Shown here: in pieces, positions 1 to 64,000 of the stretch
How the letters are laid out: each line of letters opens with the position of its first letter
Numbering within the stretch: the stretch's first letter is position 1
Assembly (NCBI GenBank): GCA_011939005.1
Contig: GCA_011939005.1_4858.1
DNA from: a phage
DNA: 64,000 nt
Strand: one strand, 5' to 3'
The notes under the pieces: generated by a model
The model's database searches: none
Told to the model about the DNA's origin: nothing
The model's input: the letters and a program-made list of their open reading frames with translations, nothing else
Program-made: the position numbers and the translations under genes

Positions 1-891
1 GGTTTATCATACCTCACGCAGAATCTGTAAATTTTAATCAGCCAGGTACTGGCGTTTCACAACGGGAGTACCCACCCCTCTCGTCTGTTCCGAGCCGTCA
101 AGATCCGATCACCCCACTTTGGAGTTATCCCCCAAGTCTGCGGTTCTACACGCAGACCCCTTTTCGACGCAACGCCGAATTCGAATCAGTTTTGGCCCGA
201 CGCCAGAGCGGAATCAGCGATAACTATCGGAGGTAAGTTCAACGACGTCTCTCCGCTGCCCAGTCCTCTGGCGCTGCCACGGTCAACTCGGATTTTGTCA
301 TGGGTGCGCAGTCGACTTTCTCGACACTCTCGCAAACCGAACTACGCCCGACGTAGCACCGTCGGCAGGTCGGTTATTTACCGAGTACCTGAATGGGTGG
401 TGATTGTCGGAATCCCCGCCGACGCTCACCGGTTCTGTTCCACGGCGAAAGTTTTCCAGAACATAATAAATCACGCAGTGTTAGATTGCGCTTTGTCGAA
501 GACACCACGGTAGGTATTTTCGAAAAAGCGTCCTGGGTATCAGTCCCAGGACTTGGAGCCCTAGTGTGCAGGGTTTAAAAAGTGATTGGACCATTGGCGC
601 GGTCAATCGCTATTCGCATATAACAACAAACTCACGTAATCAAAAAATTACCGGCTCGAGGCGTAGGCGTCCAGGAGCCGGTGAGTCACACAGCAGTGAG
701 TCCCTCTGCGGGGATTTTCGTGGAGCTTGTCGTTGGAATAAAAATCCGTCCCCGGACGGGTTGGTGTTGTGGGTCGACTTGTCAGAGTCTACCTACCAGG
801 GAGGCGACCACCAAAGCTATGGGTTTTTGGACATCGAGTGGTGGTCTGAACACACGATAGGGAAACCACGTAAAAAATACACAGGGTACCC

Positions 892-1135
892 GATCTCGGT
901 CTTCCGTCCGATCACGATCTCTTAATAAGGATCACGCGCGCGCCCGCACGCGTTTTAAGATCTTAATATATTAATATATTTATTTATATAAATAATTATA
1001 ATAATTAAATATAATACCTAAAGGTATTATTATATTTAATATTATTATATATTTTAAAAGATCCTGGAGGATACGGGTGCGCGCACGCGCACGCGTATAA
1101 GGAAAGGGTCTTCGACCCGATCCACAGGATCGATC
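892..1135. promoter_or_regulatory. Candidate cis-acting element (replication-origin-like): A+T core 953-1059 with central palindrome 1011-1030, flanked by alternating Pu/Py GC tracts 933-952 and 1077-1096, 9 GATC sites
   Basis: Direct reading: GATC at 892, 910, 916, 930, 959, 1060, 1119, 1128, 1132; core has only 6 G/C in 107 nt; function is inference. Confidence 0.3.
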
Positions 1136-1686
1136 TAAAAAACAATCTAAGTGATTGTTTTAAAAAGAAATTTTGAGAATTAGATTAAATTATCCCCTAA
1201 GGGGGATTTTAGAGTGAGTTAAACAACCCAAAGAACTCGTAAGTAACCGACAGTGTGTGTCGGTTACAGAACGATCCAGTTTTCACCCAGACATGGCACG
1301 AAGTGCTACCCAACGTGTGATCGTCGCGGCGACCGGCGACCGTCGTCCCGGAACCGAAACGGGAATGGCTCTCTCGCGCTCTCAGCGGCCCGCTGGCGCG
1401 ATTTTCCGGTAGGGGGAACCCAAGTGTACTGGGTCAGTTATAAATCTCGTTCTAGCGCTTTCTAGAGCGTTTTTAATAACCGGTTAAAAAACATACAATC
1501 CTGAATCCCCATTCCCCGTATTTCCTCGCCCCGACAAAAATAAATTCACCGACTCGATGCAAGACCCCCTCTAAAACGCACGTAATTGACCCTAGAAAAC
1601 GATAAACTATCAAAAATGAGCTACCCTACATCCAGACCACTTAATCGTTTTCTGGTGTTTCCTAGACCTCTTTAATCGGATGGTTA

Positions 1687-1734
1687 AAAAAACAAAAAAA
1701 ATAAGATTGGCGTACTCCCCGAAGAGAGTACGCC
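1687..1734 (-). terminator. Intrinsic terminator (stem 1709-1717/1726-1734, UUCG-type loop on minus RNA, U-tract from plus A-run 1686-1704)
   Basis: 9-bp GC-rich stem directly 3' of minus-strand gene ending at 1742, followed on minus strand by long U-run. Confidence 0.7.
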
Positions 1735-1741
1735 TAGTGAC

Positions 1742-2251
1742 TTAACACTTGATGGTGTAGCCATCAAGGCCAAGGTGTACTGGTTTTATCCATAACCCTG
1801 GCTCCCCGAAAATATTCAGGTCGTAAGTTTGGTAATGCATGATCTTTGCAGGAACATGCACACCCATGCGTTGCAGAAATTCCCAGACGGCGACGTAGCG
1901 TTCACGAGTGATGAACATTAGCCCGGAGTCGAACCCGGAACCGATGTCTAGGAAATTACCAAGAGAACTGTCAAAACTTGACACCCCATCTTGAGTAAGT
2001 GCGACCAACCCTTTAGTTAAATCTCTGTGGTTGTCAATGAAGTTACAGAGATCTACGATGGTTATTTGACCGTAAATACGACGGAGGACGGCAGCAACAG
2101 CCAAAATCTCGCTGGTATTTCCGTAGTCACCTAAAGGGTTATGGTCCATCATCGCAGTAATTATGCTTGTGTCGCAGAGGTCGATTAACCGCTGGTCGTG
2201 TACCACCAGGTTAAGACCTTGCTCCACCTGCACGGTTGGCGCAGTAAACAT
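1742..2251 (-). CDS. Hypothetical protein (about 169 aa; ORF extends to 2296 but internal ATG at 2251 follows SD ggag and avoids overlap)
   Basis: Six-frame ORF; SD ggagcctcct immediately before ATG at 2251 and just after stop of upstream gene. Confidence 0.5.
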   Translation of the reverse strand: MFTAPTVQVEQGLNLVVHDQRLIDLCDTSIITAMMDHNPLGDYGNTSEILAVAAVLRRIYGQITIVDLCNFIDNHRDLTKGLVALTQDGVSSFDSSLGNFLDIGSGFDSGLMFITRERYVAVWEFLQRMGVHVPAKIMHYQTYDLNIFGEPGLWIKPVHLGLDGYTIKC

Positions 2252-2261
2252 AGGAGGCTCC

Positions 2262-3395
2262 TTACGTTTTGACTGACTGTGAAGGTAATCTGGCATCGTA
2301 CATTAAAAAGATTTCCAGCAGGTTCATACCCGTCGCGTAAAAGATTTGGTCTGTGATGACACTCACTAACGCATCTGGGTCAATCGCATCTACTGCGAAA
2401 TCGCTGTCGAACTGCCAGAACTCGACGTCATCCCCCTTTTCAAACGTCGCGGCATACAATCCAGGTTTCACACCACGCCGGAACGAAAAGAGTTTTGCGT
2501 CAGACTCAGTGTCCTTACCATAAATTTCCCCGTCGGTCAGTGTGATCGCTGCGCGTTTACACCGAGTTACCGTAAGGAGCGCACGGTTTGCAGATGCTTG
2601 CGATTTAAACGGATAGGGGCCATCGTATGTCGGGACATTCTGGTCGCCTAAGGCATCAAGTGCCTTACTCCGATAGACTACCGGAGACTTAAAATTACAC
2701 AGTCGATTCCCTTCGGTAAACATTGTGTATTCGACCTTAACGTCGGTACCGACGAGGTCAGCAGGGGACACTTTGTAGTGTGCTAACTGTCCCTGCACGC
2801 GGCGAGAGAGCATCGATGCCAGGAACGTGTGGTTGCCCTGTGTACGCAAGACATACCCAAACTCTGTGCAGTCGACGATACGAGCGTCCATACGCCGTAC
2901 AGGCTCCAGCCGGTAAGTCACATCATTCGCTTCGATAAGAAACTGACTGATGCTAACATCGCGAGATCGATGTTTGATTGCTTCAAACACTTCACCCGCT
3001 TCCAGAATAGCTGGTTCAATTACATTGACCTGGAATGGGAGGGGTTTCGTCGGCCGTTGACCCATTGTTGTCACTGTCATCGAACGTAGCCACGGGTCGT
3101 CCTCGCTAGGGTCATTGGAGAGCCAATGCGTTAACCAGCGAGAAAGATTCTGGGGAATCGTTGCGGTTGAATATAAAATCACGGTACCCATTATGCCTGC
3201 ATCGGCCAGCAAGCGCGCGAGTACCGTGTTCATCGAATCGTATTTGCCATTTCGAAGAATAGGTAATCCCCCGACCTGGACCATTTCGCAGATGACGCCG
3301 TGCGGCAGCACCCACATCTTCACTTGTTGGGCAGAATGTATCTGCCCCGTGCGTAGCTTTTCTTGCCACGCGTGCTTACGTTCATAGTTCATCAT
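2262..3395 (-). CDS. Hypothetical protein, 377 aa
   Basis: Long ORF, SD aggag upstream, followed by terminator at 1709-1734 after next gene. Confidence 0.6.
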   Translation of the reverse strand: MMNYERKHAWQEKLRTGQIHSAQQVKMWVLPHGVICEMVQVGGLPILRNGKYDSMNTVLARLLADAGIMGTVILYSTATIPQNLSRWLTHWLSNDPSEDDPWLRSMTVTTMGQRPTKPLPFQVNVIEPAILEAGEVFEAIKHRSRDVSISQFLIEANDVTYRLEPVRRMDARIVDCTEFGYVLRTQGNHTFLASMLSRRVQGQLAHYKVSPADLVGTDVKVEYTMFTEGNRLCNFKSPVVYRSKALDALGDQNVPTYDGPYPFKSQASANRALLTVTRCKRAAITLTDGEIYGKDTESDAKLFSFRRGVKPGLYAATFEKGDDVEFWQFDSDFAVDAIDPDALVSVITDQIFYATGMNLLEIFLMYDARLPSQSVKT

Positions 3396-3467
3396 TGGGT
3401 AAAATCTCCTTCAGGTATACTCTCAGTATGATAACATATATCCGTAAATTTTTAGAGGTTTAGCGCC

Positions 3468-4844
3468 ATGTCTGAATTGGTTTATGATTTCAGTGCCGGT
3501 TGTTATCGTGATACCGGAGTGAAGGTTGCCGTCGAATCATTCGGACGTGACCCATTCTTCGACGATGACACGTATTCTACGGGCTTGTATTACGACTACG
3601 GTTTTGGCGGCTACGTTCCGATGGGACTGGTGGTTGCTGCAGAAGCCATGAAGAATGACCGATTACGTAAAGTGTTTGACGAATGTTTTAAACATGTCGT
3701 TATCGATCGTCGTTTTGCAAAGCAAATTCAACTTCACGTGGATAACATTCTTAAACGTGAAGGCAATGTGGAGTGGCTAGGGTCTAATCTATTAGGCGTC
3801 CACACCATTCGTTTCTACGATTCTGACCGTAACCGCTTTTTTGAAGATGTCTTGAAAGTGGATGAAGATTATCTGTTCGAGATGATTAAAGAATCGGGTA
3901 CGATTAACACCGACTGGGCAGTGGCGGGTGATCCGTATAACCTCTCTACGGTGTATACTCTACATCGAATGATGTCGAAATTCGCCGATCGTGAAATCCA
4001 CGCCGCGGCGGTATCGTTAGTAACGCTTCTGCAATTCAAATTCTACTCCAGTATATATTATCACTTCTTCCCCAAGCCGGTCGACATGGCCGCTGCCGAC
4101 GCCGCATACTCGATGTTGTCGTTAAAGTTCGATATCCGTCGTTTAGGCAACTGGGGTCTGCACATGCAGGAGCGTTCAGAATACTTCTGTTCTCCGGAGT
4201 ACCCAAACTACGACGCGGTTAAACGTTTTGATACGCCAGACCTGGTATTGCGTTTTATCACCGACCTGAACACCCGTACCAAACAAACTGTGAAGGACTA
4301 TTACGCGGTATTGGACAAAGTGCGTCGTGATAACAGTCGTGTAATTACGCAGTCAACCCGAATTGAGTTAGACGGTGAATCGATTATCCGTGACAAAGTG
4401 GGTGCGCTGGATATCGCTAAGCAGAATTTGTTCGATGCGTCTTACGACATCAACAATCTCTACAAAGAGCAATTGGCAAAAGTGGTATTGGAGCTAGTAC
4501 CCAAAGCATCTCCCGCGGCACTGAAAACTTTGCTGGCGTATATTGCAAGTCTACCGCTTGGCAAAAAGCGCGATGAGATTAACGCTATCATGGAGGACAC
4601 GCTATCGCACGCGTTCGACGAAATTGTTACCTCTCGTCTGAACTTTAACGATGCGAGCACGGTTCTACTGCGTATGCGTTCGTTGTACCAGGCTTCGAAG
4701 TCCCCTAACCCATACGTGTTATCGTTGCGTGAACGGATTGAGAAACTGGCCGCACGGGAAACACACATCCGCCATGAAGCCGCGTTGGCCGCTTTGCGTA
4801 ATGCGTTACTGTTGTACTTCTTGATCCGCTCTTTGCAGAAATAA
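3468..4844 (+). CDS. Hypothetical protein, 458 aa
   Basis: Long ORF with SD gagg upstream and strong terminator downstream. Confidence 0.7.
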   Translation: MSELVYDFSAGCYRDTGVKVAVESFGRDPFFDDDTYSTGLYYDYGFGGYVPMGLVVAAEAMKNDRLRKVFDECFKHVVIDRRFAKQIQLHVDNILKREGNVEWLGSNLLGVHTIRFYDSDRNRFFEDVLKVDEDYLFEMIKESGTINTDWAVAGDPYNLSTVYTLHRMMSKFADREIHAAAVSLVTLLQFKFYSSIYYHFFPKPVDMAAADAAYSMLSLKFDIRRLGNWGLHMQERSEYFCSPEYPNYDAVKRFDTPDLVLRFITDLNTRTKQTVKDYYAVLDKVRRDNSRVITQSTRIELDGESIIRDKVGALDIAKQNLFDASYDINNLYKEQLAKVVLELVPKASPAALKTLLAYIASLPLGKKRDEINAIMEDTLSHAFDEIVTSRLNFNDASTVLLRMRSLYQASKSPNPYVLSLRERIEKLAARETHIRHEAALAALRNALLLYFLIRSLQK

Positions 4845-4895
4845 AATAAAATGCCACCTCTCCAGTTTCGGAGAGGTGGCTACGTCGTATTTTTT
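4841..4895. terminator. Bidirectional intrinsic terminator between convergent genes (hairpin 4853-4880, 11-bp stem)
   Basis: Perfect 11-bp stem gccacctctcc/ggagaggtggc, T-run 4889-4895 on plus, A-run 4841-4850 giving U-run for minus. Confidence 0.75.
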
Positions 4896-4910
4896 CGAGT
4901 TAAAGTTGAT

Positions 4911-5153
4911 TCAGGCGAGTGCTCCCGATACGGCAACTTGATGTAGGGTATACACAACGTGTAGCCCCGCGGTCGATAGTCCACCGATAAGCAATACGCC
5001 AAAGCTACAGATAATCTGTCCGAGCCGCATTGTGCGTGTGCAGACATCGTGGCTTTGTGCGTGTATGCGTATTACTTCGATGGTGTGGCGTAAGCCAAAG
5101 TACAGGCAAATCCACATTACCAGCACGATTGCATAGTAGAGTTGAGTCATCAC
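4911..5153 (-). CDS. Small membrane protein with two predicted TM helices (holin-like candidate)
   Basis: 80 aa, two hydrophobic stretches (LYYAIVLVMWICLYFGL and IICSFGVLLIGGLSTAGLHVV); start overlaps terminase stop by 4 nt. Confidence 0.45.
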   Translation of the reverse strand: MMTQLYYAIVLVMWICLYFGLRHTIEVIRIHAQSHDVCTRTMRLGQIICSFGVLLIGGLSTAGLHVVYTLHQVAVSGALA

Positions 5154-7261
5154 TTCATCCTCTGTCGTTGGATTAGCTCTTTCAAGCTTTCCATCGATGC
5201 GACGTTACGAACGTCAGTGTTGAGTTGAGAGACGAGCGCTTGAATACGATTCTTGTACATGAGCTGTTGTACCGGGTCGGCTACAACTTGACTCTGTCTA
5301 ATCATCGTTTCAATTTGCCCCATCAGTTGTTGTTGCTTTTCTTCTTCCTCGACTGCAGCCTCTTCATCGAATTCACCTGCCATGCCCCCAAGCATATTGC
5401 GGTTGCGCATCATCAGTCGGCTGTTACTTATACCGTAGTGGCCTAAGTTGTTGCCGAACAGAAGTAACCACATTGCCAGAAGCCAGGATATTACCAGGTC
5501 ATCGTGACCGGATGCACGGTGGTCTATGCGCCCGTTTCGTTCGACGAGACCGAGGATTTGGTCGATCAATTCGCCTGACCGCAGTAAGTCCGCAGAAAGA
5601 CGCAACGCCGTGGTAAATACTTCACCATACAACTTACGGCGTTTATCCTGGTCGGTTGAGAAACCGATGTATTTACGGAATTTGTCCCAGAAGCGCTCTG
5701 GACTGCCCACAGGGCCACGATGGAACTCTTTGTAAAGTTCATCGTTCCTTGAGTAATCCTGGGTCACTTTCACGTACAAACGACGATGCAAATCGCGAAC
5801 CTTAGATTGCAGCTGCAGTATAATGGCATCTGCTACCGAGGAGCCGGTAGACCGTCGTTCCAGAATGAGTACCGTGTTCGGATATTCGATCATGAAGTCT
5901 GCTAAGTGAATCGCAAACCCGATGACGTTTGTTTCGTTCACGGTGAGCTTGCCGGCATATTCGGCAGTGACAGAGTTGACGATTGACATGGCAATGGCGT
6001 CACGTCCAACGGCTTCGGAAGTATCCAAACCGATGATGTGGCGGTCTTGCATTTTAACCAGCATCTGCTCTTCAGTGTAATACCAATCCGTTACGTAGTT
6101 GGATGCAGAGATAATTTTCTGCGCCGCACGAACACGCGAGTCGTTCATACGTCTTGCATCATCGCCTGAGAACGGTTTGTTGTAACCACCGGTTGTCCAT
6201 TCACCACCGAAGTCACGGCGGATTTGGTCTAGTGTACCTGGGGCGTTCGCAATCATATCTGCGAGTTCTTCGTCCGTGGTACCGAGTTGGCGGTGGTTGT
6301 ATTTCACGTAGAACATGATACGTGGAATCTTCGCAGTAGAGCCTTTGCGAATCATGTCAATCAGTTGTGCACGAGTCGGAATGTCGATATACCGTTCATC
6401 CCACGAAATCCCCGACGTCATCAGGCTGTACATGTACTCGCCTTCTTCTGTCGCCAAATCCCCAGGCGTTGTTGCGAAGACGTTGCCGTATGGAACACCT
6501 TCGGCTTCGTTAATACGACGCGCCGCGGTACCCGATGCTAGTGCAGCAGGGAGGATATGGTGGATGTTGTTGGTAAACGGTCCTTCATCCGAGAACAGGC
6601 GTCCGGCTGTGAGTCCACGGCCTACCCCGTTCGCAGCTTCCTTATCGTTTTGACCGATGCCGGTGATAAGTTTGTTACCCTGTGCTAGACAAGCAAATGT
6701 CTCACGGTTATCAGGATCGTCCGGATGATGAGGCCAGAGATAATCCGGTAACGCGTTACGCAGTTGTTTCATTTTGTTGATAGTTTCTTCACGCAGGGCA
6801 GGACCCTTCGTGATAAGAATCGTACGTGAGTTCTCCAGGAAGCGCATCAGCCACAATAGCAATGCGGACATCCCGACGGTCTTACCATGCTGACGGAGAA
6901 ACTCGATAGCGGCGTCGATGTTGTTGAAGAAAATCCAATACATCGAAAAGTTACCGCGGTCTAGACGAAACGGCATCCCGTTCTTTACACCATCCGCAGG
7001 GACCCGGACACACTCACGGAAGAAGTACCATGGGTTTTCCGCACACTCCGTAACAATCATCGCTTTTTGTTCGAGTGTTAAATCCGGGCTAAACGGATCA
7101 ACACCACGGAGTTCGGGATTGTGTAATGCCAGGTGGACGTACCAATGCTGGACACCTAATCCTTGTAGTGTTGTGGCGAATTGAAGGAAGTGCACGTTTG
7201 GTGTGACATCGTCAACAATCGCCCCCGGATAGTGTCGCCAATCGTTTTTTCGCAGTATCAT
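5150..7261 (-). CDS. terL: Terminase large subunit (T4 gp17-like)
   Basis: 703 aa; LRQHGKTVGMSALL resembles T4 gp17 Walker A SRQLGKTTVVAIF; C-terminal GHDDLVISWLLAMWLL resembles gp17 nuclease motif GYHDDLVMSLVIFGWL (both from memory); SD ggag. Confidence 0.9.
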   Translation of the reverse strand: MILRKNDWRHYPGAIVDDVTPNVHFLQFATTLQGLGVQHWYVHLALHNPELRGVDPFSPDLTLEQKAMIVTECAENPWYFFRECVRVPADGVKNGMPFRLDRGNFSMYWIFFNNIDAAIEFLRQHGKTVGMSALLLWLMRFLENSRTILITKGPALREETINKMKQLRNALPDYLWPHHPDDPDNRETFACLAQGNKLITGIGQNDKEAANGVGRGLTAGRLFSDEGPFTNNIHHILPAALASGTAARRINEAEGVPYGNVFATTPGDLATEEGEYMYSLMTSGISWDERYIDIPTRAQLIDMIRKGSTAKIPRIMFYVKYNHRQLGTTDEELADMIANAPGTLDQIRRDFGGEWTTGGYNKPFSGDDARRMNDSRVRAAQKIISASNYVTDWYYTEEQMLVKMQDRHIIGLDTSEAVGRDAIAMSIVNSVTAEYAGKLTVNETNVIGFAIHLADFMIEYPNTVLILERRSTGSSVADAIILQLQSKVRDLHRRLYVKVTQDYSRNDELYKEFHRGPVGSPERFWDKFRKYIGFSTDQDKRRKLYGEVFTTALRLSADLLRSGELIDQILGLVERNGRIDHRASGHDDLVISWLLAMWLLLFGNNLGHYGISNSRLMMRNRNMLGGMAGEFDEEAAVEEEEKQQQLMGQIETMIRQSQVVADPVQQLMYKNRIQALVSQLNTDVRNVASMESLKELIQRQRMK

Positions 7262-7305
7262 ACAATCTCCATACCTCCACCCCCGAAGGGGTGGAGGAAG
7301 GTTTG

Positions 7306-8949
7306 TTACTCGATGTGGTGCGCCAGCATTGGCGTAGCCGCGAGGTTAAGCGTATCCGTAGGAGTGCGACGAATCCAGCGAATAACTAACGAATCGTCCA
7401 GAGCGATACGATAATCTACCGTTTGCTCATTTAACCACTCATCGATGCTGTGGGTGTAAACCTTACCACCGACATGCACCTCAAAGTGTGTAGGCTCGGG
7501 AGCCTCAGATTCATTACGACGATCGTAGAGCGGATAAATCGGCTCGTACAACGCTTTAAGCCACTCGGCTTTAGAGGCACAACCACAACGAAGGTTCAGC
7601 GTGGAGTAGTTGACATTGGAGTATTTGAACTCTGCCCAAATTTCATTACCGTAGACCAGCCCATCAGGCAGGTATTCGATAAGGAAGTTGGTATTCAACT
7701 CGTTACCTGGGTTCACTAACGTGATGGCGAAAGACTGCGCCTGGATGAATGCGCGGAATTGTGGATTTACTTTGCTGATATCCACCTGCACGTTCAGACG
7801 CTGTTTCACACCCATCAATAGTGGGTCGAATGTAGTCCCTGTGGTGTACTGGATGTTTGCGGTCGCGTCGTAGACTTGGCCGCGTGTCAGGTTGTACAGC
7901 AGGAACGACAGACGATAGCCACGGTTCGCATCCAACCAACGCGGAACCACAAACAGCTTCATGGAATAAGCACCATCGACTGTTTCGGTTACAGCGGTGT
8001 AGTCTTTGACAATTGTATCTTTAACAATGTCAGTACCACCGTAGGTTTCACCGCGAGCCAACTGATAGCTTAACTGGCAAGGTAACTCATTACCGGCGTT
8101 TGAAGCGATGTAAAACGTGTCATGTGCACCAGAGTTACGCAGACCGTTAAACTTCACACGCGAACCATCGATAGGTAGGCGTTTGGTTCCGTCGCTGTAC
8201 TGGATGTCACACCACAGCGGAATAGATTCCAGCGGGATGTTAATCGGCAGCGTCAGCGTAGTACCATTGTCGTCTACCAGGAACGGTGAAACCAGTTTAA
8301 TACCTAGCACAGTGCGAGACGGAGTCTCTTGCGCCATCACCAGATTGGTCTTGATGATGTGACCGTGGGCGATCTGAACAACGTTACCGGTGTCAGAGTA
8401 AACCAGGAAAGTACACTCTTCACCGTTACTGACTTCAGCCAGACAGCTCCCAGGAATCGCTTGTTTCACCACAGTTTCTGCGTCAGCCGCACTGATAGTC
8501 TGCACCGGCAGATAGTTCTTTTTCAGAACCCCGTCTTTGTAATACCCAGACAGGATTTCTGCAGCATCGTTTACAGATGAGCCACGCAGGATACGCACAC
8601 CATCGATATCAGGACCGTTGAAAGTGACGGCATCATCGATAACCATCGTCGGTGGAAGTTTGGTGCTGTCCACGTAGACGCGATATCTGTCAGAGCGTAG
8701 TGGGTAGTGACCATTAAGACGCCCGTCTTGGTTTGCCACACCAACGCCACCGAACGGTTCTGTTTCCCACGACGGTACCGAATAGTTTACGCTAACCACG
8801 CGGTCAAAGCCGGAGGTCATGTCGTTCACGATAAGGTCACGTGGGTTAGGTACGTAACCTGTTGGTTTGTTTGGTTCGTACAATTCACTCGGGTCCCAGA
8901 CTTCGAACCCGCGATCCTTGTCGATTAATTTGGACGCAATCTTCGCCAT
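7306..8949 (-). CDS. Hypothetical protein, 547 aa (probable virion/structural by context)
   Basis: Long ORF in terminase operon; function not recognisable. Confidence 0.6.
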   Translation of the reverse strand: MAKIASKLIDKDRGFEVWDPSELYEPNKPTGYVPNPRDLIVNDMTSGFDRVVSVNYSVPSWETEPFGGVGVANQDGRLNGHYPLRSDRYRVYVDSTKLPPTMVIDDAVTFNGPDIDGVRILRGSSVNDAAEILSGYYKDGVLKKNYLPVQTISAADAETVVKQAIPGSCLAEVSNGEECTFLVYSDTGNVVQIAHGHIIKTNLVMAQETPSRTVLGIKLVSPFLVDDNGTTLTLPINIPLESIPLWCDIQYSDGTKRLPIDGSRVKFNGLRNSGAHDTFYIASNAGNELPCQLSYQLARGETYGGTDIVKDTIVKDYTAVTETVDGAYSMKLFVVPRWLDANRGYRLSFLLYNLTRGQVYDATANIQYTTGTTFDPLLMGVKQRLNVQVDISKVNPQFRAFIQAQSFAITLVNPGNELNTNFLIEYLPDGLVYGNEIWAEFKYSNVNYSTLNLRCGCASKAEWLKALYEPIYPLYDRRNESEAPEPTHFEVHVGGKVYTHSIDEWLNEQTVDYRIALDDSLVIRWIRRTPTDTLNLAATPMLAHHIE

Positions 8950-8951
8950 GA

Positions 8952-11465
8952 TTAACCCTTGATTATCAGATACTGATTAAGCTGCACTTCGCCATTCAGA
9001 TAACGTTCATTGACGCGGTCTAAGAAAGCAAAGCCAAGTTCGTTGATTTCTACCGTTTCGTACTTCACATGCGGATGCAGTTTCACAAACGCTTTATCGT
9101 AACCGATATAGGCCGGGTCAAACGGCAGGAGGTCTTTATAACGCTCCATGATGTCATCCAGCTGTGACGTCGAGATACGATACTCCGGATCGTCTTCCCG
9201 CAGAATCAGAATACCTTGCAAGTAGTCCCACAAGATTTTGTTCAGGGTTGGCGAATAGAGGTGATACAGATACGGCAACGGTACCGGGTTAACCGGCGGA
9301 GGTGTCGGGAACCAGTTAGACAGGTAAGCCTCGACGCGTGTGTCCAAATCACGGGCAGTGTCGCGCAAGTCGTACGTATCGCCGCTTACCAACGTCCGCA
9401 ACGGAATAGTTGGATCGTCGACCGAGTATGGGAACCCGTCTTGTACGATGTCGACACCTACAGTGTTGTCTTCACGGAACACGACTTCGTCACGCAATAG
9501 CAGTGAACCACCACCCACGACACGAATCACTTTGTCGTCACGGCAATCAAACTGGCTGTTATTAGACAGCAGTCCGTTTGACACGAAACCATGTTTAGGA
9601 ATACGGAGTTCACCGGTCACGCCACGACAACGCACTGAGACTTTATTTGTATCCCCGTCCGCCATCCACGCTTTACAAACCACCACAATTTCCGGCCAGC
9701 GGGTGTGGTAATCGATACCGTGCACCAGTGGGTGGTTGTTCAACCACACTTCGACCGTTTCCATTGGTAACCACAGCGTGCGCTGCTGCCCGTCTTGGTT
9801 GCGTGCTACAATCGGAATACGTATCTGACCTTCCGACACCTTAACATCCACTTCGAAGAACAGATGGAAGTCGTCGTAAATCACTGTCGGGTGACGTCGT
9901 GTCCGATCTACGGTCCAGGTGATTTTATTTCCGTCGCGAGTATAATCCGTTCCTTCCTCGGCTTTGTAGTAGTCGTTGGTTGGAACTTCCCCGATGACCA
10001 TTCGAATCCACAACCCAACGTTTGAACCTGGCTCAATTTCAAAGTCGGGAGCGTTGTCAACAATCTTCACCGCATCCGAGACTTCACCCGCAATAGCCTC
10101 GATGATTCGTGCTTCTGGATTGCGAGGGATGTAAACATCGTAGCCTGCATTACGGTGATGTTCTAACAGCAACCCATCGGCATCGTACTCGTATACAGTT
10201 GACAGCGTTGCCAGTAAGTCGGGCAAAGTACCGCGATAGCCACCGGATGTAAGTTCCAGACGCTGTGGAGTGTCGGCACTGTAACGTGCGGCGGCATTGT
10301 AGCCGTACGCATCAGTGCAGAGATCGCGTGTGATGTTCCGGAGTTTGGCTGCCGCTAACCGATTCGCTGCCGATTCCTCGAGCGCTGCTGCGGTCCACTC
10401 TGGTACGTTGGAGTTTGCCCCCACCATCGCACCGATGATCTGCTCGTCACTAAGACGATAGAGGTCGTGCGTGTGGGTGGAGTTATACAGTGGCTTCAGG
10501 TCAAGGAAATCGTCACGTATCAATAAACGAATCGTTAGTTCGTCGATATCATTCATTGGGTTAGTGAAAGCGGTGCGGTATTTCGAAATCCGCATCGACG
10601 GAATCGATAGATCGTTCCACGTCAATTGTCGTACGGCCATATGGCGGTGACGATGGTAGTAACGTCCCTCACCTTTCCACAACAACTGAATTTCACAGTC
10701 GTTGTTGAAAATCCAAATGCCGTCCCCTTTTGGAATGTGCAGCAGGTATTTTCGTGTTTGATCAAGCGTTGAGTAGAACGTTTGCAAATCCCCACAACGG
10801 TATTCAATCACACGACGAATACGTCCATCGACACGAATTTCAACATCATCCCATGCTTTGATATCCGCGGGCTTAGGATTAGCAATCATCTTTCCGTTTA
10901 CCCAGAAATCGACATAGCCGATTTTCTGGCCTTTCAACAGATTATAACGGTCTAAGACGATCTGGATCTGTTGTGGGTTCGGCGGATTATACGGTTCGAT
11001 GAATGTCGGTTTAACAACAGGAGCGTTTTCGCCGCCATCATTACCAGCATAAATGCGTAGATAACATGGTGTGTCGTCTAACCACTTGTAGCGTTCCGTT
11101 TGTGGAATCGCCATGTAAATCTGACCAGAGAGTGTCCGCCAGAAATACACAGAGTTCGACGGGATAATTGTCCCATCTTCGTTGTACACCTGCATCCACG
11201 CATGGAAGTTATTTACACACGTAGTAAGTTTCTTCCAGCGCTCAGGAGGGATACTCAAGTTGCCGTAGTTGAGGTGGAGCTTGTCAATTACAAACGCGTG
11301 CCACCACCCCTCGCCCGGTAAAGGAATCGGATTACGCCCGTGCTTGAAAAACCCGATCGCTCCGGTCTTTTCAGTTAATCGAAAAGGCGCAATGTTCAAC
11401 ACCCCATCGAGGTACGGACGCTGCCACGCATTTTTAACGGCGTGAGCGACCAGCCAGTTCTCCAT
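8952..11465 (-). CDS. Hypothetical protein, 837 aa (probable virion/structural by context)
   Basis: Long ORF, SD aagagg 6 nt upstream. Confidence 0.6.
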   Translation of the reverse strand: MENWLVAHAVKNAWQRPYLDGVLNIAPFRLTEKTGAIGFFKHGRNPIPLPGEGWWHAFVIDKLHLNYGNLSIPPERWKKLTTCVNNFHAWMQVYNEDGTIIPSNSVYFWRTLSGQIYMAIPQTERYKWLDDTPCYLRIYAGNDGGENAPVVKPTFIEPYNPPNPQQIQIVLDRYNLLKGQKIGYVDFWVNGKMIANPKPADIKAWDDVEIRVDGRIRRVIEYRCGDLQTFYSTLDQTRKYLLHIPKGDGIWIFNNDCEIQLLWKGEGRYYHRHRHMAVRQLTWNDLSIPSMRISKYRTAFTNPMNDIDELTIRLLIRDDFLDLKPLYNSTHTHDLYRLSDEQIIGAMVGANSNVPEWTAAALEESAANRLAAAKLRNITRDLCTDAYGYNAAARYSADTPQRLELTSGGYRGTLPDLLATLSTVYEYDADGLLLEHHRNAGYDVYIPRNPEARIIEAIAGEVSDAVKIVDNAPDFEIEPGSNVGLWIRMVIGEVPTNDYYKAEEGTDYTRDGNKITWTVDRTRRHPTVIYDDFHLFFEVDVKVSEGQIRIPIVARNQDGQQRTLWLPMETVEVWLNNHPLVHGIDYHTRWPEIVVVCKAWMADGDTNKVSVRCRGVTGELRIPKHGFVSNGLLSNNSQFDCRDDKVIRVVGGGSLLLRDEVVFREDNTVGVDIVQDGFPYSVDDPTIPLRTLVSGDTYDLRDTARDLDTRVEAYLSNWFPTPPPVNPVPLPYLYHLYSPTLNKILWDYLQGILILREDDPEYRISTSQLDDIMERYKDLLPFDPAYIGYDKAFVKLHPHVKYETVEINELGFAFLDRVNERYLNGEVQLNQYLIIKG

Positions 11466-11475
11466 AGTGGGCCTC

Positions 11476-12381
11476 TTACTTGATGTTCAGTGGTTTGGTG
11501 TTTTGATTCATCAGAAGGTTGTATGTGAATTCAAACTTATCGCGTTTCTTAGCGGTGTCTGACTTCTTCACAATCCCACCTAACCGACTGCGGTTAAACA
11601 TGTTATTATCCAGACAAGCCTTAATCATAACGAAGAGACTAGGCGGATATTCGATGGCGCTGGTAGCGAGTTGTTTTTCATAACTCACCCCGAAGAAGCT
11701 GGTATTCAACATCTGCTGCAGAGACAGAATGCTCAGGTCACGCACCCGCGGAGTGATATCTGCAGCCTGCACCATTTCGACGAATTCTGCGATATTACGC
11801 GGGAAAAGATATTCTGTGTGGCCTGTCACTGATTCAAACAGTTCCGCAGGTAAGCCTAATTGTTGCTCCAGCATCTGCTGCAAACGTAAAGCTTTCACAT
11901 CATCTTCGACGTGATTATAGAACTGTCCCACAGAGAACAATGCAGCCAACGCTTTGATTTGCCCACTTTGATATGGAGCAAGTGCAAACGTGTGGGTAAT
12001 CGCATCCGACACCCATTTGCTGAAAATCTCATGGTGGTAGGGCATCTGTGCCATCAGTGCAGCAAGCTTACCATTACTCCGTTTCCACACCAATTCCCAG
12101 CGAGCCTGGTCGAGACGCAATGCGTGTTCGACTGGGTTTCGTATTTTTAGCTCGTTGGTCTTATCCAGCGTGGTAAACGTGGCTGCGTATACATAAACGT
12201 CGTCGCCGATAACAATCGGCAAAGGAAACGGTTTTACATCAGCGGTCTCAACAACGTAATGAACTTCATCGGACTGTGAGACAGTTTGGTTAAGTTTACG
12301 GGCTAATTCCAGGTCTGCCTTGGTGCGAGTAAGGTCAAGTGCATTAAAGGGATTACCGCTGTAAGCGTTTTCGAGTGCCAT
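11476..12381 (-). CDS. Hypothetical protein (about 301 aa; start taken at ATG 12381 rather than 12543)
   Basis: ATG at 12381 preceded by SD taagga; the longer ORF to 12543 would overlap the divergent gene by 105 nt and has a non-protein-like N-terminus. Confidence 0.5.
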   Translation of the reverse strand: MALENAYSGNPFNALDLTRTKADLELARKLNQTVSQSDEVHYVVETADVKPFPLPIVIGDDVYVYAATFTTLDKTNELKIRNPVEHALRLDQARWELVWKRSNGKLAALMAQMPYHHEIFSKWVSDAITHTFALAPYQSGQIKALAALFSVGQFYNHVEDDVKALRLQQMLEQQLGLPAELFESVTGHTEYLFPRNIAEFVEMVQAADITPRVRDLSILSLQQMLNTSFFGVSYEKQLATSAIEYPPSLFVMIKACLDNNMFNRSRLGGIVKKSDTAKKRDKFEFTYNLLMNQNTKPLNIK

Positions 12382-12438
12382 GAGTATGATCCTTAGTATG
12401 ACCATCAGGTCTTTAAGACGAATATATGGAGACGTTCC

Positions 12439-14484
12439 ATGACTTTTATTCCACGAAACGGCGCGCCGTTGAATAACAAGCAAGGTTGGCAGGATAACTC
12501 TGTCCCCGAGCTTGTGCGTACCCCTACGGGTGACGCAATTCATAAGCCGCTGATCTTCACCTTTGCCGCGCGCGGGGTAGACAACGAGGCGTTCCCGTTA
12601 ACCGGGGATAATGCACTGTCTCTGCTTGGTCGCAATGTCTTTGACTTGCGAGGCCCCTACGCGACGTTCAACACGCCCTATCAGGCGATGTTCAACGCTA
12701 ACGCAAACGAGTGTATGTATCAGCGCTTGATCCCTGAAGATGCGAAAACCGCAAGTGTTCGCGTATTCGCCGACGTACTCGAAACGAAAGTTCCGTCCTA
12801 CGAACGCGACAGCAACGGGATCGTTCAGTACGACAACTCGGGCAAGCCCAAGATCAAAGAACAAGTTGACGGTTTGGTAATCGTCTTCCGTTCTGTCGTA
12901 ATCGACGAAACTACCCCGGCCATCGGCGCAGGTGTGGTTATCGAGGGGACGATGACTGGCGAAGGCGGCACGAAATCGAAGCTGTATCCGTTGTTCGATA
13001 TCGCAGGCCCGTATGCGGGTGCTGACGTCAACGGTTTCGGTTTCAAACTGATCCCACTCAGCGAGAAATCCAGCCCGGCTCTGACCTCCTCCTATCAAAA
13101 TGAAGTCGGTGGTCGTGTTTACACCCTGCAATGGTTCGAAACCCTGGCAGGTGTGACTTCTCCGGTAGTGTGGAAAACTCTCACTGGCATGAGTAGCATC
13201 AATTTTAGCTTTAAGCCCGATGCATACTATCAGCCGATGAGAACGCAACTCGACTTCGAAGTTGTTGTTGCGGATGCATATCGTCAGACGATGCCTGACA
13301 TTGGCGAGCTGCCAGATTATGGTCCTTTCGAGCAGTTCTATCTGTATCGCGAGAACCTGGAAACTGTACTGGGCTTGGCTCAGGCCGCTATCACAACTGA
13401 TGCGCCTGCTGACCCGTATATGGTTGACATCTTTGGCGGCTATGATTTACTGGGCCAGCCTTACGATGGTCTTCAGGTAAACCCGGCTACTGAAACCGGT
13501 AAAGTTGTGTTCTCCGCATCCAACATCCACTACCTGCAAGGTGGTAGCGATGGTACCATGAACAACGACGTTTACGACGAACTCGTTCGCCGTGAAATGC
13601 TGCTGTTCCCGGATGGCGGTAAAGTCCGTTACGACAACGAGCTGAAATACTCGCTGGGTTGTTTCTGGGACTCTGGCTTTAGCTTCGATACTAAAGCTGC
13701 GCTCGTGAACTTCATCGGTCGTTCACGTAACACCTTCTTGACGCTGGCGACTCACGTTTACAGCCAAGGCCGTAACGATGAGCAGACAGAAGAAAGTGCA
13801 AAAATCGCCCTGATCGAATTGATCACAGCGGTACCGGAATCTGCCTATTACGGCACTCCGGCTGCACGTGGTATGGTCACCGGCCAATCGGCGTTCATCA
13901 AGAACTCTTCCTACAAGAAGCCTGTTCCGATGAACTACTCCCTGGCGAACTTCTTCTCGAAGTACCTGGGTGCAGGCGACGGTCGTGCAAAACCGGCTTA
14001 TCGTTTCAGCCGTGGCGAACTGACGATTATCGAAGATCTGACTGACCTGAGTATGCCGTGGAAAGGCAACGAAGTGTATGCGTCTGACTGGGATGTGTCG
14101 CTGATCACTGCCCGTTCCTACGACTACTATCGCTTGTTCATTCCGGCGATTCAGTCAATCTACAGCGAAGATCGTTCTGTACTGAACAACGCCCTGTTCA
14201 ACTTCATGATGACCTACGTCTATCGTGTTTCCGACCGTGTATGGGCGGACATGTCTGGCGAAGCGGCCATGACAGATGATGAACGTGCGAAGATGATTGA
14301 GAACAAAATTATCGAACGTCTGGAAGGCCGTCTCGATAACGTTGCTGTCGTCACTCCGAAGGCGTACTTCACTGCAGACGATAAATCCAATGGTTACTCT
14401 GTGACGCTGGACCTGATCGCTGAAGGCGGTGTGCTGCTCACCCAGTTCAACACCACTATCAAAGTTTACCGTCGGGAGAGCTAA
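12439..14484 (+). CDS. Major virion protein, tail sheath-like candidate (681 aa)
   Basis: Strong SD ggaga; size and pairing with a following ~32-kDa gene match the sheath/tube arrangement of phiKZ-type myophages (size analogy only). Confidence 0.4.
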   Translation: MTFIPRNGAPLNNKQGWQDNSVPELVRTPTGDAIHKPLIFTFAARGVDNEAFPLTGDNALSLLGRNVFDLRGPYATFNTPYQAMFNANANECMYQRLIPEDAKTASVRVFADVLETKVPSYERDSNGIVQYDNSGKPKIKEQVDGLVIVFRSVVIDETTPAIGAGVVIEGTMTGEGGTKSKLYPLFDIAGPYAGADVNGFGFKLIPLSEKSSPALTSSYQNEVGGRVYTLQWFETLAGVTSPVVWKTLTGMSSINFSFKPDAYYQPMRTQLDFEVVVADAYRQTMPDIGELPDYGPFEQFYLYRENLETVLGLAQAAITTDAPADPYMVDIFGGYDLLGQPYDGLQVNPATETGKVVFSASNIHYLQGGSDGTMNNDVYDELVRREMLLFPDGGKVRYDNELKYSLGCFWDSGFSFDTKAALVNFIGRSRNTFLTLATHVYSQGRNDEQTEESAKIALIELITAVPESAYYGTPAARGMVTGQSAFIKNSSYKKPVPMNYSLANFFSKYLGAGDGRAKPAYRFSRGELTIIEDLTDLSMPWKGNEVYASDWDVSLITARSYDYYRLFIPAIQSIYSEDRSVLNNALFNFMMTYVYRVSDRVWADMSGEAAMTDDERAKMIENKIIERLEGRLDNVAVVTPKAYFTADDKSNGYSVTLDLIAEGGVLLTQFNTTIKVYRRES

Positions 14485-14487
14485 TAG

Positions 14488-15363
14488 ATGGCAATCAAAG
14501 ATCGTCTCATTTTGCCTGATCAGGGTCTGCACGTCGACGGCGGCCAGTACGATATGGTCAACGCGTTCTCCTCGGGCCAAAACGGCCCGGTTGGACAGGT
14601 TGGCAAGTTCGTTACTAACGCCTCTCGTCTGCGTCGTAACGTCATTGCGCGCGTCATGGAATTCCCTCGTTGGGTGGATTACATGCCGAACCCACAGATG
14701 TGGCGTCAGGCTATCAAGTCCTTTATCGAGGTTCACTCCGAGATTACTGGCCTGGATAAAACCCTGAGCCATGCGGCTGTTGAAACTCAGCAGGGTCGTA
14801 ACAACCGTACCCAGTATGAAGCTGGTCTGGTAACGGAAGCACTGTCCTCTGTTACCTTCACCACCCCGGATAAACTCGGGAAGGTGTACCAAAACATGCT
14901 GTGGGCGTGGCTGGTTTACGGTGTTTGTGATCCCCAGACTGGTCACCCGGGCCTGGCCGCAATCAACCCGAACGTTCCTGACCACCTGCCGGATATGTAC
15001 AGCATGACCGTGCTGTTCATCGAGCCAGATGCGTATCAGCGTAAACCGCAGAATGCGTGGTGGTTAACGAACATGATTCCGGAAACCGCTGGCCAGGATA
15101 TCGGTGAGCGTGAAACCAACACCGGTCCGCAGATTAACGAACTGTCAATCGCCTTTACCTCCCAGCAATGGACAGGTTGGGGTCCGATGCAGGCCGCTGC
15201 GAAAGAGCTGGATCGTATGAAGCTGTACGGTCTGCGTCCTTACGAACGCAAACTGTGGCTTACTCCGTCTCAGCAGACCGACGGTATCAACCCGGACGTC
15301 AACGCAACCCCAGGTGGTTACAACTCTGTCTCCGACGAGCAGATGGCCAACCAGATGCGCTAA
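14488..15363 (+). CDS. Tail tube-like candidate (291 aa)
   Basis: Strong SD gggagag, 3 nt after upstream stop, followed by strong terminator; identity by size/context only. Confidence 0.35.
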   Translation: MAIKDRLILPDQGLHVDGGQYDMVNAFSSGQNGPVGQVGKFVTNASRLRRNVIARVMEFPRWVDYMPNPQMWRQAIKSFIEVHSEITGLDKTLSHAAVETQQGRNNRTQYEAGLVTEALSSVTFTTPDKLGKVYQNMLWAWLVYGVCDPQTGHPGLAAINPNVPDHLPDMYSMTVLFIEPDAYQRKPQNAWWLTNMIPETAGQDIGERETNTGPQINELSIAFTSQQWTGWGPMQAAAKELDRMKLYGLRPYERKLWLTPSQQTDGINPDVNATPGGYNSVSDEQMANQMR

Positions 15364-15365
15364 GA

Positions 15366-15421
15366 CAAAAAAAAACAAGCGTTACCTCTCTCCATTTGGA
15401 GAGAGGTACGTTTTATTTTTT
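15366..15421. terminator. Bidirectional intrinsic terminator (hairpin 15380-15410) after sheath/tube-like gene pair
   Basis: 13-bp stem with one bulge, A9 run upstream and T-rich run 15411-15421 downstream. Confidence 0.75.
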
Positions 15422-15955
15422 CGGTTGGCTAGCATCAATTTCACGCTGCGCATTAGCACGAATTAATAGGTTCTTAATTTGCAGCAGTAACAGATAAGTT
15501 ACGAGCACATCGAACTCAGACGGTGGTTGAACGTCACCTAGGTCAGGATGGGCAATCTTCCAGAGAGACATCCCGTCTTTATAACCTTGCCCCGATTCGG
15601 CCGCGAGAATGTCGTTGGCAGACATGCTAATGAGTTCGTGTTCCAGCCGACGGAGTACCTCGTCACCCAGCTCTACTTGCAACAAGCACTTAAAGCGGAT
15701 GATAAAGCCCGCGATAATACGCCCGCTACTACCTTTGGTGATCGTGTCGAGAAAACGCTGGTAGCCGTTGATGGTGTGCGGAATAATCTCAACCGGATAT
15801 TCGGCAATGGTTTCGAATGCGTCTTCCAGTATAGCTTTCATGGACAACGTAAACACGTCACCGATTTGATTGATGTGTCGAATGATGTCTTCACGTTTCA
15901 TATCAGACGGGATCGGTTTGATATCGTCCTGACCGAGAGTATTGAGTTGTTTCAT
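15413..15955 (-). CDS. Hypothetical protein, 180 aa
   Basis: ORF with SD ggag 5 nt upstream. Confidence 0.6.
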   Translation of the reverse strand: MKQLNTLGQDDIKPIPSDMKREDIIRHINQIGDVFTLSMKAILEDAFETIAEYPVEIIPHTINGYQRFLDTITKGSSGRIIAGFIIRFKCLLQVELGDEVLRRLEHELISMSANDILAAESGQGYKDGMSLWKIAHPDLGDVQPPSEFDVLVTYLLLLQIKNLLIRANAQREIDASQPKK

Positions 15956-15970
15956 TGTAGCTCCAAAATC

Positions 15971-16003
15971 AAAAAAAATAGGGCAGTCATAAGACCACCC
16001 TAA
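15971..16003 (-). terminator. Weak terminator-like hairpin plus U-tract immediately upstream of SD of gene 15413-15955
   Basis: Imperfect stem taggg..cccta with A8 run on plus strand; weak. Confidence 0.3.
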
Positions 16004-16011
16004 TGTTTTCT

Positions 16012-16374
16012 TTAGAGGAAGCCTTTTTCTTTCAAGGCTTCTTCAATGATTTCTGCAATGTGCGCAGCACGTGTTTCACCGCCGTCGGCATCAGGCCCGA
16101 ACTCTTCCGGGTCAAAATCCTGCAAGGCGTCTACGATAACTTGTTTCGCGTTTTCTGACTGTGACATGGTGTATTCCTCTCGATAAAATTTAGGATTAGC
16201 AGCAAGCGCAATAGGCGCAGGCATAGGTTTAGGGAAGGTGACGGTGAGACCGATTTCCTCGTGTGACGCAATGGTGCCATCCCAACGTAACCCAGTAGCA
16301 GGATTCACATTAGGATGGCATTCCACTTTAGCCCCGAGTAGCTCAGCGAGTTCCTTTGGGCTGGACGGAATCAT
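16012..16374 (-). CDS. Hypothetical protein, 120 aa
   Basis: ORF in operon context. Confidence 0.5.
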   Translation of the reverse strand: MIPSSPKELAELLGAKVECHPNVNPATGLRWDGTIASHEEIGLTVTFPKPMPAPIALAANPKFYREEYTMSQSENAKQVIVDALQDFDPEEFGPDADGGETRAAHIAEIIEEALKEKGFL

Positions 16375-16862
16375 TATTCGTCGTCTTCGTCTTCTTCATC
16401 AGTTGCCATCATGGACTTGGCAAACTCTTTACGCAGCTTGCCTTCCAACGCTTTAGACTTCGGAGAACCGAAACCGTAAGAGATGGACGCTGCCCATTCT
16501 TTCTGAGTTGGGTTTTCAGTAACCGGGCGAGAGAACACGGTAGAGAATGCTGCGTTACCGATATCCAGCGTTAAGTCCAGTGCACCGATATCGCTATCCG
16601 CTTTCGCACGGTCAGCAATCAGACCACCGGCAATGCCACCGAACAGTTCAGTGAAGTTTGCGTCGTGCTGTCGCAGAGCGTCCGCGTCTTCCAGTGTGAA
16701 GCGATAGTCCACATCCCCAACTTTCGTTACGGGGAGTGTTTCTTCGTAAATCTTAACCAGCGGGTCGGCGTTCAGCGCCAGGTCTTCGGACAGGGTTGCT
16801 GCCGGCGTGTCCAGTTCAGCGATCAGTTTGTGCAGTGCTTTCATTGAAGTTACTTCAGCCAT
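16374..16862 (-). CDS. Hypothetical acidic protein, 162 aa (C-terminal DEEDEDDE tail)
   Basis: ORF; acidic tail. Confidence 0.55.
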   Translation of the reverse strand: MAEVTSMKALHKLIAELDTPAATLSEDLALNADPLVKIYEETLPVTKVGDVDYRFTLEDADALRQHDANFTELFGGIAGGLIADRAKADSDIGALDLTLDIGNAAFSTVFSRPVTENPTQKEWAASISYGFGSPKSKALEGKLRKEFAKSMMATDEEDEDDE

Positions 16863-16888
16863 CTTAATATTCCTTAAGGTCAGTGTGA

Positions 16889-17560
16889 TTAATCGTGTGA
16901 AAGACGAGCTTCGAGGTCGTCGATAATGGTATCTGTGAAATAGCTAATATCTAGCTGCTCCACGAAATCCCTGCGTTCCAGAATGCGCTCTGCGAAGAGC
17001 GTACCGTACCAACTAGGGATATTACTAATACCGTTGCGTCCGAACTTCTGTTGGACGTGACCAACGGCATGGAATTTTGCATCGCCTTTACTTTTACCCT
17101 GTTCACGGGCAAACAGATAAGAACGGTGCATGTAATTGCTCACGTCATCTACAGACGGTATACCACGGTCAGCTGCGGCAACTATCTCAGAGACAATCCC
17201 GTTGTAGTTCCCTTTGTGAGAACTGCGGTGTTCTAAGACTGCATGGGCAATCGTCAAACATTCATCATCGGTAAGTTTATACTTACGTTTGAGCACTGGC
17301 TTGTTATCCAGTATCCAGCTATACCCTTTGATGTGGTGCGACGCACGGTCTTCTTTGGTAGAGAAGATATCGTGAGCTGCCACCGCAATCAGTATCAGCT
17401 TCAGGTGTTCGGTTTGCCCAAGCATATACGCGATACGAATCGCATTTGATTTAACTGAGTTGATGTGATCCATGCGATGCGCACTATCGGTATAACGATA
17501 GAAGTCGCGGAATTGACGAACCAGTTTTTCCCAAAGTTTGTTGAGTTCAGTGCCCTGCAT
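16889..17560 (-). CDS. HD-domain phosphohydrolase
   Basis: Ordered motifs H (AHRMDH), HD (AVAAHDIF), H (HHIKG), H (EHRSSHKG), D (AAADRG). Confidence 0.7.
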   Translation of the reverse strand: MQGTELNKLWEKLVRQFRDFYRYTDSAHRMDHINSVKSNAIRIAYMLGQTEHLKLILIAVAAHDIFSTKEDRASHHIKGYSWILDNKPVLKRKYKLTDDECLTIAHAVLEHRSSHKGNYNGIVSEIVAAADRGIPSVDDVSNYMHRSYLFAREQGKSKGDAKFHAVGHVQQKFGRNGISNIPSWYGTLFAERILERRDFVEQLDISYFTDTIIDDLEARLSHD

Positions 17561-17594
17561 GTAAATATTCCTTACGGTAATGGTCGATTAACTA

Positions 17595-17984
17595 CTAAGA
17601 AAATGTGTGGTAACAACGTGTCAGTGTAACCTTCACGTTATCAGAATGGTCTTCGTTGGTATACAACACCGGCCAGATAATGTTATCAGACGAAAGCGCC
17701 TTTGATAACCCTTCAATCAATTCCTTCATTGAGGTTCCCTTCAGCCGATGGGTCGTACGCCACCTGTGTGACGTCATACGGCTATAAACCACCATATCTG
17801 GTGTAAGGGTACTACTTTCCTCTTTAATCTCCTCTAAACGCTTCTCCTCGCTTTCTACGAAGCTTAGTAAAGCATCTGGATTTCGAACAAACTCACCGAA
17901 ACGATCGTCTCGGCGCAAGCCACAAAGAACCCACAGCGTGAATGGGTCTCTGCACGCATCTACTAACCCTTCTGCGATTTTCAT
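17595..17984 (-). CDS. Hypothetical protein, 129 aa
   Basis: ORF in operon context. Confidence 0.5.
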   Translation of the reverse strand: MKIAEGLVDACRDPFTLWVLCGLRRDDRFGEFVRNPDALLSFVESEEKRLEEIKEESSTLTPDMVVYSRMTSHRWRTTHRLKGTSMKELIEGLSKALSSDNIIWPVLYTNEDHSDNVKVTLTRCYHTFS

Positions 17985-18038
17985 TTTATTCCTTCCTACA
18001 CAGTCAAAGGATTTGTACGATTCGTGATTTTTGAGAGA

Positions 18039-18437
18039 TCAGATTAGCTGCTCAGCGCGCAAACGTCGCAAAGTGTTCGTTGCTGTAACCAGAACGTCCT
18101 GCAGCTCTTGCATCGCTTCACCAGTAAAGAACGCTTTAAGGTGCTGGTCGCTAGTGATGAGTCCGCCGTATTTGTACGGTAGGTCTGTAATATCACAGAC
18201 GATGGGATTTTTTGCTCGCCACGTTTCATCAGCAACAAGAATAAGAAACTTCCAGGCGTCTTGATTGCCGAGCGATTCACCGGTTTCTGGCTTGTAGAGT
18301 TCTTTTAAACGTTTATCGCGCTCGGAGATAAGGTATTCGTCATCAGTCAACAGACGAATTAAATCGGCTTCATTGCTCTCGGCTTTAGCACAAAGCATCA
18401 TGGCAACAAACGGGTCTTGGCGTAGTTGGTTAGTCAT
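18039..18437 (-). CDS. Hypothetical protein, 132 aa
   Basis: ORF with SD aaggag. Confidence 0.55.
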   Translation of the reverse strand: MTNQLRQDPFVAMMLCAKAESNEADLIRLLTDDEYLISERDKRLKELYKPETGESLGNQDAWKFLILVADETWRAKNPIVCDITDLPYKYGGLITSDQHLKAFFTGEAMQELQDVLVTATNTLRRLRAEQLI

Positions 18438-18530
18438 TGTAAATACTCCTTCTGGGTAATAGTCGATTAAAGCGTTAACGTGTAACGCTCACCTAAGTAA
18501 TATATATCTCAGTTCTTTTTGAATGCAATT

Positions 18531-18574
18531 AATAAAATAAAAAGGCTCACCCGTATCCGAAGATAGGATGAGCC
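18531..18574 (-). terminator. Intrinsic terminator (imperfect hairpin 18544-18574 with UUCG loop on minus RNA)
   Basis: Stem with internal bulge, loop cgaa on plus = UUCG on minus RNA, A-rich run 18531-18543 on plus. Confidence 0.55.
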
Positions 18575-18583
18575 TAGTGGAGC

Positions 18584-19132
18584 TTAGACTTGCAGTAGTG
18601 TCCCCGAGTGAGTAATCGGGTCATTGTAGAACGCTTCACACTGGAGGCAAATGCCATCAATGTTCGGTTCTTCAGTTCGCGACCATATTGCCGCGCCACC
18701 TTGCAAAATCCATTCTCGACAGTTACGACCATAATCGTCGACAAGCAAATTACCTCGCGAGGCGTAAGCTTTCTTCTGCCCTGAACTTTCGGTGACGATG
18801 ACTTTGTCAGCTGGCACCCCAAAGTGCTTCATGAACCATCGTTGTTTTGAATCCACAACCAATTGGTGGTCGTAGTGATCTTCTGACCCAGAGGTGAGTA
18901 TTGCCCAACTGTCGCAAAGTCTATCTACCGTTTCCAGGATTCGCTCTACACCCTCAATTGGTTCGAGTTTGTAAAACAAGTCAGGATCGTTCTGATACAT
19001 CGAACGAACCAAACTACGACGGCGGAGTTCAGGTAATGCGTTAAACTCTTTAATCGTCATTCCGGGAAAATGTGTGGATAAAACGTATTTACGCCAGCGT
19101 GCAAAAACGCCATCGCTATCCAGATAAAACAT
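18584..19132 (-). CDS. HAD-superfamily 5'(3')-deoxyribonucleotidase-like protein (start at ATG 19132)
   Basis: N-terminal MFYLDSDGV (DxDGV motif I) and LLVDDYGRN (motif IV DD); SD aagga before ATG 19132; ORF-track start 19177 lacks SD. Confidence 0.55.
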   Translation of the reverse strand: MFYLDSDGVFARWRKYVLSTHFPGMTIKEFNALPELRRRSLVRSMYQNDPDLFYKLEPIEGVERILETVDRLCDSWAILTSGSEDHYDHQLVVDSKQRWFMKHFGVPADKVIVTESSGQKKAYASRGNLLVDDYGRNCREWILQGGAAIWSRTEEPNIDGICLQCEAFYNDPITHSGTLLQV

Positions 19133-19185
19133 CTTCTTGTCCTTATTTTGTTCCCCAACACATGAAACCAACGTCATGTAAAAAA

Positions 19186-19485
19186 TTACATCTGCTTTAT
19201 TGCCATATTCGAACGATACGGCTCAGTGAGTAGAAAGTAAGTACGGCGATAGTCGATTGTCACTCCAGCCTCTTTAATGTCGCAATAGAGTGCCATGATA
19301 TCTAGCGACGCGATTCCGGAGATGATGTTATTAATCTTGCGTTTTGTATCAAAACGTTCCGATAAGATTTCGGCAAGCACTTCTTTACCAGCCTTTCCTT
19401 GGATAGCGTAGATCGCTAACGCTTTCAGTTCTTCCGGCGTCAAACAACGAAGGGTCGGAGGTATTGCGATGTTAACGACCTTCAT
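19186..19485 (-). CDS. Hypothetical protein (about 100 aa; ATG 19485 preferred over GTG 19530)
   Basis: SD aggggg before ATG 19485. Confidence 0.45.
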   Translation of the reverse strand: MKVVNIAIPPTLRCLTPEELKALAIYAIQGKAGKEVLAEILSERFDTKRKINNIISGIASLDIMALYCDIKEAGVTIDYRRTYFLLTEPYRSNMAIKQM

Positions 19486-19540
19486 GCGTCCCCCTACTGT
19501 AGTGGTTTTTAGTTGTGATTTGCAGACCACGAACTAGGCA

Positions 19541-20170
19541 CTACGGTGAAACGACGTATTCGTTCAGTGCGTTATCAAAAGCAGTACGCGCAGTGGCGAC
19601 CGCCTCCGAGACCTTAACTTCACTGCGCTCCCAGTTGACGCTGATAATCAGTCGATAAAATTCGCCGGCTTTCAGCAGTTGACTGGTAGACAGGCGTACA
19701 TCTTGTCCGAAACTTAAGTGATAGACAAAAACATGGCCGCCGTTGCGAAGTTCTGACAACCGCATCTCGCCCAGGTAAATCGGTTTGATATCCCAGTTCG
19801 ACATGCGGTGTGGTACAATCCATACTTCACCCGCCCGATTCGGTTCCTGTGTCAGGTTGACCGAAGGCTGCGCTACATCACGTTCATCAAAACCGTAAAG
19901 ATACAATCGTGTGGGTATTTCGATTGCAGAGAAGTTGTGACGTGCACCCTTAATCGCTCGCTCTAAATCTACCGAGCAGCAAATCCTGGGCACGGTCTTG
20001 TCTTCATCTGGCGCGCACGAAAGTGGGATACGCGGCGAAAACGTCGGTATCTTACACTTGCTTAAATGCAGCGGCTGTTCAGTCAGTTTACGCAACGTCA
20101 ACTTTTTGGCGACGTGCGGCATCTGGCGTTCACACCACCGCTCTAATGACGGGTCGACATGTTCTGCCAT
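19541..20170 (-). CDS. Hypothetical protein, 209 aa
   Basis: ORF in operon context. Confidence 0.55.
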   Translation of the reverse strand: MAEHVDPSLERWCERQMPHVAKKLTLRKLTEQPLHLSKCKIPTFSPRIPLSCAPDEDKTVPRICCSVDLERAIKGARHNFSAIEIPTRLYLYGFDERDVAQPSVNLTQEPNRAGEVWIVPHRMSNWDIKPIYLGEMRLSELRNGGHVFVYHLSFGQDVRLSTSQLLKAGEFYRLIISVNWERSEVKVSEAVATARTAFDNALNEYVVSP

Positions 20171-20172
20171 TT

Positions 20173-20976
20173 TTACCAGCTCCTTACACCCATGCCCATT
20201 ACCCGCAGATTGGACACTTTCGGAGCCAGCTGCAGGTATTCCTGCGCGAGTTGCTGGAGAGCACCACGACGGGACTCAGTGGCAACAGCGCTGGTCGTTG
20301 TCGGATTGTACAGAATGTCTTCCAACACTTGACGACTGATAGGGCGGTCGACGTAAGTGCGAGTAGATTCCTGTGCCACTTTACTACCGCGTTGAATCGC
20401 AGAGTATTTGTTACAGATTTGCAGGCCATCTTCAATAACCCAGTCAAAGGTGACCAGTTTATCGATGCGGCGTACGATAGTCGTACCCAGACGACCTTCA
20501 CGAACGATAGCACGCAGTGAGAAACACACGTTCTGATGTGGGTTCTCTAGTGCTTCCGCTAGAAGCGGACCACGTTCACGGTTAGGTTTAATCCAACCCC
20601 AGATTTCCATTACCGGCAGACCGTTACACATCTGGTCGGTCGGCTTCACTTCTACTTCGCGGATGTGCATACACACGTTACGCGTTTCGATCCATTCGTT
20701 ACGTTCGATCCACTGGGCTTCGCTCATGCCTTGTTCGTATTGCGGATGGTCTTCTTCACCGAAGAGATTCCCCGCCAAAACTTTACGCATGAAAACGTTA
20801 GAGCGCTCGAAGACATGTTTTGACTCGTTATAGGCGTAGTAAATATTCTCAGAGTTGAAAATATTCAGTGCACCTAACAGGACGTAGTAATATCCGTCCG
20901 CATCTTTCTTTAGCGTTGCCCCTTTATTGACCCCAGCGAGTGCCACGCAGTTATAACGTAGTGACAAGTTTTCCAT
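20173..20976 (-). CDS. Hypothetical protein, 267 aa (position consistent with a prohead-protease slot in phiKZ-like gene order; not supported by motifs)
   Basis: ORF; synteny inference only. Confidence 0.5.
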   Translation of the reverse strand: MENLSLRYNCVALAGVNKGATLKKDADGYYYVLLGALNIFNSENIYYAYNESKHVFERSNVFMRKVLAGNLFGEEDHPQYEQGMSEAQWIERNEWIETRNVCMHIREVEVKPTDQMCNGLPVMEIWGWIKPNRERGPLLAEALENPHQNVCFSLRAIVREGRLGTTIVRRIDKLVTFDWVIEDGLQICNKYSAIQRGSKVAQESTRTYVDRPISRQVLEDILYNPTTTSAVATESRRGALQQLAQEYLQLAPKVSNLRVMGMGVRSW

Positions 20977-21038
20977 TGGTTTCCCCAGTTGTTATTACCG
21001 AAGCGGGTTATTGGGGACGTACAATAACCCTACCTCAG

Positions 21039-21767
21039 TTACCTCATATACAAATCCTCGAGTGGCTCTGCACGTACCGGATCGACCTGGAGTGCAGAAC
21101 GGATACCCTGTTTCAGTTCCACATCTGCAATCTTGGCCAACCGGGAAGTTTTGTTCAATGAACCTGAACGCAGCGGAATAAACTGCACCCGATTCATCAA
21201 ATCGCTGTCTTTTTTCAGGGTGTAGCGGAAATACGTCCGCGGGTCGCCAACCTTACGCTGTGTGTGGGCAGCATAACAGTCAGCGGTGATCTGGTCGTTA
21301 AAGACCGTAAAGCCGTTCCACGTCTTAGTGTCAGACAATAGCTCAGCGTCATCTACTGCGGTGTACCAGAAAGGCCGGTTTCCGAAGTCGTAGATGTACG
21401 AAGCGATGTTGTAGACTGGCGAGGAGAGCACTTGCAGCATTCGGTTGGGGAACACCACCGTGCCGGGGTCAAAACGGAACTCGTAATACGGCACACCCTG
21501 AACGTCAATTTCCTCAAACGCCGACGGGGTAATTTCAATGAACGTCGTGACGTTCGATACCCCGTAGGTTTTGCGGTCAGTGGAGATAGCGAAAATACCG
21601 ACGATTTCGACTTGCGAAGAAATTACCGCCAGCTCTTTAGCCACGAAGCCAACAGGGATGTAAATGTAACATCCCCCTTTGGTGATGGTGGCCGTGCCTT
21701 GGTCCACTAAATCTGCATGAATTTTCGTCGCGTCACGACGTGCTGTTTCAATGGCGCTCACGACCAC
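21039..21767 (-). CDS. Hypothetical protein, 242 aa
   Basis: ORF in operon context. Confidence 0.55.
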   Translation of the reverse strand: MVVSAIETARRDATKIHADLVDQGTATITKGGCYIYIPVGFVAKELAVISSQVEIVGIFAISTDRKTYGVSNVTTFIEITPSAFEEIDVQGVPYYEFRFDPGTVVFPNRMLQVLSSPVYNIASYIYDFGNRPFWYTAVDDAELLSDTKTWNGFTVFNDQITADCYAAHTQRKVGDPRTYFRYTLKKDSDLMNRVQFIPLRSGSLNKTSRLAKIADVELKQGIRSALQVDPVRAEPLEDLYMR

Positions 21768-21776
21768 CTCTCTTTA

Positions 21777-23252
21777 TTAAACTTTGCTCGGTACAGAAAT
21801 AACCACACCGCCACAAATCCAATCCAGGACGTAGTTAATCATCCAGTCGGTTGCCACCTCGTCAGGTTGACGGTTAGCAATCATACCACGATGAATATCC
21901 AGCATCAGCTTGGACAGTTCGTATTCGCCGAAGACCTCAGTCGCGGAGACTTTGATAACGAACTCAGTGATGTCTGTGGTGTCGGTTGTGAAGAACGAAT
22001 CGATGAAGCTTGCCGTTGATTTCTTAACGAACTCCGGCGTTGCTACCTGACCGTCCTGTCCACGCCAGAACAGTTCAGGATCGGTCGCATCGATAGCCAC
22101 GTTAAACGCTTGTTTCAGTGACTGGCGATTACGTGTTACCCAATTGCTGTCGAGTTTAGCACGCTGAATCGCAGAACGGTGCCCCCAGGCAGCGATGTAG
22201 TCTTTCTGTTTTTCCAACAATGAAGCTACACGCGTGGAGACATTGGTGTCACCTTCGTCCAGCTGGTAAATAGCACCCAGTAACGCTTCAACGCTACCGC
22301 CTTTTTCCAGATAGTCGTCCATCACTTCCTGACAGATATACACTTTCTTCTCAACGTTGTCGTATCCGAAGACAATGTTACCGGTCTTGATGCGGGTAAC
22401 GATGTTCTGGGTGTAGGCGTAAACCCAACCGATATAGCTGTAATGTAATGGCAGCATCTGTGCTTTCCACTGCCCGCTATTCAGACCAGAGTCTTTCCAC
22501 GGCATTTCCAGGTAGTAGCCAGAAAGCAGCATAAACAGAATGTTGCGTTTCAGGTTGTGTGGTGCCTGGTCGCTTACCGGAGAGAGCATGTTCCCTTCGA
22601 GCATGTTGCGAACGGCTTCGTTGATATTCCAACCCAGCGCATTCAACAGTTCTTTAACCAGATCGTCGTATGCTTTGCTGCCGGTTTCTGGCAGTTCGAT
22701 ATCGGCAGGGACGTTAGCTTTAACCGCAGGGTGTGTGGTACCGTTACCCAGCGGGTTTTCTACCGAATCAATTAATGCCTGTACCACCGGGGAGTTCAGC
22801 GCCGGGTCCATACCTGCAGGCACAAGTGCCCATTCTTCGCTAACTGCCTGGTTTTCAATACCCTGGTTGTTTTGGATAACCAGCTGAACAAACGGCTGAA
22901 TAACGTTACGAGCAAAGTCAAGCATACCCTGACAACGCTGGATAGCCATACGCTTCAGTTCAAACAGCGTTGGTTCGTGGTCTTCGACGTTCAGCGTTTC
23001 TGGACCCGCTGCCGTGTCCGCGATTACGGACGCTTCGCCTGTACCGGCCTGCGGCGTTTTCAGTGCAGTGATATCCGGCAGAGACTGGAAGAACTCTTCG
23101 TCGGTTATCTGCGTATCGAAAACGCTCTGCTGCGTAGTCGCTTTTGTCAGTAGACCAACAGGACTGTCAACGTCAGCTTCCAAACGAACCTGGTGTTGTT
23201 TCGCCAGTTTCATTGCGTTGGTGACAGCATTAAGTGAATATAAGTTGATCAT
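21777..23252 (-). CDS. Hypothetical protein, 491 aa
   Basis: Long ORF. Confidence 0.6.
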   Translation of the reverse strand: MINLYSLNAVTNAMKLAKQHQVRLEADVDSPVGLLTKATTQQSVFDTQITDEEFFQSLPDITALKTPQAGTGEASVIADTAAGPETLNVEDHEPTLFELKRMAIQRCQGMLDFARNVIQPFVQLVIQNNQGIENQAVSEEWALVPAGMDPALNSPVVQALIDSVENPLGNGTTHPAVKANVPADIELPETGSKAYDDLVKELLNALGWNINEAVRNMLEGNMLSPVSDQAPHNLKRNILFMLLSGYYLEMPWKDSGLNSGQWKAQMLPLHYSYIGWVYAYTQNIVTRIKTGNIVFGYDNVEKKVYICQEVMDDYLEKGGSVEALLGAIYQLDEGDTNVSTRVASLLEKQKDYIAAWGHRSAIQRAKLDSNWVTRNRQSLKQAFNVAIDATDPELFWRGQDGQVATPEFVKKSTASFIDSFFTTDTTDITEFVIKVSATEVFGEYELSKLMLDIHRGMIANRQPDEVATDWMINYVLDWICGGVVISVPSKV

Positions 23253-23542
23253 GCCTGACCCCCGTTTTTGGTGCTGATGGAATCCTGGATGCGACCAGTA
23301 ATACGCGCACCCACCATATCAGCGATGTCTCGTTTCAGCAAACGCTGATCGCCCATGCGGTCAGACAGGCCATTGCTGCCCTTCAGCAGTCCGTGAATAA
23401 TTTCGGTGGCCAATTCAACCGCATTGCCCAGAACAACAAAGTTCATGCGTTGCTGTGGGGAATAACCTTCCGTTTCCGGATTCGTGCTATTACGGCCCAC
23501 CGGAATCCCATGCTGCTGCTTGAGCGTATCTAAAATTCCCAT
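23249..23542 (-). CDS. Hypothetical protein, 97 aa
   Basis: ORF with SD ggag 7 nt upstream; GC hairpin 23567-23585 just upstream. Confidence 0.5.
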   Translation of the reverse strand: MGILDTLKQQHGIPVGRNSTNPETEGYSPQQRMNFVVLGNAVELATEIIHGLLKGSNGLSDRMGDQRLLKRDIADMVGARITGRIQDSISTKNGGQA

Positions 23543-23589
23543 TATTAACTCCGGAGTTTATTTACCGGGCGGGAGCGACCCGCCCTACA

Positions 23590-26500
23590 TTAGTTGATTT
23601 TAGCCGGCAAGGCTGGGACGTCTTCACCATCTAAGATGCGTCCGATATTCTCCCCACCACGATACCCGACAGCGTTGGTGGTTCCGATGCGCATGATAGA
23701 ACCTACGATACGTGCGTCGACGGAATCACGACCAAAGATAATGTCGAGTTCCTGCCCGTCTTCCGTTTTGTTGGTTCCATACATCACTTCCTGAACCGTC
23801 GTTTTCAGCTGGTTAGCAATAACCATCTTATCCGCTGCTGCCATCTCTACCCGGTGTGTGATGTAGAATCGGACACACAGGCTATTGTACGCTAACGGCA
23901 CCCCCTCAACACGAAAATCACCGTTGACTCGACCGTCCTTCGGCTCGTCACGTTTGAGAGCCAGCGCAGTCTTCCGACGTATACGGTCGTATTTACGAAC
24001 CATCTCCGCCAAAGACGGGGTCATATCTTCCACCTCGCCGTGGTAAACCACTTCGATTTTGTCGATAAACCCACGAACACCAGAGCGTGGTGCAAAGGAG
24101 CTTAACTCACGCAGCGTTTCCGCTGCTTCTTTACTGAACCCGCTCATATCGCCGGTCAGGTTGTCGGTGAAGGTGCATAGAATTGAATCCACGTCTACGT
24201 GGTCCCCTTCTTTTACCATCTCCAACAGGTTCTGGGTAAACGTCATTGTGACTTCTTTGAGTTTGGTAACATCGGCTTCAGCCTTAGCAGCGAACCGCTC
24301 ACTAATGGCGTTGGAGTCCTCAATTACTTCTTCCCCTTCAATCAAAGCGACAGTTGCCAGTATCCCGTTTTTAAAACTGACCTGCGTTGGATCGTAGATG
24401 TCTGGTTCAAAGTGTTGTTCGTTGTACGTGATAACGGCACCGGCAGGGAGTTTATCTCCGCGCTTCCATTTCGTTACCAGGGTGTGTGGGTAGTAAGTCC
24501 CTTCGTGTGGACCGAACCAACGGCCCAGTGGGAAAGCTTCTTCCTCTCCGTCGTCGTATTTGATTTTAACGTGGTCGTTAAGAACCTCCACAATCTTGCC
24601 TGGTTTATCGATTACGCGTGCGTGCTTCACAGAAGTACGGTGTGCCACGAACTTTTCTTGCTCGGTACGATACGGTGTGGTGGTTGCGCCAACACAACTG
24701 GTCGCAGAACCGAATTGAATCCCAACGAAGTTCTGACGCTTAGCATCGTCCATCAGGGTATCCGGCACCAAGCCATCAATAAATGACAGTGCCTCACCTG
24801 GCTTCAGTTTATCGAGGTCCTTTTTAAAGGTCGTGCCGTCCACGGTGTCGTAACGCGGATTGTTTGTTGCAAAGGCGGTGATACCTACGTCGCCGTTATC
24901 GACCGTGTTACCGGAGATAATCCCCAGGTCGCTCGGTTGGAATTCACGGGTACTGTATACCATGGTTTTGCGGTTACGACCACCTGTACCGCCCATGGTA
25001 ACGACATCTTTTTCTTTGATGTTCTGTACCGGGTTTGCGCCAGGAGCCAGCAGAACAGACGGGTCGGAGTTAATTGCACCCCACACCATGTCCTGCGTCA
25101 ACTCAAACTTACGATTTGAGTTAGGCGCGTTGTTGTAGTTACGCATCGCCCGCACCATCGCGGTGTAGATGTGATACGAAATACGTTGGTTCCCGATGAA
25201 CATCATTTCGTCACCGTTAATTTCCGGTAACGTGTGGTCCGTCTGCAGCAGTTCGTTAGAACGCTCCAGTAAGCCGATAAAGGTTTCCGGCTCGCCCATT
25301 TTCCTGAGGATACGCGCGTGCATGTCATCAACAAATGCGGTCCGCATCAGTTTCAGCTCTTTGATGTAGCGTGGTGTTAGCCCATCTGCATCGCGTAACA
25401 GGTTCAGATAAATGTCTTCCCGGTCAACTTCCGACTCGGTATACGTGGTAAAGTGTTTGATGTAACGGTCTAAGCCGTTGACAATCATCCTCTGTTGATC
25501 GTTCTCGCAGACAATTGCAATTTTCGCATCCTGGAGACGAATAATGGAGTCGAACTGACCTTTATCGATACGTTGTCCGACAGAGAGAACCTCGTAACTG
25601 ATACCAAAGTGTTTCAACATCCCGGTTAACCCGAGATAGTACGAAAACACAAAGCCCAGCGAGATTGATTTGCCCATCAGTGACAGTTCGGTCATTTCTC
25701 GTGGAGCCTTAGAGGTGTCCACGCCAAAGACCTCGGCGAGTGTACCCAGTGGTTCGGTCTTATCCTTATCCACTCGATAAAGCTGGGAGTTTTTATCCAT
25801 ACCGACGATGACATGACTCCGCGGTTTCTTCGCCACAGGTACCAGCTCGACACGGTCCGCGTCTGCCAGTTGCCCTTCGTTAAAGAATGCCGCTTTCTGT
25901 TTAATGTCAAAGTTCCATTGGTACCCAATTGCGTTGAACGCTGCTACACGACGTGCCACCTCGGTGTACTGACGCGGCAGTTTAGACAGCGGATCGAACA
26001 CATTCGCCAGTTTTGCATCAGTGATTTCGGTGTTCTTTGGATCGACCGCGCGAGTAATAATCGCATTAGTGAGCCAACGTCCGTAATCATTGACGACTTT
26101 ATCACTGCGACGGACAAAGTTCTTCCCGTAGGCAGTGGTTAACGCTACAGTATCGTGGGACACTTTACGGATAGGAAGATCAACGCGCTGACGACGCATT
26201 GTATATTCTACACCATTCGCAACCCAAGTACCGTCTTCGGTTAATGCAGGAATTGAGAAACGTACCGTGGTTGGTTCTCCGCCAATCGGCTGAATACGCA
26301 ACGTGTGGTGTTCGATATTCCCGGTAACGGAAATCTCTTTCTCGACAGTGTGATTGTGAATCGCTAAACCAAGACGTTGGGATGACGCTACTGCCCCCAG
26401 AATATCTTTCGGGAAGATTTCCTGGTTGTACTGACGAATGATTTGGTCGGTGGTATTTTCCGCCCAGGCTTCATCCGTAACTAAGCGTTCAATCTTCTTA

Positions 26501-27795
26501 GGCTCGGCTTTAACTTCGAGTTTCTTAGGATCGATGGTCAGACCTTCGCCGTACGTCTCTTTAGGATTGTACGGGTTGGGTAAGTTTACGAAACGTTTAG
26601 AAGATTCGTTCAGGAACTGATACGCTTTGGCGGTGACGCGGCCCGCTTCTGCCAGGCGCTCAACTTCCTGTTTAATCACAGCATCGTGTGGGATGGTGCG
26701 TTCTACGACGATGGTGGTTGGTTTGACATCTTCTTTCGGCGCTTCGATGACCAGATCTTCTTTCTCATCGAACTCATGATCGTTCAATATATCGTCAACG
26801 TTGTCGCTTTGTGTTGCTTCATCGTCGACGATATCGAGGGTTTCTTCCGGTTTACTGGCAACGGCTTCAACAACATCGTCGTCCTCTCCCAGATGTACGC
26901 GTTCGTCCCCTTCCGGTGTAACGAACTCGTCATCTTCGTAGTCGGTAGACGGCGGTGTGGTCATCACAGTAGTCAGTGTACGGTAGAACATTCTGCCCAT
27001 CTGCACGTCAGTCAAACGACCGCCGGCAGACTTACGCATTCTTTCAATTACACCCATGTTCATGGATGTAAAACCACCGTTGTGCGTGAAGATAAAGTTC
27101 ACACGTGACAGCTGGTTCATGTCCATACCGTCAAACAGGGTTGCTTGCTGATCGCCGTAAGCCCAACCGAACAGTTCCAGTAACCACAGCAGGTTAAAGT
27201 CCTTAAAGCGCTCCAGTTTGGTTTTAACACGATCGTTATACGTCATTTTAAAACGATCGAAAGAAGGCAGTACGTTACCCAGTTCGATGATGTAGTAGTT
27301 CTGACGCATGTACTCACGTGAGTCAGTTTTCATCTGGTTAGTTATCAGCAGCTGAATGTTGTGCAGACGTTCGTACCAGGACATCAGAGTATCAGGGTAG
27401 AAATAATGCGGCAGCATCGGGGTGTAGTTTTCGATGAGCAGCACTTTCGGATCTGAACGCACCACACCATCTTCAATCATGCGACGAATACGACGGTTGT
27501 TACGATGGTACTGGAAGATTTGACGTTCTTGGCCAACAACAGGTTTCTTACGCGGATGGCCAATAATGCCGTCTTCAGGTAGCTGGAAGTGATGGCGAAT
27601 CATCGCCGGTTTTTCCAGCTGGCCAAAACACGGTGTAGTTAACGGCGGCGCTAAAACCACCTGGTCTAAATCGATGGTGTGGTAGATAGAACCACGTGGG
27701 AGCTGGAGCTTCTCCAGCGGGATAATACGCGGACGACCGAACTCATCGGTCTTGCGCACGGTAAAGCGCTGGTTAAACTGTTTCAGAAAAATCAT
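23590..27795 (-). CDS. Multisubunit RNA polymerase beta-like subunit (N-terminal portion through flap/NFEDS-like region), 1401 aa
   Basis: By-eye similarity to E. coli RpoB recalled from memory: N-terminus TVRKTDEFGRPRIIPLEKLQL vs RKDFGKRPQVLDVPYLL; GGTGGRNRK vs GPGGLTRER; WKRGDKLPAGAVI vs VERGDVLADG; EDSNAISERF vs EDSILVSERV. C-terminal RpoB motifs absent. Confidence 0.65.
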   Translation of the reverse strand: MIFLKQFNQRFTVRKTDEFGRPRIIPLEKLQLPRGSIYHTIDLDQVVLAPPLTTPCFGQLEKPAMIRHHFQLPEDGIIGHPRKKPVVGQERQIFQYHRNNRRIRRMIEDGVVRSDPKVLLIENYTPMLPHYFYPDTLMSWYERLHNIQLLITNQMKTDSREYMRQNYYIIELGNVLPSFDRFKMTYNDRVKTKLERFKDFNLLWLLELFGWAYGDQQATLFDGMDMNQLSRVNFIFTHNGGFTSMNMGVIERMRKSAGGRLTDVQMGRMFYRTLTTVMTTPPSTDYEDDEFVTPEGDERVHLGEDDDVVEAVASKPEETLDIVDDEATQSDNVDDILNDHEFDEKEDLVIEAPKEDVKPTTIVVERTIPHDAVIKQEVERLAEAGRVTAKAYQFLNESSKRFVNLPNPYNPKETYGEGLTIDPKKLEVKAEPKKIERLVTDEAWAENTTDQIIRQYNQEIFPKDILGAVASSQRLGLAIHNHTVEKEISVTGNIEHHTLRIQPIGGEPTTVRFSIPALTEDGTWVANGVEYTMRRQRVDLPIRKVSHDTVALTTAYGKNFVRRSDKVVNDYGRWLTNAIITRAVDPKNTEITDAKLANVFDPLSKLPRQYTEVARRVAAFNAIGYQWNFDIKQKAAFFNEGQLADADRVELVPVAKKPRSHVIVGMDKNSQLYRVDKDKTEPLGTLAEVFGVDTSKAPREMTELSLMGKSISLGFVFSYYLGLTGMLKHFGISYEVLSVGQRIDKGQFDSIIRLQDAKIAIVCENDQQRMIVNGLDRYIKHFTTYTESEVDREDIYLNLLRDADGLTPRYIKELKLMRTAFVDDMHARILRKMGEPETFIGLLERSNELLQTDHTLPEINGDEMMFIGNQRISYHIYTAMVRAMRNYNNAPNSNRKFELTQDMVWGAINSDPSVLLAPGANPVQNIKEKDVVTMGGTGGRNRKTMVYSTREFQPSDLGIISGNTVDNGDVGITAFATNNPRYDTVDGTTFKKDLDKLKPGEALSFIDGLVPDTLMDDAKRQNFVGIQFGSATSCVGATTTPYRTEQEKFVAHRTSVKHARVIDKPGKIVEVLNDHVKIKYDDGEEEAFPLGRWFGPHEGTYYPHTLVTKWKRGDKLPAGAVITYNEQHFEPDIYDPTQVSFKNGILATVALIEGEEVIEDSNAISERFAAKAEADVTKLKEVTMTFTQNLLEMVKEGDHVDVDSILCTFTDNLTGDMSGFSKEAAETLRELSSFAPRSGVRGFIDKIEVVYHGEVEDMTPSLAEMVRKYDRIRRKTALALKRDEPKDGRVNGDFRVEGVPLAYNSLCVRFYITHRVEMAAADKMVIANQLKTTVQEVMYGTNKTEDGQELDIIFGRDSVDARIVGSIMRIGTTNAVGYRGGENIGRILDGEDVPALPAKIN

Positions 27796-27813
27796 ACATG
27801 TGCCTTATGGGTA

Positions 27814-29427
27814 TCATTTCAACAGCGCAGCAGTCGTTCTTTTAATCACGTTGTTAACCGGATTGATTTTGAAACTGCCGTCTGTTGCAAACCAGTAGTT
27901 TTTCGAACTGACCCACTTCCGATTTTCCTCGAGCGCTTCGGTTGACATCGGGCAGTTTGCTGAGCCGGTGTCACCATCGTAGTCACCACCCAATCCACCT
28001 AATCGGGATGGATGTGGTGCCATGGATTCCACAAAGGTTTTCACGGTACGGTCAGGGAAACTAATTGCACCCTTCTCTTTTAACGTGACCCAATCGTCTT
28101 CCAGTTCATGCAAATAGAGGGAAGAAGTGGTGGTCTCCAATCTTATGGTCGAGGAGTAAGTCGAACCGCGTCCCGTAACCGGATAACGCGTGATGAACGA
28201 GAAGTAGTCATTCCAAATATCGTAACCTGACAAATAGAGGAGTTCTGCTAAGCTCAGTCCGCGGACAAGCTTACGGTCACGTCCTTCCGGCAGGTCTTCA
28301 ATATCGTAAAAGATTTTGAAGCTGCGTTTGTCTTGGTAGATTAATGCCACGTAATGGTCCGGATCAATCATCAGCGGTTTATGTCGAAGCTCGCGCGCTT
28401 CCATTCTGTTGATGAGTGTTTCGATGCCATCGTCGGTAGTGAAAAGGTCATACACCCGCCCGGAGACTTCCAGGAACTCACGCTTGAGTGTTTTGGTGTT
28501 AACGCCGTATAAGTTGCCGTCCCCTGCCCGGATGTTACTGAGGTAACGTTCACGGATGTGGTATTGCGCCACAGGCAGTAATGCCTTCAGGGTTTGGTAC
28601 AAACCGATACGGGTATCCGTTGGACGAATCGCATCTTCGCGACCCATGACCTTGGAACCGGTTGAGAATGAAGACAGCACGTTACGCGTACCGTTCATTA
28701 ATTTACGTGACGTCACTTTACGACGTGCAAAACCACCTTTACCGTCTTGGATGTTGAAGAAGTACATCCAGATGTCATTAAAGGTTTGTTGGAGCTTCCA
28801 GCGAACCGGGTCAGTCAGTTCCGTTCGCGTACTGCGGTCGGGGATTGCACGTGCCAGAGAAATCAGACGGCGGTAGAGTCCGCCAATCTCTTCTTCTTGG
28901 TCGCGGCCATCCTGACGAATGACCAAATCACGTAATCCTGCAGGCAGAACCAGCACATAGCGGCTGAGACTGACCGGACGGAACTTATTGAAGAAATCGA
29001 CTGTCTCGTCGCGACGCATCGACTCGTTGCGTCCCGGAGTCAGTTGTTCGTAGTAGCGTAGGAAGAAGTTGAAGCCGGTGTCTGCACCTTTATCACTGGG
29101 CAGAGCCGGCTCGAAATCTTTTTCTTTCTCATTCCAGATAGCGAATCGCTTCCCGGAACAGATTTCTTCGTACAGCTGTTTCAGCTGGAACAGTGCCAAA
29201 CAAACGGTCGGCGAAATGATATCCAGTTTGATATCAATGTACGAGAACGTTGAGTCTCGTGCCTCGCTCCCTGTGAGGCCAAATATTTCGGTTGAATACA
29301 GTCCTTCAGGGTGAAAGTTTTTCGTCAGTCCCTGAAAGGTGTCTGTTGTTGTAACTGGTTTTAAATGCGACACCAGGGACTTGTTGACGTTTAACAAGTA
29401 AAAGTCAACCCAGTTTAGCTTTCTCAC
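27814..29427 (-). CDS. Multisubunit RNA polymerase beta-prime-like subunit, N-terminal fragment (537 aa), GTG start
   Basis: RYVLVLPAGLRDLV vs RpoC ILTVLPVLPPDLRPLV; GGFARRKVTSRKLMNGTRNVLSSFSTGSKV vs [21 protein letters not shown]; catalytic-site variant GGDYDGD (nt 27969-27986) vs NADFDGD; ORF ends about 55 aa after it; SD aggag before GTG. Confidence 0.8.
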   Translation of the reverse strand: MRKLNWVDFYLLNVNKSLVSHLKPVTTTDTFQGLTKNFHPEGLYSTEIFGLTGSEARDSTFSYIDIKLDIISPTVCLALFQLKQLYEEICSGKRFAIWNEKEKDFEPALPSDKGADTGFNFFLRYYEQLTPGRNESMRRDETVDFFNKFRPVSLSRYVLVLPAGLRDLVIRQDGRDQEEEIGGLYRRLISLARAIPDRSTRTELTDPVRWKLQQTFNDIWMYFFNIQDGKGGFARRKVTSRKLMNGTRNVLSSFSTGSKVMGREDAIRPTDTRIGLYQTLKALLPVAQYHIRERYLSNIRAGDGNLYGVNTKTLKREFLEVSGRVYDLFTTDDGIETLINRMEARELRHKPLMIDPDHYVALIYQDKRSFKIFYDIEDLPEGRDRKLVRGLSLAELLYLSGYDIWNDYFSFITRYPVTGRGSTYSSTIRLETTTSSLYLHELEDDWVTLKEKGAISFPDRTVKTFVESMAPHPSRLGGLGGDYDGDTGSANCPMSTEALEENRKWVSSKNYWFATDGSFKINPVNNVIKRTTAALLK

Positions 29428-29456
29428 TTTTAAGCTCCTGAATTGGAAGAAACATT

Positions 29457-32400
29457 ATGGCAAAAAGAGGCAAAGACGGTTTCGATGATATCGATTTAGA
29501 TAGACTCGACGACTGGGATGATTTCGGTGAACCACCCCGTCCCAAAGACGAGAAAAAACGAAGCCCGATACTCAGTACCCTGAATGTTGCCAGGAAGTCG
29601 GCGTTGTCAACTATCTGGCCAGAAGGGAAACGCGACCAAGTTATCCTCAAGGGGATGCCTAAGCCGGCAGCTGATGCATACGAGGGTTATCAGTCAGCGG
29701 CAGCTGCAGCAAAGGACATTTACGCCCATACGAAAGGGGAGCTTGAGAAGACCGAGCGCACGCTGAAGATGCAAGCGCGCCAACTCGGTCCGACGATGAA
29801 GAAATACTTGCCGGATGCAGTTACTAAGCGCTTCGACAAGTGGTCAAAATCTGACCAGTTAGATTACCAGAACTACGATCCGAATCAGGCATTGATGGAT
29901 CGTGAACTGGGCGACGTATTCTCAGGTGTGCCAAAGGACGCCGACGAACAACGTCAGCTGCAGGACCGCATGGTAGAGGATAAGCTCCGCGACAGCATCA
30001 AAGAGATGCGCGCGGATGCAATGCACCAAACCATGATTGGAATGGCGAAGGACATTAACCTGTTAACCGGGTTAAGCCGTGGGGTATTCTTAAACATCGA
30101 GCGTAAGAAACTCGAATTGCAATACCGTACCCTGTTCGCCATTCAAGACATCGTGAAGATGAAGCAGTCGGAGTTCGATCGTAACACGCCTGCTTTAGAA
30201 GCCATCGTGAAGAACACGGCGCTGCCAGACTACGCGAAGGAAGATTTCTCAGAAGTCCGTTGGGCAAACGTTAAACGCCAGGCTGCGGAATGGATGAACC
30301 CATTGCGTTATGCTGACGGGTTTATGGACATGATTCGCGAAAATACCAAGAAGAAAATTTCTGGTATATTTGGCGAAGGTCGTGGTTTGTTAGAGTCTGT
30401 TCTCGGCATGGGTGTTGAAGACGATTTCGGCATGAGCGATAGCTCTTCGTTGACTGCCGAACGTCGCAAAACAAATGCTCGAGATAAAGCAACTGCATGG
30501 GGTAGCGGATTCCTTGCGAAGAAACTACTCGGCCCACAAATCGAGAAACTCCAGAAATGGACTCGTGAGGAGATGGAGAAAAATCCAGAGGTCATGAAAC
30601 GCCTGCAGAAGGGCGCGTTCACCTTTGGTAATCTTTCCTCTATCTCGAACTCAGCTATCGCAGGCGAAACGCAAGGACCGTTGGCGGATTTGTTCCGGGT
30701 ATTGAATGAACTCGGTATTGTCCAACCGTTAAACCGTGAGAAAGCCTTCCTTGACGAACGTAATGGCGAAACGTTAAGCCGTTCGGCGAAATTTGACCGT
30801 AAAGCATATCTTAGCCTGGTTGAAGTTATTCCTGCCTGGCTGGCAGAGATTAACAAATCTGTTCGTCGGGGTTATGGCGAACATGCCGACCTGGAATACG
30901 ACATCACTAGTCGTGGGTTCGTAGACCGTAAAGTGGTCGGTAACCGCGTACGCAAGGCGGTTGCAAACGATGAACAACGCCTGCGTCTCCAAAATTCCAT
31001 TAACAGCACTGTGGATTTTGTTGACCGCGGCAAAACGCTCTCGCAGAAGGATCGACAGCATCTCGCCGACTATATCGAGTCGCGAGCCTCGCAGGGCCGC
31101 GCATTCGACGTAGAAGCGATTCTGAAAGACCCGATGCATCTTCATCGGTATATGCCAGGAAACGCCGCAGAACGCATTAAGGAAGCGTTACAGGGGCATT
31201 CTGATAGCTTGGTCGGCGGTAGCAACGAATTAAGTAACGAGCTGGCCCGCAAAATCTCCACAGTGCAGTCATCTATCACCCAACGTCAGGCAATTATCGA
31301 CGAGGCGGTGAATATTTACGGTGAGCGAGCATTGCGCGATGCGGGTATCTTTAACTACGACGCGAAGAGTGACACTTTCGGCGTGGATAAAGACCTGTCC
31401 GATCCCTATACCTTGTTTAATGACTTGGCGATGGGCAAGACACGCAGCGGGCGTGCATTGACTCGTGACCAGGAGATTCAACGTAAGCTGCAAAATGGTT
31501 CGGCGTTAGGCGACTATCTGCGCCGAATGAACCAAGGGGCAAGTGGTGGTGCCGATGACACGTCGTTGCCGCCGGCTTTACGTGGCGGTGGTAAAGGCCG
31601 CGGAATGTCGCCTCGGCAGTTAGCCGCAGTTCTCTACGGTGAAACCTCGACTAACTTTGTTGAATTGTTGAGTCAACGTAACCGTGGCGAAGAAGCACCA
31701 CGGAATAACTTTGACGGTATCATCGAAGCGATTCGGGGTAATAACAACAGTGACACCCTCCAGAAAATTCTGGAACACGTCAGAAGTATGGACGAAGAAG
31801 GGGTTCTCCTGGCTTCGTTAGCAGGGGGTGCTGGTTCTGGTGACGAAGAGATGGGACCACCTCGTCCTGGTGGTGGTAGCGGTGGCGGTAAACGCCGCCG
31901 TATTATCATCGGTGAGGATGGGCTTATTCGTCGTTGGGGCGGTGTGTTGTTCGACACTGCAGCAGGAATCGGTGGCTTTGCAAAACGTGGTGTTAAAGGT
32001 GCCTGGAATAAACTGAATCAGTTCGGTGGCTGGGCGCGCGGTAAAATCGCGGGGATGGGCGGCGGAGAAGGTCCTGGTTTCTTAACCCGGATGCGTGGCC
32101 TTATCAGCGGTAGTGTCCGTGGGGGCTTTGAAGCGGTAAGCTCTTTCGGTAAAGGATTGCTGGGTATCCGCGACGTTTACGATGACCACGGTAATGTTGT
32201 ACTGCAAGGTGCACGTCTGGAAGCTGGAGAATACTATCAGGTCATTGATGGTAAAATGGTTCAGCTGAAAACGCTGGACGACATCAAACTGGGGAGTGAT
32301 ATTGTTGACTCCGCAGGTAATCTGGTATTAGCAGCCGCTGACTTAGCCGCTGCGGGTAAACTCCGCTACTATAAAGGCGGGAAAATCCAAGCACTGACCC

Positions 32401-35400
32401 AAGGTCTGGCCAGTAAGATTGGCTTAGGCTTTAATAAGGTGGCTAAGCTACCGAAACGGTTCCTGGATTTCCTGTCACCGAAAGCGGGCAGCATCGTTGG
32501 TAAGATTAAGGACTGGCTGAACGAGATTCCGGAAGGCGAAGAAAAGACACGTCTCCAGAAAGCGTTCAACCGCGTAACGAGCTTACCGGGTAAAGTGCTC
32601 GGTTTTGCGAAACGTGGTGTCGACCGTCTGAAAGACATGATTACCGACAACCCACTGACGCGTTGGTGGAAAGGCCGTAAAGATGGTGGGGGTGGTGGTT
32701 TCAGTCTCTTCTCATCAACCGGCAAGAAAACCAACCACATCCTTATCCGTATCTATAAACTGTTGAACCAACGTTTACCGGGCGATCCGGAAGACGAAAG
32801 TTGGACAGAAGAAATGGAGAAGGGTGTCGGTGGCGGTGGTAGTACGATCGGCCGTGCAGTTCGCGGGGCGTATAATCGTGCGAAATCGTCGTTGTCTGAA
32901 CGTTTTGGTGGACGTTGGTCAAGAACAAAAGCGTTCTTTGGTCGTGGACGTGACCGCCTGCGTGGTTGGTTCAGTGGTTTCCGAGGCCGGGCTGGGGATA
33001 TGCTCGATGGATATCGTGGAGCACGACACGACATTGCTACACGTTACGAAGTTGAACGTCGGTTGGCTGGACGCGATGACGATGTTGCTGAGTTTTATCG
33101 CAGCCATTTGAACGCGAAAGGTGGTCTTTCTGGCCGTAAAGTCTACGGTGACGCGAAGGACGACCTTGAGACCGCGCGCGATGCAGCAGGTCGGGTTATC
33201 AACAAAGGGAAGAATGCTGCCAAGTCTGCAGGTGCAAGGTTATTCGAACGCTTGGACCGAATGATCGGCTTGCAAGAGATGTCATGGTTTAACACCATGC
33301 GCGAATCAGTATCCCGTGCAGGTGGTGACGATGGCATTATTCGTACCATGTTTGCGAAGTTCGGTAAACGTAACAAGCCACCTGAAAGTGATGAAAAACG
33401 CGACTACCTTAACTTCTTCAAACGTTGGCGTGAGAAACGTAAGGAGAAGAAAGAGAAAGCGCAGGGCTCCAAAGGGAAATCTGGCGGTCTGTGGGATATG
33501 GTGAAAGGCTTACCTATCATCGGTCCCATCGTCAGTATCTTGGGAACTGTGGGTAATATACTCGGTTCTATCACGAAATGGGGTGTGTTAAAACCAGTAG
33601 GTCTTTTAGGTAAGGCTGCGTGGAATGTCGGTAAGTTCGCAGTAACCCGTTTGGCGGCACCCGCGGTGTCCGCTGTGGCAACTGCGGCATCTGCCGTCGT
33701 GACAGCAGTGGGCTGGCCGGCAATTCTTATCGGTGGTGCGATCGCCGCGGCTGGTTACGCCGCGTACAGGATTGCAACGACTACCTATACCCAGTACCTG
33801 GATAAGATGCGTTTAGCTCAGTACGGTTTCCGTGATTACGATAAGTGGTCGTCGGACGACGGGGCGAAAGCGCGTTACTTAGAAGACGCATTGCGTGAGT
33901 ATGTGTCTTACGCGGAAGATGGCCAAGCCAGTCTCCGTGGGCTAAGTGGAAAAGACGTTCAGAAGTTAGCTGAAGGGTTCGGTATTAACGTTGAGGAAAA
34001 AGGCGAGATGTTGGCCTTCCAAGCGTTTATGCTTCAGCGCTTTATTCCGATTTATCTCCGCTGGATTACGGCACTGAAGTCAATGCCGAACAGTATCCAG
34101 TTGGCTGACGTCGGCGATGCGAAGAAAGTATCGAAAGAGGACATGCTGACTCTCTTCAACAAAATGAAGATGACTAAGGATGCAAAAGCGTTCTCTTCGT
34201 TAACAGACCCACGCAAAGTCAACCAAGGTTTCTTCTCGAAAGCTTGGGACGTTGTAACCTTTACACCGAAGGAGTTCTTGAGCGGTGAAGAGGTTATGGA
34301 AGTGCAGAATGAAGTCGAGCGTGCAATCAAGTCCAGAATGGACGATAAGAAAGCACGTAAGTACGGAATGGCACCGGCCGTGGAGGGGATTAAGTCCGCG
34401 GGCGTTGATGAAGCTATCAACAAACTTGGACAGTTGGATAACGAACGTAATAAAAATCTGGCGAAGGTAGAAGGTTGGGAAGACGGAACAGAGCAGGTTC
34501 AGATTCAGGTAGACTGGAATGCGGTGCTCGACCAGAAAGACATGAATGCGATGGAATCGGTGCGTTGGAAGACTTACGGCTTTACCACCATCGATAACGC
34601 CACCCGCACTTTGATCACGGTATTCGAGAAGAACGTCATCAAAGACATTGACGTGAAAACCGCAAGCTACAAAGGAGATTGGAAGAAAGCCATCGCCACG
34701 ATGGTTCCAGACGCTATCGGTACACCGAAAGAAGATCGTTTGAAACGGTGGTTCTTTGACCGTTTCTTACCGGTATTCATGACGTATTTGGTTGGGGTGA
34801 AGCGTTACCTGCCAACAGCCGATCCGCTGAACTTGAAACTGACCGGCGGCTACCTGTACGAAATCAGTCTGATGATGTCAACTGCCTACAGCCTGAAAGG
34901 TGGTATAAGACAGTCGGTGTGGGAAGTGAATATCAACCCATTAGGGGGTGAGGCTAACACGAACCCATCATCCATCAAAGCCGAACTGGAAACGCTGAAG
35001 CTGCTGTCAAAAGAAGCTGACCTTGCCGTGCGTAACATGATTAAAGCCATTAGAAATAATGGCAAGCGTGCGCGCTGGAAGGATCGTAACAAGAACCGCA
35101 GTTCTCTGGAAGTTACCGGTGAGGATGAAGAAGACTCGAACATCAGTTCGGGAGATTCTTTGTCATCTGACGGTGCTCGCGCCTCAGGCTACATTCCATC
35201 GGGTACGAGTGGTGGTGTGCCGGGTAACTTGGGTCAAGTCGTCGATGCGGTTGGTGGTGTGCGGAACTACGCTGCAATGACCACTGGTTCGTCTTCGATT
35301 AACCTGAGTGATGTGAAAGACGGTGATTATAAGTCACTGGCTGAAAAATACCCGATAGAAATGTTGGGTAGAAAGGGTGCGTTGAACGTTCCGAATATCA

Positions 35401-36578
35401 AAGCATTGATTACCGATGCGGCGAACATGATGGGCGTGCCACCTGCAGTGGCGTTAGCAATGGCTAAGGCGGAGTCCGGATTTAACTACACCGCTAAAAA
35501 CCCGTATGCTTCGGCGTCTGGGCTGTTCCAGTTCATTGACGGCACGTGGAACGGGATGATGAAGGGGTATTCGCGGAAGTTTGGTATTCCGCGTGTTAAC
35601 CAAATGGACCCGTGGGCGAATGCTATATTGGGTGTACAGTTCATTCGTGACAACATCCAACAAGCACAGCGTGACCTGGGTGGTAAAGCACCACCTCCAG
35701 CCGTGGCTTATCTGTACCACTTCTTGGGTGCAGGCGGCGGTAAGAAGTTCTTGGAAGCATGGAAGCGTAATCCGAATATGGCGGCATCGAGTGCTCCTGG
35801 GATTACATCTGCAATACTGAGAGGGAATGCCAACGTCTTCTACAGCAACGGTCGTATACGTAGCGTAGACGGGGTTATTCAGGAACTGAACCGCCGTATG
35901 GGCGCAATTTCCGCCAACGAAGTCGCTGCCGATCCGAGTAAGACGAAGGATATGGTTGCAGGCTTGTCGCCTAATTCACCAACCAACCCGGCAGCAGCAA
36001 TGGGTGCACCGGCCGCTAATGATCCGAGTCTGTCGCCAGCAGATAACCTGCCAGCAGATAATGCTAATCGTCGTGATGACGCATTGACGCAGAAAGGGGC
36101 CATGGCGGCACAAGATGCAATGGCTACCGCCGCAGGTAATGTAGGACCAGCAGCACCTACACCAACCACAGGCGGTACCGGAACATCCGATGCCTCAACA
36201 ACGGCCGAAACCGTAGCGTCGCAAGCTGCAGCAGAAGGATTGTCTGCGACGGATGTTGCTAAAGTGAAAGCAGGCGCGGAAGCGCAGGTTAACGCAGCAG
36301 CTCGTCCAGTTGCCGCTCCAACTTCTGATGCTACAGCATCGACGCCAACGCTGAATGGTGACCCGATGGATGTTCAGCAGCTCAAGGTACTGATTCAGTC
36401 TCGCGATTACTTGAAAGAGATTCGTGATATTTTGAAATCAAATCCGAGAGCAGCAAACGACACGCGTGGTGGTAGTATCCAGCAAGCGGCAAATGTGGCT
36501 CCTCCGGGCTCAGCTGCACGTAGGCAGGAAATAACCCAACCGACACCGTCGTTAAACGTAAGTCGGAAAGCAAGCTAA
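29457..36578 (+). CDS. Giant virion protein (2373 aa) with C-terminal lytic transglycosylase (SLT) domain; tape-measure/ejection-protein candidate
   Basis: Uninterrupted 7.1-kb ORF; SLT motifs AMAKAESGFN (catalytic ES), SASGLFQF, AYLYHFLGAGG at about nt 35430-35770; Gly-rich repeats; long hydrophobic segment (PIIGPIVSILGTVGNILGSI ... AILIGGAIAAAGYAAY). Confidence 0.85.
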   Translation: MAKRGKDGFDDIDLDRLDDWDDFGEPPRPKDEKKRSPILSTLNVARKSALSTIWPEGKRDQVILKGMPKPAADAYEGYQSAAAAAKDIYAHTKGELEKTERTLKMQARQLGPTMKKYLPDAVTKRFDKWSKSDQLDYQNYDPNQALMDRELGDVFSGVPKDADEQRQLQDRMVEDKLRDSIKEMRADAMHQTMIGMAKDINLLTGLSRGVFLNIERKKLELQYRTLFAIQDIVKMKQSEFDRNTPALEAIVKNTALPDYAKEDFSEVRWANVKRQAAEWMNPLRYADGFMDMIRENTKKKISGIFGEGRGLLESVLGMGVEDDFGMSDSSSLTAERRKTNARDKATAWGSGFLAKKLLGPQIEKLQKWTREEMEKNPEVMKRLQKGAFTFGNLSSISNSAIAGETQGPLADLFRVLNELGIVQPLNREKAFLDERNGETLSRSAKFDRKAYLSLVEVIPAWLAEINKSVRRGYGEHADLEYDITSRGFVDRKVVGNRVRKAVANDEQRLRLQNSINSTVDFVDRGKTLSQKDRQHLADYIESRASQGRAFDVEAILKDPMHLHRYMPGNAAERIKEALQGHSDSLVGGSNELSNELARKISTVQSSITQRQAIIDEAVNIYGERALRDAGIFNYDAKSDTFGVDKDLSDPYTLFNDLAMGKTRSGRALTRDQEIQRKLQNGSALGDYLRRMNQGASGGADDTSLPPALRGGGKGRGMSPRQLAAVLYGETSTNFVELLSQRNRGEEAPRNNFDGIIEAIRGNNNSDTLQKILEHVRSMDEEGVLLASLAGGAGSGDEEMGPPRPGGGSGGGKRRRIIIGEDGLIRRWGGVLFDTAAGIGGFAKRGVKGAWNKLNQFGGWARGKIAGMGGGEGPGFLTRMRGLISGSVRGGFEAVSSFGKGLLGIRDVYDDHGNVVLQGARLEAGEYYQVIDGKMVQLKTLDDIKLGSDIVDSAGNLVLAAADLAAAGKLRYYKGGKIQALTQGLASKIGLGFNKVAKLPKRFLDFLSPKAGSIVGKIKDWLNEIPEGEEKTRLQKAFNRVTSLPGKVLGFAKRGVDRLKDMITDNPLTRWWKGRKDGGGGGFSLFSSTGKKTNHILIRIYKLLNQRLPGDPEDESWTEEMEKGVGGGGSTIGRAVRGAYNRAKSSLSERFGGRWSRTKAFFGRGRDRLRGWFSGFRGRAGDMLDGYRGARHDIATRYEVERRLAGRDDDVAEFYRSHLNAKGGLSGRKVYGDAKDDLETARDAAGRVINKGKNAAKSAGARLFERLDRMIGLQEMSWFNTMRESVSRAGGDDGIIRTMFAKFGKRNKPPESDEKRDYLNFFKRWREKRKEKKEKAQGSKGKSGGLWDMVKGLPIIGPIVSILGTVGNILGSITKWGVLKPVGLLGKAAWNVGKFAVTRLAAPAVSAVATAASAVVTAVGWPAILIGGAIAAAGYAAYRIATTTYTQYLDKMRLAQYGFRDYDKWSSDDGAKARYLEDALREYVSYAEDGQASLRGLSGKDVQKLAEGFGINVEEKGEMLAFQAFMLQRFIPIYLRWITALKSMPNSIQLADVGDAKKVSKEDMLTLFNKMKMTKDAKAFSSLTDPRKVNQGFFSKAWDVVTFTPKEFLSGEEVMEVQNEVERAIKSRMDDKKARKYGMAPAVEGIKSAGVDEAINKLGQLDNERNKNLAKVEGWEDGTEQVQIQVDWNAVLDQKDMNAMESVRWKTYGFTTIDNATRTLITVFEKNVIKDIDVKTASYKGDWKKAIATMVPDAIGTPKEDRLKRWFFDRFLPVFMTYLVGVKRYLPTADPLNLKLTGGYLYEISLMMSTAYSLKGGIRQSVWEVNINPLGGEANTNPSSIKAELETLKLLSKEADLAVRNMIKAIRNNGKRARWKDRNKNRSSLEVTGEDEEDSNISSGDSLSSDGARASGYIPSGTSGGVPGNLGQVVDAVGGVRNYAAMTTGSSSINLSDVKDGDYKSLAEKYPIEMLGRKGALNVPNIKALITDAANMMGVPPAVALAMAKAESGFNYTAKNPYASASGLFQFIDGTWNGMMKGYSRKFGIPRVNQMDPWANAILGVQFIRDNIQQAQRDLGGKAPPPAVAYLYHFLGAGGGKKFLEAWKRNPNMAASSAPGITSAILRGNANVFYSNGRIRSVDGVIQELNRRMGAISANEVAADPSKTKDMVAGLSPNSPTNPAAAMGAPAANDPSLSPADNLPADNANRRDDALTQKGAMAAQDAMATAAGNVGPAAPTPTTGGTGTSDASTTAETVASQAAAEGLSATDVAKVKAGAEAQVNAAARPVAAPTSDATASTPTLNGDPMDVQQLKVLIQSRDYLKEIRDILKSNPRAANDTRGGSIQQAANVAPPGSAARRQEITQPTPSLNVSRKAS

Positions 36579-36626
36579 TCGTAGGGGGTGGCAACACCCC
36601 CTAATCATCTTACAGAGAGGTTTTAC

Positions 36627-38849
36627 GTGGAAGCAAGACAACTAAAAGATTCAGGATGGGTAACCGGCCTGTTTGGCGGTACAACCGCACAGCGCGATGA
36701 GCGCTTCCTGGGTTTGCGTCGTTACTCTAACGCGATGCTCTCGTTTGAAGATACCACGATGGGTGGTTCGCAAGCGTTAAATGCGCCGCCGCAGTTTACG
36801 ATGTTTGCTGATCCGAGTTCAACAGGTGCTTTTGCACAACCTGATGCAGGTCGTGGCTCGTACTCAAAGTACGTTAAAGGTCAAGACCAACGTGGTTCCT
36901 ATCGTTTAGGGACTTTCTATTACGAAGCTATTAACCAAAACAGTTTTTATCTTCATTGTCGTTTCGGTAAACCTCGATATATCGGGGTAGCTGCATTCTT
37001 CGCGAATATGTACGATTCCAACCTAGCGTATCTGGCACGCACAGGTGACTACCCAGGTATGTTACGTGCGATGGGGACGTATGTTGCCGCCGCAGCAATA
37101 TGGGCCGCAGTAGGTACGGTTGCCTTTGCGGTTATTCTAATTACACCACGTATGTTGAAGATGGTGCTGAACAAGCAGACTTCTCGCTACTACTACGTGA
37201 AACCGACAATGCACTTGTATCTGCGCGCTGTGCAGAATATGGTCAACACCCAGTTAGTTTATCGCCGATTGGTACCAACGGGTGTGTTAGGGACTTTCCA
37301 GCTTGCTAATGCTGTAGATGGGTCTGAGAAAGGCGGTACTGCTAATAAGTACAACGGCGACCGTAAAGAGTGGTACTCCATGCTGCCAGAAATCTGGACA
37401 GCTGATGGTGAGTTCGATATCTATCGAATGATTAACCGCTACCAAACATTAGCCAACTACCAGGCGAAAACCATCGATAAAATTCGTAAAGAGTCGAGTA
37501 ACGAAGAGGACATGGCTCGTCGTTTGCGAAACTTCTATCTGGAAGCGACGTACTCAACAACCCATTTGGAGAAAGCTGCGCAGTACGAGGTTTCTTTACG
37601 TAACCTTGAACATGTAGCCAAAGCTGGTAAAGGGTACGATGCTGGTTTTGAAAACGTCGACAACAAAGAAGACGAACTGGTAGCAGGGATGAACGGCAGC
37701 ATTCAGGATGCTCAGTCACAAGGGGGTAAGGCTGAAAACTTCGAAAACGAAGGTGATGCGCAACGTAAAGAGCTTGCCGAGCGTATGGCACAGGTTGAAA
37801 AGAACCAGGCACAGGTTGCTAAAAGTCAGACCGAAGCAAACTCAATGGATGAGAATAATCTCGACATTGGGAAGATTGAAAACTGGATGGACCAAGGCCA
37901 GAAAGAATCTGTCGGTAGCGTCTTCAAAGACTATATCGATATTTTAGAAGGCGCTATGGATGGGTTAACTTCGAACATCGCTTCGGAGATACGCAATGGT
38001 TCGCAGTGGATTACTTGGCGTGTTGATGGACGTGATACCGTAGGGCGTTCGTTCTCCAACACCACCAAAGAACCTGAAATCTCTGGCACGGTTAACTCCG
38101 CCACACAGAAAGCACGTTCTTTGGAAGTAAACCTCTCTGGTGGTAAGACTGGTTTCGACGCAGTCGATGGTCTCATTACTGGGTTGAAGTCCGCCTTTAC
38201 AGGCGCACTCGATTTCTTACATTTATCAGGGATTATGTCACTGTACAACTCGTCGGTGATTGACTTCCCGGAAGTGTGGGACTCCTCAGACACCTCAGGT
38301 GACGATATCTCGCTAAGTATTCCCCTTCGCTGTTGGTCGGGTAATGACTTAGATGTGTTTCAGGATCTGATTGTCCCGTTGTCGTTCTGGTTAGCGGCAG
38401 TTTGTCCGTTAGCAACCGGTAAACAATCGTTTACACACCCGTTCTATCTGGAGTGCTATTCTCGCGGTCGTTATTCCATGCGTAATGCCATGGTAACTAA
38501 CTTGAGTCTCCAGTTTGGTACAGGTGGGTTAGGGTGGCGTGCTGACGGTCTGCCGTTGTCGTGTGATATACAGGTAACTATTCGTGACCTGTCACGCGTT
38601 ATGTACATGCCGATTGTAACCGATATTGGTGTGTTTGATGATGATAACAAGTTCAGTGAATTTATGTCTGTGTTGGGTGCTGCCACGCTTTACGAGCGTA
38701 CCAACGGTATCGCGCAGGCTAAAATCAACGCGTCTATCTGGGCGCAGAACTGGGCAAGTGCCTGGTCACAGGGCAGCATCGTCAACGCCGCATTAGATAT
38801 CATACCGGCACGACAAATCGCGAACATTTTCCTACCACAAGCGCGATAG
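36627..38849 (+). CDS. Hypothetical protein (about 740 aa), probable structural; GTG start at 36627 preferred over 36588
   Basis: SD agagagg 6 nt before GTG 36627; the listed start at 36588 is a GTG inside a hairpin right after the upstream stop. Confidence 0.6.
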   Translation: MEARQLKDSGWVTGLFGGTTAQRDERFLGLRRYSNAMLSFEDTTMGGSQALNAPPQFTMFADPSSTGAFAQPDAGRGSYSKYVKGQDQRGSYRLGTFYYEAINQNSFYLHCRFGKPRYIGVAAFFANMYDSNLAYLARTGDYPGMLRAMGTYVAAAAIWAAVGTVAFAVILITPRMLKMVLNKQTSRYYYVKPTMHLYLRAVQNMVNTQLVYRRLVPTGVLGTFQLANAVDGSEKGGTANKYNGDRKEWYSMLPEIWTADGEFDIYRMINRYQTLANYQAKTIDKIRKESSNEEDMARRLRNFYLEATYSTTHLEKAAQYEVSLRNLEHVAKAGKGYDAGFENVDNKEDELVAGMNGSIQDAQSQGGKAENFENEGDAQRKELAERMAQVEKNQAQVAKSQTEANSMDENNLDIGKIENWMDQGQKESVGSVFKDYIDILEGAMDGLTSNIASEIRNGSQWITWRVDGRDTVGRSFSNTTKEPEISGTVNSATQKARSLEVNLSGGKTGFDAVDGLITGLKSAFTGALDFLHLSGIMSLYNSSVIDFPEVWDSSDTSGDDISLSIPLRCWSGNDLDVFQDLIVPLSFWLAAVCPLATGKQSFTHPFYLECYSRGRYSMRNAMVTNLSLQFGTGGLGWRADGLPLSCDIQVTIRDLSRVMYMPIVTDIGVFDDDNKFSEFMSVLGAATLYERTNGIAQAKINASIWAQNWASAWSQGSIVNAALDIIPARQIANIFLPQAR

Positions 38850-38871
38850 TACACCACAGAGGTAGCGCATT

Positions 38872-39411
38872 ATGAGTTTATTTGGAAAGACCGCAAAAGA
38901 GTTGGTTTACGATCTTATCGTGTCCCAGAATCCCGGACTGGCTGGTAAGGGCGTGACCATCGATAAATTGTCGTTCGGTAACCCGTCGCACATCACCGCA
39001 GCCGATCCTGACCCAGAACAGTACACCAGACTGAACACCAGTCTCGATGTTTCTGGTATCGTTGAGAAAGGTACGTTTGGTAAGATGGGTCTTACTTACC
39101 GTCGACTGGACGTAGCCCACCTGTTTGAAAACGTGGTGCTGTCTGTAGATGGTAGTAGCGCATCCACTGCTGCTGATCTTGTCCCGTTATTGCAGGCTAA
39201 GTATAACTGGATGATTGACACATCGGAGATCTATGCAAACGAGTCAATGACATCTTCCACGAAACACAATTTGCGTTTCAATGGCAAGTCTTTGGCTTGG
39301 ACTGGCACGGTTGAAGTTTATCTAACCGAAGTTCCAAGTGATGGCGTCGATATCAGTAAACTGATCACTGTTACTGAGCTGAATGGCTTGGTTTATGAAG
39401 TCTCGATATGA
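38872..39411 (+). CDS. Hypothetical protein, 179 aa
   Basis: SD gaggt; followed by bidirectional terminator. Confidence 0.6.
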   Translation: MSLFGKTAKELVYDLIVSQNPGLAGKGVTIDKLSFGNPSHITAADPDPEQYTRLNTSLDVSGIVEKGTFGKMGLTYRRLDVAHLFENVVLSVDGSSASTAADLVPLLQAKYNWMIDTSEIYANESMTSSTKHNLRFNGKSLAWTGTVEVYLTEVPSDGVDISKLITVTELNGLVYEVSI

Positions 39412-39420
39412 CGCAGGCGT

Positions 39421-39476
39421 AACAAAAAATAAGTATTACGAGTACCCCGTCGGGGTACTCGTTTGCTTTATTTTTT
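39421..39476. terminator. Bidirectional intrinsic terminator (hairpin 39439-39461)
   Basis: 10-bp stem cgagtacccc/ggggtactcg; A-run before and T-run after; lies between convergent genes ending 39411 and 39475. Confidence 0.75.
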
Positions 39477-39912
39477 AGCGTTCAATAATCACTCTTACGA
39501 TATCTTCTACCGGAGGGTAATACCACAGAACCACGCTGTTTCGTCCCAAGTCTTTTGGAAACGTTTGACAGTACGCAATGTCGGTGCCGAAGCGCTCAGA
39601 GAGCTTTAAAACGTTCTCTGGGAATTGACAGCCTCCTCGCCAATCATGCGTATAGAGTACCTGCTGTAGTAACTTCACATTAGCATCGAAGAAGTACAGA
39701 TTTTCCACTGGCGCAATATGTGGTACCGGAATTGGCGTGTCTGTAAGTACGAACTCCAAACCACCACATTGTTCTGAACGCTCCGCTAGGAGTTTCAGAT
39801 GCCATGGCATTAGACCGTGGTCTTCCCAGACGATATTGTTGACCAGTAAACGATCAACGTATTCATCGTAATCAACCGTGAACAGTTTCTTCGCCATCGG
39901 TAAACGCCTCAT
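39475..39912 (-). CDS. Hypothetical protein, 145 aa
   Basis: ORF; start region overlaps upstream gene. Confidence 0.5.
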   Translation of the reverse strand: MRRLPMAKKLFTVDYDEYVDRLLVNNIVWEDHGLMPWHLKLLAERSEQCGGLEFVLTDTPIPVPHIAPVENLYFFDANVKLLQQVLYTHDWRGGCQFPENVLKLSERFGTDIAYCQTFPKDLGRNSVVLWYYPPVEDIVRVIIER

Positions 39913-40813
39913 CTTTTACAGTAAGGGAACCGTTTACTTCGATTTCAGCGGCGGTCATGTCTGCTTCTTTAACGAATATACCGTCCGCGTTCAGGAAACC
40001 CTTACGGTCTTTGATTTCATCCCACGCCAGAGAGAAACACTGTTCCAGAGTCATATCGTACGCATTAGCCAGCGCATTGGCGTATTCGACCATCTGCGCG
40101 AAGTGACATTCGATCATTACCGCGTCGCTGTTCTCGAAGTGTTTATATTCGAGTTGCTTAGCTGAGTCGATGCCGGCTTGATCCCAGATGTAATCAACAG
40201 CTGCTGTGAGATGGAAACGCATTTTGTGGAACAAGTAATGACTGTTCCCGGCGTGTGGTTTCTTTGAACGTGCGTCGTTGACGTATGTGCTGATATCGGT
40301 TGAGTCAAACTTAATGAGTTCCATCAAGTTAACCAACACGACCAGAGCATCACCGATACCGTCCATGATGTAACGACGTTTGTTTTTACTGATACCGGTT
40401 GCCGCTTCACCGTCTTCTTCGTAGAGTTTGGTGGCTTGGCTATACCAGACGCCGTTATCCAGAATACCACGCGCTTTAGACCAACCCATAACGTTAGTAA
40501 TACATTGTGGGATGGTGTACAAAGGTACGTAACGCGGACGATCAACCGTACCACGATACTCGACACCTTCCAACGTCCACGGCATTTCGAAATCATTTAT
40601 TTCCAAACGATGGTCGCCTGTGAAGACTTTACCTTCGACGTAAGTGTGACCGGTTTCACTGTTCACGCACAGGGTGTACAGTTTCTCAAAGGACCACGGT
40701 TTAACAAACTGACGTTGGCAGAATCCAGCCAGAAGCTCATTAATCTGTGCCAGGTACTGGTTAGGTTCAACAATAACGTTATACGGAATCTGGATAGTGA
40801 AACGATCGCCCAT
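39872..40813 (-). CDS. Hypothetical protein, 313 aa (C-terminal half weakly reminiscent of all-alpha NTP pyrophosphohydrolase; unverified)
   Basis: Strong SD aaggag; functional guess is low confidence. Confidence 0.55.
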   Translation of the reverse strand: MGDRFTIQIPYNVIVEPNQYLAQINELLAGFCQRQFVKPWSFEKLYTLCVNSETGHTYVEGKVFTGDHRLEINDFEMPWTLEGVEYRGTVDRPRYVPLYTIPQCITNVMGWSKARGILDNGVWYSQATKLYEEDGEAATGISKNKRRYIMDGIGDALVVLVNLMELIKFDSTDISTYVNDARSKKPHAGNSHYLFHKMRFHLTAAVDYIWDQAGIDSAKQLEYKHFENSDAVMIECHFAQMVEYANALANAYDMTLEQCFSLAWDEIKDRKGFLNADGIFVKEADMTAAEIEVNGSLTVKDEAFTDGEETVHG

Positions 40814-40825
40814 TTTGATAGCTCC

Positions 40826-40866
40826 TTAAACAAAAAAATAACTAGGGTGTCCATATGGACACCCTA
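40826..40866 (-). terminator. Terminator-like hairpin 40843-40866 with U-tract abutting SD of gene 39872-40813
   Basis: 10-bp stem tagggtgtcc/ggacacccta; plus A-run 40831-40839; SD aaggag immediately downstream on minus strand. Confidence 0.55.
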
Positions 40867-40875
40867 ATACGTATT

Positions 40876-41064
40876 TTAAATCTTGCACGCACCACCGGTG
40901 CAGTTGTCGTCGTCTTTCGACGGGTCAACGCCACCTTCCACACCTGCATCCGGGTCAAGTCCAGGGATAACCATCTCGTCATCCGGAGACATGTTTACAT
41001 CCGCACTTAACCCATCACGATACATGAACGTTGTGGCTTGCCCACGACCGAGTTCTCCAGCCAT
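40876..41064 (-). CDS. Small acidic hypothetical protein, 62 aa
   Basis: SD gagg 5 nt upstream; fits between flanking genes. Confidence 0.35.
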   Translation of the reverse strand: MAGELGRGQATTFMYRDGLSADVNMSPDDEMVIPGLDPDAGVEGGVDPSKDDDNCTGGACKI

Positions 41065-41076
41065 ATTTTCCTCTAC

Positions 41077-41556
41077 TTAATTAATCAGGTGTATCACAAC
41101 GTCTGTCGTTACTACGTCGACCAGACTGCGATAGATTTTATCGTAACTGAACTTGTTGAAGAAGAAACCCGCTTCGTCGACAATAACCAAGCCGAATTTC
41201 TCGTAGCCGGATATACCAGCACCCGTCGCGCGTTTCCAACCCTCGGGCAAGTAGTTACAGTGTACGGTCAACCAACCGTTCCCGGCAGCCTTTTCATGGA
41301 ACTTCTCCACTACTTCGTTTCGTAACGATTCATTGTGGACCAGATACAGAACGCTGCCGTGGAACTTTGCTGACATATCAACGGCGTGTGTTGTAACGCC
41401 CTTCTGACGACCGGCACCGTAACGGATGGTACGGAACTCACTCAGTGCAATATGCGGTAAAAAGCCACAGCTGCGGGCTTCATCGGAGTCCAGTTCGATA
41501 AGACCTTTGGACAGTTCTTTTACCACGGCACGATAATCGATCCGAGTTATAGACAT
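41077..41556 (-). CDS. Hypothetical protein, 159 aa
   Basis: ORF in operon. Confidence 0.5.
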   Translation of the reverse strand: MSITRIDYRAVVKELSKGLIELDSDEARSCGFLPHIALSEFRTIRYGAGRQKGVTTHAVDMSAKFHGSVLYLVHNESLRNEVVEKFHEKAAGNGWLTVHCNYLPEGWKRATGAGISGYEKFGLVIVDEAGFFFNKFSYDKIYRSLVDVVTTDVVIHLIN

Positions 41557-41567
41557 CTGTTTTCACC

Positions 41568-42335
41568 TTATTTGTAGTTAACCATATACGGCGCGCCCTG
41601 CTTAGTAAAGCCAACCGTCAGCTTGCTCGCCTCTTCTTTTACCCATGCGGGTAATTCTTCACGGAATGCCGGATTCAGGAACCAAATCTGCTCATAGCGC
41701 CCGTCAATCTTTTCAACAACACGTTCCCAACCTTCGACGTACGTCAACGAGAACCATTTAGAACGCGCCTGGCGTGCCCAGTAGTGGTATTCGATGGTTC
41801 GACCGACGTGAGTCAAGACATCAATCAGAACTTGGTAGAAGCTCGGCTTTCCGATGACATGGCTATACTCGAAGATAACAGACTCTTCGCCAGGGACGAA
41901 GTTATCTTCAAAATTCTTCTCCCCTGTTAACGGTACCATTATCGTGTCGTCGTTGATACATAACAACCAGTGCTTATTCGAAAATGTCGGCGTGTCGCCT
42001 GAGAAACGAGCCCAGCGATAATTTTCAATCGCGACGCCAATCTGTGGCCGTAGTGTATCGACCACCTTCGCTATCGCTGCAGGGTCTATCGGCTCATAAA
42101 CCAGACAAATCGCTTGCGCTTGCTCTCTTTCCTGCTCAGGTTCCGCAGGTCGTGGTCGCCGCCCCAGCATCAAAATACCACTAAGATTAGTTTCCCCAAT
42201 CTCAATGATTTCTATTTCGCTAGTGGGAAGCTGCCGTTTAGCGTCCTCCATGTCGACGGCCCCTAATAACCCGTATTCGTAGTCGTCAAATTCCACTGTG
42301 TAGAATTCATCGGAGAACGCAAAGAGTTTCATCAT
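41568..42335 (-). CDS. Hypothetical protein, 255 aa
   Basis: ORF in operon. Confidence 0.55.
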   Translation of the reverse strand: MMKLFAFSDEFYTVEFDDYEYGLLGAVDMEDAKRQLPTSEIEIIEIGETNLSGILMLGRRPRPAEPEQEREQAQAICLVYEPIDPAAIAKVVDTLRPQIGVAIENYRWARFSGDTPTFSNKHWLLCINDDTIMVPLTGEKNFEDNFVPGEESVIFEYSHVIGKPSFYQVLIDVLTHVGRTIEYHYWARQARSKWFSLTYVEGWERVVEKIDGRYEQIWFLNPAFREELPAWVKEEASKLTVGFTKQGAPYMVNYK

Positions 42336-42336
42336 C

Positions 42337-42600
42337 TTATTTCTCCATTGTTTTAAAGAGAACGTCTACGCTGTTACGGAGCATATTCAATTCTTCTTCT
42401 TTCTTACGCAGCAGCATTTCAGGAGCGTTCTTTGCAAACTCTTTCAATGCCATTTGGACGACATGCGAATCGGTTTCGTCCGGGAACAGGGCCTTTAATG
42501 CAACCCATTCTTCCGCCGTGAAAACATCGCCTTTGCGAACATTACGCTGTTGTGGTAGTCGAATTGTTTTACTGAGTCGGTCAGTCATAGCTCCACCCAA
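42337..42600 (-). CDS. Hypothetical protein, 87 aa
   Basis: ORF in operon. Confidence 0.45.
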   Translation of the reverse strand: MGGAMTDRLSKTIRLPQQRNVRKGDVFTAEEWVALKALFPDETDSHVVQMALKEFAKNAPEMLLRKKEEELNMLRNSVDVLFKTMEK

Positions 42601-43121
42601 ATCAGTTTAAAGGTATCACCTTCTAAGCCAGTCGGATGAATAATCATCGCTTCGGTATAGATAGGCTCTTCTTCTGCAATGCGGTGTTCAGCTGCTAAGC
42701 CTGAAAGGTGCATGTAGAGGTCTTCATCCATATCCCCGTTAAAAGATGAGGTCAGGATGAAAGGTGTGGATTCTGCGATTTGCAAAAGCGTTTCTTTGCT
42801 AATCTGCATCTCCATTGTCCGACGTCGTTCCATCCAACTGCCTTGTTCGTGGATATACGGGTCGGTATTAATGCGAACGACAGGTTCCGTAGACACACCC
42901 AGACCACGCGACATCATCTGGATAGCCAGAAGCGTCCACCATTCTTGTTCAGCTATCGGGAAACCGATAGCTTTCATCGTCCCGTCCGGTTGTGGAACGT
43001 GCAGTTGTCCACGATGTTCGTCTGGAAATTCGATGATCTTCTGACCATTGACAGGAATAAACGGCGGTTCGTCCGTAGCAACCACCACTTTAGGTTTGAA
43101 TGGAACGACGTTGTCAACCAT
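42585..43121 (-). CDS. Hypothetical protein, 178 aa
   Basis: ORF in operon. Confidence 0.5.
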   Translation of the reverse strand: MVDNVVPFKPKVVVATDEPPFIPVNGQKIIEFPDEHRGQLHVPQPDGTMKAIGFPIAEQEWWTLLAIQMMSRGLGVSTEPVVRINTDPYIHEQGSWMERRRTMEMQISKETLLQIAESTPFILTSSFNGDMDEDLYMHLSGLAAEHRIAEEEPIYTEAMIIHPTGLEGDTFKLIWVEL

Positions 43122-43133
43122 AAACGCTCCTAA

Positions 43134-44171
43134 TTAGATAGCGACAGGCGCAGATATTTTTTCATGGGACTGATACCCGACGATTTCGAAATCTTCGAAC
43201 TTATAATCGAAGATAGAATCCGGTTTACGCTTGATGACCAGTTTCGGTAAAGGTAAAGGTTCGCGCGTCAGCTGCAATTTAGCCTGTTCCAGATGGTTGG
43301 AGTACAGATGTACGTCACCACCACTCCAAACGAAATCGCCTGGAACCATGTTAACTTGCTGAGCTACCATGTGTACGAGTAATGCGTAAGACGCGATGTT
43401 GAACGGTGTTCCCAGGAAGAAGTCTTGGGAACGTGCATACAGCTGACATGAAAGAATGCGGCGAGGTATTTCAAGTGCGTCCATCTCAACGTGGAACACT
43501 GCGTCGTCTGCAACAGCTTCATTACTAAAGCGGGAATCGTTAAATTGATCTGGAAGGTTCTTTTCAAACCAATCAAGACGCTCGTCGATAGACAGCTCAC
43601 GAGTGTAGAACTGAAAGAACGCATGACACGGAGCTAACGCCATTTGATCCAACTCACCCACATTCCATGCGCTGACAATAATACGGCGACTGTCAGGATC
43701 GTTACGCAGTTGGTCAATCACCTTAGAGATTTGGTCGTGTAGTTTCAGAAGTACACGCGCATCGAACATTTGTGAACCGTCGTCCGCGTCGCCATAATCC
43801 ACGTATCCTGCATCTTGCAGTTTCTCGAGTAAAGCTGCATTTTTCTTAGGCACCAGTTTCACATCTTTCCAACGTCTCCACTGTTCCCCATACAGGGGGC
43901 CAAGGTTCCCATTTTCATCTTGCCACTCCCGCCAAATGGTAACGCCGTTATCTTCCAGATATTTGGTGTTGGTATCGCCACTAAGGAACCACAGCAGTTC
44001 GTGAATAATAGAACGCAGGTGGAGTTTTTTAGTCGTGACTAGTGGGAAACCTTTGCGCAAATCAAAACGCATTTGGCGACCAAAGACGGAGAGCGTCCCT
44101 GTTCCAGTACGGTCGCCTTTAACATGCCCTTCATCCAGAATATTCTGCATCGTTTCAAGGTATTGCTTCAT
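43134..44171 (-). CDS. thyA: Thymidylate synthase (ThyA family) with two in-frame insertions
   Basis: Near-colinear match to E. coli ThyA recalled from memory: [125 protein letters not shown]; catalytic Cys in PCH present. Confidence 0.95.
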
Positions 44172-45031
44172 TAGATACTATCCCTCTTTAAGCTTTCAAA
44201 TAAGTAAAGTAGATCATCATTCATCACCACATTCACACCGCCATCTGTGTAGGCTGCGGTTATTTCAGGTACACGTTCGAACAGGATACGATTCCAGCGC
44301 ACTGAGTCACGAACATATTTGTCCAGCAGTTCGTTTAACGTAGTTGCGAGTGCAGCATTGATTGTCGGCAACTCGTCGCGTTTAAACGGCCGGTGGCAAT
44401 AGGGCGCAAGGTGCGTAGCGACACAACTGTCCAGGACAGTCTGGAACATCAGACAGATGGCTGGCCCAGCCATCTGTCTAGAACCAGGCAATTTATCGCC
44501 AGTAAAATCATCAGACGCGGGAACAAACAACCCGATGCCGTTCATTTCACCTTTCGTGTTGATTAGCACACGATGTCCGTTGTATATTACACGGCCGAAT
44601 TCCAGGCCGCAGATACGCGCCAACATTCGGTATTGTCGCGCCAAACTATGCAGCTCGGTAACGTAGCTGTGGGGCTCGTGCTCATCTTGCAATATGAGTC
44701 CAACCACTTCGGTGGCAACAACAAAAAGGTTATGAAGACGGAACTCTTTGGTGTTTCCCGTGGTGCGGTCTTTTATAGCTGCATCCAGTGGAATAACGAA
44801 ATCTCCCACGTTCGTGTGCTTGCCGAAGTGCAACAGACCAACGAACGCCCAAAGAGAGCGACCCATGGCCGCCGCCACTTTCAAGTTGTCCATCTTCTGC
44901 ACACCTTCAGCGACGTCGCCTAATGTGCGATAGAACTTGGCTAGCTGCTGCTCGCGTGTCCCGTATTGGTAAATCTTCGCTTGCCGGTACCAATCATCAA
45001 CCGCCTGAGTCTGCTGAATAATACTAAGCAT
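44171..45031 (-). CDS. Hypothetical protein (about 286 aa; start at ATG 45031)
   Basis: SD aggagg 7 nt before ATG 45031; longer ORF to 45097 would overlap upstream gene. Confidence 0.55.
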
Positions 45032-45443
45032 ACTCTTCCTCCTGATACGCGTAGCAGATTGCAAAGTTAAGCTGGCCGGTTGCGCGAGAAACGACAACGG
45101 CGATAGTCTGGTCTTCTACACCCGACATCGGTGTGCCCTGGTTAACCATTTGACCTGCGGCTTTACTTACCGGACCCAGCAAACGCCAGCTGTACAGACG
45201 GCTACGTAACGCGGCGTTTTGTAAGAAAGCGGAGCCGCAATCATAGTCGATGTTAAACGCCGCAAACATTGGACCACAGTTTGCCATCGTGCCGTTTAAC
45301 GGCAGCTCGCTCGTTACCACAATCTTCACAGGCTTGTCTTTGAGACGTTGTGCTAACGCTTCCCAGTTAGCGTTATTAGTGCCAGCGACGATGGTGTTGT
45401 TCAGAAGTAAGCCAACGCCTTTTTCAAACGCGATATTGTTCAT
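45024..45443 (-). CDS. Hypothetical protein, 139 aa
   Basis: SD aggaga. Confidence 0.5.
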   Translation of the reverse strand: MNNIAFEKGVGLLLNNTIVAGTNNANWEALAQRLKDKPVKIVVTSELPLNGTMANCGPMFAAFNIDYDCGSAFLQNAALRSRLYSWRLLGPVSKAAGQMVNQGTPMSGVEDQTIAVVVSRATGQLNFAICYAYQEEEYA

Positions 45444-45491
45444 TATAGTTCTCCTTGAGGTCTTTTACATACGTACAGCCGTGGCCGTAAA

Positions 45492-45854
45492 TTATCGAAG
45501 AATAAGAATTTGACTACTGTCGTGCACATTGTACGTATTCATCCTGGGCTTGCTAGGCGGGTTGAATCCCATCAATAATTCGCACAATACACGACCAGGC
45601 TGCCCACTGAAGATAACCAGATGCGTGGTGTCTTCGCCGTCTCCAAGTCGGGAGAAAGCCACGCGTGGTGATGCAGCTTGCGTGTAGAGCTGCAGCAGTT
45701 GAAACTTACCTTCTGCGAAGGGAGCAAGTTTCTCTTTCCACTCGACCATAGATGATTCGTCGAGTTCTAACGTGCGTACACGTCTCCCGGCGCTATCCGC
45801 AACTCCACAAACAAACACGATTCCGTGACGATTAAAGAAGAAGCCGATTTGCAT
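45492..45854 (-). CDS. Hypothetical protein, 120 aa
   Basis: SD aaggag immediately after terminator U-tract. Confidence 0.5.
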   Translation of the reverse strand: MQIGFFFNRHGIVFVCGVADSAGRRVRTLELDESSMVEWKEKLAPFAEGKFQLLQLYTQAASPRVAFSRLGDGEDTTHLVIFSGQPGRVLCELLMGFNPPSKPRMNTYNVHDSSQILILR

Positions 45855-45869
45855 TTACATACTCCTTAA

Positions 45870-45908
45870 GATAAAAAATGAAGATACCCTCTCCCGAAGG
45901 AGAGGGTA
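45870..45908 (-). terminator. Intrinsic terminator (hairpin 45885-45908, C(UUCG)G loop) abutting SD of gene 45492-45854
   Basis: 10-bp stem taccctctcc/ggagagggta, loop cgaa on plus; A-run 45872-45877 on plus. Confidence 0.7.
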
Positions 45909-45912
45909 CGAC

Positions 45913-46575
45913 TTAGATGCGGGTTTCATTATCCCAGTAGTTCCGAATGACTTCCTGGGCTTCAGCATCCGACGGGTTGCCTGGAATAGCGTCTTCTACT
46001 GCAAACGGCAATACGTCCTTGATAGACGTCAGCTCAAATCGCTCAACTTCCAGTTCGACTTTTACCCACTCGCCGAATGTCGTGGAGTCGCGCAGTTCGT
46101 TGACAAGGTCTTCGAAACCTGCCTGCGATTCGATAACTGGGTGACCTGCCAGTTTAAAGAACAAGTCGATATCCCAATGCTTCGCACCTTGCTCTGCCAG
46201 TTCACCTGGTTCGAGTTTGATACGACGCACGAGATGTGCAAGATTGCCATCTTCGTAGAAGGTCAGACCCGAAGCAAACCCGATATCCGAGTTCTCTTCG
46301 ATACGACCATCAGATGCTTGTCGTTTTAACGTTAAGACTGCGGTTTTATCGGTGGACAACCGCACGCGACGTTTGCCGTTAACGACCGGCATAATGACAT
46401 CCAGGAACGTTTCACCTGTCTGACCAAACAGCCATTGCCAACCTTCTTCAGTGGGTTTAACCCACATGCAATACTCACGTTCCTTCTCCGTAGAGATGGA
46501 CTCACGCGCAACAGTAATGACTTCTTTTTCCTGCTGCTCGTCTAAGTTTTTGAGAATATCAAATAGTCCCATCAT
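45913..46575 (-). CDS. Hypothetical protein, 220 aa
   Basis: ORF followed by strong terminator. Confidence 0.55.
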   Translation of the reverse strand: MMGLFDILKNLDEQQEKEVITVARESISTEKEREYCMWVKPTEEGWQWLFGQTGETFLDVIMPVVNGKRRVRLSTDKTAVLTLKRQASDGRIEENSDIGFASGLTFYEDGNLAHLVRRIKLEPGELAEQGAKHWDIDLFFKLAGHPVIESQAGFEDLVNELRDSTTFGEWVKVELEVERFELTSIKDVLPFAVEDAIPGNPSDAEAQEVIRNYWDNETRI

Positions 46576-47410
46576 CGATTCCTAGTTTCTTCAAAAGTTC
46601 GGTTCGATCAAACGTACTGTCCTCAGGATCGATATGTTCAGCTATCATCTCAATCAGATTTGGTAGCCAGTCCCAGTGTGCTGGGAATATCTTACGCCCT
46701 TGCATCATGTAATAATGCTTAAGCGGGATACGTGCTCGCAGAATCTCTGCAAATACATTACCTAACGATGTCCCGTCGACCGACAGTATAAAGAGTTTAT
46801 TTACCAGCGCATGGATAAAACGGCTTTCTGTAACCGGGGTAAATGAACCGGGCTTATAGCTGGTTCCTCCGTAGATTTCCGCTTTCAGATTACGACCTAA
46901 CCGGATACAGTCGGTGCCATCCAGTGCACGCAACTTCTCAATATCAGGCCAGGTGTTCACTGCCTGTCGCATGATATCAAATTCCATCACCAAAGTGCGG
47001 TTATCAATTTCACGCATTAAGTAATCCAGAATACGCAGGTAATGATAATAACCTTCGAGCGTCCGGAAAGGTCCGTGGGGGGTAACAAAATACTCACCAG
47101 GGCGAGCATAGAAGTTACTCGCCATCCGACCTATCTCAGTTCGCCCCTGCGAATAGATGTTGAAGTGATTCAGACCGTCTGTAGACGGCGTGATATCCAC
47201 CAAGGTACTCTGGTAACCCATACGCAGTAAATAGCGTACAAAGGCTTCCTTTTCTTCTGGTGGTAGGATGGGACGTAAAACAGGATATGTGGCTTCTACC
47301 GAGGCGGGCAACGTAAACCCAAAAGCAGCCGCCAAAGCATCCACCGATGCACCATCGACACGTAGACGTTCCAACGCACTACGCAAAAACTTACCTTCAT
47401 CTTTCGACAT
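46559..47410 (-). CDS. Hypothetical protein, 283 aa
   Basis: ORF in operon. Confidence 0.55.
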   Translation of the reverse strand: MSKDEGKFLRSALERLRVDGASVDALAAAFGFTLPASVEATYPVLRPILPPEEKEAFVRYLLRMGYQSTLVDITPSTDGLNHFNIYSQGRTEIGRMASNFYARPGEYFVTPHGPFRTLEGYYHYLRILDYLMREIDNRTLVMEFDIMRQAVNTWPDIEKLRALDGTDCIRLGRNLKAEIYGGTSYKPGSFTPVTESRFIHALVNKLFILSVDGTSLGNVFAEILRARIPLKHYYMMQGRKIFPAHWDWLPNLIEMIAEHIDPEDSTFDRTELLKKLGIDDGTI

Positions 47411-47419
47411 AGAGGTACC

Positions 47420-48694
47420 TTACAAGGCGAAATAGCTCTGCACCAGCGTACTGGCAGACTGATATTGGACACTACCACCGGCGATAACGTACGGACGTTT
47501 CTCGGTGGTCAGGAGTGCTTGAATCGCATTACTGTTGGCGTAAGTGTAAAGTTTAAGCTCAACCATTCCAGGATTCGTTTTAGAGATATCCCAGTTTGGA
47601 TTAAGCGCATTAAACAACGTCAACAGTCGCTGACCGTAGGTGCTGTAACCCACACCCGGCTCAACGTTAAGGTTCATCAGAAGATTCTGAATAACAGTAT
47701 CTGCAATCTCAGCACCTTGACCTGGCTGTAGTTTAGGCAAGTAATACTCAACAGAATTGAGATTGCCCGCAGCCGCAGCCTGTATCATCAGTTCGCCGTA
47801 CAACGCTTGTTGTGCAATAGGATCGGTGATAGCCTGAATCATCGGATCGATGCGATTCGGCAGACCGTATTGATTGAGCTTCGTGGACATACCGTATATC
47901 AACGCGGACGAGGTGTTGATATCCAGCGAGGAGAAATTCCCACTCCCGCCCGTAAAGCTATCAATGATCCCGTCGATAGACAAGAAGTCGTCCAGGTCCT
48001 TAAAGCTATCAAACGTGTGCGTAACGTCGTCAATCAGTGCGGTGACTTGCCACTTGGCGCTATTGGCCATATCGACGTAGTTACCGATTTCACGCTGTAC
48101 CTCACCAGGCAGTTTGGCAAGCTGTCCCGCGATGTTCATCGTGGACTCCAGGCGAGCTTTCACTGACGCATAATCTGTCCCGACCGCGCTTAAAGCGCTA
48201 TCGCGAAGATCAGTCAGTGTATCCCATCCCTTACTTAACAGACTACCTGCGCCGCCCGGTGAGAGATAGCTCAGTGCAGTTTTCCCTTCCTGGTTTACCT
48301 TCTGAAAGGGTTCGGACACATCGCGCTTCTGTGGATCGATAACTGGCAGCGCTTCTTTCGTGTTGGAAGCAAAAGTAGGCACACGTTGTGGCGGCGATAC
48401 TCCGGAAGCCGCTGAACCTGCTGCCTTTTTACCACCTACCGTGACTTGGTCGCCACCCCCGAACACGTTACCAAATTTTTCACTTATCGTGTTGCCAATG
48501 TTGGAGATCTTGTCGAAAGTTTCCCCTGCTTTGGCGGTTACGTTATTGTACAAATTTTGAGCACTTTCAATACCGCGCTCGGCATTACCGATCGTTGACT
48601 GGACACGGTTTTGAACATCGTTAACTTTGTTCTCTATTGCGCCCGTTGTGTTGCTTATCTGGTTGGTAATCCCATCAAGGTTGTTCAGTTTCAT
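47420..48694 (-). CDS. Hypothetical protein, 424 aa (N-terminal coiled-coil-like, Gly/Ser-rich linker)
   Basis: ORF; SD ggag. Confidence 0.55.
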   Translation of the reverse strand: MKLNNLDGITNQISNTTGAIENKVNDVQNRVQSTIGNAERGIESAQNLYNNVTAKAGETFDKISNIGNTISEKFGNVFGGGDQVTVGGKKAAGSAASGVSPPQRVPTFASNTKEALPVIDPQKRDVSEPFQKVNQEGKTALSYLSPGGAGSLLSKGWDTLTDLRDSALSAVGTDYASVKARLESTMNIAGQLAKLPGEVQREIGNYVDMANSAKWQVTALIDDVTHTFDSFKDLDDFLSIDGIIDSFTGGSGNFSSLDINTSSALIYGMSTKLNQYGLPNRIDPMIQAITDPIAQQALYGELMIQAAAAGNLNSVEYYLPKLQPGQGAEIADTVIQNLLMNLNVEPGVGYSTYGQRLLTLFNALNPNWDISKTNPGMVELKLYTYANSNAIQALLTTEKRPYVIAGGSVQYQSASTLVQSYFAL

Positions 48695-49553
48695 TGGAAC
48701 TCCAGAATCTATACGTCGCTAACGGAACGTTGTCGCTGACCTCATATTCTCTACCACTACGATGGCGAACTTTGAAAGTGATTTCGAACTCACGTACGTC
48801 CAGCGCTTGTAAGATTATTAGAAACCAACGCCAGGTGATTGCCTCGGTGTGACGCATCGCCTGTTTCATGTTGTTTCGTCTGTCCCCACGTTTGGATGAT
48901 GTGCCTGGGCACAACTTAGGGTTGTTGACGTAGTTCGTCGTCCACCGTTCCAGTTTATCACCATCGATTTTATACCCACGAATAATTTTGTAGATTAAAC
49001 GCAGGAGAATATGCTTCATCACATGTTCGATGGTGTGATCGATGTTCGCGATATACTCGTTAACGTCGTGAGATGCAGGATGCTCGAAACGCTCTTTACG
49101 TTTCTTCCTGTTCTCATTACGTAAGTTCTTAATGAAGTCCTCACGCACAAACGTACTGTCGAATACAAAACACTTCGTGTCAAAGCTTCCCCGCTTAGTC
49201 AGCATGGTGACTGTTAGCGTTTGCATCTCCAGGATAACTAATCCCTCGATGAAACGTTTCCACGTAAAATCGACTGTCAGGTTACGTACCGAACCACCCG
49301 TAAGTGAGGTGTTCAGCCGGTTAACGCGGTCGGTCATCGTGGTCAGTTTGCTGTCACGAAACTGTTTCAGATACTCCGGGTCGTTGACATGTTGACGGAT
49401 AAGGTCTTTCCATATCCCGTCGCTAATACCCATCAACTTAACCAGATTCCAATAAGCATTCCTTAACGGGTAGCTGGAATCCGACGCTGGTGGCGTACCG
49501 TGCCAAATTTGCTCGCGTGTGCTATTCAGCGGCGGCTTTTTCTCATCATCCAT
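48675..49553 (-). CDS. Hypothetical protein, 292 aa
   Basis: ORF in operon. Confidence 0.55.
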   Translation of the reverse strand: MDDEKKPPLNSTREQIWHGTPPASDSSYPLRNAYWNLVKLMGISDGIWKDLIRQHVNDPEYLKQFRDSKLTTMTDRVNRLNTSLTGGSVRNLTVDFTWKRFIEGLVILEMQTLTVTMLTKRGSFDTKCFVFDSTFVREDFIKNLRNENRKKRKERFEHPASHDVNEYIANIDHTIEHVMKHILLRLIYKIIRGYKIDGDKLERWTTNYVNNPKLCPGTSSKRGDRRNNMKQAMRHTEAITWRWFLIILQALDVREFEITFKVRHRSGREYEVSDNVPLATYRFWSSNETEQP

Positions 49554-49586
49554 ACATCACCTTGTTACAAGGGAATAGATTAAAAG

Positions 49587-50117
49587 TTAGAGATAGTGTT
49601 CCACTATCACTTCTAACTCGCGGAAGATATGTGCGGTTTGATTAAACAGCGTATCCTGTTCGGGTGTTTGTTTATCAAATGCACGCTGATACAGTTCTAA
49701 CATAGCGAAGACTGTGCGCAGTTTATCACGCGCGACTTCAGGATCGGATGCACCGAAATAATGATCAAGCCATCGTGGTTCTGAACTCTCTCCTTTTCTA
49801 TCGATTGCCTCAGGCAACTCTAACCAACGCTGATTGGGAATGTTGCTACTGGATACACGGTTATACTCAGAAATGAAGAATTCCAATCGCTCCACCAACG
49901 TGTCAAAATCTCGAATACGTAATTCGAGTTGTCCACGCAATGAAAAAGGAAGGTATTCTTTCCCATTATATTCCAGAGGCTCTGTAATGAGTTCTAAGCC
50001 CACCATCACTCTGTGCAGGGTGTTATGGGTATTCTTATGAAACTCAGCCTCCAAAGAGCGTCTGCGAGCTTCTACAGCCTTACGACGCAGGAGTGTTGAA
50101 AGCCATTTAAAAAGCAT
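49587..50117 (-). CDS. Hypothetical protein, 176 aa
   Basis: ORF. Confidence 0.5.
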   Translation of the reverse strand: MLFKWLSTLLRRKAVEARRRSLEAEFHKNTHNTLHRVMVGLELITEPLEYNGKEYLPFSLRGQLELRIRDFDTLVERLEFFISEYNRVSSSNIPNQRWLELPEAIDRKGESSEPRWLDHYFGASDPEVARDKLRTVFAMLELYQRAFDKQTPEQDTLFNQTAHIFRELEVIVEHYL

Positions 50118-50193
50118 AGGTGTTATCCTATTATGAGATGTTGTCTCGGATAGATAATATCTGTCTGAGTTCTTTTTGAGATGAGGTTATCCC

Positions 50194-50664
50194 ATGAGCG
50201 AAGAAGTGAAATACCAAGCGTTCGACGGAGATGTGGACAACGAAGATTCGCTTCTCCGCCAAACACAACAGCTACGCGTTAAGCTCGTCACAGATATGGT
50301 GAACGACGGTGAAGTACACAAAGACTTAAAAGCCGTCGACCGAATCGAACGCCTAATCAACGGCATCGACAAACAGGTCATGACGAAGCGGAAAATTAAA
50401 GCTGCTGAGAAAGGCGCTGAGGCGACTCAAGATTTGGCCAACAGTTTAAACGGCTTCTTAATGACCCGTGCTGGCGTTGGTATCAAACGTCACGACGATG
50501 AAGAAGATTTAAATAACGGATACCAACCCACCGTCCCACAGATTGCCGCAGTACGGCCTCCGAAAGAAGGTGAGTTGGCACCAGTAGGCGAAAAGATTGA
50601 CGTTGACCAGATCATGGCGTCTGCGTTTGCGAGTCGTCGTCCTGCTGATGACGACGAAGACTAA
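50194..50664 (+). CDS. Acidic hypothetical protein, 156 aa, plus-strand gene inside a minus-strand block
   Basis: SD gaggt 8 nt upstream; Asp/Glu-rich with DDDED C-terminus. Confidence 0.55.
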   Translation: MSEEVKYQAFDGDVDNEDSLLRQTQQLRVKLVTDMVNDGEVHKDLKAVDRIERLINGIDKQVMTKRKIKAAEKGAEATQDLANSLNGFLMTRAGVGIKRHDDEEDLNNGYQPTVPQIAAVRPPKEGELAPVGEKIDVDQIMASAFASRRPADDDED

Positions 50665-51340
50665 ACAGCGCAGTGTCCTTTACGTCAGTACCGACGTATT
50701 GAGCAAGAAAACGGGTGGACTCCTTAAAGGGGTTCACCTTATCTCTTTTTATTTGCGCGATTGCTTCTTCCGTTAATTCGCTGGTCAGCATACTCGGTCG
50801 GGTAATCGTAAAATCCGGAATCGGTTTCTGGAAATGGCTCGCGTGTTGTTCTATCCACGGATACCAATCGTACATTATCCAACCATCCCATGCAGAAGCA
50901 AGTCGTCCTGGTGTAAGATCGCTGTGAGGAATAACAACGACGTCTACTTGCACTTCGTTGTAGTAGTAGCGCAGTTCTTCCAAAAACGCATGACGTTCTT
51001 CATCATCGAGATCAGCGTATGGCCACAGGTTAAACGTTAAGACAGGTCGCTCGATAGGAGCGTGCATCTGTATCGTCATTAACATTGCCTGTACTTCGTT
51101 CTTTAGCGTAAGCAACATTTCTGTTGGCTGCGCGTTCTGCAACGCGCGTTTATCACGCTCCGCGAACTTTTTATTCCAGTCCTGAATTCCTACCACTTCG
51201 GCCCACGCATCCGTGAACCGCATCCGATACACTTCTAAATCAAGCTTCTCTAATACATCAGGCTGCAACACTTTCGCCCAACCAATTCGTGTATCGAAGA
51301 TTGTGTCGATATCGACTAAGAAACGGCGTCCTAATCTCAT
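50612..51340 (-). CDS. Hypothetical protein, 242 aa
   Basis: ORF; 3' end overlaps convergent gene. Confidence 0.5.
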   Translation of the reverse strand: MRLGRRFLVDIDTIFDTRIGWAKVLQPDVLEKLDLEVYRMRFTDAWAEVVGIQDWNKKFAERDKRALQNAQPTEMLLTLKNEVQAMLMTIQMHAPIERPVLTFNLWPYADLDDEERHAFLEELRYYYNEVQVDVVVIPHSDLTPGRLASAWDGWIMYDWYPWIEQHASHFQKPIPDFTITRPSMLTSELTEEAIAQIKRDKVNPFKESTRFLAQYVGTDVKDTALFSLRRHQQDDDSQTQTP

Positions 51341-52005
51341 TCCGGGCGTCCTAAGTTGTTACCGATGTGCATTGCTTTAAAGTACGAAGACCATGTACGC
51401 GGCGCTTTTGAACTGGTACGCTCAGCCCCTTCCAGGTTGATGCGACCTTTACCGGTTTGCCGTAGCGATTGATAGAACGCACGTTGTAACGTATCGTTAC
51501 CACCACGCGCCCACAGGAACTCCTGGAGCGTTGAGTCGTGTCCATCCGAGTACATGATGTACGCTTCTGGAAACGAAACACCCGAAGCTTTGGAAGGCCC
51601 TACTACCTGACCTGAGAGTTTATCGCGGACTTTATCGTTCTTCGCCACCGCCATTTTCTTCTCATGCATCTGCGTCTGGCGACGTGCAGGCAGGCGGAAG
51701 ACTAAATGGGGGTAACGGGTACGCTGTAGGATACCGGTTTTCGGTTCCGTGAGCCACAGGCGCTGACACAAGCTCAGTCCCATCGCTTCGCAAATTTTAA
51801 TATTGCGCATATGGTCAATTTTGACCTTGCCACCAGTTGGGTTGTAAACAGGCAACCCTTCGCGCAGACGATTGAACTCTTCGTCAGACATTCGCGAGAA
51901 AGCGCGCTTGGCAGCTTCCGCGTTAATCCCGGTCGGGTCAACTAAGTTCAGTAACTGTAAAGCATAAGCTTCTGCTTTTTTTCGCCGTGCCGGGTCTAAT
52001 CTCAT
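51337..52005 (-). CDS. Hypothetical protein, 222 aa
   Basis: ORF. Confidence 0.5.
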   Translation of the reverse strand: MRLDPARRKKAEAYALQLLNLVDPTGINAEAAKRAFSRMSDEEFNRLREGLPVYNPTGGKVKIDHMRNIKICEAMGLSLCQRLWLTEPKTGILQRTRYPHLVFRLPARRQTQMHEKKMAVAKNDKVRDKLSGQVVGPSKASGVSFPEAYIMYSDGHDSTLQEFLWARGGNDTLQRAFYQSLRQTGKGRINLEGAERTSSKAPRTWSSYFKAMHIGNNLGRPE

Positions 52006-52277
52006 TTTTTCATCCTCTCGCGGAGCACTGGAAGAACCACACGTTCCAGGTCTTCAATCCAGTACGGGATATCTTCATTGTGTTCAGGCACACCGACCGC
52101 ATCAACCTTCGGTTTATCATTAATCAGGTTGCCGTAATGGGCATTTACCTGATGACTAAATTCAGACAGTGCATGTCGCGGTGCTGAGAACTCGTTATGG
52201 AACGCGGTGCTAAGTTCCTGGCTAATACCAGCGAGACCCAGACACAGACGCTCTACAATATCTTTCTGATAACGCAT
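52002..52277 (-). CDS. Hypothetical protein, 91 aa
   Basis: ORF. Confidence 0.4.
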   Translation of the reverse strand: MRYQKDIVERLCLGLAGISQELSTAFHNEFSAPRHALSEFSHQVNAHYGNLINDKPKVDAVGVPEHNEDIPYWIEDLERVVLPVLRERMKK

Positions 52278-52322
52278 CGCTAATCCTCAGGGGGGAAAAC
52301 AGGCGGGTTGCCCCGCCCATGC

Positions 52323-53816
52323 TTATTTCTTCTTAGTCAAGAACTTAGGTTCCAGACCATCCACGGCCATCGCCAGTAATGACATTGCTGTTAAGCAACG
52401 CTTACCACCTTTGACTTCCTGATCCTTGAACATCCAGTATTCCACTGTATTGTCCAGAATTTCATTCCAGTCCCACTTTTCGTCGATAACTTTATAAAGC
52501 TCCGCCGGTGAGAGATGGTACTTCATTTCCAGTCGGTGGTAGTTATTCTGCATGTACGCTAATGCGGCGGTGATTTCCAACGCACGGCGCAAACGCGGGT
52601 TGCTGTCACACATGTCGCGAATCGTGGTACGCATGAAAGATGTACCAGGTAGCAAATCGAGGGTATAGTTAGCACCACTACGTTTGTAGCCCCATTCATC
52701 TTTCAGTGTGTCGCTCAGGTAATGCCACAGAGAGAGGTGATAAAGCAGACCCATCTCCTGCGAGAAGACCATTTTGAACTTAACGCCTGTGTGACCACCC
52801 TTCGCACGGTACTGCGTGAAAACAATTTCTTTCAGGTCGTTCACCGAAGCATTCATTGCTTTCGAACGCGCAGTCGGGTATTTCTCTTCGTTTACACCGG
52901 TCTTCGCGTTGTAAGTCTGATCCTGCTTCAACTCACCAGACTTGGTTGCAACCAGCAGGGAGTTAGTTAAGAACGACAACTGACGGCGCGGGATACCCGC
53001 AAACTTCAGATCATCGCCTGCATCGTCCAACAGTTTACCGTTCGCCTTCGGTCCACCACGGCCACCTGCCGCCATTGCTTTACCCGCATCGTCGGCCAAC
53101 TGAGCAACGAAGCCCATATAGAAACCACCACGCGCAAACGCAGACGGCCAACGGCTCATCATATTCGATTTCTGCAGGGCATCGTGGGCGTTCAGGATGT
53201 TCTGTTCAGAATCACCGACTTCCGATTTGGCATGTTTCTCTTCCAGAGAAGAGGTGTGCCATTCGGACAGGGAGTCAATCGAGTACAACCACGGGTCGAG
53301 AATCTTTTTCGCAGAGCGACGGATTGGGTCAGGGAATGGTGTTTCGCGTGCCTTACCAGCCATATACTCTTTGAAACGTTTTTCGACTTCGTCACGGATA
53401 TAAGCAGAGTAATACTCCTCACCCGCCATGATATCCGAGCCAACCATGTTGTAACGACCTTCGTGGATCAGGTCCAGCACGCCGCCCGTTGGTGATACTT
53501 CTAATCCGTTTGCTTTCGCTGCGGAAATGTACCCCGTTTCCAGACGACTTAATGCTGCCGTAACTTCGGTATCGTATTTCGATCCCCAGGCTGCATTATA
53601 ACGTTGCAGAATCATGAAAATGCAGAAGTCTAATAAGGTAGACTTAAAGGTGTTCCCACGACCTGCGAAGCCCATGATGTGGGCAAAACCACCGTTGAGG
53701 TAGTACAAACCATCTTCCCCGCGCTCGTAGTTACCGAGAGCGTGGTCCATGATGGTATATACGTTAAAACGAGGGCGAATTACTTCACCCATGACTTGTT
53801 TAGCTGGACCTGCCAT
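52323..53816 (-). CDS. UvsX/RecA-family recombinase-like ATPase candidate (497 aa)
   Basis: MGFAGRGNTFKSTLL resembles the atypical T4 UvsX Walker A LAGPSKSFKSNFGL (F-K-S in place of G-K-T), recalled from memory; rest of protein not verified. Confidence 0.4.
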   Translation of the reverse strand: MAGPAKQVMGEVIRPRFNVYTIMDHALGNYERGEDGLYYLNGGFAHIMGFAGRGNTFKSTLLDFCIFMILQRYNAAWGSKYDTEVTAALSRLETGYISAAKANGLEVSPTGGVLDLIHEGRYNMVGSDIMAGEEYYSAYIRDEVEKRFKEYMAGKARETPFPDPIRRSAKKILDPWLYSIDSLSEWHTSSLEEKHAKSEVGDSEQNILNAHDALQKSNMMSRWPSAFARGGFYMGFVAQLADDAGKAMAAGGRGGPKANGKLLDDAGDDLKFAGIPRRQLSFLTNSLLVATKSGELKQDQTYNAKTGVNEEKYPTARSKAMNASVNDLKEIVFTQYRAKGGHTGVKFKMVFSQEMGLLYHLSLWHYLSDTLKDEWGYKRSGANYTLDLLPGTSFMRTTIRDMCDSNPRLRRALEITAALAYMQNNYHRLEMKYHLSPAELYKVIDEKWDWNEILDNTVEYWMFKDQEVKGGKRCLTAMSLLAMAVDGLEPKFLTKKK

Positions 53817-53831
53817 TTAGCGCTCCGTCAA

Positions 53832-54131
53832 TTAGCGTTTTTTCAGTGGGAGTAACAGACGACGTTTATGCCAAACTTCGAAATGCATTTCTGCCCACTC
53901 GGTGACTTGACTGTCATCTTTAGGGTTGATATTAGAAATGCCCTTGAAGCGGTTACGGTTACGTTCGTCGATTTCGATTTCCAGAACGCGCTGACCATCA
54001 GCACGAGTGGTCACGTTCAGGATTTTACCAACCACGATCGGACTACCATCGGTATTCTTCTTCGTCGGGGTGGTGTAAATCTCAGGTTCGATACGAGAGG
54101 TTAAAGCGCGAGTCAGTAATTTGATTCTCAT
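53832..54131 (-). CDS. Hypothetical protein, 99 aa
   Basis: ORF. Confidence 0.45.
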   Translation of the reverse strand: MRIKLLTRALTSRIEPEIYTTPTKKNTDGSPIVVGKILNVTTRADGQRVLEIEIDERNRNRFKGISNINPKDDSQVTEWAEMHFEVWHKRRLLLPLKKR

Positions 54132-54229
54132 CAGGTGTTACCTTTTTGCAGTTCTCGTACATAAGGTTTGGGTGATACGTAAAAGACTTACTATGTAGCC
54201 CAATCCCTTATATATTCGAGGTTGATAGA

Positions 54230-54985
54230 ATGAATGTTAATCCACTTGCAGCGTTGTCGGGCTTTGTTGCCAAAGCATCCACGATTCTGCCTAAAGCCTT
54301 TAGCGGCTCTCAACAGGAACTCGCGCTGACCACCTATGACGACATGTCTGATGTGTCCAAGTGGATGCAGCAAGAGAAGTTTTTAAACTTTACCGGAATG
54401 CTTGTACCCGTACCTCCGGGCTTCAACACGTATGTGATGGACCACATAGAACGGTTGGAATCTGTATGGGCTGTGCTCCAGAAGATTCAGGAAGGGGTTT
54501 TAACACCCATCGACAAACGTTTCGGTGCGATGACCCACGACCTGGGCATGTTAACTCTGCCGATTGGGTTTAAGTTCAAAGACCTGAACTACCCACTGAA
54601 AAACATTAACCCGAAAGACCTGGTTGAGAAACTGGCGAAGTCGTACACCAACAATGTGATCGACCAGCGTGCGATTGAAAAGACCTACCACAGTGCAGGT
54701 GAGATTGACGTTGCGTTTAATCGTGCCAAAGCGCTGAACCTGGAAGTGACTAAGAAACTTCAGAAAGGTATTGATCGTACAGTTGAAAGCATCAATGTCT
54801 CTGTAGACATTATCTCTAATTCACAAGTCCATCCTAATGTGGCGGCAGAGTTAGTGAAAATGGCTGACATGGGTGCTGACTGGGTTGAGCTGTTCGGACT
54901 GTTTATGAAACAGATTAATGAACTGACAGAATGCCTGAACGTAACCGGTGATCGCCTCAAGACCCTGAAAGCAAACAAAAAATAA
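54230..54985 (+). CDS. Hypothetical protein, 251 aa, monocistronic plus-strand gene
   Basis: SD gagg; own terminator directly downstream. Confidence 0.6.
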   Translation: MNVNPLAALSGFVAKASTILPKAFSGSQQELALTTYDDMSDVSKWMQQEKFLNFTGMLVPVPPGFNTYVMDHIERLESVWAVLQKIQEGVLTPIDKRFGAMTHDLGMLTLPIGFKFKDLNYPLKNINPKDLVEKLAKSYTNNVIDQRAIEKTYHSAGEIDVAFNRAKALNLEVTKKLQKGIDRTVESINVSVDIISNSQVHPNVAAELVKMADMGADWVELFGLFMKQINELTECLNVTGDRLKTLKANKK

Positions 54986-55039
54986 AAAGTAAGCAGTACC
55001 CACTCCCCTTACGGGAGTGGGTAGGCTTTATTTTATTTG
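54975..55039. terminator. Bidirectional intrinsic terminator between convergent genes (hairpin 54997-55023)
   Basis: 11-bp stem tacccactccc/gggagtgggta, T-rich run 55027-55037, A-rich run 54975-54988. Confidence 0.75.
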
Positions 55040-55956
55040 CATTTAGAACCGTTGACAAATGTCGGCGGTATCCATTTCAAAATCTTTGTCCGATTCCCGT
55101 CACGTGGACCGAGCCAGTAAGTACACCAGTGTGCACGACGCATATGCGCACATCTGCTACCTTGTGTTCTTTTCTCCGTATCAGTATCAAATTCTTCAAG
55201 ATACTCGCTTTGTGCTTTTACGGTGGAGAGGACAGTCGGTTTAGATTTTGGTTCAATGTGGTAATTGGCGATACGTTTCTTTCCAGTTAATTGTCTCAGT
55301 TTGACGGGTGTAGGGTTGTGCGGGATCAGTGAGAATGTAAACATGGTAGCGCCGACAATGCGTAACGTTTTCTCATTGGCCGGCGTACCAGTTTCCGCCA
55401 CACGCAAGGATACAAAGCCGTCACCCACGTCCACGATTTCAAAGGTTTCCCCCTCGATACGTTTTCCAAAAATCATCATTGTTAAACAATCTTTCCCTTT
55501 AAACATTCGCCGACCGAAAACGTAAGTCTTTTCTTGGATACCGATATCTTTAGCGCGATAGCACACTGAAAAGGAGACGGCCCAACCGGGAATCTTGTCT
55601 ATCCAGCTGCGTGGTATCTCAGTGAGAACGTCGCCAAGTAGAACTTGTTCAAAAATATTAAGATCAAATTCCATTTGGATACCCCCGTATCGCCAGCCGT
55701 AGGCAAGAGACAGGAAGTCTGCGGTGCATTCTTCGGCGAAGCAGTTCTTTAGGAACGCCTCAATCGGTATAAAGTGCTGGCCTATCTCGCCACAATGGGC
55801 TATTGCGTATTGCTCGATGATGGCGGGATCTCCACTTCTGGATTTCACACGTTCGTCGATTTTAGTAAGACCGTTTAAGAAATTACTCGGGGATTCGCGC
55901 ATACCGATTACATCTACATTTACCGATTCTGCCAAATCAAAAAGAAAGCTGTCCAT
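55033..55956 (-). CDS. Hypothetical protein, 307 aa, monocistronic (terminators on both sides)
   Basis: SD aaggag 7 nt upstream; C-terminal Cys/His cluster RCAHMRRAHWC. Confidence 0.6.
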   Translation of the reverse strand: MDSFLFDLAESVNVDVIGMRESPSNFLNGLTKIDERVKSRSGDPAIIEQYAIAHCGEIGQHFIPIEAFLKNCFAEECTADFLSLAYGWRYGGIQMEFDLNIFEQVLLGDVLTEIPRSWIDKIPGWAVSFSVCYRAKDIGIQEKTYVFGRRMFKGKDCLTMMIFGKRIEGETFEIVDVGDGFVSLRVAETGTPANEKTLRIVGATMFTFSLIPHNPTPVKLRQLTGKKRIANYHIEPKSKPTVLSTVKAQSEYLEEFDTDTEKRTQGSRCAHMRRAHWCTYWLGPRDGNRTKILKWIPPTFVNGSKCK

Positions 55957-55983
55957 TTAATACTCCTTTAGATTAATGGTCGA

Positions 55984-56019
55984 TTAAAATAAAACTACGG
56001 ACACCCCGAAGAGTGTCCG
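55984..56019 (-). terminator. Intrinsic terminator (hairpin 55998-56019, UUCG loop on minus RNA)
   Basis: 7-bp stem cggacac/gtgtccg directly after stop at 56025, A-rich plus run upstream. Confidence 0.6.
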
Positions 56020-56024
56020 TTTAA

Positions 56025-56567
56025 CTAGAAATTGCCAATAGTGATGGGCTGCGTTGGCTCGACCACAATCAGTATTTCTTTCAGACGTGAAACGATATGC
56101 TCCCAGATCTGTGCTTCGAGGTGACGTAGCATAGTGGTGAACTCCTCCATATACATCTTTTTATACTCGTCGCGGTTGAGATGTTCCCACGCTTCTTTCA
56201 ATGGGCCTGCTTCCGGTCCAGACATCTTAATCATCATTTCGATGTCCTTCATTTCATCAAACGCTTTACCGACCTTATCAATAACCTCATCGGTCTTGAG
56301 TTCGAGTGAGAAGCGACCCATCTTAGACTGCAGGAAGCCGTCTTCAATGTCTTCGTCGTTGTATTCGAAACACGCAATACGTTGCGCGAGTTGATGAACT
56401 TCATTTACCGCGATATTGACGTACGCCGCAGAGATAAGTCCAGCGAGGTGTTGACGATCGATATTCTTCGGTATCAGATAGTCTTCACACTTACGCTTAA
56501 ACTCGAACAACGCCGCTGGAAATATTTCACGAAATTCGTCATCGAGTAAATCAATGAATATTTTCAT
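56025..56567 (-). CDS. Hypothetical protein, 180 aa (tandem paralog of next gene)
   Basis: ORF; shares N-terminal M-x-I-x-IDxx and internal RF-x-L...TD...DKVG segment with 56564-57103. Confidence 0.55.
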   Translation of the reverse strand: MKIFIDLLDDEFREIFPAALFEFKRKCEDYLIPKNIDRQHLAGLISAAYVNIAVNEVHQLAQRIACFEYNDEDIEDGFLQSKMGRFSLELKTDEVIDKVGKAFDEMKDIEMMIKMSGPEAGPLKEAWEHLNRDEYKKMYMEEFTTMLRHLEAQIWEHIVSRLKEILIVVEPTQPITIGNF

Positions 56568-57103
56568 TCAACAGGTTTCCCATATTTCTCGCCGAGATAC
56601 AGCAGTTCGCGACGACAGATAGCCAGCACCTTCATCTCCGCCTCACGATACAGCTTGGTGATTTTGTCAATGATTGGCTGGTCAACGATATCGGACCATG
56701 TTACCGTATCCGTAACGTTCGACGTTTGCCCGTTAATGACCACAGCAACATATGTCTCGCCCAGGTTCTCTTGATGTAACCCCGCCAGAGATTCACCAAC
56801 CTTATCAAAGGCTTCACTCAATAAGTCGGTGATTTGGTCCGTCCCTTCTACCAGTTCAAAACGATGGGGATAGTTCAGAATGTTACGCAGCCGCGTGAAC
56901 ATACGCTCAATAAGCTGATTTACCATATCCCCAGTGTCACAGATAGTCACATCTACACCCGAACCTATTTCGTCAGACAAACGATTTTCGTGGACGGCCA
57001 ACGCATCGTGAAGTTCAAATTCCACGTCACGTTTTAATCCTAACAGAATTTCATCTAGCTGACGTCTCGACTCCGACAGAGCGAAGTCAATTACGATTTG
57101 CAT
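56564..57103 (-). CDS. Hypothetical protein, 179 aa (tandem paralog)
   Basis: ORF; see previous. Confidence 0.55.
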   Translation of the reverse strand: MQIVIDFALSESRRQLDEILLGLKRDVEFELHDALAVHENRLSDEIGSGVDVTICDTGDMVNQLIERMFTRLRNILNYPHRFELVEGTDQITDLLSEAFDKVGESLAGLHQENLGETYVAVVINGQTSNVTDTVTWSDIVDQPIIDKITKLYREAEMKVLAICRRELLYLGEKYGKPVE

Positions 57104-57113
57104 CTAATGCTCC

Positions 57114-57521
57114 TTAAAAGTTACTTAACTCGGGCTGCGTATACCAGTATCTGCACGCTACGAGATCCACAACGTTATATTTCAGTTGTCCACCGTGCTG
57201 TGACGTGTCTGCCAATTCATGCGCAAGCTTGTACGCCAAGTCTTCACGGTTGTCGAGGATAAGCAACACAACACGCTGCACCTCATTAAAGATATCCGGT
57301 TCACGTAAACAACTGTAGCGCTCGCTAAGATGCTTAATAACGCCTTTATAAACATCTTCTGGTACAGCAGTGCCATTTTCTGCTACGTGGAATGAAACAA
57401 GCACGATTTTAATTAAAATCTCGACAACCATGGAGTATATCATTCCACGGTTGCCGTTAATTTCCACATGCTTTAGATACTCTTGCAAGTCCATCAATGA
57501 CTCGCTATACACCTTTAACAT
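57114..57521 (-). CDS. Hypothetical protein (about 136 aa; start at ATG 57521)
   Basis: SD agaggtgg before ATG 57521, 11 nt after upstream stop. Confidence 0.45.
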   Translation of the reverse strand: MLKVYSESLMDLQEYLKHVEINGNRGMIYSMVVEILIKIVLVSFHVAENGTAVPEDVYKGVIKHLSERYSCLREPDIFNEVQRVVLLILDNREDLAYKLAHELADTSQHGGQLKYNVVDLVACRYWYTQPELSNF

Positions 57522-57532
57522 AGCGACCACCT

Positions 57533-57904
57533 CTAGTTGGTTGCCGGCCACACCCCTGGCGATGGGATTGCATCGTATCCACGCCATTTCTTAATGGCAA
57601 CAAGGCTAGTGCCTGGGGAGCCGTCTAAATCGAAACCGACGGTTGCAACCACATCAACTTCGGTTTCTAAGTTAGAGTGGCCGATCGGAGAGAGGTGGGA
57701 GAAGCTGACGACTTTACCGCCCTGGATGGCGGTATCTCGAACTATACGAGCCATCTGTCTTATTTCTTGAGAAACTGGGCCGCGTAGGGTGGTTACCCGC
57801 GACGATAACGTCAACCAGTTTTCGCTCTCGGGTGCGACTATGTACAGAATAGTCCCTTCTTTAAAGTATTGTTTAACCAGTGTTTCAAATTCGTCTTGCG
57901 TCAT
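57533..57904 (-). CDS. Hypothetical protein, 123 aa
   Basis: ORF. Confidence 0.45.
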   Translation of the reverse strand: MTQDEFETLVKQYFKEGTILYIVAPESENWLTLSSRVTTLRGPVSQEIRQMARIVRDTAIQGGKVVSFSHLSPIGHSNLETEVDVVATVGFDLDGSPGTSLVAIKKWRGYDAIPSPGVWPATN

Positions 57905-57917
57905 GTTAAATACTCCT

Positions 57918-58652
57918 TCAGTAGTTTAGTTTCTCAGCGACTTCTTTACGGATGCGACACATCACCACCATCGCACCATTCGGAATTTGGCTCACGCAGT
58001 TATCCGTGTAAAACTTACCTTCACAGAGATAAAAGTCCAGACACATGGCATCGGTCAGTTCGTGCCACAGTGTGCCGAAACCATACTGCCAAGGGCCGGA
58101 ATGAACGACATCGTAATCGCCATCAGTTATGCCAAATGCGGCAGTAGCGGAAGACCACAGTGTTGAGGAGGTGGTATAAGTGTCATACCAGTAACCGAGC
58201 AGTCGATGGTTACGACGTATCTCAGCTAACCGCTCGTACATTGGGATGAATACGTCCTCCACTTGCGTGACAAAATCAGCCAGCATCAACTTTTCCGTGA
58301 ACCACTCGATCCACGCAAAGATTTGTTCTTCAACGTCTTGTTGGCTTAACCCCGTGGCAGTAATGCCTTCTTCGTAGGTGTAACCTTCGTAGACGTCAAC
58401 AACATTAATCTCTACATGCTCTAGCGTGAACAACCGTTCGGTGTTGATGCAGTCGTACATCTCTTGTAACCACGCAGTGAAGACTTCTATACAGACGTTG
58501 ATGGCTGTATACTTGAATTCATCGCGCAGAGGATACCACTGTGGGTTATCCTTTAGTTCGTTCTTCGCGAACGCGGGCCAATGCTTTTCGAACAACGCTT
58601 CAAAGAACTGGGGCGTGAGGTTTAAAAGCACCGGCACTTCGACTTTAAGCAT
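57918..58652 (-). CDS. Hypothetical protein, 244 aa
   Basis: ORF. Confidence 0.55.
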   Translation of the reverse strand: MLKVEVPVLLNLTPQFFEALFEKHWPAFAKNELKDNPQWYPLRDEFKYTAINVCIEVFTAWLQEMYDCINTERLFTLEHVEINVVDVYEGYTYEEGITATGLSQQDVEEQIFAWIEWFTEKLMLADFVTQVEDVFIPMYERLAEIRRNHRLLGYWYDTYTTSSTLWSSATAAFGITDGDYDVVHSGPWQYGFGTLWHELTDAMCLDFYLCEGKFYTDNCVSQIPNGAMVVMCRIRKEVAEKLNY

Positions 58653-58705
58653 CGTGAATAAATTCTCCTTAAGGTTACGTCCCTGTAGATAATATCTATC
58701 TCAGA

Positions 58706-59446
58706 TTACTTTAAGAGATGCAAGAAGCGTGCTGCCTGTTCTGTAAAGTGAAAATACTCGATGGTATCAGGTTCGTCCGAGTGAATGTCGTCCGGGTCCA
58801 GCAGGTAGCCCGAGATATCATCCGTTAAAACCCAAGCGTCCCCTTGCAGGAAAATACCCATCGGTTTTTCTACCACGGGCATCACTAAGTCCGAATAAGA
58901 GTTACCTTCTGCTACCCTTACAATGTCTTCGCACGGGTCAACAATATACAGGTTGCAGAGACTGCGATCTTTAAGACTGCGATGAAACATCGCTCGATCG
59001 TACCAAATAACCTGAGAACAATTATCTTCGTCACCCGCCACATCGACCAACTCTGTCCAGAAACGATGTAAGAACCAGTTCAACGCACCGGTTATTAGCT
59101 CGTTCGGTTTCAGCATTCTAACGTGTTCGTCGTACAACTCTTCCATTGTCCAGATTCGACATTGCTCACGATCGATTGTCGGTAGCGGAGGTATTTGCGG
59201 CGGGACTTGTTTAGGCATCGGCTCATCACATCTTGCATTGTAACGCGCAATTGTTTCGGTAACCAGCTCTGCCACAACATCACAAGCCGCTTCAAATCCC
59301 CACTTGTACAACACGTCGTAATCTTCCATGGGCGCAGCACCGAACTCACGGTTCGTTGCCATCCACGACATCCATCCGTATTGCTCCACACAGTTAATCA
59401 GACTTTGTGTGTGGAGCGTGAGCGATTCACTCACGACTCGCAACAT
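58706..59446 (-). CDS. Hypothetical protein (about 247 aa; start at ATG 59446)
   Basis: SD gaggtg; ATG overlaps stop of upstream gene (ATG at 59444-59446, TAA at 59448-59450). Confidence 0.5.
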   Translation of the reverse strand: MLRVVSESLTLHTQSLINCVEQYGWMSWMATNREFGAAPMEDYDVLYKWGFEAACDVVAELVTETIARYNARCDEPMPKQVPPQIPPLPTIDREQCRIWTMEELYDEHVRMLKPNELITGALNWFLHRFWTELVDVAGDEDNCSQVIWYDRAMFHRSLKDRSLCNLYIVDPCEDIVRVAEGNSYSDLVMPVVEKPMGIFLQGDAWVLTDDISGYLLDPDDIHSDEPDTIEYFHFTEQAARFLHLLK

Positions 59447-59447
59447 G

Positions 59448-60962
59448 TTACACCTCTTCTTCTCGCAGTATGCGACGGTTTGCGTAATACGCACACCACA
59501 ACCCATGATACTCTTTACCGATATAGATTAAGAAGTAACGGATGTAGTATTTTTCAGGACGACACACCGCGATGTAATAACGGCCTTCCGGTTCTTTAAT
59601 ACGGTTGATTTCCGTACGCGATGGAATATCGATACCGCGAGTCAAAATAACCGAGACAGGTCGTTTACCCATCGGAAAGTCGATCTTTAACGTTATTGAC
59701 TTATCGACGCTACGGTAGTATTCCTTGACAGGTTTACCTTTGTCGTCGAATAGCAAGTCGGTAATGTCGTTTAAGACATAACCCTTTTCCTGATGCAGAA
59801 CATCTCTCAACGTTGTAGCGAGTTCGTCACGAATATCCAGCGCACGGTACGACAATAAGGGCGGGCGAAGCATTCTGGAGATGGCCAGGTCTTCAAAGAA
59901 CCAGACATTAGAATCCTCCCCACTGAAATGCATCTTGTCTGCCGGCAATCCGTCGCCTGCCACATCAACGAATTTCTTACGCTTAACGAACTCATTGTTA
60001 ACAACGCCAATTGGATCATACTGCCGCATCTTCGGTGTATCTTTCCATGCCAGGGCGGCGTGGTTGTTTACAATCGTGTAGATGTTATCCCACGGTTGTT
60101 TAGTGAACATTACGGAAAAGTGTGCATCGGGAATCATTTTCCCAATAAACACCAAGTCGTCCTTGTTCTTTGCATGGTTGCCACCAAACATGTAATAGAA
60201 AGTTTCATCTTTCACTTTTACAGTAGGATGGTCTTCGTTCACCAACGGATAGCAATATTTAACCGTACAAATCGGCGGATATGCCGCAAGGTTCATCCCA
60301 GCGGCGATGGGCTCGGGTTCCGCGGATGCAGGCAACTCATCCTTCGACCAGTACGGCTGATATGGAACACCGTCGTTGGTCGCGGTGATAGCTGAACCTT
60401 TTCTAGCCAATTCGTCCGCCCGGTCGTTACCGTAGTGGCCGGAGTGTCCTTTGATTTTGATAACCTTAACACCCCGTCCTTCTTTTTTCATCTGCTGTTT
60501 GATTTCCCAGATACGAACAATAAGTTCTTTGTTCGCCAGCGGAGTACCATCAGCACGAACCCAACCACGTTTATGCCAGCCGTCTATCCACTCGTTAAAA
60601 GTGTTTACAACGTAACTGGCATCCACGTAGATGATATAGTTCTTCGCACGGAATGGCGCATTCTCAAACAACGTGATGAAGGCGATTAACTCGCCCACAT
60701 CTGAGTAGAACTCTTTCGGAACGGGAATAACGGCGTCGACAAATTGAACGGTGTCCGGCAACTCCGGACACTTCACATCCTGCGGCACTTTTTTGTATCC
60801 AACAGTGGTAATCCGTTCTGAAACACCCGGATGGCTATAAGCCTGACTGTCTTCCAAATCTCCGTTGTTGAATAAATAACCATGAATACCAGCCCCCGAA
60901 CCTTTCGGGGACTCAGTATGACTACCATCGGTATAAATAACCGCTACGTCGACGTCTTTCAT
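59448..60962 (-). CDS. RNase HI-domain protein with about 300-aa C-terminal extension of unknown function
   Basis: N-terminal domain matches E. coli RNase HI at all five catalytic positions: VAVIYTDGS (D10), GELIAF (E48), YVDASY (D70), KGHSGH (H124), NDRADELA (D134). Confidence 0.85.
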   Translation of the reverse strand: MKDVDVAVIYTDGSHTESPKGSGAGIHGYLFNNGDLEDSQAYSHPGVSERITTVGYKKVPQDVKCPELPDTVQFVDAVIPVPKEFYSDVGELIAFITLFENAPFRAKNYIIYVDASYVVNTFNEWIDGWHKRGWVRADGTPLANKELIVRIWEIKQQMKKEGRGVKVIKIKGHSGHYGNDRADELARKGSAITATNDGVPYQPYWSKDELPASAEPEPIAAGMNLAAYPPICTVKYCYPLVNEDHPTVKVKDETFYYMFGGNHAKNKDDLVFIGKMIPDAHFSVMFTKQPWDNIYTIVNNHAALAWKDTPKMRQYDPIGVVNNEFVKRKKFVDVAGDGLPADKMHFSGEDSNVWFFEDLAISRMLRPPLLSYRALDIRDELATTLRDVLHQEKGYVLNDITDLLFDDKGKPVKEYYRSVDKSITLKIDFPMGKRPVSVILTRGIDIPSRTEINRIKEPEGRYYIAVCRPEKYYIRYFLIYIGKEYHGLWCAYYANRRILREEEV

Positions 60963-61681
60963 TATTCTCCTCGCAACTGCGGTGGAATGTATTCACCTGT
61001 GCACATTTCGCGGTGAGCTTCTAACATGCGTTCGAAGCCGTACGTACGCGCGACCAGGGCCAAATGATAGATGCGTGCCGTAGAATACGCTTCCTTCGCA
61101 GCATCAAAGTTAGCGTTATGCTCGTACGCTTCTTTGCCGCGGGTCCAATGGTGCGCTTCTGCGTGCCAGTTCGGTTCCAGGCCAAACGCATATGCAATAC
61201 GTTCTGCAGTCCGGTCAGAGTCCAATATAGAAAACTTGCGGTACTTGCCCGGCGGGATATCGCACTGCGCGAATGCGTTCATCAGAATTGGAGCATCGAA
61301 ATCGGGACCACGCATGGTGATAACCATTTTCACGTTGCCCAGATCATCCAACCATTTTTTGGCCGCCCACAGCGCTTCTGGCAGTGGAGTGGTCCCAGAA
61401 AACGCTTCAATACGTGCTTTCTCGCTCGGTGCGTATTCGGGGTCGCCTTTACCTTCCCAATAACCGACCGTTTGTGGATCGATGTAGAAGATTTCTTTTG
61501 CTTTTGCATCATTGGGGTCGATTTTGTGGTAACATGAACCGATCATTTTCATTGTCGGAACATCGAATGCCACGTTTGCCAACGTTAAGATGTAGGCATC
61601 TGGACGTAAAGCCAGGGTCTCTAAGTCCGTCCCAACAACAACGGTGGGCGTTAAAACAGGCAGAATTTTAGGATATGTCAT
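60962..61681 (-). CDS. DEDDh-family 3'-5' exonuclease
   Basis: Exo I GTDLET, Exo II PDFDAPIL, Exo III HNANFD in order. Confidence 0.6.
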   Translation of the reverse strand: MTYPKILPVLTPTVVVGTDLETLALRPDAYILTLANVAFDVPTMKMIGSCYHKIDPNDAKAKEIFYIDPQTVGYWEGKGDPEYAPSEKARIEAFSGTTPLPEALWAAKKWLDDLGNVKMVITMRGPDFDAPILMNAFAQCDIPPGKYRKFSILDSDRTAERIAYAFGLEPNWHAEAHHWTRGKEAYEHNANFDAAKEAYSTARIYHLALVARTYGFERMLEAHREMCTGEYIPPQLRGE

Positions 61682-61725
61682 TTCAACTCTCCACGAGATT
61701 ATATATCACACTATTGACTATTAAC

Positions 61726-61764
61726 GTAAAAAAGGAAATCCCCTCTTACCCGAAGGTAAGAGGG
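61726..61764 (-). terminator. Intrinsic terminator (hairpin 61741-61764, C(UUCG)G loop)
   Basis: 10-bp stem ccctcttacc/ggtaagaggg, loop cgaa on plus, A6 run 61728-61733. Confidence 0.7.
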
Positions 61765-61769
61765 AGTTT

Positions 61770-62249
61770 TCATTGCACAAGGCAACTACTTTTGTGCCGT
61801 TCGTAGGCACGATTAAAAGACTCTCTGTCTTCGCGATAGCCGCGAATGAGAGACTTAATCTGTCGTGACAAATCACGACTAATGTCTTGAGGGCTACGAG
61901 AACCAGGGTCGAGATATATCCCGGAGGGTATACCATGAAGAGTGGGGCGAATAAACTCTTCACAAAGCGGTGCGGTCATCGGGGTGTGCCACCCTTTAGC
62001 TTCTGCATAGTTGTTTACTGACTTAGCGTACAGATAAACGTAATAAGCATAAGCGTTCACATCCGCAACAAACATTTTCCCTGCCAGCTTTTTCGCCTCA
62101 GGACTGTTCCCACCGTTATATACTGGTGGGTGTTCTAAAGGACGAAAAGGCCAATCTCCGGTTGAGGAGTAATCTGGGTCTACGTGACGGATGACCCCAG
62201 GGCATCCTGTCAACAATAGCACCAGTATCGCCACCAAAAATAACTTCAT
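61770..62249 (-). CDS. Lipoprotein (o-spanin-like candidate)
   Basis: Signal peptide with lipobox MKLFLVAILVLLLTGC; directly downstream of a type-II membrane protein gene. Confidence 0.5.
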   Translation of the reverse strand: MKLFLVAILVLLLTGCPGVIRHVDPDYSSTGDWPFRPLEHPPVYNGGNSPEAKKLAGKMFVADVNAYAYYVYLYAKSVNNYAEAKGWHTPMTAPLCEEFIRPTLHGIPSGIYLDPGSRSPQDISRDLSRQIKSLIRGYREDRESFNRAYERHKSSCLVQ

Positions 62250-62258
62250 GTATGCTCC

Positions 62259-62768
62259 TCATGGATTATTAAGCGTCTTGATAATCTCCTGTCGGAAATC
62301 GTTTGCCGCCTGCGACCCCACTGGGCGAGAAGCCGCCTGGTGTTTCTTGGCAGGCGGGCTAGACGGATTTAACGGTGCCTGTGGTGTTACCGGCTTGAGT
62401 TCTTCAGGCGGAACCGCGGCCCCAGTGCCTGTCCCTGTTGGAGATTTGGTACCATCATATGGCGATCGAGAACCCAGGCATGTGAAGAGACGATCGTACA
62501 GCTTATTGTTCTCCACTTCGCCATGATCGGACTTCTCTTTTAGCTCCTTATAGGATATCTCCAGATACTGAGTACGCGATTGGACGCTAACCAGTGTGTG
62601 GTATTGAACAATATAGGCATATGAGACAAATGCAGAGAACGCGACCAGTGCCACTATCACTAGTGTCACTATCTTCCCGGCTCGTGTTACTTTCTCCCCC
62701 TCGCCCGGTTTAAATGCTTCCCACAGCATCTGTAAGAATGGAAGCAGTTTGAAAACTGATGCTATCAT
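62259..62768 (-). CDS. Membrane protein with single N-proximal TM helix and Pro-rich C-terminal region (i-spanin-like candidate); ATG at 62768
   Basis: TM segment IVTLVIVALVAFSAFVSYAYIV; SD gaggtg 4-5 nt before ATG 62768 (ORF track begins at GTG 62774). Confidence 0.45.
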   Translation of the reverse strand: MIASVFKLLPFLQMLWEAFKPGEGEKVTRAGKIVTLVIVALVAFSAFVSYAYIVQYHTLVSVQSRTQYLEISYKELKEKSDHGEVENNKLYDRLFTCLGSRSPYDGTKSPTGTGTGAAVPPEELKPVTPQAPLNPSSPPAKKHQAASRPVGSQAANDFRQEIIKTLNNP

Positions 62769-62792
62769 GCTCACCTCGGAGAGTTTTTAATT

Positions 62793-64000
62793 ATGTATGA
62801 TTTACAAGGCTTTATTCAAATAGCGGCTCTGATTGATAATGGCCCTGGCAACACCGCTCCGGTAGGTGAGTTGTCTGAGCTGTCATATTCGTTCGCTAAA
62901 AGCAAGCAGTATTTTACTAAAGAAAATCTGCAGGTGGAACTGGTTGCTTTTACTTCTAAACGTGACGAGTTGCCTATTAAGACCCCGGCCGTCTTTAGCG
63001 ACCACGTTCTTACTGTTTCCCAATGGATCTACCAACAGTCTATCCTGGGCAACTTAAGAAACGACGAAGTTGAATTCCAGCGTTTGCTGTTGGGGCAATT
63101 TAATAGTGTCATCAGCGGTGTTCAGTCTGGCGCGATGATTCAGACTAACAGTAACTGGTTCCCACGTTGGGTCAGTTGGAAACTTGAAACCACAGCAGAT
63201 AAAGTCGAAGACCCATCTGATGTGAATAACCAGATTATTCTCTGGTTTGCTGATGAAGATTTCAATCAGGACTATACCGGATTTGAAATTGAAGTCCAAA
63301 TGCCGATATTACCGGTTGATACTTTCTTGGCTGTGAAATCTGTAGTCGAAAAGGCAATGGAAGGGTTCAACCTTCCGGATCACCATAATAAGATTAACGA
63401 ATTAGCTGACGGTTATCCGTACACTAGCCTGATTACTAACATCTATACTTGGCACGACCAGGAAGACTTTGATTCCACCTTACCGATACCGATGTCGGTT
63501 ATCATCTACGGCCGCGCAGGTCGTAACCCGAGCAGGATTAAACAAGCGTTACGTGATTACATTTTGGCAAACTCCAGTTTTACTGTGGCGTTGGGTGTCA
63601 AGGTGTTCCCAGAAATCTTTACGACCACCAAGTTCACAATTGTTCCCGGTTGGTCAATTCGTGGGATTCCAAATGAGGAAGATGTTGCGGCATTATACTC
63701 GCCGATTCTCCCATATGATTTCTGGGTCAAAGCAATCTCCCGATTTGGGGAGTGGACTGTTCAAACCATTACGGAAAAAAATAGTGGAGCGATCTCGATT
63801 CCAACTACCGATGTAACGGATTTACCGTCCATCTATAAATCGTTGAACGCCGTGGTTATCGCTGGCCCTGAAAACGATTCACGCAAAACGACCCTGCATG
63901 ACACAATTCCTGACTACGCATTAATCGGCACTAATAATGCGGATATTGCGAGAATGTCGAAGAAAACCACCGAGTGGTTGGATCTGTTCTTCCAGGCGTT
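62793..64000 (+). CDS. Hypothetical protein, 3'-truncated at window end (at least 402 aa)
   Basis: Frame open from ATG 62793 to the end of the window (my own translation; absent from the ORF track because no stop is reached); SD ggagag. Confidence 0.6.
   Translation, partial: MYDLQGFIQIAALIDNGPGNTAPVGELSELSYSFAKSKQYFTKENLQVELVAFTSKRDELPIKTPAVFSDHVLTVSQWIYQQSILGNLRNDEVEFQRLLLGQFNSVISGVQSGAMIQTNSNWFPRWVSWKLETTADKVEDPSDVNNQIILWFADEDFNQDYTGFEIEVQMPILPVDTFLAVKSVVEKAMEGFNLPDHHNKINELADGYPYTSLITNIYTWHDQEDFDSTLPIPMSVIIYGRAGRNPSRIKQALRDYILANSSFTVALGVKVFPEIFTTTKFTIVPGWSIRGIPNEEDVAALYSPILPYDFWVKAISRFGEWTVQTITEKNSGAISIPTTDVTDLPSIYKSLNAVVIAGPENDSRKTTLHDTIPDYALIGTNNADIARMSKKTTEWLDLFFQA

Follow-up and report, generated by a model that had tools for sequence, protein, structure and literature searches.

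Why should a giant phage encode two nucleotide-hydrolysing enzymes, an HD phosphohydrolase and a HAD phosphatase, among its virion and RNA polymerase genes rather than beside its thymidylate synthase? The question arises from a 64,000-nucleotide stretch of phage DNA (contig GCA_011939005.1_4858.1), hereafter the window, which belongs to a Seoulvirus and shares ~98% identity with SPN3US, a giant Salmonella phage. A sequence-only reading had placed the two genes inside the block of structural and polymerase genes and suggested that the enzymes may degrade host or signalling nucleotides or shape the dNTP pool. Here we consider in turn the layout of the locus, the families to which the two proteins belong and the fate of the HAD protein in the virion, and weigh what the pair most probably does.

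Layout of the locus

Both ORFs are present and intact on the minus strand at exactly the positions first assigned to them (Table 1) and, with family matches and catalytic motifs in place, the two genes are real. Their location is also as first described. The tail sheath and tube genes lie on one side, convergent with the HD-containing block, and the genes for the prohead protease, the beta'C subunit of the virion RNA polymerase (vRNAP; the SPN3US gp244 product, Thomas et al. 2016) and the vRNAP beta subunits lie on the other. The protease shares its gene run with the HAD gene, and the thymidylate synthase gene (43134-44171) is ~24 kb away. An ORF labelled 'MazG' in GenBank (39872-40813) gained no Pfam confirmation at E <= 0.001.

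Table 1. Coordinates of the features discussed in the text, in window numbering
Feature	Position	Strand	Details
vRNAP beta'C subunit	21039..21767	-	SPN3US gp244 homologue; position in SPN3US annotation
Prohead protease	20173..20976	-	SPN3US gp245 homologue; Pfam Peptidase_S80 1e-84; head maturation protease in SPN3US annotation
HAD phosphatase, NT5C family	18584..19132	-	182 aa, 21.04 kDa; SPN3US gp248 homologue, head protein
Terminator-like hairpin and U-run	18531..18575	-	Directly after HAD stop codon
Promoter-like motif TATATATTAC	18497..18506	-	Between terminator and next gene set
Small ORF	18039..18437	-	132 aa; SPN3US gp249 homologue; phrog_27024, unknown function
Small ORF	17595..17984	-	129 aa; SPN3US gp250 homologue; phrog_23206, unknown function
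16-mer TTAATCGACCATTACC	17576..17591	-	HD gene leader
HD-superfamily metal-dependent phosphohydrolase	16889..17560	-	223 aa; SPN3US gp251 homologue; phrog_3921; non-virion
Tail sheath (12439-14484) and tail tube (14488-15363)	12439..15363	+	SPN3US annotation

The head-gene run gp243-gp248 ends with the HAD gene, which is followed by a hairpin, a variable insertion slot occupied here by two small ORFs, and the HD gene. This order (protease, gp246, gp247, HAD, 0-2 further genes, HD, tube, sheath) is kept in four genera and two metagenomic contigs, and the HD-tube-sheath neighbourhood recurs in N1M2 and pEt-SU. Placement of the HD gene beside tube and sheath constitutes a conserved synteny that extends even to distant jumbo phages lacking the HAD gene. 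The sequence-only reading had missed this synteny, the terminator between the HAD and HD genes and the presence of the HAD product in the phage head, and was silent on the two small ORFs.

The hairpin folds as RNA at -21.6 kcal/mol (z = -4.5), with 0 of 200 shuffled sequences as stable; it is bulged, and was spotted by eye before folding confirmed it. A GC-rich hairpin and T-run follow the HAD gene in five other lineages as well (6/6 in total), and the structure, intrinsic-terminator-like in appearance, marks the end of the gp243-gp248 run. Because this conserved hairpin separates the HAD and HD genes, and because their products have different fates (virion versus non-virion), the two are not an obvious operon pair. 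A short distance downstream, TATATATTAC is promoter-like and may serve the next gene set: a related motif occupies the same place in Phobos, Wellington, pEa_SNUABM_6 and L014, and the consensus TATATRTTAY has 3 exact matches in the window against 0.16 expected. A scan for sigma-70 promoters performed no better than on shuffled sequence, and the bulged terminator after the HAD gene likewise escaped the automated search.

Within the slot, the gp249 homologue is a lineage-specific insert that is absent from this position in Phobos, Wellington and L014, and the gp250 homologue is a second inserted gene found solely in SPN3US-like loci. Neither has a Pfam, NCBIfam or PADLOC match, their only assignments being to phrogs, and PADLOC models gave 0 matches overall. 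The two products resemble one another at E = 0.026, which weakly suggests that they are paralogues. The 16-mer TTAATCGACCATTACC in the HD gene leader has a near-identical copy at 18455-18470, in the leader of the gp249 homologue, and the pattern TTAATCGACYATTACC has 2 exact matches plus one with 2 mismatches elsewhere in the window (0.71 expected at <=3 mismatches). The 16-mer pair is consistent with a leader duplication that accompanied insertion of the two small genes.

The HAD protein resembles deoxyribonucleotidases

The HAD protein scores 33.9 bits against Pfam NT5C (PF06941), above the gathering score of 24.8, and several of its relatives carry a precomputed PF06941 assignment. It also matches phrog_420 and phrog_2643, the latter named '5'-3' deoxyribonucleotidase'. 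At high similarity its family profile is restricted to jumbo phages. A profile this narrow retrieved no deoxyribonucleotidase from the PDB sequences, only two chance-level matches; a single-sequence search of the same set did find deoxyribonucleotidases (E ~0.01). The AlphaFold (AF2) model (pLDDT 95.2) displays a Rossmannoid core and a helical cap, with strand 2-4 immediately preceding motif I, and Foldseek ranked human cytosolic deoxyribonucleotidase (cdN, 2i7d) and a deoxyribonucleotidase-like protein (3bwv) first and second among PDB entries (probability 1.0, TM 0.49-0.63), so that its nearest solved structures are deoxyribonucleotidases.

Conservation of the active site is complete. Motif I (D5-S-D7-G-V9) is invariant among 15 relatives and in six lineages down to ~42% identity, as are T80, K120 and D132-D133 of motifs II-IV over the same range. 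The aromatic cap residues W13 and F53 are kept in 6/6 lineages compared, and Y54 is kept within the closer of our comparison sets (A2); all three align with the base-stacking region of cdN and its mitochondrial counterpart mdN. On sequence and predicted fold, we assign the protein to the NT5C 5'(3')-deoxyribonucleotidase family of the HAD superfamily. At family level this is a dNMP phosphatase assignment, the outcome that the sequence-only reading had named as counting against its proposal.

The HAD protein is a component of the phage head

The HAD protein is 100% identical to SPN3US gp248, and its gene lies among structural genes because that product is a detected head protein. In published SPN3US proteomics gp248 is listed among the head proteins, uncleaved and without an assigned function, with 18, 13, 14 and 10 spectra in four virion preparations that included tailless and vRNAP-less particles. 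It was classed as 'Head' with ~39-42 spectra in triplicate wild-type and head-only samples, at a sequence coverage of ~58%. Its incorporation is independent of vRNAP and of propeptide cleavage. In purified virions and tailless heads its N-terminus is intact and begins Met-Phe, which fixes the start of the HAD gene at 19132 and rules out the alternative at 19177 that would give a longer ORF. The HD protein (gp251), by comparison, is absent from all these virion tables. The vRNAP subunits are themselves head proteins of spectral abundance similar to that of gp248, and from spectral counts we arrive at a rough, crude estimate of 5-10 gp248 copies per head. The head contains roughly 50 proteins, most of them without a function, and the SPN3US material in two reports describes many head proteins as ejected into the cell (PMC7411985, PMC10052503). 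The searchable literature yielded no precedent for a virion- or capsid-packaged (deoxyribo)nucleotidase, and the Chimalliviridae core-genome paper and its supplements mention neither the HAD nor the HD protein under the names searched.

A phosphatase in the head might have targets other than free nucleotides. Members of the HAD phosphatase superfamily process many different substrates, and gp248, present in the head uncleaved and in minor stoichiometric amounts, has been assigned no function. It might dephosphorylate polynucleotide ends, proteins or sugars, in the capsid or on the ends of the injected genome, or be a structural passenger whose fold is kept for binding. Some distant relatives are labelled 'DNA repair exonuclease/endonuclease' in GenBank records, although these labels had no domain support in our searches. 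We regard this set of options as improbable: it is specifically deoxyribonucleotidases that give the best matches in sequence and fold, the cap aromatics W13 and F53 (and Y54 in set A2) are conserved, and a purely structural role sits poorly with catalytic residues that are all invariant across ~42-100% identity.

The HD protein belongs to a large family linked to deoxynucleotide metabolism

The HD protein resisted assignment as a single sequence, with no Pfam match at E <= 0.1 (PF01966 included) and none among PDB sequences, and alignments were needed to place it. Its family, phrog_3921, spans at least 168 phage records or genomes, most of them jumbo phages, and >1000 clusters at 50% identity; PF01966 is matched by 51/147 members (best 4.8e-09), and one close relative carries a precomputed PF01966 assignment. 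The family motif H..HD..H..H..D is represented by invariant H63, D64, H75, H111 and D131, accompanied by near-invariant Arg and Lys residues, and with its conserved H...HD...D metal ligands and all-alpha fold the protein qualifies as a member of the HD superfamily. Against solved structures the family profile matched 2pq7 (5.5e-13), 3gw7 (1e-11), 3b57 (4.2e-05), 3djb (1.4e-04) and 5dqv (2.5e-03). By these profile matches we place the protein in the YedJ/YpgQ clade, with 2pq7, YedJ and YpgQ as nearest solved relatives. Of these, 2pq7 and YedJ are themselves uncharacterised, and YpgQ is matched only at E = 2.5e-3. YpgQ is described as a nucleotide pyrophosphohydrolase in the PenF paper, where it and YedJ provide the structural reference for PenF, a nucleoside 5'-monophosphatase with an HD domain.

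More specific identities were examined and set aside. At 23.9 bits (E = 2.5e-05) against an equivalog cutoff of 286 for NCBIfam PRK10119, the protein is a relative of YedJ, not an orthologue. It lacks the HHExxDGxGYP signature and the closest-fold relationship of HD-GYP cyclic-dinucleotide phosphodiesterases, the sequence and closest-structure similarity of RelA/SpoT/Mesh1 (p)ppGpp hydrolases, and the PDEase_I domain or signature of class I cyclic-nucleotide phosphodiesterases, for which fold similarity alone was counted insufficient.

These assignments bear on the idea that one or both enzymes take part in counter-defence by destroying host immune or stress signalling nucleotides, whether cyclic mono-, di- or oligonucleotides, (p)ppGpp, or toxic nucleotide analogues produced by defence systems. 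In such a division of labour, the HD enzyme would open a diester or pyrophosphate bond and the HAD enzyme, delivered by the capsid, would strip the 5'- or 3'-phosphate left behind, starting as soon as infection begins. The HD protein is placed in the YedJ/YpgQ clade, and not with HD-GYP or SpoT/Mesh1, and the HAD protein in a dNMP phosphatase family. The original interpretation stands as regards enzyme classes and location, whereas its signalling-nucleotide component is left without positive support and may persist mainly for the HD enzyme. We consider counter-defence possible, if unlikely.

The company kept by HD relatives lies elsewhere. Some occur as fusions with MazG or with a ThyX that contains an intein; in Vibrio phage Aphrodite1 one relative precedes thyA by 2 nt, and in Erwinia phage RAY another is separated from thyA by ~5 kb. 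Together, these fusions and neighbours point to deoxynucleotide metabolism.

Probable function of the two enzymes

The evidence from sequence, structure prediction and synteny is best accommodated if two independent, intact nucleotide phosphohydrolases flank a transcription-unit boundary and both, most likely, remodel (deoxy)nucleotide pools; we give this reading a probability of roughly 0.55. The HAD enzyme would be an NT5C-type phosphomonoesterase, with Asp5 forming the phospho-enzyme intermediate and Asp7 serving as acid/base, that dephosphorylates (deoxy)nucleoside monophosphates. Built uncleaved into the head at some ~5-10 copies on the rough estimate above, it would probably enter the cell along with the DNA and the rest of the ejected head proteins and be active before phage gene expression, in functional analogy to T5 Dmp, a pre-early dNMP phosphatase. 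The HD enzyme would be made inside the infected cell and, through its six-residue H..HD..H..H..D metal site, most likely hydrolyse (deoxy)nucleotides at a phosphoanhydride or phosphodiester bond, for instance splitting (d)NTP into (d)NMP and PPi in the manner of YpgQ, in a role linked to thymidylate and house-cleaning metabolism. We infer the ejection of gp248, the substrates of both enzymes and any cooperation between them; gp248 could instead stay in the capsid. Against pool remodelling, moreover, the benefit of dephosphorylating dNMPs is not obvious for a phage that encodes a thymidylate synthase.

Could the two enzymes instead act in series, converting (d)NTP to (d)NMP and then to nucleoside so as to exclude one canonical nucleotide, perhaps in connection with DNA modification? 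The model would be the dTMP phosphohydrolase and dUTP-sparing enzymes of the uracil-DNA phage PBS2/AR9. HAD-HD adjacency is kept in six lineages, and AR9, a distant relative with uracil DNA, carries an annotated HAD 5'(3')-deoxyribonucleotidase (g151) with an early promoter; yet g151 has no detectable similarity to the present HAD protein with the profiles used. A coupled two-step pathway is further weakened because the conserved terminator separates the genes, and only a single member of the pair is packaged. Moreover, the HD gene occurs in many phages that lack the HAD gene, the present phage has a normal thymidylate synthase, and SPN3US is not known to carry a DNA modification. We regard a serial pathway as very improbable.

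The enzyme classes are ordinary; the noteworthy part is a capsid-borne nucleotidase. If the HAD protein is active and enters the cell, nucleus-forming jumbo phages would manipulate nucleotide pools from DNA injection onward, and one of the ~50 SPN3US head proteins would gain a function. The large phage family to which the HD protein belongs is without a characterised member, and its repeated association with thymidylate synthase and MazG recommends it for biochemical study. If both enzymes are ordinary pool-shapers, the outcome is a useful annotation rather than a discovery. A bolder proposal, which we rate as rather doubtful, is that gp248 is the first phage nucleotide-metabolising enzyme to be carried in the capsid and co-injected with the genome, acting in or around the early infection compartment ahead of gene expression to clear dNMPs or to finish the destruction of immune signals opened by the HD enzyme, with phrog_3921 constituting an unrecognised class of phosphodiesterases or pyrophosphatases against such nucleotides.

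Comparison with known systems

The closest structural counterparts of the HAD protein are the human and mouse NT5C enzymes cdN and mdN (2i7d, 2jao) and the bacterial protein 3bwv, which share its Rossmannoid core and small helical cap, its DxDGV nucleophile motif and T/S, K and DD motifs, and its approximate size (~195 aa versus 182). The phage protein differs in being viral and built into a capsid, with only 22-24% identity to these enzymes and a TM-score of ~0.5-0.6. Among HD proteins, YpgQ of Bacillus subtilis (5dqv; homologues 3b57 and 3djb), E. coli YedJ (3gw7) and 2pq7 are 16-21% identical to the present protein; the phage family is set apart by conserved EHRxS and AADRG(I)P motifs of its own and by a further ~70 residues at the C-terminus.

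Phage AR9/PBS1, a distant jumbo relative with both virion and non-virion RNA polymerases, encodes g151, a candidate for the classic PBS2 dTMP phosphohydrolase, close to its polymerase genes. Unlike the HAD gene studied here, g151 is annotated with an early promoter and carries no virion annotation. An HD domain has been reported fused to the AR9 virion RNA polymerase, and a search for it in 100 kb of the AR9 genome returned nothing matching the HD family.

For timing, the nearest parallel is T5 Dmp, a pre-early deoxynucleoside 5'-monophosphatase that remodels dNTP pools and enhances virulence yet is dispensable. As proposed for the HAD protein, Dmp is a phage dNMP phosphatase present at the very start of infection; unlike gp248, it is expressed from first-step-transfer DNA and is not packaged in the virion. 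Considered also as an HD homologue, Dmp gave no Pfam match and an hhalign probability of 0.1, leaving it an analogue only. For delivery, gp248 is better compared with enzymes packaged in capsids, such as the vRNAP of phiKZ-like phages, the T4 ADP-ribosyltransferase Alt and the polyvalent injected proteins: like them, it is incorporated into the head and presumably injected, to act before phage genes are expressed.

Genomic setting of the two genes

Some 30 SPN3US-like jumbo phages that infect Salmonella, Escherichia, or Proteus match region 16500-19600 at 96–99% DNA identity (SPN3US itself at 98.0%), and the gene order is that of SPN3US gp240-gp260. The predicted prohead protease matches Pfam Peptidase_S80 (1e-84), a marker of phiKZ-like jumbo phages. 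All genes of the interval 16889-19132 lie on the minus strand, with tail sheath and tube genes on one side and genes for the prohead protease, vRNAP beta'C, and vRNAP beta subunits on the other. The sequence-only reading, which set two nucleotide-hydrolysing enzymes amid virion and RNAP genes and away from thymidylate synthase, is borne out by these flanks and by the ~24 kb that separate the interval from the thymidylate synthase gene (Pfam, 4e-112). It recovered both enzymes and left out only the two small ORFs between them. Its end coordinate, 19132, correctly marks where the HAD gene starts: the reading frame stays open as far as 19177, but mass spectrometry found the mature N-terminus of SPN3US gp248 intact, with Phe at position 2 (MFYLDSDG...; Scheuch et al. 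2023, Table S6).

Coordinates of features in the window
Feature	Position	Strand	Remarks
Hairpin	15383-15408		perfect 11-bp palindrome, T-runs on both strands, between the convergent tail tube gene and gp254 homologue
HD protein, 223 aa	16889-17560	-	SPN3US gp251 homologue; gp251 bears the label 'putative HD domain protein'
HAD-HD slot	17561-18583	-	variable insertion slot
16-mer, copy 1	17576-17591	-	upstream of HD start codon
Small ORF, 129 aa	17595-17984	-	gp250 homologue
Small ORF, 132 aa	18039-18437	-	gp249 homologue
16-mer, copy 2	18455-18470	-	upstream of gp249-homologue start codon
HAD protein, 182 aa	18584-19132	-	gp248 homologue
Gene, 2373 aa	29457-36578	+	tail fiber protein according to the SPN3US and SPFM22 annotations
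Gene	36588-38849	+	
ORF	39872-40813	-	homologue in Salmonella phage SPFM22 labelled 'putative mazG nucleotide pyrophosphohydrolase'
Thymidylate synthase	43134-44171		
16-mer, copy 3	55972-55987		two mismatches

The 'thymidylate synthase cluster' of the window amounts to thyA itself, because the neighbouring ORFs tested lacked Pfam matches, both the ORF with the mazG-annotated homologue (at E <= 0.001) and the other eight tested within 39475-49553. GC skew is strongly positive (up to +0.19) across 28001-38000, coinciding with the two plus-strand genes, and negative in the flanking minus-strand blocks. The hairpin beyond the tail tube gene looks like a bidirectional terminator. In records LR535903-LR535911 (SPFM5, 6, 7, 8, 9, 12) the region is matched only in many short pieces and the HD and HAD proteins are broken, which suggests low-quality sequence and not real gene decay.

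A head protein with a predicted deoxyribonucleotidase fold

The HAD protein scores 33.9 bits against Pfam NT5C, the family of 5'(3')-deoxyribonucleotidases (gathering score 24.8), and matches phrog_420, for which no function is named, and phrog_2643 ('5'-3' deoxyribonucleotidase'). Its PDB sequence matches are mammalian 5'(3')-deoxyribonucleotidases only (E ~0.01), and its AlphaFold model, built on an alignment of 15 relatives (pLDDT 95.2), finds as best fold matches the human cytosolic deoxyribonucleotidase 2i7d and the deoxyribonucleotidase-like 3bwv. The four HAD motifs (D5-S-D7-G-V, T80, K120, and D132-D133) are invariant across the 15 relatives, as are W13 and F53, and all are kept in six lineages down to ~42% identity; Y54 is conserved only inside the closer set of 15. 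Because family score, fold matches, and invariant motifs agree, the protein is a member of NT5C, predicted to be catalytically intact.

It is also 100% identical to SPN3US gp248, and its computed mass (21.04 kDa) accords with the listed 21.0 kDa. Researchers recorded 18, 13, 14, and 10 gp248 spectra in four CsCl-purified SPN3US preparations that include vRNAP-less particles (am11 sup-) and tailless heads (am27 sup-) (Thomas et al. 2016, Table S4). A later study in triplicate classed gp248 as 'Head', with ~39 spectra in wild-type and ~42 in head-only particles and ~58% sequence coverage, and listed it as uncut by the prohead protease and devoid of a predicted function (Scheuch et al. 2023, Table S6); a non-nucleotide or structural role in the head is a minor alternative. 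Scaling Table S4 spectra per kDa to the 12-copy portal yields a crude estimate of ~5-10 copies per head, similar to the vRNAP subunits. The HD homologue gp251 appears in none of the SPN3US virion tables (Thomas et al. 2016, Scheuch et al. 2023), and gp249 was detected only in trace and classed 'Non-virion' (Scheuch et al. 2023). Many SPN3US head proteins are ejected into the cell, according to the abstracts of two papers (PMC7411985, PMC10052503), and gp248 may be among them. The searchable literature yielded no example of a virion-packaged deoxyribonucleotidase. A passenger missense change in gp248, R39H, is present in the amber mutant am50 of SPN3US, which is viable (record position 222769, codon 39; Thomas et al. 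2016 supplement); this says little about essentiality because R39, conserved in close relatives, is not conserved in the most distant lineages.

The HD family and its associations

As a single sequence, the HD protein matched no Pfam family and no PDB sequence, and its score against NCBIfam PRK10119 (YedJ), 23.9 bits, falls far under the 286-bit cutoff. It belongs to phrog_3921 (8.5e-90), as do 10 of 10 sampled family members, picked mainly for unusual length. An exhaustive profile search retrieved 1088 cluster representatives at E <= 1e-3 (643 at E <= 1e-10), and tblastn placed the family in 168 phage records, most of them jumbo phages of Erwinia, Salmonella, Aeromonas, Vibrio, Klebsiella, Pseudomonas, and Serratia. 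Pfam HD is matched by 51 of 147 members, and the profile built from all 147 hits HD hydrolases of known structure, namely 2pq7 (5.5e-13), E. coli YedJ (1e-11), 3b57 (4e-5), 3djb (1e-4), and B. subtilis YpgQ (2.5e-3). Residues H63, D64, H75, H111, and D131 are invariant, and D25, H28, H32, R72, R112, S114, G133, R146, H168, and K172 nearly so. In the HD superfamily, the H..HD..H..H..D pattern is associated with two-metal centres, often of phosphodiesterases or pyrophosphatases; the motif would thus fit a two-metal-type centre, and the many conserved basic residues a polyphosphate-bearing substrate. YpgQ is described as a metal-dependent nucleotide pyrophosphohydrolase in the paper on PenF, an HD-domain nucleoside 5'-monophosphatase for which YpgQ and the uncharacterised YedJ serve as structural references. 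Phage T5 Dmp was considered as a homologue of the HD protein and rejected, the two not being homologous.

One relative (P0114) is a fusion protein with a MazG nucleotide pyrophosphohydrolase domain at its N-terminus, and a 780-aa metagenomic ORF (P0213) joins a phrog_3921 HD domain to a ThyX split by a Hint/LAGLIDADG intein; it may be a true fusion or a pair of neighbouring genes in one frame. Only 2 nt separate the end of the HD gene from the following thymidylate synthase gene in Vibrio phage Aphrodite1, where a NUDIX gene lies close by, and in Erwinia phage RAY the HD gene lies ~5 kb from thyA. Such fusions and neighbours speak for a place in deoxynucleotide, thymidylate, and house-cleaning metabolism and not in signalling. 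Seven relatives (P0097, P0101, P0109, P0120, P0130, P0132, and P0202) carry N-terminal extensions of ~90-120 residues without a Pfam match; those of P0109 and P0132 are obviously related, and the only recognisable extension is the MazG domain of P0114.

Counter-defence against signalling nucleotides, the main rival and an improbable one, would draw on the two-metal-type motif, on fold similarity to cyclic-nucleotide phosphodiesterases, and on what Iyer et al. predict in general for HD enzymes of jumbo phages, but it finds no family-level or contextual support, and a PADLOC search gave no match. Nor is the place of the HD gene in the 'structural block' a functional clue: it is old synteny, because Klebsiella phage N1M2 and Edwardsiella phage pEt-SU keep the gene next to tail tube and sheath, as in the window, with the HAD gene absent.

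A conserved boundary between the HAD and HD genes

Six lineages share the order protease - gp246 - gp247 - HAD (always ~182 aa) - [0-2 small genes] - HD - small genes - tube - sheath: Seoulvirus (the window), Derbicusvirus (Phobos), Wellingtonvirus, Machinavirus, and two metagenomic contigs whose HD proteins are ~38% identical. The slot between the two genes was compared in five loci around the junction (L002 4920-4979, L011 2867-3000, L012 2698-3000, L013 4658-6000, and L014 5893-6000). It is empty in Phobos, Wellington, and L014, and holds one small gene in pEa_SNUABM_6, two genes of unrelated size in L013, and the gp249 and gp250 homologues in the window. A strong hairpin and U-run (-21.6 kcal/mol, z = -4.5) directly follow the HAD stop codon, with an equivalent hairpin and T-run in 5/5 other lineages. 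This element always precedes the slot, and a TATATRTTAY-like motif usually follows, together with an AATCGACYA leader element; exact TATATRTTAY occurs three times in the window vs 0.16 expected, and four other lineages show similar motifs. The SPN3US virion tables place gp243, gp244 (vRNAP beta'C), gp245 (protease), gp246, and gp248 in the head (Thomas et al. 2016, Scheuch et al. 2023). Because the conserved terminator-like hairpin and then the motif follow the HAD gene, this gene closes the head-gene run and the HD gene belongs to the next unit. Near-identical copies of the 16-mer TTAATCGACYATTACC lie ~15-17 nt upstream of the HD and gp249-homologue start codons; the pair may have arisen by duplication of a leader on insertion of the two small genes, or may be a regulatory or translation element common to both starts.

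A proposed role in nucleotide-pool remodelling

We favour remodelling of nucleotide pools by the two enzymes, at a probability of roughly 0.55. The HAD enzyme would strip the phosphate from (d)NMPs by way of a phosphorylated Asp5, the mechanism of its family, and, because it is located in the head, would be available from time zero; on a back-of-envelope reckoning, a handful of molecules at tens of turnovers per second could need only minutes to work through pools of 10^4-10^5 molecules. The HD enzyme, made in the cell, would most likely act like YpgQ and cut (deoxy)nucleotides at a phosphoanhydride or diester bond. A serial pathway shutting out one nucleotide, as in uracil-DNA phages, is a minor alternative: in AR9 a gene annotated as an HAD deoxyribonucleotidase is under an early promoter, but no close relationship between its product and the protein described here is detectable.

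The head location of gp248 is already published, and GenBank records already carry 'putative HD domain protein' in some cases and 'NT5C' in one. New is the recognition of a head protein without assigned function as a nucleotidase of NT5C type, predicted to be catalytically intact. Also new are the architecture of conserved terminator and insertion slot and the description of phrog_3921 as a YedJ/YpgQ-clade family with thymidylate and MazG links. For pool remodelling, the precedent for the HAD enzyme is T5 Dmp, a dNMP phosphatase acting from the start of infection: this pre-early enzyme turns dNMPs of host origin into nucleosides, reshapes the dNTP pools, and raises virulence.

Follow-up and report, generated by a model that had tools for sequence, protein, structure and literature searches.

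The RNA polymerases (RNAPs) of jumbo phages lack homologs of alpha and omega (PMC13282480; PMC7598289). Their virion-packaged form (vRNAP) consists of five subunits, and in both the vRNAP and the second, non-virion enzyme (nvRNAP) the beta' chain is split after its double-psi beta-barrel (DPBB; PMC7598289). Cyanobacteria and plastids also split beta', into RpoC1/gamma and RpoC2, downstream of this barrel (PMC7598289). In the vRNAP form, the alpha+beta insert that precedes the catalytic loop is described as longer than in the nvRNAP (Iyer et al., 2021). Once injected, the vRNAP transcribes the early genes (PMC13282480). In SPN3US, mass spectrometry found the vRNAP subunits gp240 (beta'-N) and gp241 (beta-N) in virions and in tailless heads, and a lethal amber mutation of gene 241 yields particles devoid of gp42, gp218, gp240 and gp244 (Thomas et al., 2016, J Virol; PMC5105663). 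The same study names phiKZ ORF178 as the homolog of gp241.

The window analysed here (the whole stretch of DNA, 64,000 nucleotides) comes from an SPN3US-like Seoulvirus, as judged by 98-99% nucleotide identity in DNA comparison. Its closest DNA relative is Escherichia phage vB_EcoM_EC001 (99.1%), and the source, a close relative or isolate, need not be SPN3US itself. Two minus-strand ORFs of 537 and 1401 aa, which exist exactly as given in the initial annotation, correspond to SPN3US_0240 and SPN3US_0241, and their products are 100% identical to gp240 and 98.9% identical to gp241 at the amino acid level. The 537-aa ORF comes first and the 1401-aa ORF starts 18 nt downstream. Gene order and neighbours are those of SPN3US and include a gp239-like 2373-aa SLT protein, gp242-244 and a gp245-like S80 prohead protease. 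We conclude with high confidence that the two ORFs encode the beta'-N and beta-N subunits of a virion-packaged multisubunit RNAP from a jumbo phage that is SPN3US-like and related to phiKZ. The identities bear out the earlier claim of split, highly diverged beta and beta' genes of a phiKZ-like jumbo phage, and the presence of near-identical SPN3US subunits in virions and tailless heads upholds the suggestion of a virion-packaged enzyme. The identity, virion location and essentiality of gp240 and gp241 were published in 2016, and the finding is correct and already known; since the genes are near-identical copies of the published ones, annotation is gained and no new biology. The features on this reading are:

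23590..27795, minus strand: vRNAP beta-N subunit gene, 1401 aa, ATG start (ORF; ortholog of SPN3US gp241 / phiKZ ORF178)
26506..27795, minus strand: phage-specific N-terminal extension of beta-N, residues 1 to ~430 (upstream of the hhalign match to E. coli beta)
23593..26505, minus strand: RpoB-homologous part of beta-N, residues ~431-1401, corresponding to E. coli beta 12-1134 (hhalign)
27814..29427, minus strand: vRNAP beta'-N subunit gene, 537 aa, GTG start (ORF; ortholog of SPN3US gp240 / phiKZ gp180)
27970..27984, minus strand: catalytic Mg2+-binding motif DYDGD, residues 482-486, in the beta' DPBB (position and alignment)
29435..29439, minus strand: Shine-Dalgarno AGGAG, 7 nt before the GTG start of the 537-aa ORF (direct sequence reading)
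51337..52005, minus strand: vRNAP beta-C subunit gene, 222 aa (ORF; ortholog of SPN3US gp218)
21039..21767, minus strand: candidate vRNAP beta'-C subunit gene, 242-aa ORF (literature assignment of SPN3US gp244)

The AGGAG with its 7-nt spacer favours the 537-aa start over the 519 aa given for gp240 in Table 5 of PMC5105663. The 537-aa protein matches PHROG 2986 ("RNA polymerase beta subunit") with residues 3-536 aligned to positions 2-538 of 539 (E 2.9e-238), and homologs are present in 325 phage records, including phiKZ gp180 (tblastn, 33.6% identity, E 4e-65). The sequence GGDYDGD begins at residue 480, and DYDGD aligns with NADFDGD of chloroplast beta'. D-x-DGD (x being F, Y or H) is conserved in 28 of the 29 members of the beta'-N family; the 29th is a truncated sequence. 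The initial annotation had placed the end of the chain about 55 aa after the motif; it does end soon after the DPBB, the exact count being 51. Tails of 51-65 aa are found in 27 of the 28 motif-bearing homologs (92 in one), and AR9 nvRNAP beta'-N likewise ends ~40-45 residues after its DYDGD motif. The phage beta'-N ends ~50 aa after DxDGD, whereas plastid RpoC1 (chains of 677-688 aa with the motif at ~485-495) extends ~150-200 aa beyond its motif.

When the 537-aa family profile was searched against the PDB, AR9 nvRNAP beta'-N (7S00/7S01 chain d) was the best match (E 1e-12), followed by cellular beta'/gamma chains (5e-10 to 5e-7), in alignments that cover LPVLPPELRP/INELYRR and DFDGD. The AR9 chain is also the best solved structure by fold (4e-15), although it is a shorter chain (426-448 aa) of the paralogous nvRNAP, with 13-14% identity. 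The AlphaFold model of the 537-aa protein (pLDDT 80.8) has a strand-rich barrel region at 409-491, with the catalytic loop at pLDDT <50. The best 50 of the 583 PDB chains that Foldseek matched to this model at E<=1e-3 are all beta', gamma or AR9 beta'-N (E 4e-15 to 4e-11, probability 1.00). Profile and fold agree with the proposal that the protein represents the N-terminal part of RpoC up to GGDYDGD. An hhalign alignment of the family with E. coli RpoC (-mact 0.1) placed NADFDGD at query residue ~335 and ended at RpoC 696, probably because ~120 additional residues separate the RNVLS region from DYDGD. Since this greedy alignment misplaced the catalytic loop, its endpoint was discarded and the local hmmsearch alignment of DFDGD was used instead.

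The 1401-aa protein matches PHROG 3148 ("RNA polymerase beta subunit") with residues 1-1391 aligned to positions 1-1423 of 1424 (E 0). Similarity to RpoB had been thought to run from the N-terminus. It begins only at about residue 430, where hhalign aligns residues 430-1390 with E. coli 12-1134 (probability 93.5%). In the PDB, the family profile finds Thermus beta in four collinear segments (E 7e-12). The NFEDS-like motif, here IEDS, lies at 1158-1161, with IEDSNAISERF aligned to FEDSILVSERV (hhalign; E. coli 812-822), and DKMVIANQLK lies at 1322-1331, with ADKMVIANQLK aligned to GDKMAGRHGNK (hhalign; E. coli 1063-1079). The beta DPBB is located in the RpoB-homologous part, with E1159-D1160 and K1323/K1331, and these four residues are invariant across 17 beta-N homologs. 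The description of beta-N as lacking the C-terminal RpoB motifs therefore holds for the last ~210 residues, which are absent, but not for the GDK...NK lysine motif, which is present. An AlphaFold model of residues 390-1401 (pLDDT 80.9, pTM 0.80) was matched by Foldseek to 436 PDB chains at E<=1e-3; the best 50 consist exclusively of bacterial beta chains, at E 1e-23 to 4e-21 and TMq 0.42-0.50 over ~1100 aligned columns. Profile searches and structure prediction, both proposed in the initial annotation as checks, thus gave RNAP homology for both proteins, a modelled barrel in beta'-N and folds that match beta' and beta chains.

The phage subunits share with bacterial RpoC and RpoB the two-DPBB core, DxDGD, the ED and lysine motifs of beta, and conserved regions in collinear arrangement. 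They differ in that the phage enzyme comprises five polypeptides, compared with two or three in cellular and plastid RNAPs, and in the ~430-aa N-terminal extension of beta-N, which is found only in the phage and not in cellular beta. The extension has no match in Pfam or the PDB and no E. coli beta counterpart by hhalign. Within the family its conservation is similar to that of the catalytic core, except for an acidic linker at ~281-355, which is poorly conserved.

The initial annotation had placed the missing halves of both chains outside the window. The split is into five pieces and not four (PMC7598289), and of the remaining ones the beta-C gene and a candidate beta'-C gene lie inside; beta'-M (gp42) has no match within the 64-kb window, in line with the claim. 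The 222-aa beta-C protein is 99.5% identical to SPN3US gp218 and matches PHROG 3233 "RNA polymerase beta subunit" (E 5e-93). By hhalign, residues 5-218 of its family profile align with E. coli beta 1131-1339 at E 9e-5 and with a probability of 59%, such that the chain is tiled by the 1401-aa protein, ending at ~1134, and the 222-aa protein, spanning 1131-1339. An hmmsearch of the PDB with the beta-C profile did not find beta; the matches were designed repeat proteins only and were taken as spurious. The 242-aa ORF product is 100% identical to gp244, for which the annotation gives 240 aa with an internal GTG as the start, and falls in PHROG 2926 "virion structural protein". The assignment of gp244 as beta'-C comes from a co-dependence phenotype and from unpublished HMM work cited in PMC5105663. 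Our profile tests did not reproduce it: the gp244 family (17 homologs) matched no RNAP chain in the PDB, the best hit being the lambda P helicase loader (E 0.0023), and hhalign gave a probability of 0.1% against E. coli RpoC. We retain the ORF as a candidate from the literature.

One alternative is that the two proteins belong to the nvRNAP, which acts after infection on middle and late genes. Both enzymes are built from split beta and beta' fragments and both split beta' after the DPBB. It is moreover the AR9 nvRNAP beta'-N that best matches the 537-aa family in the PDB, where RNAP matches in the profile searches were confined to the AR9 nvRNAP and cellular enzymes and no vRNAP structure competes. 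We nevertheless consider this very improbable, as it is the identical or near-identical gp240 and gp241 that were seen in SPN3US virions and heads, whereas the paralogs gp23, gp34 and gp35, which are closer to E. coli RpoB/RpoC, are encoded elsewhere in the SPN3US genome and have no match within the window. Comparison by hhalign of the vRNAP family profiles with the single SPN3US gp23, gp34, gp35 and gp42 sequences gave weak matches (E at least 0.012). The genomic setting also speaks for the vRNAP: in phiKZ, which has another host, belongs to another genus and shares only ~30-34% identity, the RNAP genes likewise lie beside a giant SLT-domain virion protein, the ortholog gp180 adjoining the gp181-like SLT protein.

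A second alternative, that the proteins are decayed RNAP relics which now serve only as structural or inner-head proteins without polymerase activity, is no more probable than the first. It draws on their extreme divergence (no Pfam match, ~12-14% identity to cellular subunits), on G-G-D-Y in place of N-A-D-F, and on the literature, in which we found no report of an enzymatic assay or activity, or of a solved structure, for a phiKZ-type vRNAP. Against it, the three catalytic aspartates, the beta ED and both lysines are kept in homologs down to 22-37% identity, which argues for selection for catalysis, as such conservation would otherwise not be expected. In addition, phiKZ-like infection is rifampicin-independent with immediate early transcription (PMC13282480), and gene 241 is essential (PMC5105663). 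We infer that this particular vRNAP is catalytically competent.

The homology is visible only by family profile or fold. No RNAP family in Pfam was found at E<=1 for either protein, the gathering thresholds of RNA_pol_Rpb1_* and RNA_pol_Rpb2_* were not reached, and single-sequence phmmer searches of the PDB gave beta' at E 0.4-0.9 only and nothing for beta, such that family profiles were needed; the proteins are therefore distant homologs and not members by curated Pfam thresholds. The Foldseek matches have ~12-14% identity to cellular subunits, with large rmsd and global TM-scores of 0.25-0.50, modest values that are expected for isolated multi-domain subunits. That the resemblance is a coincidence of short motifs in unrelated large virion proteins, for which the non-significant single-sequence searches might speak, has next to no probability and is refuted, at the level of sequence profiles and models, by E-values of 1e-12 and 7e-12 with several collinear segments and by full-length fold matches to 583 beta' and 436 beta chains at E<=1e-3, the best 50 of each being exclusively of the expected kind.

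With the vRNAP reading, the locus would contribute to a bacterial-type two-barrel RNAP whose beta' chain is made up of beta'-N, beta'-M and beta'-C and whose beta chain is made up of beta-N and beta-C. The active site would form at the interface of the beta' DPBB of the 537-aa protein and the beta DPBB of the 1401-aa protein, with D482, D484 and D486 of the former predicted to chelate the catalytic Mg2+ and the latter bringing E1159-D1160 and the putative RNA-contacting lysines K1323 and K1331. The 222-aa beta-C would add the ~210 C-terminal residues of beta. By analogy with SPN3US and phiKZ, from whose literature virion presence, essentiality, co-dependent packaging, ejection and early transcription are carried over, the subunits would be produced late and assembled before packaging, prohead entry would depend on the 1401-aa subunit, and the enzyme would be ejected along with the DNA and carry out early phage transcription independently of the host RNAP. 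These would be subunits of a highly unusual RNAP, bacterial in type yet without alpha, omega or sigma, made of five polypeptides, packed into the capsid and injected with the DNA, and a packaged polymerase of this kind frees infection from the host RNAP.

An extension of ~400 residues in gp241 was proposed to target the complex to the head (Thomas et al., 2016; PMC5105663); we found no test of this idea in the literature. A tentative suggestion, which we regard as rather doubtful, is that the vRNAP has two specific modules with so far unrecognised roles, the beta-N extension carrying the polymerase in and out and beta-C acting as a docking domain. The role of the extension is presumptive: its ~430 residues could be the element by which the polymerase, already assembled, enters the prohead and later leaves through the tail. 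The small beta-C may be a portable docking domain. In uncultivated relatives, the beta-C module is found at the extreme C-terminus of 1400-2400-aa SNF2-family helicase proteins, some of which also carry GNAT, HD or DUF5662 domains, and this would tether a RapA-like remodeller physically to the polymerase in some lineages. Two long proteins with the module, P0234 and P0218, were considered as unsplit beta-N plus beta-C and rejected; they have no BLASTP similarity to the 1401-aa protein and are SNF2-helicase fusions.

A scan of positions 19000-30500 for sigma-70 promoters and intrinsic terminators gave nothing beyond the shuffled expectation. On the plus strand, ORFs of at most 195 aa are nested within the two long, conserved minus-strand genes.

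The two genes encode already known subunits of the virion-packaged RNA polymerase (vRNAP) of jumbo phages. The initial annotation, which had read them as split β' and β genes of a phage multisubunit RNA polymerase, is right at its core and is corrected here in three details. Both ORFs were called at exactly the positions it gave. The features are as follows.

20173-20976, minus strand: Peptidase_S80 prohead protease, SPN3US gp245-like (Pfam, E 1e-84)
21039-21767, minus strand: gp244-like ORF (match to SPN3US gp244)
23590-27795, minus strand: 1401-aa ORF, β-N (ORF call)
27814-29427, minus strand: 537-aa ORF, β'-N, with GTG start (ORF call)
29374-29427, minus strand: extra N-terminal stretch of the 537-aa start relative to a 519-aa start
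29428-29456: gap of 29 nt between the divergent starts of the 537-aa and 2373-aa genes
29457-36578, plus strand: 2373-aa SLT protein, SPN3US gp239 homolog (Pfam and PHROG)
51337-52005, minus strand: 222-aa ORF, β-C, gp218-like (99.5% identity to gp218)

Megablast of the region returned 63 phage records, 42 of them with query coverage of 80% or more; the 34 records at 95% identity or more all come from jumbo phages of the SPN3US type that infect Salmonella, Escherichia or Proteus. The closest DNA match is vB_EcoM_EC001 (99.1%), and SPN3US matches at 98.1%. In SPN3US they correspond to SPN3US_0240 and SPN3US_0241, with products 100% (gp240, 537-aa protein) and 98.9% (gp241, 1401-aa protein) identical to those of the window; the phiKZ counterparts are gp180 and ORF178, respectively. 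In SPN3US, gp240 is the vRNAP β'-N, gp241 β-N, gp218 β-C and gp42 β'-M, and gp244 is the candidate β'-C (Thomas et al., 2016; PMC5105663). Among the homologs, records from the Salmonella phages SPFM (P0101-P0104, P0155-P0158 and P0186-P0191) combine high bit scores with odd lengths, and their best local alignments span only 3-25% of the query despite those scores. Low coverage together with odd lengths suggests that several of them are frameshift-laden assemblies and not real variants.

RNA polymerase identity was settled by family profiles, which gave significant matches where Pfam and phmmer were marginal or empty. Pfam reported no RNA polymerase domain in either protein even at E ≤ 1, and phmmer against PDB found no β match for the 1401-aa protein and marginal plastid β' matches for the 537-aa protein (E 0.4-0.9), the latter coinciding with the LPVLPPELRP/INELYRR and DFDGD motifs. 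For β'-N, a profile built from 29 homologs (lowest identity to the 537-aa protein 37%) matched the β'-N chain of the AR9 non-virion RNA polymerase (nvRNAP) at E 1e-12 and dozens of bacterial, cyanobacterial and plastid β'/γ chains at E 5e-10 to 5e-7, with the DFDGD loops aligned motif to motif. The corresponding β-N profile, from 17 homologs of the 1401-aa protein, matched Thermus β at E 7e-12 in four collinear segments, beginning at residue 117 and reaching the GDKLANRHGNKG lysine motif (822-880). The initial annotation had also made its reading depend on the predicted fold, and among the 50 Foldseek matches listed for each model only β'/γ or β chains occur. For the 537-aa protein, the AlphaFold model (mean pLDDT 80.8, low confidence at the catalytic loop itself) has a strand-rich barrel region at 409-491; all 50 listed matches are AR9 β'-N or cellular β'/γ (E 4e-15 to 4e-11), and 583 PDB chains match at E ≤ 1e-3. 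For residues 390-1401 of the 1401-aa protein (pLDDT 80.9, pTM 0.80), the 50 are all bacterial β, at E 1e-23 to 4e-21 over about 1100 aligned columns. TM-scores were modest for both models (0.25-0.50), as expected of isolated multi-domain subunits.

In the 537-aa protein, GGDYDGD begins at residue 480 (DYDGD at 482-486) and 51 residues follow, so that the β' fragment does end soon after the catalytic motif, as had been noted by eye. D-x-DGD, with x being F, Y or H, is present in 28 of the 29 homologs, the exception being a truncated sequence, and is followed by 51-65 residues in 27 of the 28 and by 92 in the remaining one. This near-constant tail marks the split site as a family trait, not an accident of this genome; a β' split just past its double-psi beta-barrel (DPBB) is common to vRNAP, nvRNAP and cyanobacteria (Sokolova et al., 2020; PMC7598289). 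From the RNVLS region to DYDGD (residues ~254-481) the protein has ~230 residues, compared with ~110 in E. coli β', so that the stretch ahead of the catalytic loop is longer by ~120 residues. This fits the vRNAP-specific α+β insert of Iyer et al. (2021). The extra residues probably also caused a wrong register for the loop in the global hhalign alignment, whose endpoint was discarded.

The 1401-aa protein had been thought to match RpoB from its N-terminus and to stop at the NFEDS-like region; neither holds. In hhalign, residues 430-1390 pair with E. coli β 12-1134 (probability 93.5%), and FEDSILVSERV and GDKMAGRHGNK of E. coli are correctly paired with IEDSNAIS at 1158 and DKMVIANQLK at 1322. 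The whole β DPBB, including both lysines, is thus present and the end corresponds to E. coli β ~1134. E1159, D1160, K1323 and K1331 are invariant across the family. Residues 1 to ~430 form a phage-specific extension, in which ~281-355 are an acidic linker of low conservation.

The missing pieces had been placed outside the window. This applies to β'-M, as SPN3US gp42, like gp23, gp34 and gp35, has no match within it, but the gp218-like β-C and the gp244-like ORF both lie inside. The 222-aa protein belongs to PHROG 3233 ('RNA polymerase beta subunit'), and its family profile pairs with E. coli β 1131-1339 (hhalign, E 9e-5). It resumes exactly where the 1401-aa protein ends, and the two tile β. 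Counting downstream on the same strand, the gp244-like gene is the third after the 1401-aa gene. Its family hmmsearch found no RNA polymerase chain in PDB, and hhalign against E. coli RpoC gave a probability of 0.1%, with no detectable β' similarity. The best PDB match of the protein, the lambda P helicase loader (E 0.0023), is probably spurious. It remains a candidate β'-C on account of its co-packaging phenotype and of HMM results that are unpublished.

Four steps make up the best-supported picture. Five polypeptides, the number reported for the vRNAP core (Sokolova et al., 2020), would co-assemble into a two-barrel core without α, ω or σ. The active centre would combine the β' barrel of the 537-aa protein with the β barrel of the 1401-aa protein, and we infer that the enzyme is catalytically competent. 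Entry into the prohead would depend on the 1401-aa subunit, and the complex would be ejected with the genome for early transcription independent of the host enzyme. The present analysis shows the homology, the conserved residues and the tiling of β; virion location, essentiality and timing are taken from the SPN3US and phiKZ literature. All five proteins have been found in SPN3US virions and tailless heads; gene 241 is essential, and its amber-mutant particles lack all other vRNAP subunits, from which the authors concluded that the complex is likely assembled before packaging (Thomas et al., 2016). The ~400-residue N-terminal region of gp241 without RNA polymerase homology was proposed to target the complex to the head (Thomas et al., 2016), a role that the extension in the window may share. 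A recent review describes injection of vRNAP and transcription of early genes in the early-infection vesicle (PMC13282480, 2026).

The 1401-aa gene starts 18 nt past the stop of the 537-aa gene. For gp240 a length of 519 aa has been published (PMC5105663, Table 5). The longer 537-aa start looks correct, given a strong AGGAG 7 nt 5' of the GTG and a PHROG profile spanning residues 3-536. The S80 protease gene directly follows the gp244-like gene on its downstream side and shares a minus-strand gene run with those of the vRNAP. Residues 1984-2072 of the 2373-aa protein form an SLT lytic transglycosylase domain (Pfam, E 6e-10). The protein, which also hits PHROG 3201 ('tail fiber protein'), is probably the counterpart of phiKZ gp181. 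Its ATG at 29457 (plus) and the GTG at 29427 (minus) diverge. Promoters for both genes cannot fit into 29 nt, and would have to lie within the adjoining genes or a long way upstream; between 19000 and 30500, sigma-70-like sites were not enriched over shuffled expectation.

The 222-aa β-C module has 585 relatives, mostly stand-alone proteins of ~220 aa. Of the best 150, about 25 are far longer, several with 1400-2400 aa, and carry the module at their very C-terminus. All four 1400-2400-aa carriers scanned with Pfam (metagenomic records P0218, P0224, P0234 and P0260) contain SNF2-rel_dom and Helicase_C, and individual members of the four also have GNAT, HD or DUF5662 domains. Two of these four were compared with the 1401-aa β-N and showed no similarity to it. 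Iyer et al. (2021) used phyletic and neighbourhood data to propose that an SNF2 helicase acts with phage RNA polymerases in the manner of RapA; to this idea the SNF2-β-C fusions would lend direct 'Rosetta-stone' support.

What the first reader, a model, noticed from the sequence alone, without database searches (positions are those of the whole stretch)
29457..36578. 2373-aa protein with C-terminal lytic transglycosylase domain, Gly-rich repeats and a long hydrophobic segment
A single 7.1-kb ORF combines a canonical SLT catalytic region (AMAKAESGFN, GLFQF, AYLYHFLGAGG, about nt 35430-35770), several poly-Gly/Gly-Ser tracts and a roughly 90-aa hydrophobic Ala/Gly/Val-rich stretch. This fits a tape-measure or ejection protein that digests peptidoglycan during genome delivery. 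Its large N-terminal region has no recognisable domain.
Basis: partly seen in the sequence, partly recalled or inferred. Interest (0 to 1): 0.5.

Follow-up and report, generated by a model that had tools for sequence, protein, structure and literature searches.

The report
Giant phage tail tape measure protein
This 2373-residue gene is the already described tail "tape measure" protein (gp239) of SPN3US-like giant Salmonella phages, a mostly helical tail protein with a cell-wall-cutting enzyme near its end, so the finding is real but already known.

Summary
The ORF (29457..36578, +, 2373 aa) and its described features are real. It has a Pfam SLT domain with the catalytic Glu-Ser motif, three short Gly tracts, and a ~94-aa hydrophobic block (aa 1347-1440). 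The N-terminal region matches no known domain. "Gly-rich repeats" is inaccurate: they are tracts, not repeats.

The window comes from an SPN3US-like Salmonella jumbo phage. The ORF is gp239 (about 99% aa identity). [quoted passage not shown] Mass spectrometry found it in virions, and found it missing or more than 10-fold depleted in tailless particles.

It is a full-length, collinear, syntenic homologue of phiKZ gp181, whose C-terminal part has measured muralytic activity. The next gene, gp238, matches the phiKZ gp182 / Goslar gp203 ring at the base of the tail tube.

New here:
- The protein is predicted 61% helical.
- Family length is tightly held (median 2404 aa) down to about 20% identity.
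- The hydrophobic block sits at about 0.61 of the length.
- The wall-degrading module varies between relatives.
- The whole protein is about twice too long for the canonical ruler rule. Only the part before the hydrophobic block fits the tail length.

Verdict: already known.

The parts
29457..36578 (+). Whole gene: homologue of SPN3US gp239 / phiKZ gp181, tail tape measure protein with a muralytic domain (2373 aa)
   Evidence: ORF. 97% nt and about 99% aa identity to SPN3US-like phages. PHROG 3201 match of 2453 bits; best of two matched stretches covers aa 1033-2373, profile 1094-2408 of 2408. Family HMM against phiKZ gp181 gives 715 bits, collinear.
29457..31406 (+). aa 1-650: conserved N-terminal module of long helices, with an acidic N-terminus and the invariant KNTALPDYAKE motif at aa 252-261. 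Proposed head-proximal part of the ruler.
   Evidence: Conservation. AF2 shows long helices. No PDB fold match. In 1135 cluster representatives this module lies at residues ~1-650, and the 150 listed are mostly 2000-2900 aa.
31407..33494 (+). aa 651-1346: variable, basic, Gly-rich, mostly helical region. Gly tracts at nt 31869-31889, 32685-32699 and 32829-32843. Proposed to carry most of the family's length variation.
   Evidence: Composition and tracts. Low conservation and occupancy. Low-confidence helices. The indel against SPN3US lies in the first Gly tract.
32169..32336 (+). aa 905-960: small beta module (DVYDDHGNVVL...). Present once here and apparently twice in many homologues and in phiKZ gp181.
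   Evidence: AF2 strands with pLDDT 76-84. Repeated consensus. Overlapping HMM pieces in phiKZ gp181.
33495..33776 (+). aa 1347-1440: hydrophobic Gly/Ala/Val-rich block with two to three membrane-span-like segments separated by a basic amphipathic stretch. Proposed inner-membrane insertion or channel element.
   Evidence: Hydropathy. A comparable block at about 0.61 of the length scores >=1.5 in 84 of 91 homologues. AF2 pLDDT is below 50 there.
33777..35006 (+). aa 1441-1850: conserved, confidently predicted helical domain of unknown function (near-invariant RLAQYG at 1452-1457 and RFIP at 1528-1531).
   Evidence: Conservation. AF2 pLDDT mostly 79-94. No specific PDB relative beyond the SLT domain.
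35007..35228 (+). aa 1851-1924: disordered Ser/Gly/Asp-rich linker
   Evidence: AF2 pLDDT below 50. Poorly conserved.
35229..35966 (+). aa 1925-2170: lytic transglycosylase (SLT, goose-lysozyme-like) domain. Catalytic Glu2006 at nt 35472-35474.
35967..36575 (+). aa 2171-2373: Ala/Thr/Pro-rich low-complexity stretch followed by a conserved C-terminal helix (~aa 2304-2328). Proposed anchor to the hub or tube-initiator complex (inference).
   Evidence: Composition. Helix and pLDDT. Conserved QL..Q...L..I consensus and near-invariant R2370.
36588..38849 (+). Next gene (SPN3US gp238 homologue): hexameric ring between the tail-tube initiator and the baseplate hub
   Evidence: PDB 9xqs_K PHIKZ182 at E 3e-62 and Goslar gp203 'tail tube initiator complex protein' at E 5e-57. 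BLASTP to phiKZ gp182 over aa 37-718. Essential tail protein in SPN3US. Spacer ring in the phiKZ atlas.
38872..39411 (+). Third gene of the + strand block (SPN3US gp237 homologue): virion structural protein of unknown role
   Evidence: PHROG 2935 'virion structural protein'. Detected in SPN3US virions. No PDB match and no phiKZ gp183-185 match.
39438..39462 (.). Bidirectional terminator-like hairpin that closes the three-gene + strand block
   Evidence: Stem of 11 pairs, 7 of them G-C, with T-rich tails on both strands.

Best explanation
The gene encodes the tail tape measure protein of an SPN3US-like jumbo myovirus (gp239, the orthologue of phiKZ gp181). It also serves as the phage's envelope-penetration device.

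Proposed mechanism:
1. A few copies (three or six, as in other phages) assemble on the baseplate hub and tube-initiator complex, which includes the product of the adjacent gene gp238.
2. The long helical N-terminal ~1340 residues extend up the tube lumen and set where tube polymerisation stops.
3. The C-terminal ~1000 residues are carried as cargo at the baseplate end. They comprise the hydrophobic block, a conserved helical domain, the SLT lytic transglycosylase and a terminal helix.
4. After sheath contraction and loss of the spike, the protein leaves the tube ahead of the DNA.
5. The SLT domain cuts glycan strands locally.
6. The hydrophobic segments insert into the inner membrane to help form the DNA conduit.

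Shown: the sequence features, the SLT fold, family membership, synteny, and tail association by published mass spectrometry on the near-identical SPN3US protein. Shown for the phiKZ homologue only: muralytic activity and essentiality.

Inferred: lumen location, copy number, orientation, the ruler function, ejection, and membrane insertion.
For: - Identity and virion location. The ORF is about 99% identical to SPN3US gp239. That protein is found in virions (107 unique peptides, 200 spectra) and is absent or more than 10-fold reduced in tailless particles.
- Homology. It is a full-length collinear homologue of phiKZ gp181 with the same gene order: virion RNA polymerase genes divergent, then gp181, then gp182.
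- Essentiality. phiKZ orf181 has no transposon insertions across 6.7 kb and is called the likely tape measure.
- Neighbour. The next gene encodes the ring between tube initiator and hub in solved phiKZ and Goslar baseplates.
- The spike role is taken. The phiKZ spike, tip and hub are other proteins (gp164, gp163.1, gp101). gp181 is in none of the deposited chains. This would fit a symmetry-mismatched lumen protein, which is my inference.
- Shape. AF2 predicts 61% helix and 3.5% strand, with many 30-50-residue helices.
- Length constraint. Family length is median 2404 aa, with 5-95% at 2234-2563, at identities down to about 20%. Total length tracks the part before the hydrophobic block (r 0.78) more than the part after it (r 0.30).
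- Ruler fit. Residues 1-1340 as straight helix would span 201 nm. The phiKZ tail is about 166-200 nm, and SPN3US-like SPFM tails are 160-200 nm.
- Enzyme. The SLT fold and catalytic Glu-Ser are conserved. Relatives carry GH19 instead of SLT, or add an M23 peptidase or a VanY carboxypeptidase. This indicates selection for wall degradation in general.
- Precedent. Lambda gpH also has a Gly-rich C-terminal region, is present in six copies, and is linked to a trans-envelope channel.
Against: - No experiment in any phiKZ-like phage shows that this protein sets tail length.
- As one helix the whole protein would be 356 nm, about twice the tail. The canonical 0.15 nm per residue rule therefore fails for the full length.
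- There is no upstream tail-assembly chaperone pair with a programmed frameshift. The gene is not next to the sheath and tube genes.
- Neither the phiKZ atlas nor the Goslar preprint mentions a tape measure protein or gp181, and no chain of the family is deposited.
- The hydrophobic block is weak in phiKZ gp181 itself (maximum 1.22), so membrane insertion may not apply to the whole family.
- AF2 confidence is low over much of aa 650-1440.
Confidence: 0.75

Rival explanations
1. It is an internal tail or baseplate penetration protein that is carried in the lumen and ejected, with wall-cutting and membrane-inserting functions. It is not the length determinant; tail length is set by something else.
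For: The whole protein is about twice too long for the ruler rule. No chaperone or frameshift genes lie upstream. The ruler function has never been tested. The C-terminal 1000 residues look like cargo.
Against: No other gene is called a tape measure in the SPN3US and phiKZ papers read. Length is tightly conserved despite about 20% identity, and the variation sits in the pre-hydrophobic part. Extreme helicity and adjacency to the tube-initiator ring gene fit a ruler.
Confidence: 0.12
2. It is the needle-like cell-puncturing device on the baseplate, like T4 gp5. This was the model proposed for phiKZ gp181 in 2008.
For: The review PMC5380687 lists gp181 as a needle-like cell-puncturing device and putative trimer with muralytic activity.
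Against: The phiKZ atlas assigns the spike to gp164, the tip to gp163.1 and the hub to gp101, and does not mention gp181. The Goslar authors report that they could assign all hub, spike and inner-baseplate density, naming no homologue of this protein among them. The protein is 61% helical with no OB-fold or beta-helix.
Confidence: 0.06
3. It is a head-packaged ejection protein that forms a trans-envelope channel, like T7 gp16 with its SLT domain.
For: The SLT domain resembles that of T7-like internal virion protein D. SPN3US packages many ejection proteins in its head (abstracts).
Against: gp239 is not detected, or is more than 10-fold depleted, in tailless DNA-filled heads, while head proteins remain.
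Confidence: 0.04
4. It is a tail fibre, as most database records label it.
For: GenBank records and the PHROG 3201 label read 'tail fiber protein'.
Against: Strand content is only 3.5%. No fibre, receptor-binding or beta-helix domain is found. The protein has membrane-span-like segments and an enzyme domain. The SPN3US papers and the phiKZ transposon study propose fibre/baseplate roles for other proteins. The label appears to be carried over from older annotation.
Confidence: 0.02

Closest known systems
Salmonella phage SPN3US gp239 (YP_009153533; 'tail tape measure protein', 259.1 kDa)
   Same: Same gene: 21 amino-acid substitutions and one Gly indel in 2373 residues, with the same neighbours. 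It is a virion tail protein by mass spectrometry.
   Different: Nothing of substance. GenBank labels it 'tail fiber protein', while the literature calls it the tape measure.
Pseudomonas phage phiKZ gp181 (2237 aa, 'tail-associated endolysin')
   Same: Full-length collinear homologue (family HMM 715 bits; BLASTP 24% identity over aa 1383-2148). The synteny with gp182 and the virion RNA polymerase genes is the same. Muralytic activity was measured on its C-terminal part. It is essential.
   Different: It is 136 aa shorter, has a much weaker hydrophobic block (1.22 against 1.91), and appears to have two copies of the small beta module.
Phage T5 Pb2 (tape measure with fusogenic and muralytic activities)
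   Same: Works alike in concept: one long tail-lumen protein that combines a ruler, hydrophobic membrane-active segments and a C-terminal wall-degrading domain. This rests on established knowledge (Boulanger 2008, listed in PMC5380687).
   Different: No sequence homology was detected. T5 is a siphovirus, and Pb2 is 124 kDa with a differently classed muralytic domain.
Lambda gpH and mycobacteriophage TM4 tape measure proteins
   Same: Lambda gpH has a Gly-rich C-terminal region, is present in six copies, and is linked to a trans-envelope channel. The TM4 tape measure embeds a peptidoglycan-hydrolase motif (Piuri & Hatfull 2006, cited).
   Different: They are 853 aa and about 1200 aa and follow the 0.15 nm per residue rule. 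This protein is about twice too long for its tail.
phiKZ endolysin gp144 (PDB 3bkh)
   Different: gp144 is a 260-aa endolysin. In the atlas it also sits at the virion neck, so only the catalytic domain is shared.

Membership tests
Family-1 lytic transglycosylase (SLT domain, PF01464 / GH23) | Profile match above the curated threshold | tested here: met
   PF01464 at 39.1 bits against a 21.3-bit cut-off, aa 1984-2072.
Family-1 lytic transglycosylase (SLT domain, PF01464 / GH23) | Catalytic Glu in an E-S motif, plus the G-L-x-Q and aromatic (A-Y) motifs | tested here: met
   E2006-S2007, G2022-L-F-Q2025 and A2084-Y2085 are present. They are invariant or at least 90% conserved in 37 family members, and the alignment includes a GH19-bearing member (P0041).
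Family-1 lytic transglycosylase (SLT domain, PF01464 / GH23) | Goose-lysozyme-like alpha fold | tested here: met
Family-1 lytic transglycosylase (SLT domain, PF01464 / GH23) | Non-hydrolytic cleavage that gives 1,6-anhydro-MurNAc | not testable with these tools
   Only generic muralytic activity is reported for phiKZ gp181, via PMC5380687.
Tail tape measure protein | Component of the tail, located in the tube lumen | not testable with these tools
   Tail association is shown by published mass spectrometry of wild-type against tailless particles. Lumen location has not been shown, and no PDB chain of the family exists.
Tail tape measure protein | Protein length proportional to tail length (~0.15 nm per residue) | tested here: not met
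   2373 aa would give 356 nm against tails of 160-200 nm. Only aa 1-1340 (201 nm) fits. No length-mutant data exist.
Tail tape measure protein | Predominantly long alpha-helical, non-globular | tested here: met
   61% helix overall and 70% in aa 1-700, with helices up to about 49 residues. There is no fold match for the N-terminal half.
Tail tape measure protein | Gene next to baseplate hub or tube-initiator genes | tested here: met
   The downstream gene matches PHIKZ182 and Goslar gp203.
Tail tape measure protein | Preceded by tail-assembly chaperone genes with a programmed frameshift | tested here: not met
   The upstream neighbour is a divergently transcribed virion RNA polymerase subunit gene, only 29 bp away.
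phiKZ gp181 / PHROG 3201 family | Full-length collinear homology and conserved synteny | tested here: met
   PHROG 3201 at 2453 bits. The family HMM against gp181 gives four collinear pieces covering model positions 10-2348. Gene order is shown.
Tail fibre (database label) | Beta-rich trimeric fibre or receptor-binding domain | tested here: not met
   Strand content is 3.5% and there is no fibre domain.
T4 gp5-like cell-puncturing spike | OB-fold plus beta-helix forming the central spike | tested here: not met
   No such fold is predicted. The phiKZ spike is gp164 with gp163.1.

The most novel reading that the evidence does not exclude
Only the first ~1340 residues act as the ruler. The conserved C-terminal ~1000 residues form a dedicated envelope-remodelling cargo of nucleus-forming jumbo phages: the hydrophobic block, a helical domain of unknown fold, and an exchangeable wall hydrolase. 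After ejection this cargo would insert into the inner membrane and help create the membrane-bound early-infection (EPI) vesicle that receives the genome. No paper found links the tape measure to that vesicle. The protein is unresolved in both recent virion atlases.
Probability: 0.12. Interest if true: 0.6.

Novelty: already known. Interest (0 to 1): 0.15.

Why it matters
In itself it matters little. The gene is an already named and proteomically located structural protein of a well-studied model jumbo phage, and the muralytic activity of its phiKZ homologue was measured in 2008.

There are two useful by-products:
- The widespread GenBank and PHROG label 'tail fiber protein' is almost certainly wrong for this family.
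- The family is the largest unresolved component of phiKZ-like virions. Its conserved hydrophobic block and unknown helical domain are reasonable candidates for the unknown step by which these phages cross the inner membrane.

Tried and rejected
- Repeats. Tandem Repeats Finder on the gene and protein self-BLAST found nothing, so 'Gly-rich repeats' is rejected in favour of short tracts.
- A MAFFT alignment of all 90 homologues timed out. A 37-sequence subset was used instead.
- Foldseek of the N-terminal half against PDB found no match better than E about 1.
- NCBIfam gave nothing above threshold.
- A profile search of PDB found no chain of this family outside the SLT part.
- The phiKZ atlas and the Goslar preprint do not mention the protein.
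- The supplement held for PMC10052503 had no gp239 entry.
- A literature search linking the tape measure to the EPI vesicle found nothing relevant.
- Rejected readings: tail fibre, baseplate needle and head ejection protein (see the rival explanations).
Full report
**Observation**

The ORF is exactly as described: 29457..36578 on the + strand, ATG start, 2373 aa. Calculated mass is 259,129 Da, pI 9.5, and there is no cysteine.

- The three quoted SLT motifs are at aa 2001-2010, 2022-2026 and 2084-2094 (nt 35457-35738).
- Three short Gly tracts are at aa 805-811, 1077-1081 and 1125-1129.
- A hydrophobic Gly/Ala/Val-rich block spans aa 1347-1440 and has two to three membrane-span-like segments.
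- Pfam finds only SLT (PF01464) at aa 1984-2072, 39.1 bits against a 21.3-bit cut-off.
- There are no tandem repeats in the DNA and no internal protein repeats. 'Gly-rich repeats' should read 'Gly tracts'.

**What it is**

The window comes from an SPN3US-like Salmonella jumbo myovirus (genus Seoulvirus).

- The gene is 97% identical in DNA, over its full length, to SPN3US and about 25 close relatives, and about 99% identical in protein.
- In the SPN3US record it is ACQ60_gp027. It lies between the divergently transcribed virion RNA polymerase subunit genes and two further + strand virion genes. Counting from the prohead protease gp245, this corresponds to gp239 of the original numbering.
- Against SPN3US gp239, 161 codons differ synonymously and 21 non-synonymously. 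There is one extra Gly in the first Gly tract. This shows strong purifying selection.

**What is already published**

- Three SPN3US papers call gp239 (259.1 kDa) the tail tape measure protein.
- Mass spectrometry detects it in purified virions with 107 unique peptides, 200 spectra and 37% coverage.
- It is missing from tailless particles of a gp64 amber mutant. It is more than 10-fold depleted in tailless particles of a tube-protein mutant (PMC5105663, PMC5694885, PMC10052503).
- For the phiKZ homologue gp181, a review cites Briers et al. 2008 for muralytic activity of 60,000 U/mg. It also cites their proposal that gp181 is a needle-like puncturing device.
- A 2025 transposon study finds phiKZ orf181 free of insertions over 6.7 kb and calls it the likely tape measure.
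- The 2026 phiKZ structural atlas assigns the spike, tip, hub, spacer ring and tube initiator to gp164, gp163.1, gp101, gp182 and gp88. It never mentions gp181.
- The Goslar preprint likewise mentions no tape measure protein.
- A family-profile search of all PDB sequences hits only SLT-type enzymes, so no member of this family has been modelled.

**Homology and context tested here**

- A profile of 37 family members matches phiKZ gp181 in four collinear pieces covering model positions 10-2348 (715 bits, E 1e-218). Direct BLASTP gives 24% identity over aa 1383-2148, plus the N-terminus.
- Gene order is the same in both phages.
- The next gene (36588..38849) matches PHIKZ182 (PDB 9xqs_K, E 3e-62) and Goslar gp203, a 'tail tube initiator complex protein' (BLASTP). 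It is an essential tail protein in SPN3US.
- A terminator-like hairpin at 39438-39462 closes the three-gene + strand block.

**Anatomy**

AF2 models of the two halves, each built with a 37-sequence alignment, gave mean pLDDT 60.5 and 68.3. Together they predict 61% helix and 3.5% strand.

| Residues | Feature | Basis |
|---|---|---|
| 1-650 | Conserved module of long helices, invariant KNTALPDYAKE | |
| 651-1346 | Variable, basic, Gly-rich, low-confidence helices; small beta module at 905-960 | |
| 1347-1440 | Hydrophobic block | |
| 1441-1850 | Conserved, confidently predicted helical domain with no identifiable relative | |
| 1851-1924 | Disordered linker | |
| 1925-2170 | SLT domain | |
| 2171-2373 | Ala/Thr/Pro-rich stretch ending in a conserved helix | |

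- E2006, S2007 and Q2025 are near-invariant and G2022 and Y2085 invariant in the family.
- The N-terminal half has no structural relative in PDB.

**Family-wide patterns**

- A word-indexed search found 93 homologues. All but two are 2197-2799 aa, at 18-25% identity in the alignable N-terminal half.
- A full HMMER scan with aa 1-700 found 1135 cluster representatives at E <= 1e-3. The module lies at residues ~1-650, and the 150 listed are mostly 2000-2900 aa.
- Median length is 2404 aa, with the 5-95% range at 2234-2563.
- A hydrophobic block lies at about 0.61 of the length and scores >=1.5 in 84 of 91 proteins. It is weak in phiKZ gp181 (1.22).
- Total length correlates with the part before the block (r 0.78) more than with the part after it (r 0.30).
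- The wall-degrading module varies. One relative has GH19 in place of SLT. Others have SLT plus an M23 peptidase, VanY plus SLT, or SLT plus DUF5675.

**Mechanism**

The best-supported reading is a multifunctional tape measure.

- The canonical rule of about 0.15 nm per residue is established for lambda gpH, T4 gp29 and P2 gpT. This rests on general knowledge, not on a test here.
- The rule fails for the whole protein: 356 nm against a tail of 160-200 nm. For phiKZ the atlas gives a 2000 A tail, and 44 sheath rings at 37.73 A make 166 nm. For SPN3US-like SPFM phages, negative stain gives 160-200 nm.
- Residues 1-1340, the part before the hydrophobic block, would span 201 nm as straight helix.
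- I therefore infer a ruler of about 1100-1350 residues plus a C-terminal cargo of about 1000 residues.
- My arithmetic from the published 68 A lumen gives a lumen volume of about 7.3e6 cubic angstroms. Three to six copies of 259 kDa would fill about 13-26% of it, so the cargo can physically fit.
- By analogy with lambda, T5 and T4, the C-terminus should sit at the baseplate end, next to the gp238 ring, and leave first after contraction. The SLT domain would then cut peptidoglycan, and the hydrophobic segments would enter the inner membrane.
- Orientation, copy number, ejection and membrane insertion are all inferred.

**Rivals**

- A lumen or penetration protein that does not measure length remains possible (0.12).
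- The 2008 needle model conflicts with the solved baseplates.
- A head-packaged ejection protein conflicts with the tailless-particle proteomics.
- The 'tail fiber' database label has no structural support.

**Verdict**

The object is already known. Residual interest lies in the unresolved structure and in the conserved hydrophobic and helical cargo. These might bear on how nucleus-forming jumbo phages cross the inner membrane, which is a speculative reading with about 12% probability.

Noticed in passing
window 29457-36578 and homologues P0001-P0093: The 2373-aa protein has no cysteine at all. Family members have 0-6 Cys in about 2400 residues. This might suit a protein that must pass through the periplasm unfolded, which is speculation.
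   Followed up: partly
window 29427-29457: Only 29 bp separate the divergent start codons of the virion RNA polymerase beta' fragment gene (27814..29427, -) and the giant ORF. No sigma-70-like promoter is found there. Any promoters must lie inside coding sequence or be of the phage's own type.
   Followed up: no
window 32169-32336 (aa 905-960): A small beta module (DVYDDHGNVVL...GNLVL) occurs once here but seems duplicated in many homologues and in phiKZ gp181. The evidence is overlapping HMM pieces and the consensus. It could be a unit of length variation.
   Followed up: partly
window 31869-31889 (aa 805-811): The only indel against SPN3US gp239 is one extra Gly codon inside the GGGSGGG tract.
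   Followed up: yes
homologues P0041, P0083, P0084, P0085: The wall-degrading module varies between homologues: GH19 replaces SLT, or an M23 peptidase, VanY or DUF5675 is added. P0085 also has a Peptidase_S74 (intramolecular chaperone-like) match at aa 703-747.
   Followed up: partly
P0052 (Salmonella phage SPFM20, 2364 aa): A same-sized 'tail fiber' protein from another Salmonella jumbo-phage lineage scores 1046 bits by phmmer, but BLASTP aligns only 3% of the query. Its hydrophobic block is at aa 941-1022 rather than ~1350-1440. It may be a rearranged relative or a compositional match.
   Followed up: no
window 36588-38849 (gp238 homologue), aa 465-680: Besides PHIKZ182 and Goslar gp203, this region matches PDB chain 36za_rp, named 'Capsid decorator gp77', at E 6e-56. 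That is an odd name for a relative of a baseplate ring protein.
   Followed up: no
window 39438-39462: A perfect 11-bp-stem hairpin with T-rich runs on both sides lies between the convergent gp237 homologue and the downstream minus-strand genes. It is a likely bidirectional terminator.
   Followed up: no
window 27814-29427 and 23590-27795 (- strand): These are virion RNA polymerase subunit genes (gp240 and gp241 homologues). The former carries the GGDYDGDT variant of the catalytic NADFDGD motif. No tRNA genes occur in the whole window.
   Followed up: partly

What the first reader, a model, noticed from the sequence alone, without database searches (positions are those of the whole stretch)
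40822..40866. Terminator hairpin and U-tract directly abutting the next gene's Shine-Dalgarno, with no room for a promoter
At 40822-40866, 45855-45908 and 15956-16003 the arrangement on the transcribed strand is GC hairpin, U-run, AAGGAG/GGAG, about 6 nt, ATG, with only about 25 nt between hairpin and start codon. A similar but looser arrangement is at 55957-56019. Either termination is partial and the downstream genes depend on read-through or antitermination, or the hairpins are processing/stability elements that define mRNA 5' ends, or the phage polymerase initiates within the AT-rich tract.
Basis: partly seen in the sequence, partly recalled or inferred. Interest (0 to 1): 0.45.

Follow-up and report, generated by a model that had tools for sequence, protein, structure and literature searches.

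The report
Terminator hairpins carrying phage promoter starts
In this SPN3US-like giant phage the hairpin-plus-T-run signals pressed against the next gene are ordinary transcription terminators, but two of the four also carry the phage polymerase's four-base start signal (TATG) in their loop, so the 'missing' promoter probably sits inside the terminator.

Summary
The window is a Seoulvirus (SPN3US-like, phiKZ-related) jumbo phage, and the genes at the four sites lie on the minus strand. All four sites are real: a stable GC hairpin, a T-run, a Shine-Dalgarno and an ATG 23-40 nt after the stem. The stems are kept by compensatory changes in relatives, so they are selected structures, most likely intrinsic terminators. 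The layout is common: 16 of 38 strict intergenic hairpins in SPN3US lie within 33 nt of the next start codon.

'No room for a promoter' holds only for sigma-70 promoters. phiKZ-type phages use their own RNA polymerases, and the promoter is TATG at the start site, with or without a TTAC element about 20 nt upstream. In SPN3US, TATG is enriched 21-40 nt before start codons. TACG-N14-TATG is spacing-specific (22 copies against 3-10 at other spacings) and mostly intergenic.

- **Site 1** carries exactly TACG-N14-TATG, with TATG in the hairpin loop.
- **Site 3** has an invariant loop, TTATGAC, over a covarying stem.
- **Further cases:** four more hairpin families in SPN3US and relatives show the same design.
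- **Sites 2 and 4** have no such start signal and probably depend on read-through.

No transcript data exist. The finding is a new variant of known parts and is moderately interesting.

The parts
40841..40868 (-). S1 hairpin ATTAGGGTGTCC-ATAT-GGACACCCTAGT between gp032 and gp031 (MazG-like); terminator for the gp039-gp032 transcript
   Evidence: -20.1 kcal/mol, z -4.0. The core GTGTCC-WTAT-GGACAC is invariant, and one pair is compensated (GC to UA), in 9 relatives whose MazG is 43-98% identical.
40852..40855 (-). S1 TATG in the loop and 3'-arm junction; putative start site G at 40852, 39 nt before the ATG
   Evidence: Read. TATG is invariant in all relatives. The distance falls in the genome-wide TATG peak at -21 to -40 and in the phiKZ 5'UTR mode of 31-40 nt (PMC8244752).
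40870..40873 (-). S1 TACG, exactly 14 nt upstream of TATG; the upstream element of the phiKZ-type 'middle' promoter
   Evidence: TACG-N14-TATG occurs 22 times in SPN3US against 3-10 times for N10-N19. Of the 22, 14 are in non-coding DNA, and S1 is one of them.
40831..40840 (-). S1 T-run (TATTTTTTTG)
   Evidence: T-rich tails are kept in all relatives although their sequence varies.
40811..40827 (-). S1 Shine-Dalgarno AAGGAG and ATG of gp031
   Evidence: SPN3US annotation.
15979..16002 (-). S3 hairpin TAGGGTGGTC-TTAT-GACTGCCCTA between gp013 and gp012; it ends an early-promoter operon (gp017-gp013)
   Evidence: z -3.6. In 8 relatives 100% of cells are paired, 4 of 10 pairs carry compensatory changes, and 0 of 500 shuffles reach the covariation score.
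15988..15991 (-). S3 TATG in the loop; putative start site G at 15988, 33 nt before the ATG of gp012
   Evidence: TTATGAC is invariant while the stem covaries.
15953..15978 (-). S3 T-run (15971-15978), GGAG (15961-15964) and ATG (15953-15955)
45884..45909 (-). S2 hairpin GTACCCTCTCC-TTCG-GGAGAGGGTAT between gp041 and gp040; a terminator with no start signal
   Evidence: z -4.5. Three different but self-complementary stems occur in relatives, always with a UUCG loop.
45852..45878 (-). S2 T-run (45873-45878), AAGGAG (45862-45867) and ATG of gp040
   Evidence: The TATG 3 nt before the ATG is not kept in L015.
55997..56020 (-). S4 hairpin ACGGACAC-TCTTCGG-GGTGTCCGT after gp053
   Evidence: z -2.6.
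55954..55996 (-). S4 T-run, the leader block AATCGACCATTA (55974-55985), AAGGAG and the ATG of a 307-aa gene absent from SPN3US
   Evidence: The same block precedes the SD of about 10 SPN3US genes, mostly the first genes behind early promoters.
45468..45491 (-). Reference example: a complete TTTACG-N14-TATG promoter for gp039 inside a 48-nt intergenic gap
7270..7297 (-). Hairpin without a T-run, immediately followed by TATG-GAG...ATG of the terminase gene (the phiKZ-style layout)
   Evidence: Compare the phiKZ hairpins followed by TATG.
18497..18509 (-). Early (virion-polymerase type) promoter AGATATATATTAC that drives the operon ended by S3

Best explanation
The four elements are intrinsic terminators of a phiKZ-like jumbo phage. 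Each closes a multi-gene transcription unit inside a run of same-strand genes.

At S1 and S3 the terminator and the next promoter are superimposed. The phage non-virion RNA polymerase needs only TATG, starting at the G, helped at S1 by TACG 14 nt upstream. That TATG sits at the junction of the loop and the 3' arm.

- Transcripts arriving from upstream contain both arms. They fold the hairpin and stop in the T-run.
- Transcripts started at the loop G contain only the 3' arm. They cannot fold it, so they run through the T-run, which becomes a U-rich 33-39 nt leader with the Shine-Dalgarno, and express the next gene.

This uncouples the downstream gene from the upstream unit. At S3 it separates an early, virion-polymerase operon from gp012.

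S2 and S4 lack a start signal. Their downstream genes are expressed by read-through of an imperfect terminator.

Shown: the structures, their conservation and covariation, and the motif statistics. Inferred: termination, initiation at the loop G, and read-through.
For: 1. Identity. The window is 96-97% identical to SPN3US and its relatives. SPN3US encodes a full-length homologue of phiKZ GP123, the subunit that binds TATG (PMC12809450).

2. No sigma-70 signal. Sigma-70-like sites are below the shuffle expectation: 16 against 22, 10 against 18, and 20 against 25.

3. The phiKZ promoter grammar holds here.
- TATG is enriched 2 to 2.5-fold at -21 to -40 before the 264 SPN3US start codons, and TACG peaks about 18 nt further upstream.
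- T(-18) and A(-17) are conserved upstream of these TATGs.
- TACG-N14-TATG occurs 22 times against 3-10 times at other spacings, and 14 of the 22 lie in the 6.4% of DNA that is non-coding.

4. S1 is one of these TACG-N14-TATG sites. Its TATG and inner stem are invariant across relatives, and AAC[AG] is kept at N14.

5. S3. The stem covaries (4 compensated pairs, 0 of 500 shuffles), while the loop TTATGAC never changes.

6. The design recurs at non-homologous sites.
- Upstream of SPN3US gp144 the stem is swapped from ACAC/GTGT to GCCC/GGGC and TATG is kept.
- SPN3US 144279 has TACG-N14-TATG in a 16-bp hairpin, then a T-run, an SD and an unannotated 130-aa ORF.
- Two families in L009-L011 each carry A-rich + AC[AG] at N14.

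7. TATG at the loop junction occurs in 3 of 63 T-run hairpins against 11 of 1852 coding hairpins. It is the commonest 4-mer there that does not derive from UUCG.

8. Convergent (pure) terminators in the window have no TATG loop.

9. S2. In relatives where a different gene follows the same terminator, a TATG promoter is inserted about 28 nt before that gene. Before gp040 there is none.

10. phiKZ and 201phi2-1 hairpins of this kind are mapped 3' ends with variable read-through (PMC10914365, PMC11512511).
Against: - No 5' or 3' end data exist for any Seoulvirus in the library searched.
- TATG is only four bases. The 33-40 nt distance to the ATG follows partly from geometry (arm + T-run + SD), so it is not independent evidence.
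- The stop codon TAA of the upstream gene often falls where the upstream element is expected. This could mimic that element.
- S3 in the window has no TAC at N14 (AAAAC-N13 instead).
- The validated phiKZ late promoter p119L is not in a hairpin.
- In phiKZ, TATG follows hairpins on both strands, as CATAA-hairpin-TTATG, even where no gene follows. This hints at a role in termination rather than initiation.
- Strand asymmetry of loop TATG is modest, 16 sense against 9 mirrored, partly because ATAT loops are palindromic.
- Invariant loops are also seen for UUCG, so loop invariance alone is weak evidence.
Confidence: 0.6

Rival explanations
1. All four are plain leaky terminators inside operons, and every downstream gene is made by read-through or antitermination. 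The loop TATG at S1 and S3 is an A/U-rich loop variant with no promoter function.
For: The arrangement is common without TATG: 16 of 38 strict hairpins lie within 33 nt of the next ATG, and most have UUCG loops. More distant relatives have the same hairpin-T-run-SD layout before the MazG and gp012 homologues with UUCG or CUCGU loops. Read-through and interlinked transcription units are reported for phiKZ and 201phi2-1 (PMC10914365, PMC11512511).
Against: It does not explain several observations:
- TATG is invariant while stems covary in at least five independent hairpin families.
- The upstream element sits at an exact N14 spacing in S1, in SPN3US 144279 and in the L009-L011 families.
- The weak 8-nt loop GATCATAT is retained upstream of gp144.
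Confidence: 0.25
2. TATG next to or inside the hairpin belongs to the termination signal of the phage polymerase. The beta-lobe pocket that binds non-template TATG at promoters would also bind it during elongation and cause a pause that favours termination. Alternatively, the perfect palindrome is an operator for a dimeric DNA-binding protein.
For: In 30 kb of phiKZ, 6 of 16 hairpins are followed within 6 nt by TATG and preceded by CATAA, on both strands and regardless of whether a gene follows. This matches the published terminator motif ...GGBYTTATKYYGT (PMC10914365). GP123 binds single-stranded non-template TATG (PMC12809450). The S1 inner stem is conserved in sequence, not only in structure.
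Against: At S1 and S3 the TATG lies about 20 nt upstream of the expected release point, so it is outside the bubble when the polymerase reaches the T-run. The upstream TACG at N14 and the constant presence of an SD and ATG 33-40 nt downstream are not expected for a pause signal. The S3 stem sequence varies freely, which argues against an operator.
Confidence: 0.08
3. The hairpins are RNA processing or stability elements. They would act as 3' protective stem-loops after endonucleolytic cleavage in the AU-rich tract, which would then define the 5' end of the downstream mRNA.
For: A stem-loop next to an AU-rich single-stranded tract is the classical context for RNase E cleavage (established knowledge, not tested here). 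The window encodes proteins that the SPN3US record annotates as a ribonuclease and a 3'-5' exoribonuclease (gp059, gp060).
Against: Stems of 10-12 bp are too short for RNase III. No Rfam family matches. The tails match terminator geometry and the TTAT-type tail of mapped phiKZ terminators (PMC10914365). Nothing in the sequence specifically calls for cleavage.
Confidence: 0.07

Closest known systems
Intrinsic (Rho-independent) terminators of phiKZ-like phages, as mapped by ONT-cappable-seq in phiKZ and 201phi2-1 (PMC10914365, PMC11512511)
   Same: A GC-rich stem-loop just after a stop codon and a T-rich tail that often contains TTAT (S1 TTATTTTTTT, S4 TTTTATTTT). Bidirectional versions occur at convergent genes, and many sit inside gene arrays with partial read-through.
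   Different: The loops here are mostly UUCG, against HWWD in phiKZ. The tails are long T-runs rather than TTATKYYGT. At S1 and S3 a TATG lies in the loop instead of directly after the stem.
phiKZ non-virion RNA polymerase promoters: late T(-3)ATG(+1), and middle AAanTTACc centred near -24 (PMC4666361, PMC7598289, PMC12809450)
   Same: TATG lies 21-40 nt before start codons. The upstream (T)TTAC[AG] has its C 16 nt before the T of TATG, that is, at -19 from the start. No -35/-10 elements are present. A GP123 homologue is present.
   Different: Here the spacer between the two promoter elements doubles as the 5' arm of a terminator hairpin. The validated phiKZ p119L promoter has no such hairpin. 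No start site has been mapped in any Seoulvirus.
Phage N4 virion RNA polymerase hairpin promoters (PMC4496689)
   Same: A phage-encoded polymerase whose promoter includes an inverted repeat, with specific bases read in the loop.
   Different: N4 uses a single-subunit polymerase, a 5-7 bp stem, a 3-nt loop, a start about 11 nt downstream of the loop, and extrusion by supercoiling plus host SSB. Here the start would be in the loop, and there is no evidence that a DNA hairpin is needed.
Terminators with promoter activity, and polymerase recycling after termination (bioRxiv 10.64898/2026.02.12.705533; PMC6978380)
   Same: One short DNA segment carries both termination and initiation activity. After intrinsic termination, multisubunit polymerases stay on the DNA and can reinitiate nearby.
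   Different: Those cases are T7 class II (non-hairpin) terminators read by E. coli polymerase, or in vitro single-molecule observations. They are not conserved natural hairpin modules of a phage polymerase.

Membership tests
Intrinsic terminator | Stable GC-rich stem-loop on the transcribed strand, just downstream of a stop codon | tested here: met
   All four sites have 10-12 bp stems, fold at -16.6 to -21.2 kcal/mol, and score z -2.6 to -4.5.
Intrinsic terminator | U-tract starting within 0-2 nt of the stem | tested here: met
   Met at S1 (UAUUUUUUU) and S3 (8 U), and at S4 (AGUUUUAUUUU). Only partly met at S2, where six U begin 6 nt after the stem.
Intrinsic terminator | Pairing maintained by compensatory change in relatives | tested here: met
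   S3 has 4 of 10 pairs compensated and 100% of cells paired. S2 has three alternative complementary stems. S1 has one compensated pair, and the rest are invariant. S4 was not tested.
Intrinsic terminator | RNA 3' ends in the U-tract | not testable with these tools
   No Seoulvirus transcriptome is in the library.
phiKZ-type non-virion polymerase promoter | TATG with the start at G, 20-45 nt before the start codon | tested here: met
   The sequence is present at S1 (G 39 nt before the ATG) and S3 (33 nt before), and invariant in relatives. It is absent at a usable position at S2 and S4. The genome-wide peak is at -21 to -40.
phiKZ-type non-virion polymerase promoter | Upstream TTAC-type element at fixed spacing (middle class) | tested here: met
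   S1 has TACG-N14-TATG, the spacing-specific and mostly intergenic motif. This feature is not met at S3 in the window, which would make S3 a 'late', TATG-only type.
phiKZ-type non-virion polymerase promoter | The genome encodes the cognate polymerase, including the TATG-binding beta-like subunit | tested here: met
   SPN3US gp189 against phiKZ GP123: E 1e-22 over the full length, syntenic with the major head gene. The gene lies outside this window.
phiKZ-type non-virion polymerase promoter | 5'-triphosphate RNA ends at the G, or in vitro run-off | not testable with these tools
   This needs dRNA-seq, Cappable-seq or purified enzyme.
Sigma-70 promoter between hairpin and SD | -35 and -10 hexamers with a 16-18 nt spacer | tested here: not met
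   No site falls in the four gaps. Window-wide counts are below the shuffle expectation.
RNase III processing site (T7 type) | About 20 bp or more of duplex, usually with an internal loop | tested here: not met
   The stems are 10-12 bp, and Rfam finds nothing.
N4-type hairpin promoter | 5-7 bp stem, 3-nt purine-centred loop, start downstream of the hairpin, single-subunit polymerase | tested here: not met
   The stems are 10-12 bp, the loops are 4 nt (WTAT), the putative start is in the loop, and the polymerase is multisubunit (PMC4496689).

The most novel reading that the evidence does not exclude
The inverted repeat is not merely overlapped by the promoter but is part of how the promoter works, and it would supply the long-sought extra specificity beyond TATG. 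Two mechanisms are possible.

(a) Transient extrusion or easy melting of the palindrome presents the non-template TATG single-stranded to the beta-lobe pocket, which cannot open duplex DNA itself (PMC12809450).

(b) Polymerases that have just released RNA at the hairpin stay on the DNA and are handed directly to the TATG a few bases away. Termination and re-initiation would then be mechanically coupled (compare PMC6978380).

The phiKZ layout, with TATG directly after the hairpin on both strands, would be another form of the same coupling.
Probability: 0.15. Interest if true: 0.8.

Novelty: new variant of a known kind. Interest (0 to 1): 0.5.

Why it matters
What makes a TATG a real promoter for phiKZ-type non-virion polymerases is an open question. 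The four bases are necessary but far too frequent to be sufficient (PMC4666361, PMC12809450).

A conserved module in which the TATG sits in the loop of a terminator hairpin, with the upstream element at fixed spacing, gives three things:
- a concrete, testable set of natural promoters in a genetically tractable Salmonella phage;
- a simple rule for how densely packed jumbo-phage genomes insulate neighbouring transcription units in about 60 nt;
- a natural counter-example to the view that promoter and terminator signals are separate sequences.

For annotation, it warns that 'terminator abutting the SD' does not imply co-transcription in these phages.

If the loop TATG proves inert, the finding reduces to ordinary leaky terminators.

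Tried and rejected
- Sigma-70 promoter scan: nothing in the gaps, and counts below chance.
- Rfam on the whole window: no family.
- Pfam on the eight flanking proteins: only a weak MazG hit, so no timing clue.
- Literature search for a Seoulvirus transcriptome: none found.
- Supplementary start-site and terminator tables of the phiKZ and 201phi2-1 papers: not held. I therefore could not test whether mapped phiKZ starts coincide with hairpins.
- phiKZ p119L: checked for a hairpin around its TATG and none found. A hairpin is therefore not required for a late promoter.
- Fetching relatives with the small proteins gp012 and gp144: returned only SPN3US itself. The neighbouring sheath and tail proteins worked.
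- First S3 alignment (A2): used wrong coordinates and was discarded.
- TATG 3 nt before the ATG at S2: rejected as a start, because it would give a 4-nt leader and is not conserved in L015.
- AATCGACYATTA at S4: considered as a promoter and rejected. It lies downstream of mapped-type early promoters, at a fixed distance from the SD, so it is a leader element.
- The 33-40 nt TATG-to-ATG distance, and the TAA stop codon at -18, as independent evidence: rejected because hairpin geometry alone produces them.

Full report
**What the window is.** A 3-kb piece around the finding is 96-97% identical to Salmonella phage SPN3US and its relatives (Seoulvirus). These are phiKZ-like jumbo phages that encode their own multisubunit RNA polymerases. 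I mapped the RefSeq annotation of SPN3US onto the window. The genes at all four sites are on the minus strand.
- S1 lies between gp032 and gp031 (MazG-like).
- S2 lies between gp041 and gp040.
- S3 lies between gp013 and gp012.
- S4 lies between gp053 and a 307-aa gene that SPN3US lacks.

**The observation.** Read on the minus strand, every site shows a GC-rich stem of 10-12 bp, a T-rich tail, a Shine-Dalgarno and an ATG. The gap from the end of the stem to the ATG is 27, 29, 23 and 40 nt for S1 to S4. The intergenic RNAs fold at -16.6 to -21.2 kcal/mol, 2.6 to 4.5 standard deviations below shuffles. At S2 the T-run begins 6 nt after the stem.

**Is it more than chance, and is it unusual?** I assembled the whole SPN3US genome from seven fetched pieces, with its 264 annotated genes.
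- Strict hairpins are concentrated in the 6.4% of DNA that is non-coding: 114 of 213.
- Among 38 strict hairpins that precede a same-strand gene, 16 end within 33 nt of the start codon.

The layout is therefore real, selected and common in this genome.

Comparative data confirm selection on structure.
- At S3, eight relatives keep 100% pairing. Four of the ten pairs carry compensatory changes, and no shuffle reaches the covariation score.
- At S2, relatives carry three different, perfectly complementary stems under an invariant UUCG loop.
- At S1, the inner eight pairs are almost invariant, with one GC to UA compensation.

T-rich tails are kept everywhere although their sequence drifts. Hairpins of this type are mapped 3' ends with variable read-through in phiKZ and 201phi2-1 (PMC10914365, PMC11512511). 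I conclude that they are intrinsic terminators. This is an inference, because no Seoulvirus transcript data are available.

**The promoter question.** Sigma-70-like sites are in fact rarer than in shuffles. phiKZ-type phages do not use the host enzyme.
- Their late promoters are just T(-3)ATG(+1). Middle promoters add AAanTTACc near -24 (PMC4666361, PMC7598289).
[quoted passage not shown] SPN3US has a full-length, syntenic GP123 homologue.

I tested whether this grammar holds in SPN3US.
- TATG is enriched 2 to 2.5-fold at -21 to -40 before start codons, and TACG peaks about 18 nt further upstream.
- The TATGs in that zone show conserved T and A at -18 and -17.
- TACG-N14-TATG occurs 22 times, against 3-10 times for spacers of 10-19 nt. 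Fourteen of the 22 lie in non-coding DNA.

In the window, a full TTTACG-N14-TATG promoter plus leader occupies the 48-nt gap before gp039, and another precedes gp051. A complete promoter thus fits into gaps smaller than the four in question.

**Where the start signals are.**
- **S1** reads TAA-AA-TACG-N14-TATG. The 14-nt spacer is the 5' arm of the hairpin, and the TATG sits at the junction of loop and 3' arm (G at 40852, 39 nt before the ATG). S1 is one of the 22 genome-wide motif copies. In nine relatives whose MazG proteins are only 43-98% identical, the TATG is invariant and AAC[AG] stands at the same N14 position.
- **S3** has the loop TTAT followed by GAC. TTATGAC is invariant while the stem under it covaries. 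Its G (15988) is 33 nt before the ATG. TATGAC is also the start context before the tail-sheath gene and several others.

The design recurs at non-homologous places.
- Upstream of SPN3US gp144, the stem is swapped from ACAC/GTGT to GCCC/GGGC in relatives and the TATG is kept.
- At SPN3US 144279, TACG-N14-TATG sits in a 16-bp hairpin, followed by a T-run, an SD and an unannotated 130-aa ORF.
- At two sites in the more distant genomes L009-L011, each hairpin is preceded by an A-rich stretch and AC[AG] exactly 14 nt before the TATG. One example is AAAAAATTACA-N14-TATG.
- Among hairpins with T-runs, TATG at the loop junction occurs in 3 of 63, against 11 of 1852 coding hairpins. It is the commonest junction 4-mer that does not derive from UUCG.
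- Pure terminators at convergent gene ends in the window have no TATG loop.

**Mechanism proposed.** RNA made from upstream contains both arms, folds, and is released in the U-run. RNA started at the loop G contains only the 3' arm, cannot fold it, and reads through the T-run. The T-run then serves as a U-rich leader ahead of the SD.

The surrounding units fit this picture.
- An early-type promoter (AGATATATATTAC, 18509-18497) drives gp017 to gp013 up to S3. The loop start then drives only gp012, up to the bidirectional terminator at 15383-15408.
- The gp039 promoter drives gp039 to gp032 up to S1. The S1 start then drives gp031 and gp030, up to the bidirectional terminator at 39438-39462.

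S3 would thus insulate a gene read by the non-virion polymerase from an operon read by the virion polymerase.

S2 and S4 have no TATG at a usable position.
- gp040 sits between terminator S2 and the promoter of gp039.
- In relatives where another gene follows the same terminator, a TATG is found about 28 nt before that gene.
- Read-through is therefore the likely source of gp040, and of the extra gene after S4. S4 carries only the leader block AATCGACCATTA, which is typical of early-operon leaders.

**Caveats.**
- All steps beyond sequence, structure and conservation are inferred.
- TATG is short. The TATG-to-ATG distance and the A/T-rich stop-codon context follow partly from hairpin geometry.
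- S3 in the window lacks the upstream element.
- The validated phiKZ promoter p119L has no hairpin.
- In 30 kb of phiKZ, 6 of 16 hairpins are followed within 6 nt by TATG and preceded by CATAA, on both strands. This matches the published terminator motif (PMC10914365) and could mean that TATG also acts in termination.
- The concept of a hairpin promoter has a precedent in N4 (PMC4496689). Multisubunit polymerases can reinitiate near a terminator (PMC6978380). These support, but do not prove, a functional coupling.

**Verdict.** The parts are known kinds. Their superposition, with the start site in the terminator loop, is a new variant that I could not find described.

Confidence in the composite reading is about 0.6, and interest is 0.5.

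Noticed in passing
window 17578-17589, 18457-18468, 55974-55985 (minus strand); SPN3US 65455, 94280, 114030, 167592, 223318, 224197 and others: A conserved 12-nt block, AATCGACYATTA, lies 3-8 nt upstream of the Shine-Dalgarno of about 10 genes. Most are the first genes behind early promoters (CAGATATATATTACyTAGGTGAG followed by a small variable hairpin). It looks like a shared leader or translation element of early mRNAs. Its function is unknown.
   Followed up: partly
window 55033-55956 (minus strand): A 307-aa gene with no Pfam match is absent from SPN3US, where gp053 directly faces gp052. Here it is bracketed by the S4 hairpin and the bidirectional terminator at 54997-55023, like an inserted single-gene cassette.
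   Followed up: partly
window 7262-7305 (minus strand): The hairpin before the large terminase gene has no T-run and is followed at once by TATG, whose G begins GGAG. A start there would give only a 9-nt leader. This is the phiKZ-style 'hairpin then TATG' layout.
   Followed up: partly
L105 (phiKZ 105000-135000), e.g. locus 10947, 15601, 21776, 28093: phiKZ terminator hairpins are flanked symmetrically by CATAA upstream and TTATG downstream. TATG, the late-promoter consensus, therefore follows the stem on both strands. The published motif notes only a 'TTAT region'.
   Followed up: partly
SPN3US 143745-144285 (minus strand), outside the window: An unannotated 130-aa ORF with a Cys/Gly/Ser-rich repetitive C-terminal half lies in a 540-nt gap that RefSeq annotates as non-coding. 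It is preceded by a TACG-N14-TATG hairpin module.
   Followed up: partly
window 3396-3467 and 54132-54229: Divergent gene pairs (gp003/gp004 and gp051/gp052) have TATG motifs on both strands, placed back to back or overlapping, each 29-40 nt before its own start codon. This suggests compact bidirectional promoters.
   Followed up: no
window 16012-16374 (minus strand): The gp013 ORF is 120 aa here but is annotated as 67 aa (204 nt) in SPN3US. The two share only the N-terminal 64 residues (86% identity).
   Followed up: no
window 1-1700: This stretch has few long ORFs and many short GC hairpins with T-rich tails on the minus strand. By coordinate arithmetic the window appears to run past the end of the linear SPN3US record here. 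A TTTACA-N14-TATG motif lies at about window position 30 (minus strand), matching the one 25 nt before SPN3US gp001 (HslV-like).
   Followed up: no
SPN3US 106826-109843 (gp142), outside the window: The 1005-aa 'tail protein' has 40-57% identical homologues in dozens of viral contigs of roughly 13-85 kb, far shorter than a jumbo-phage genome. This suggests a horizontally shared tail module.
   Followed up: no
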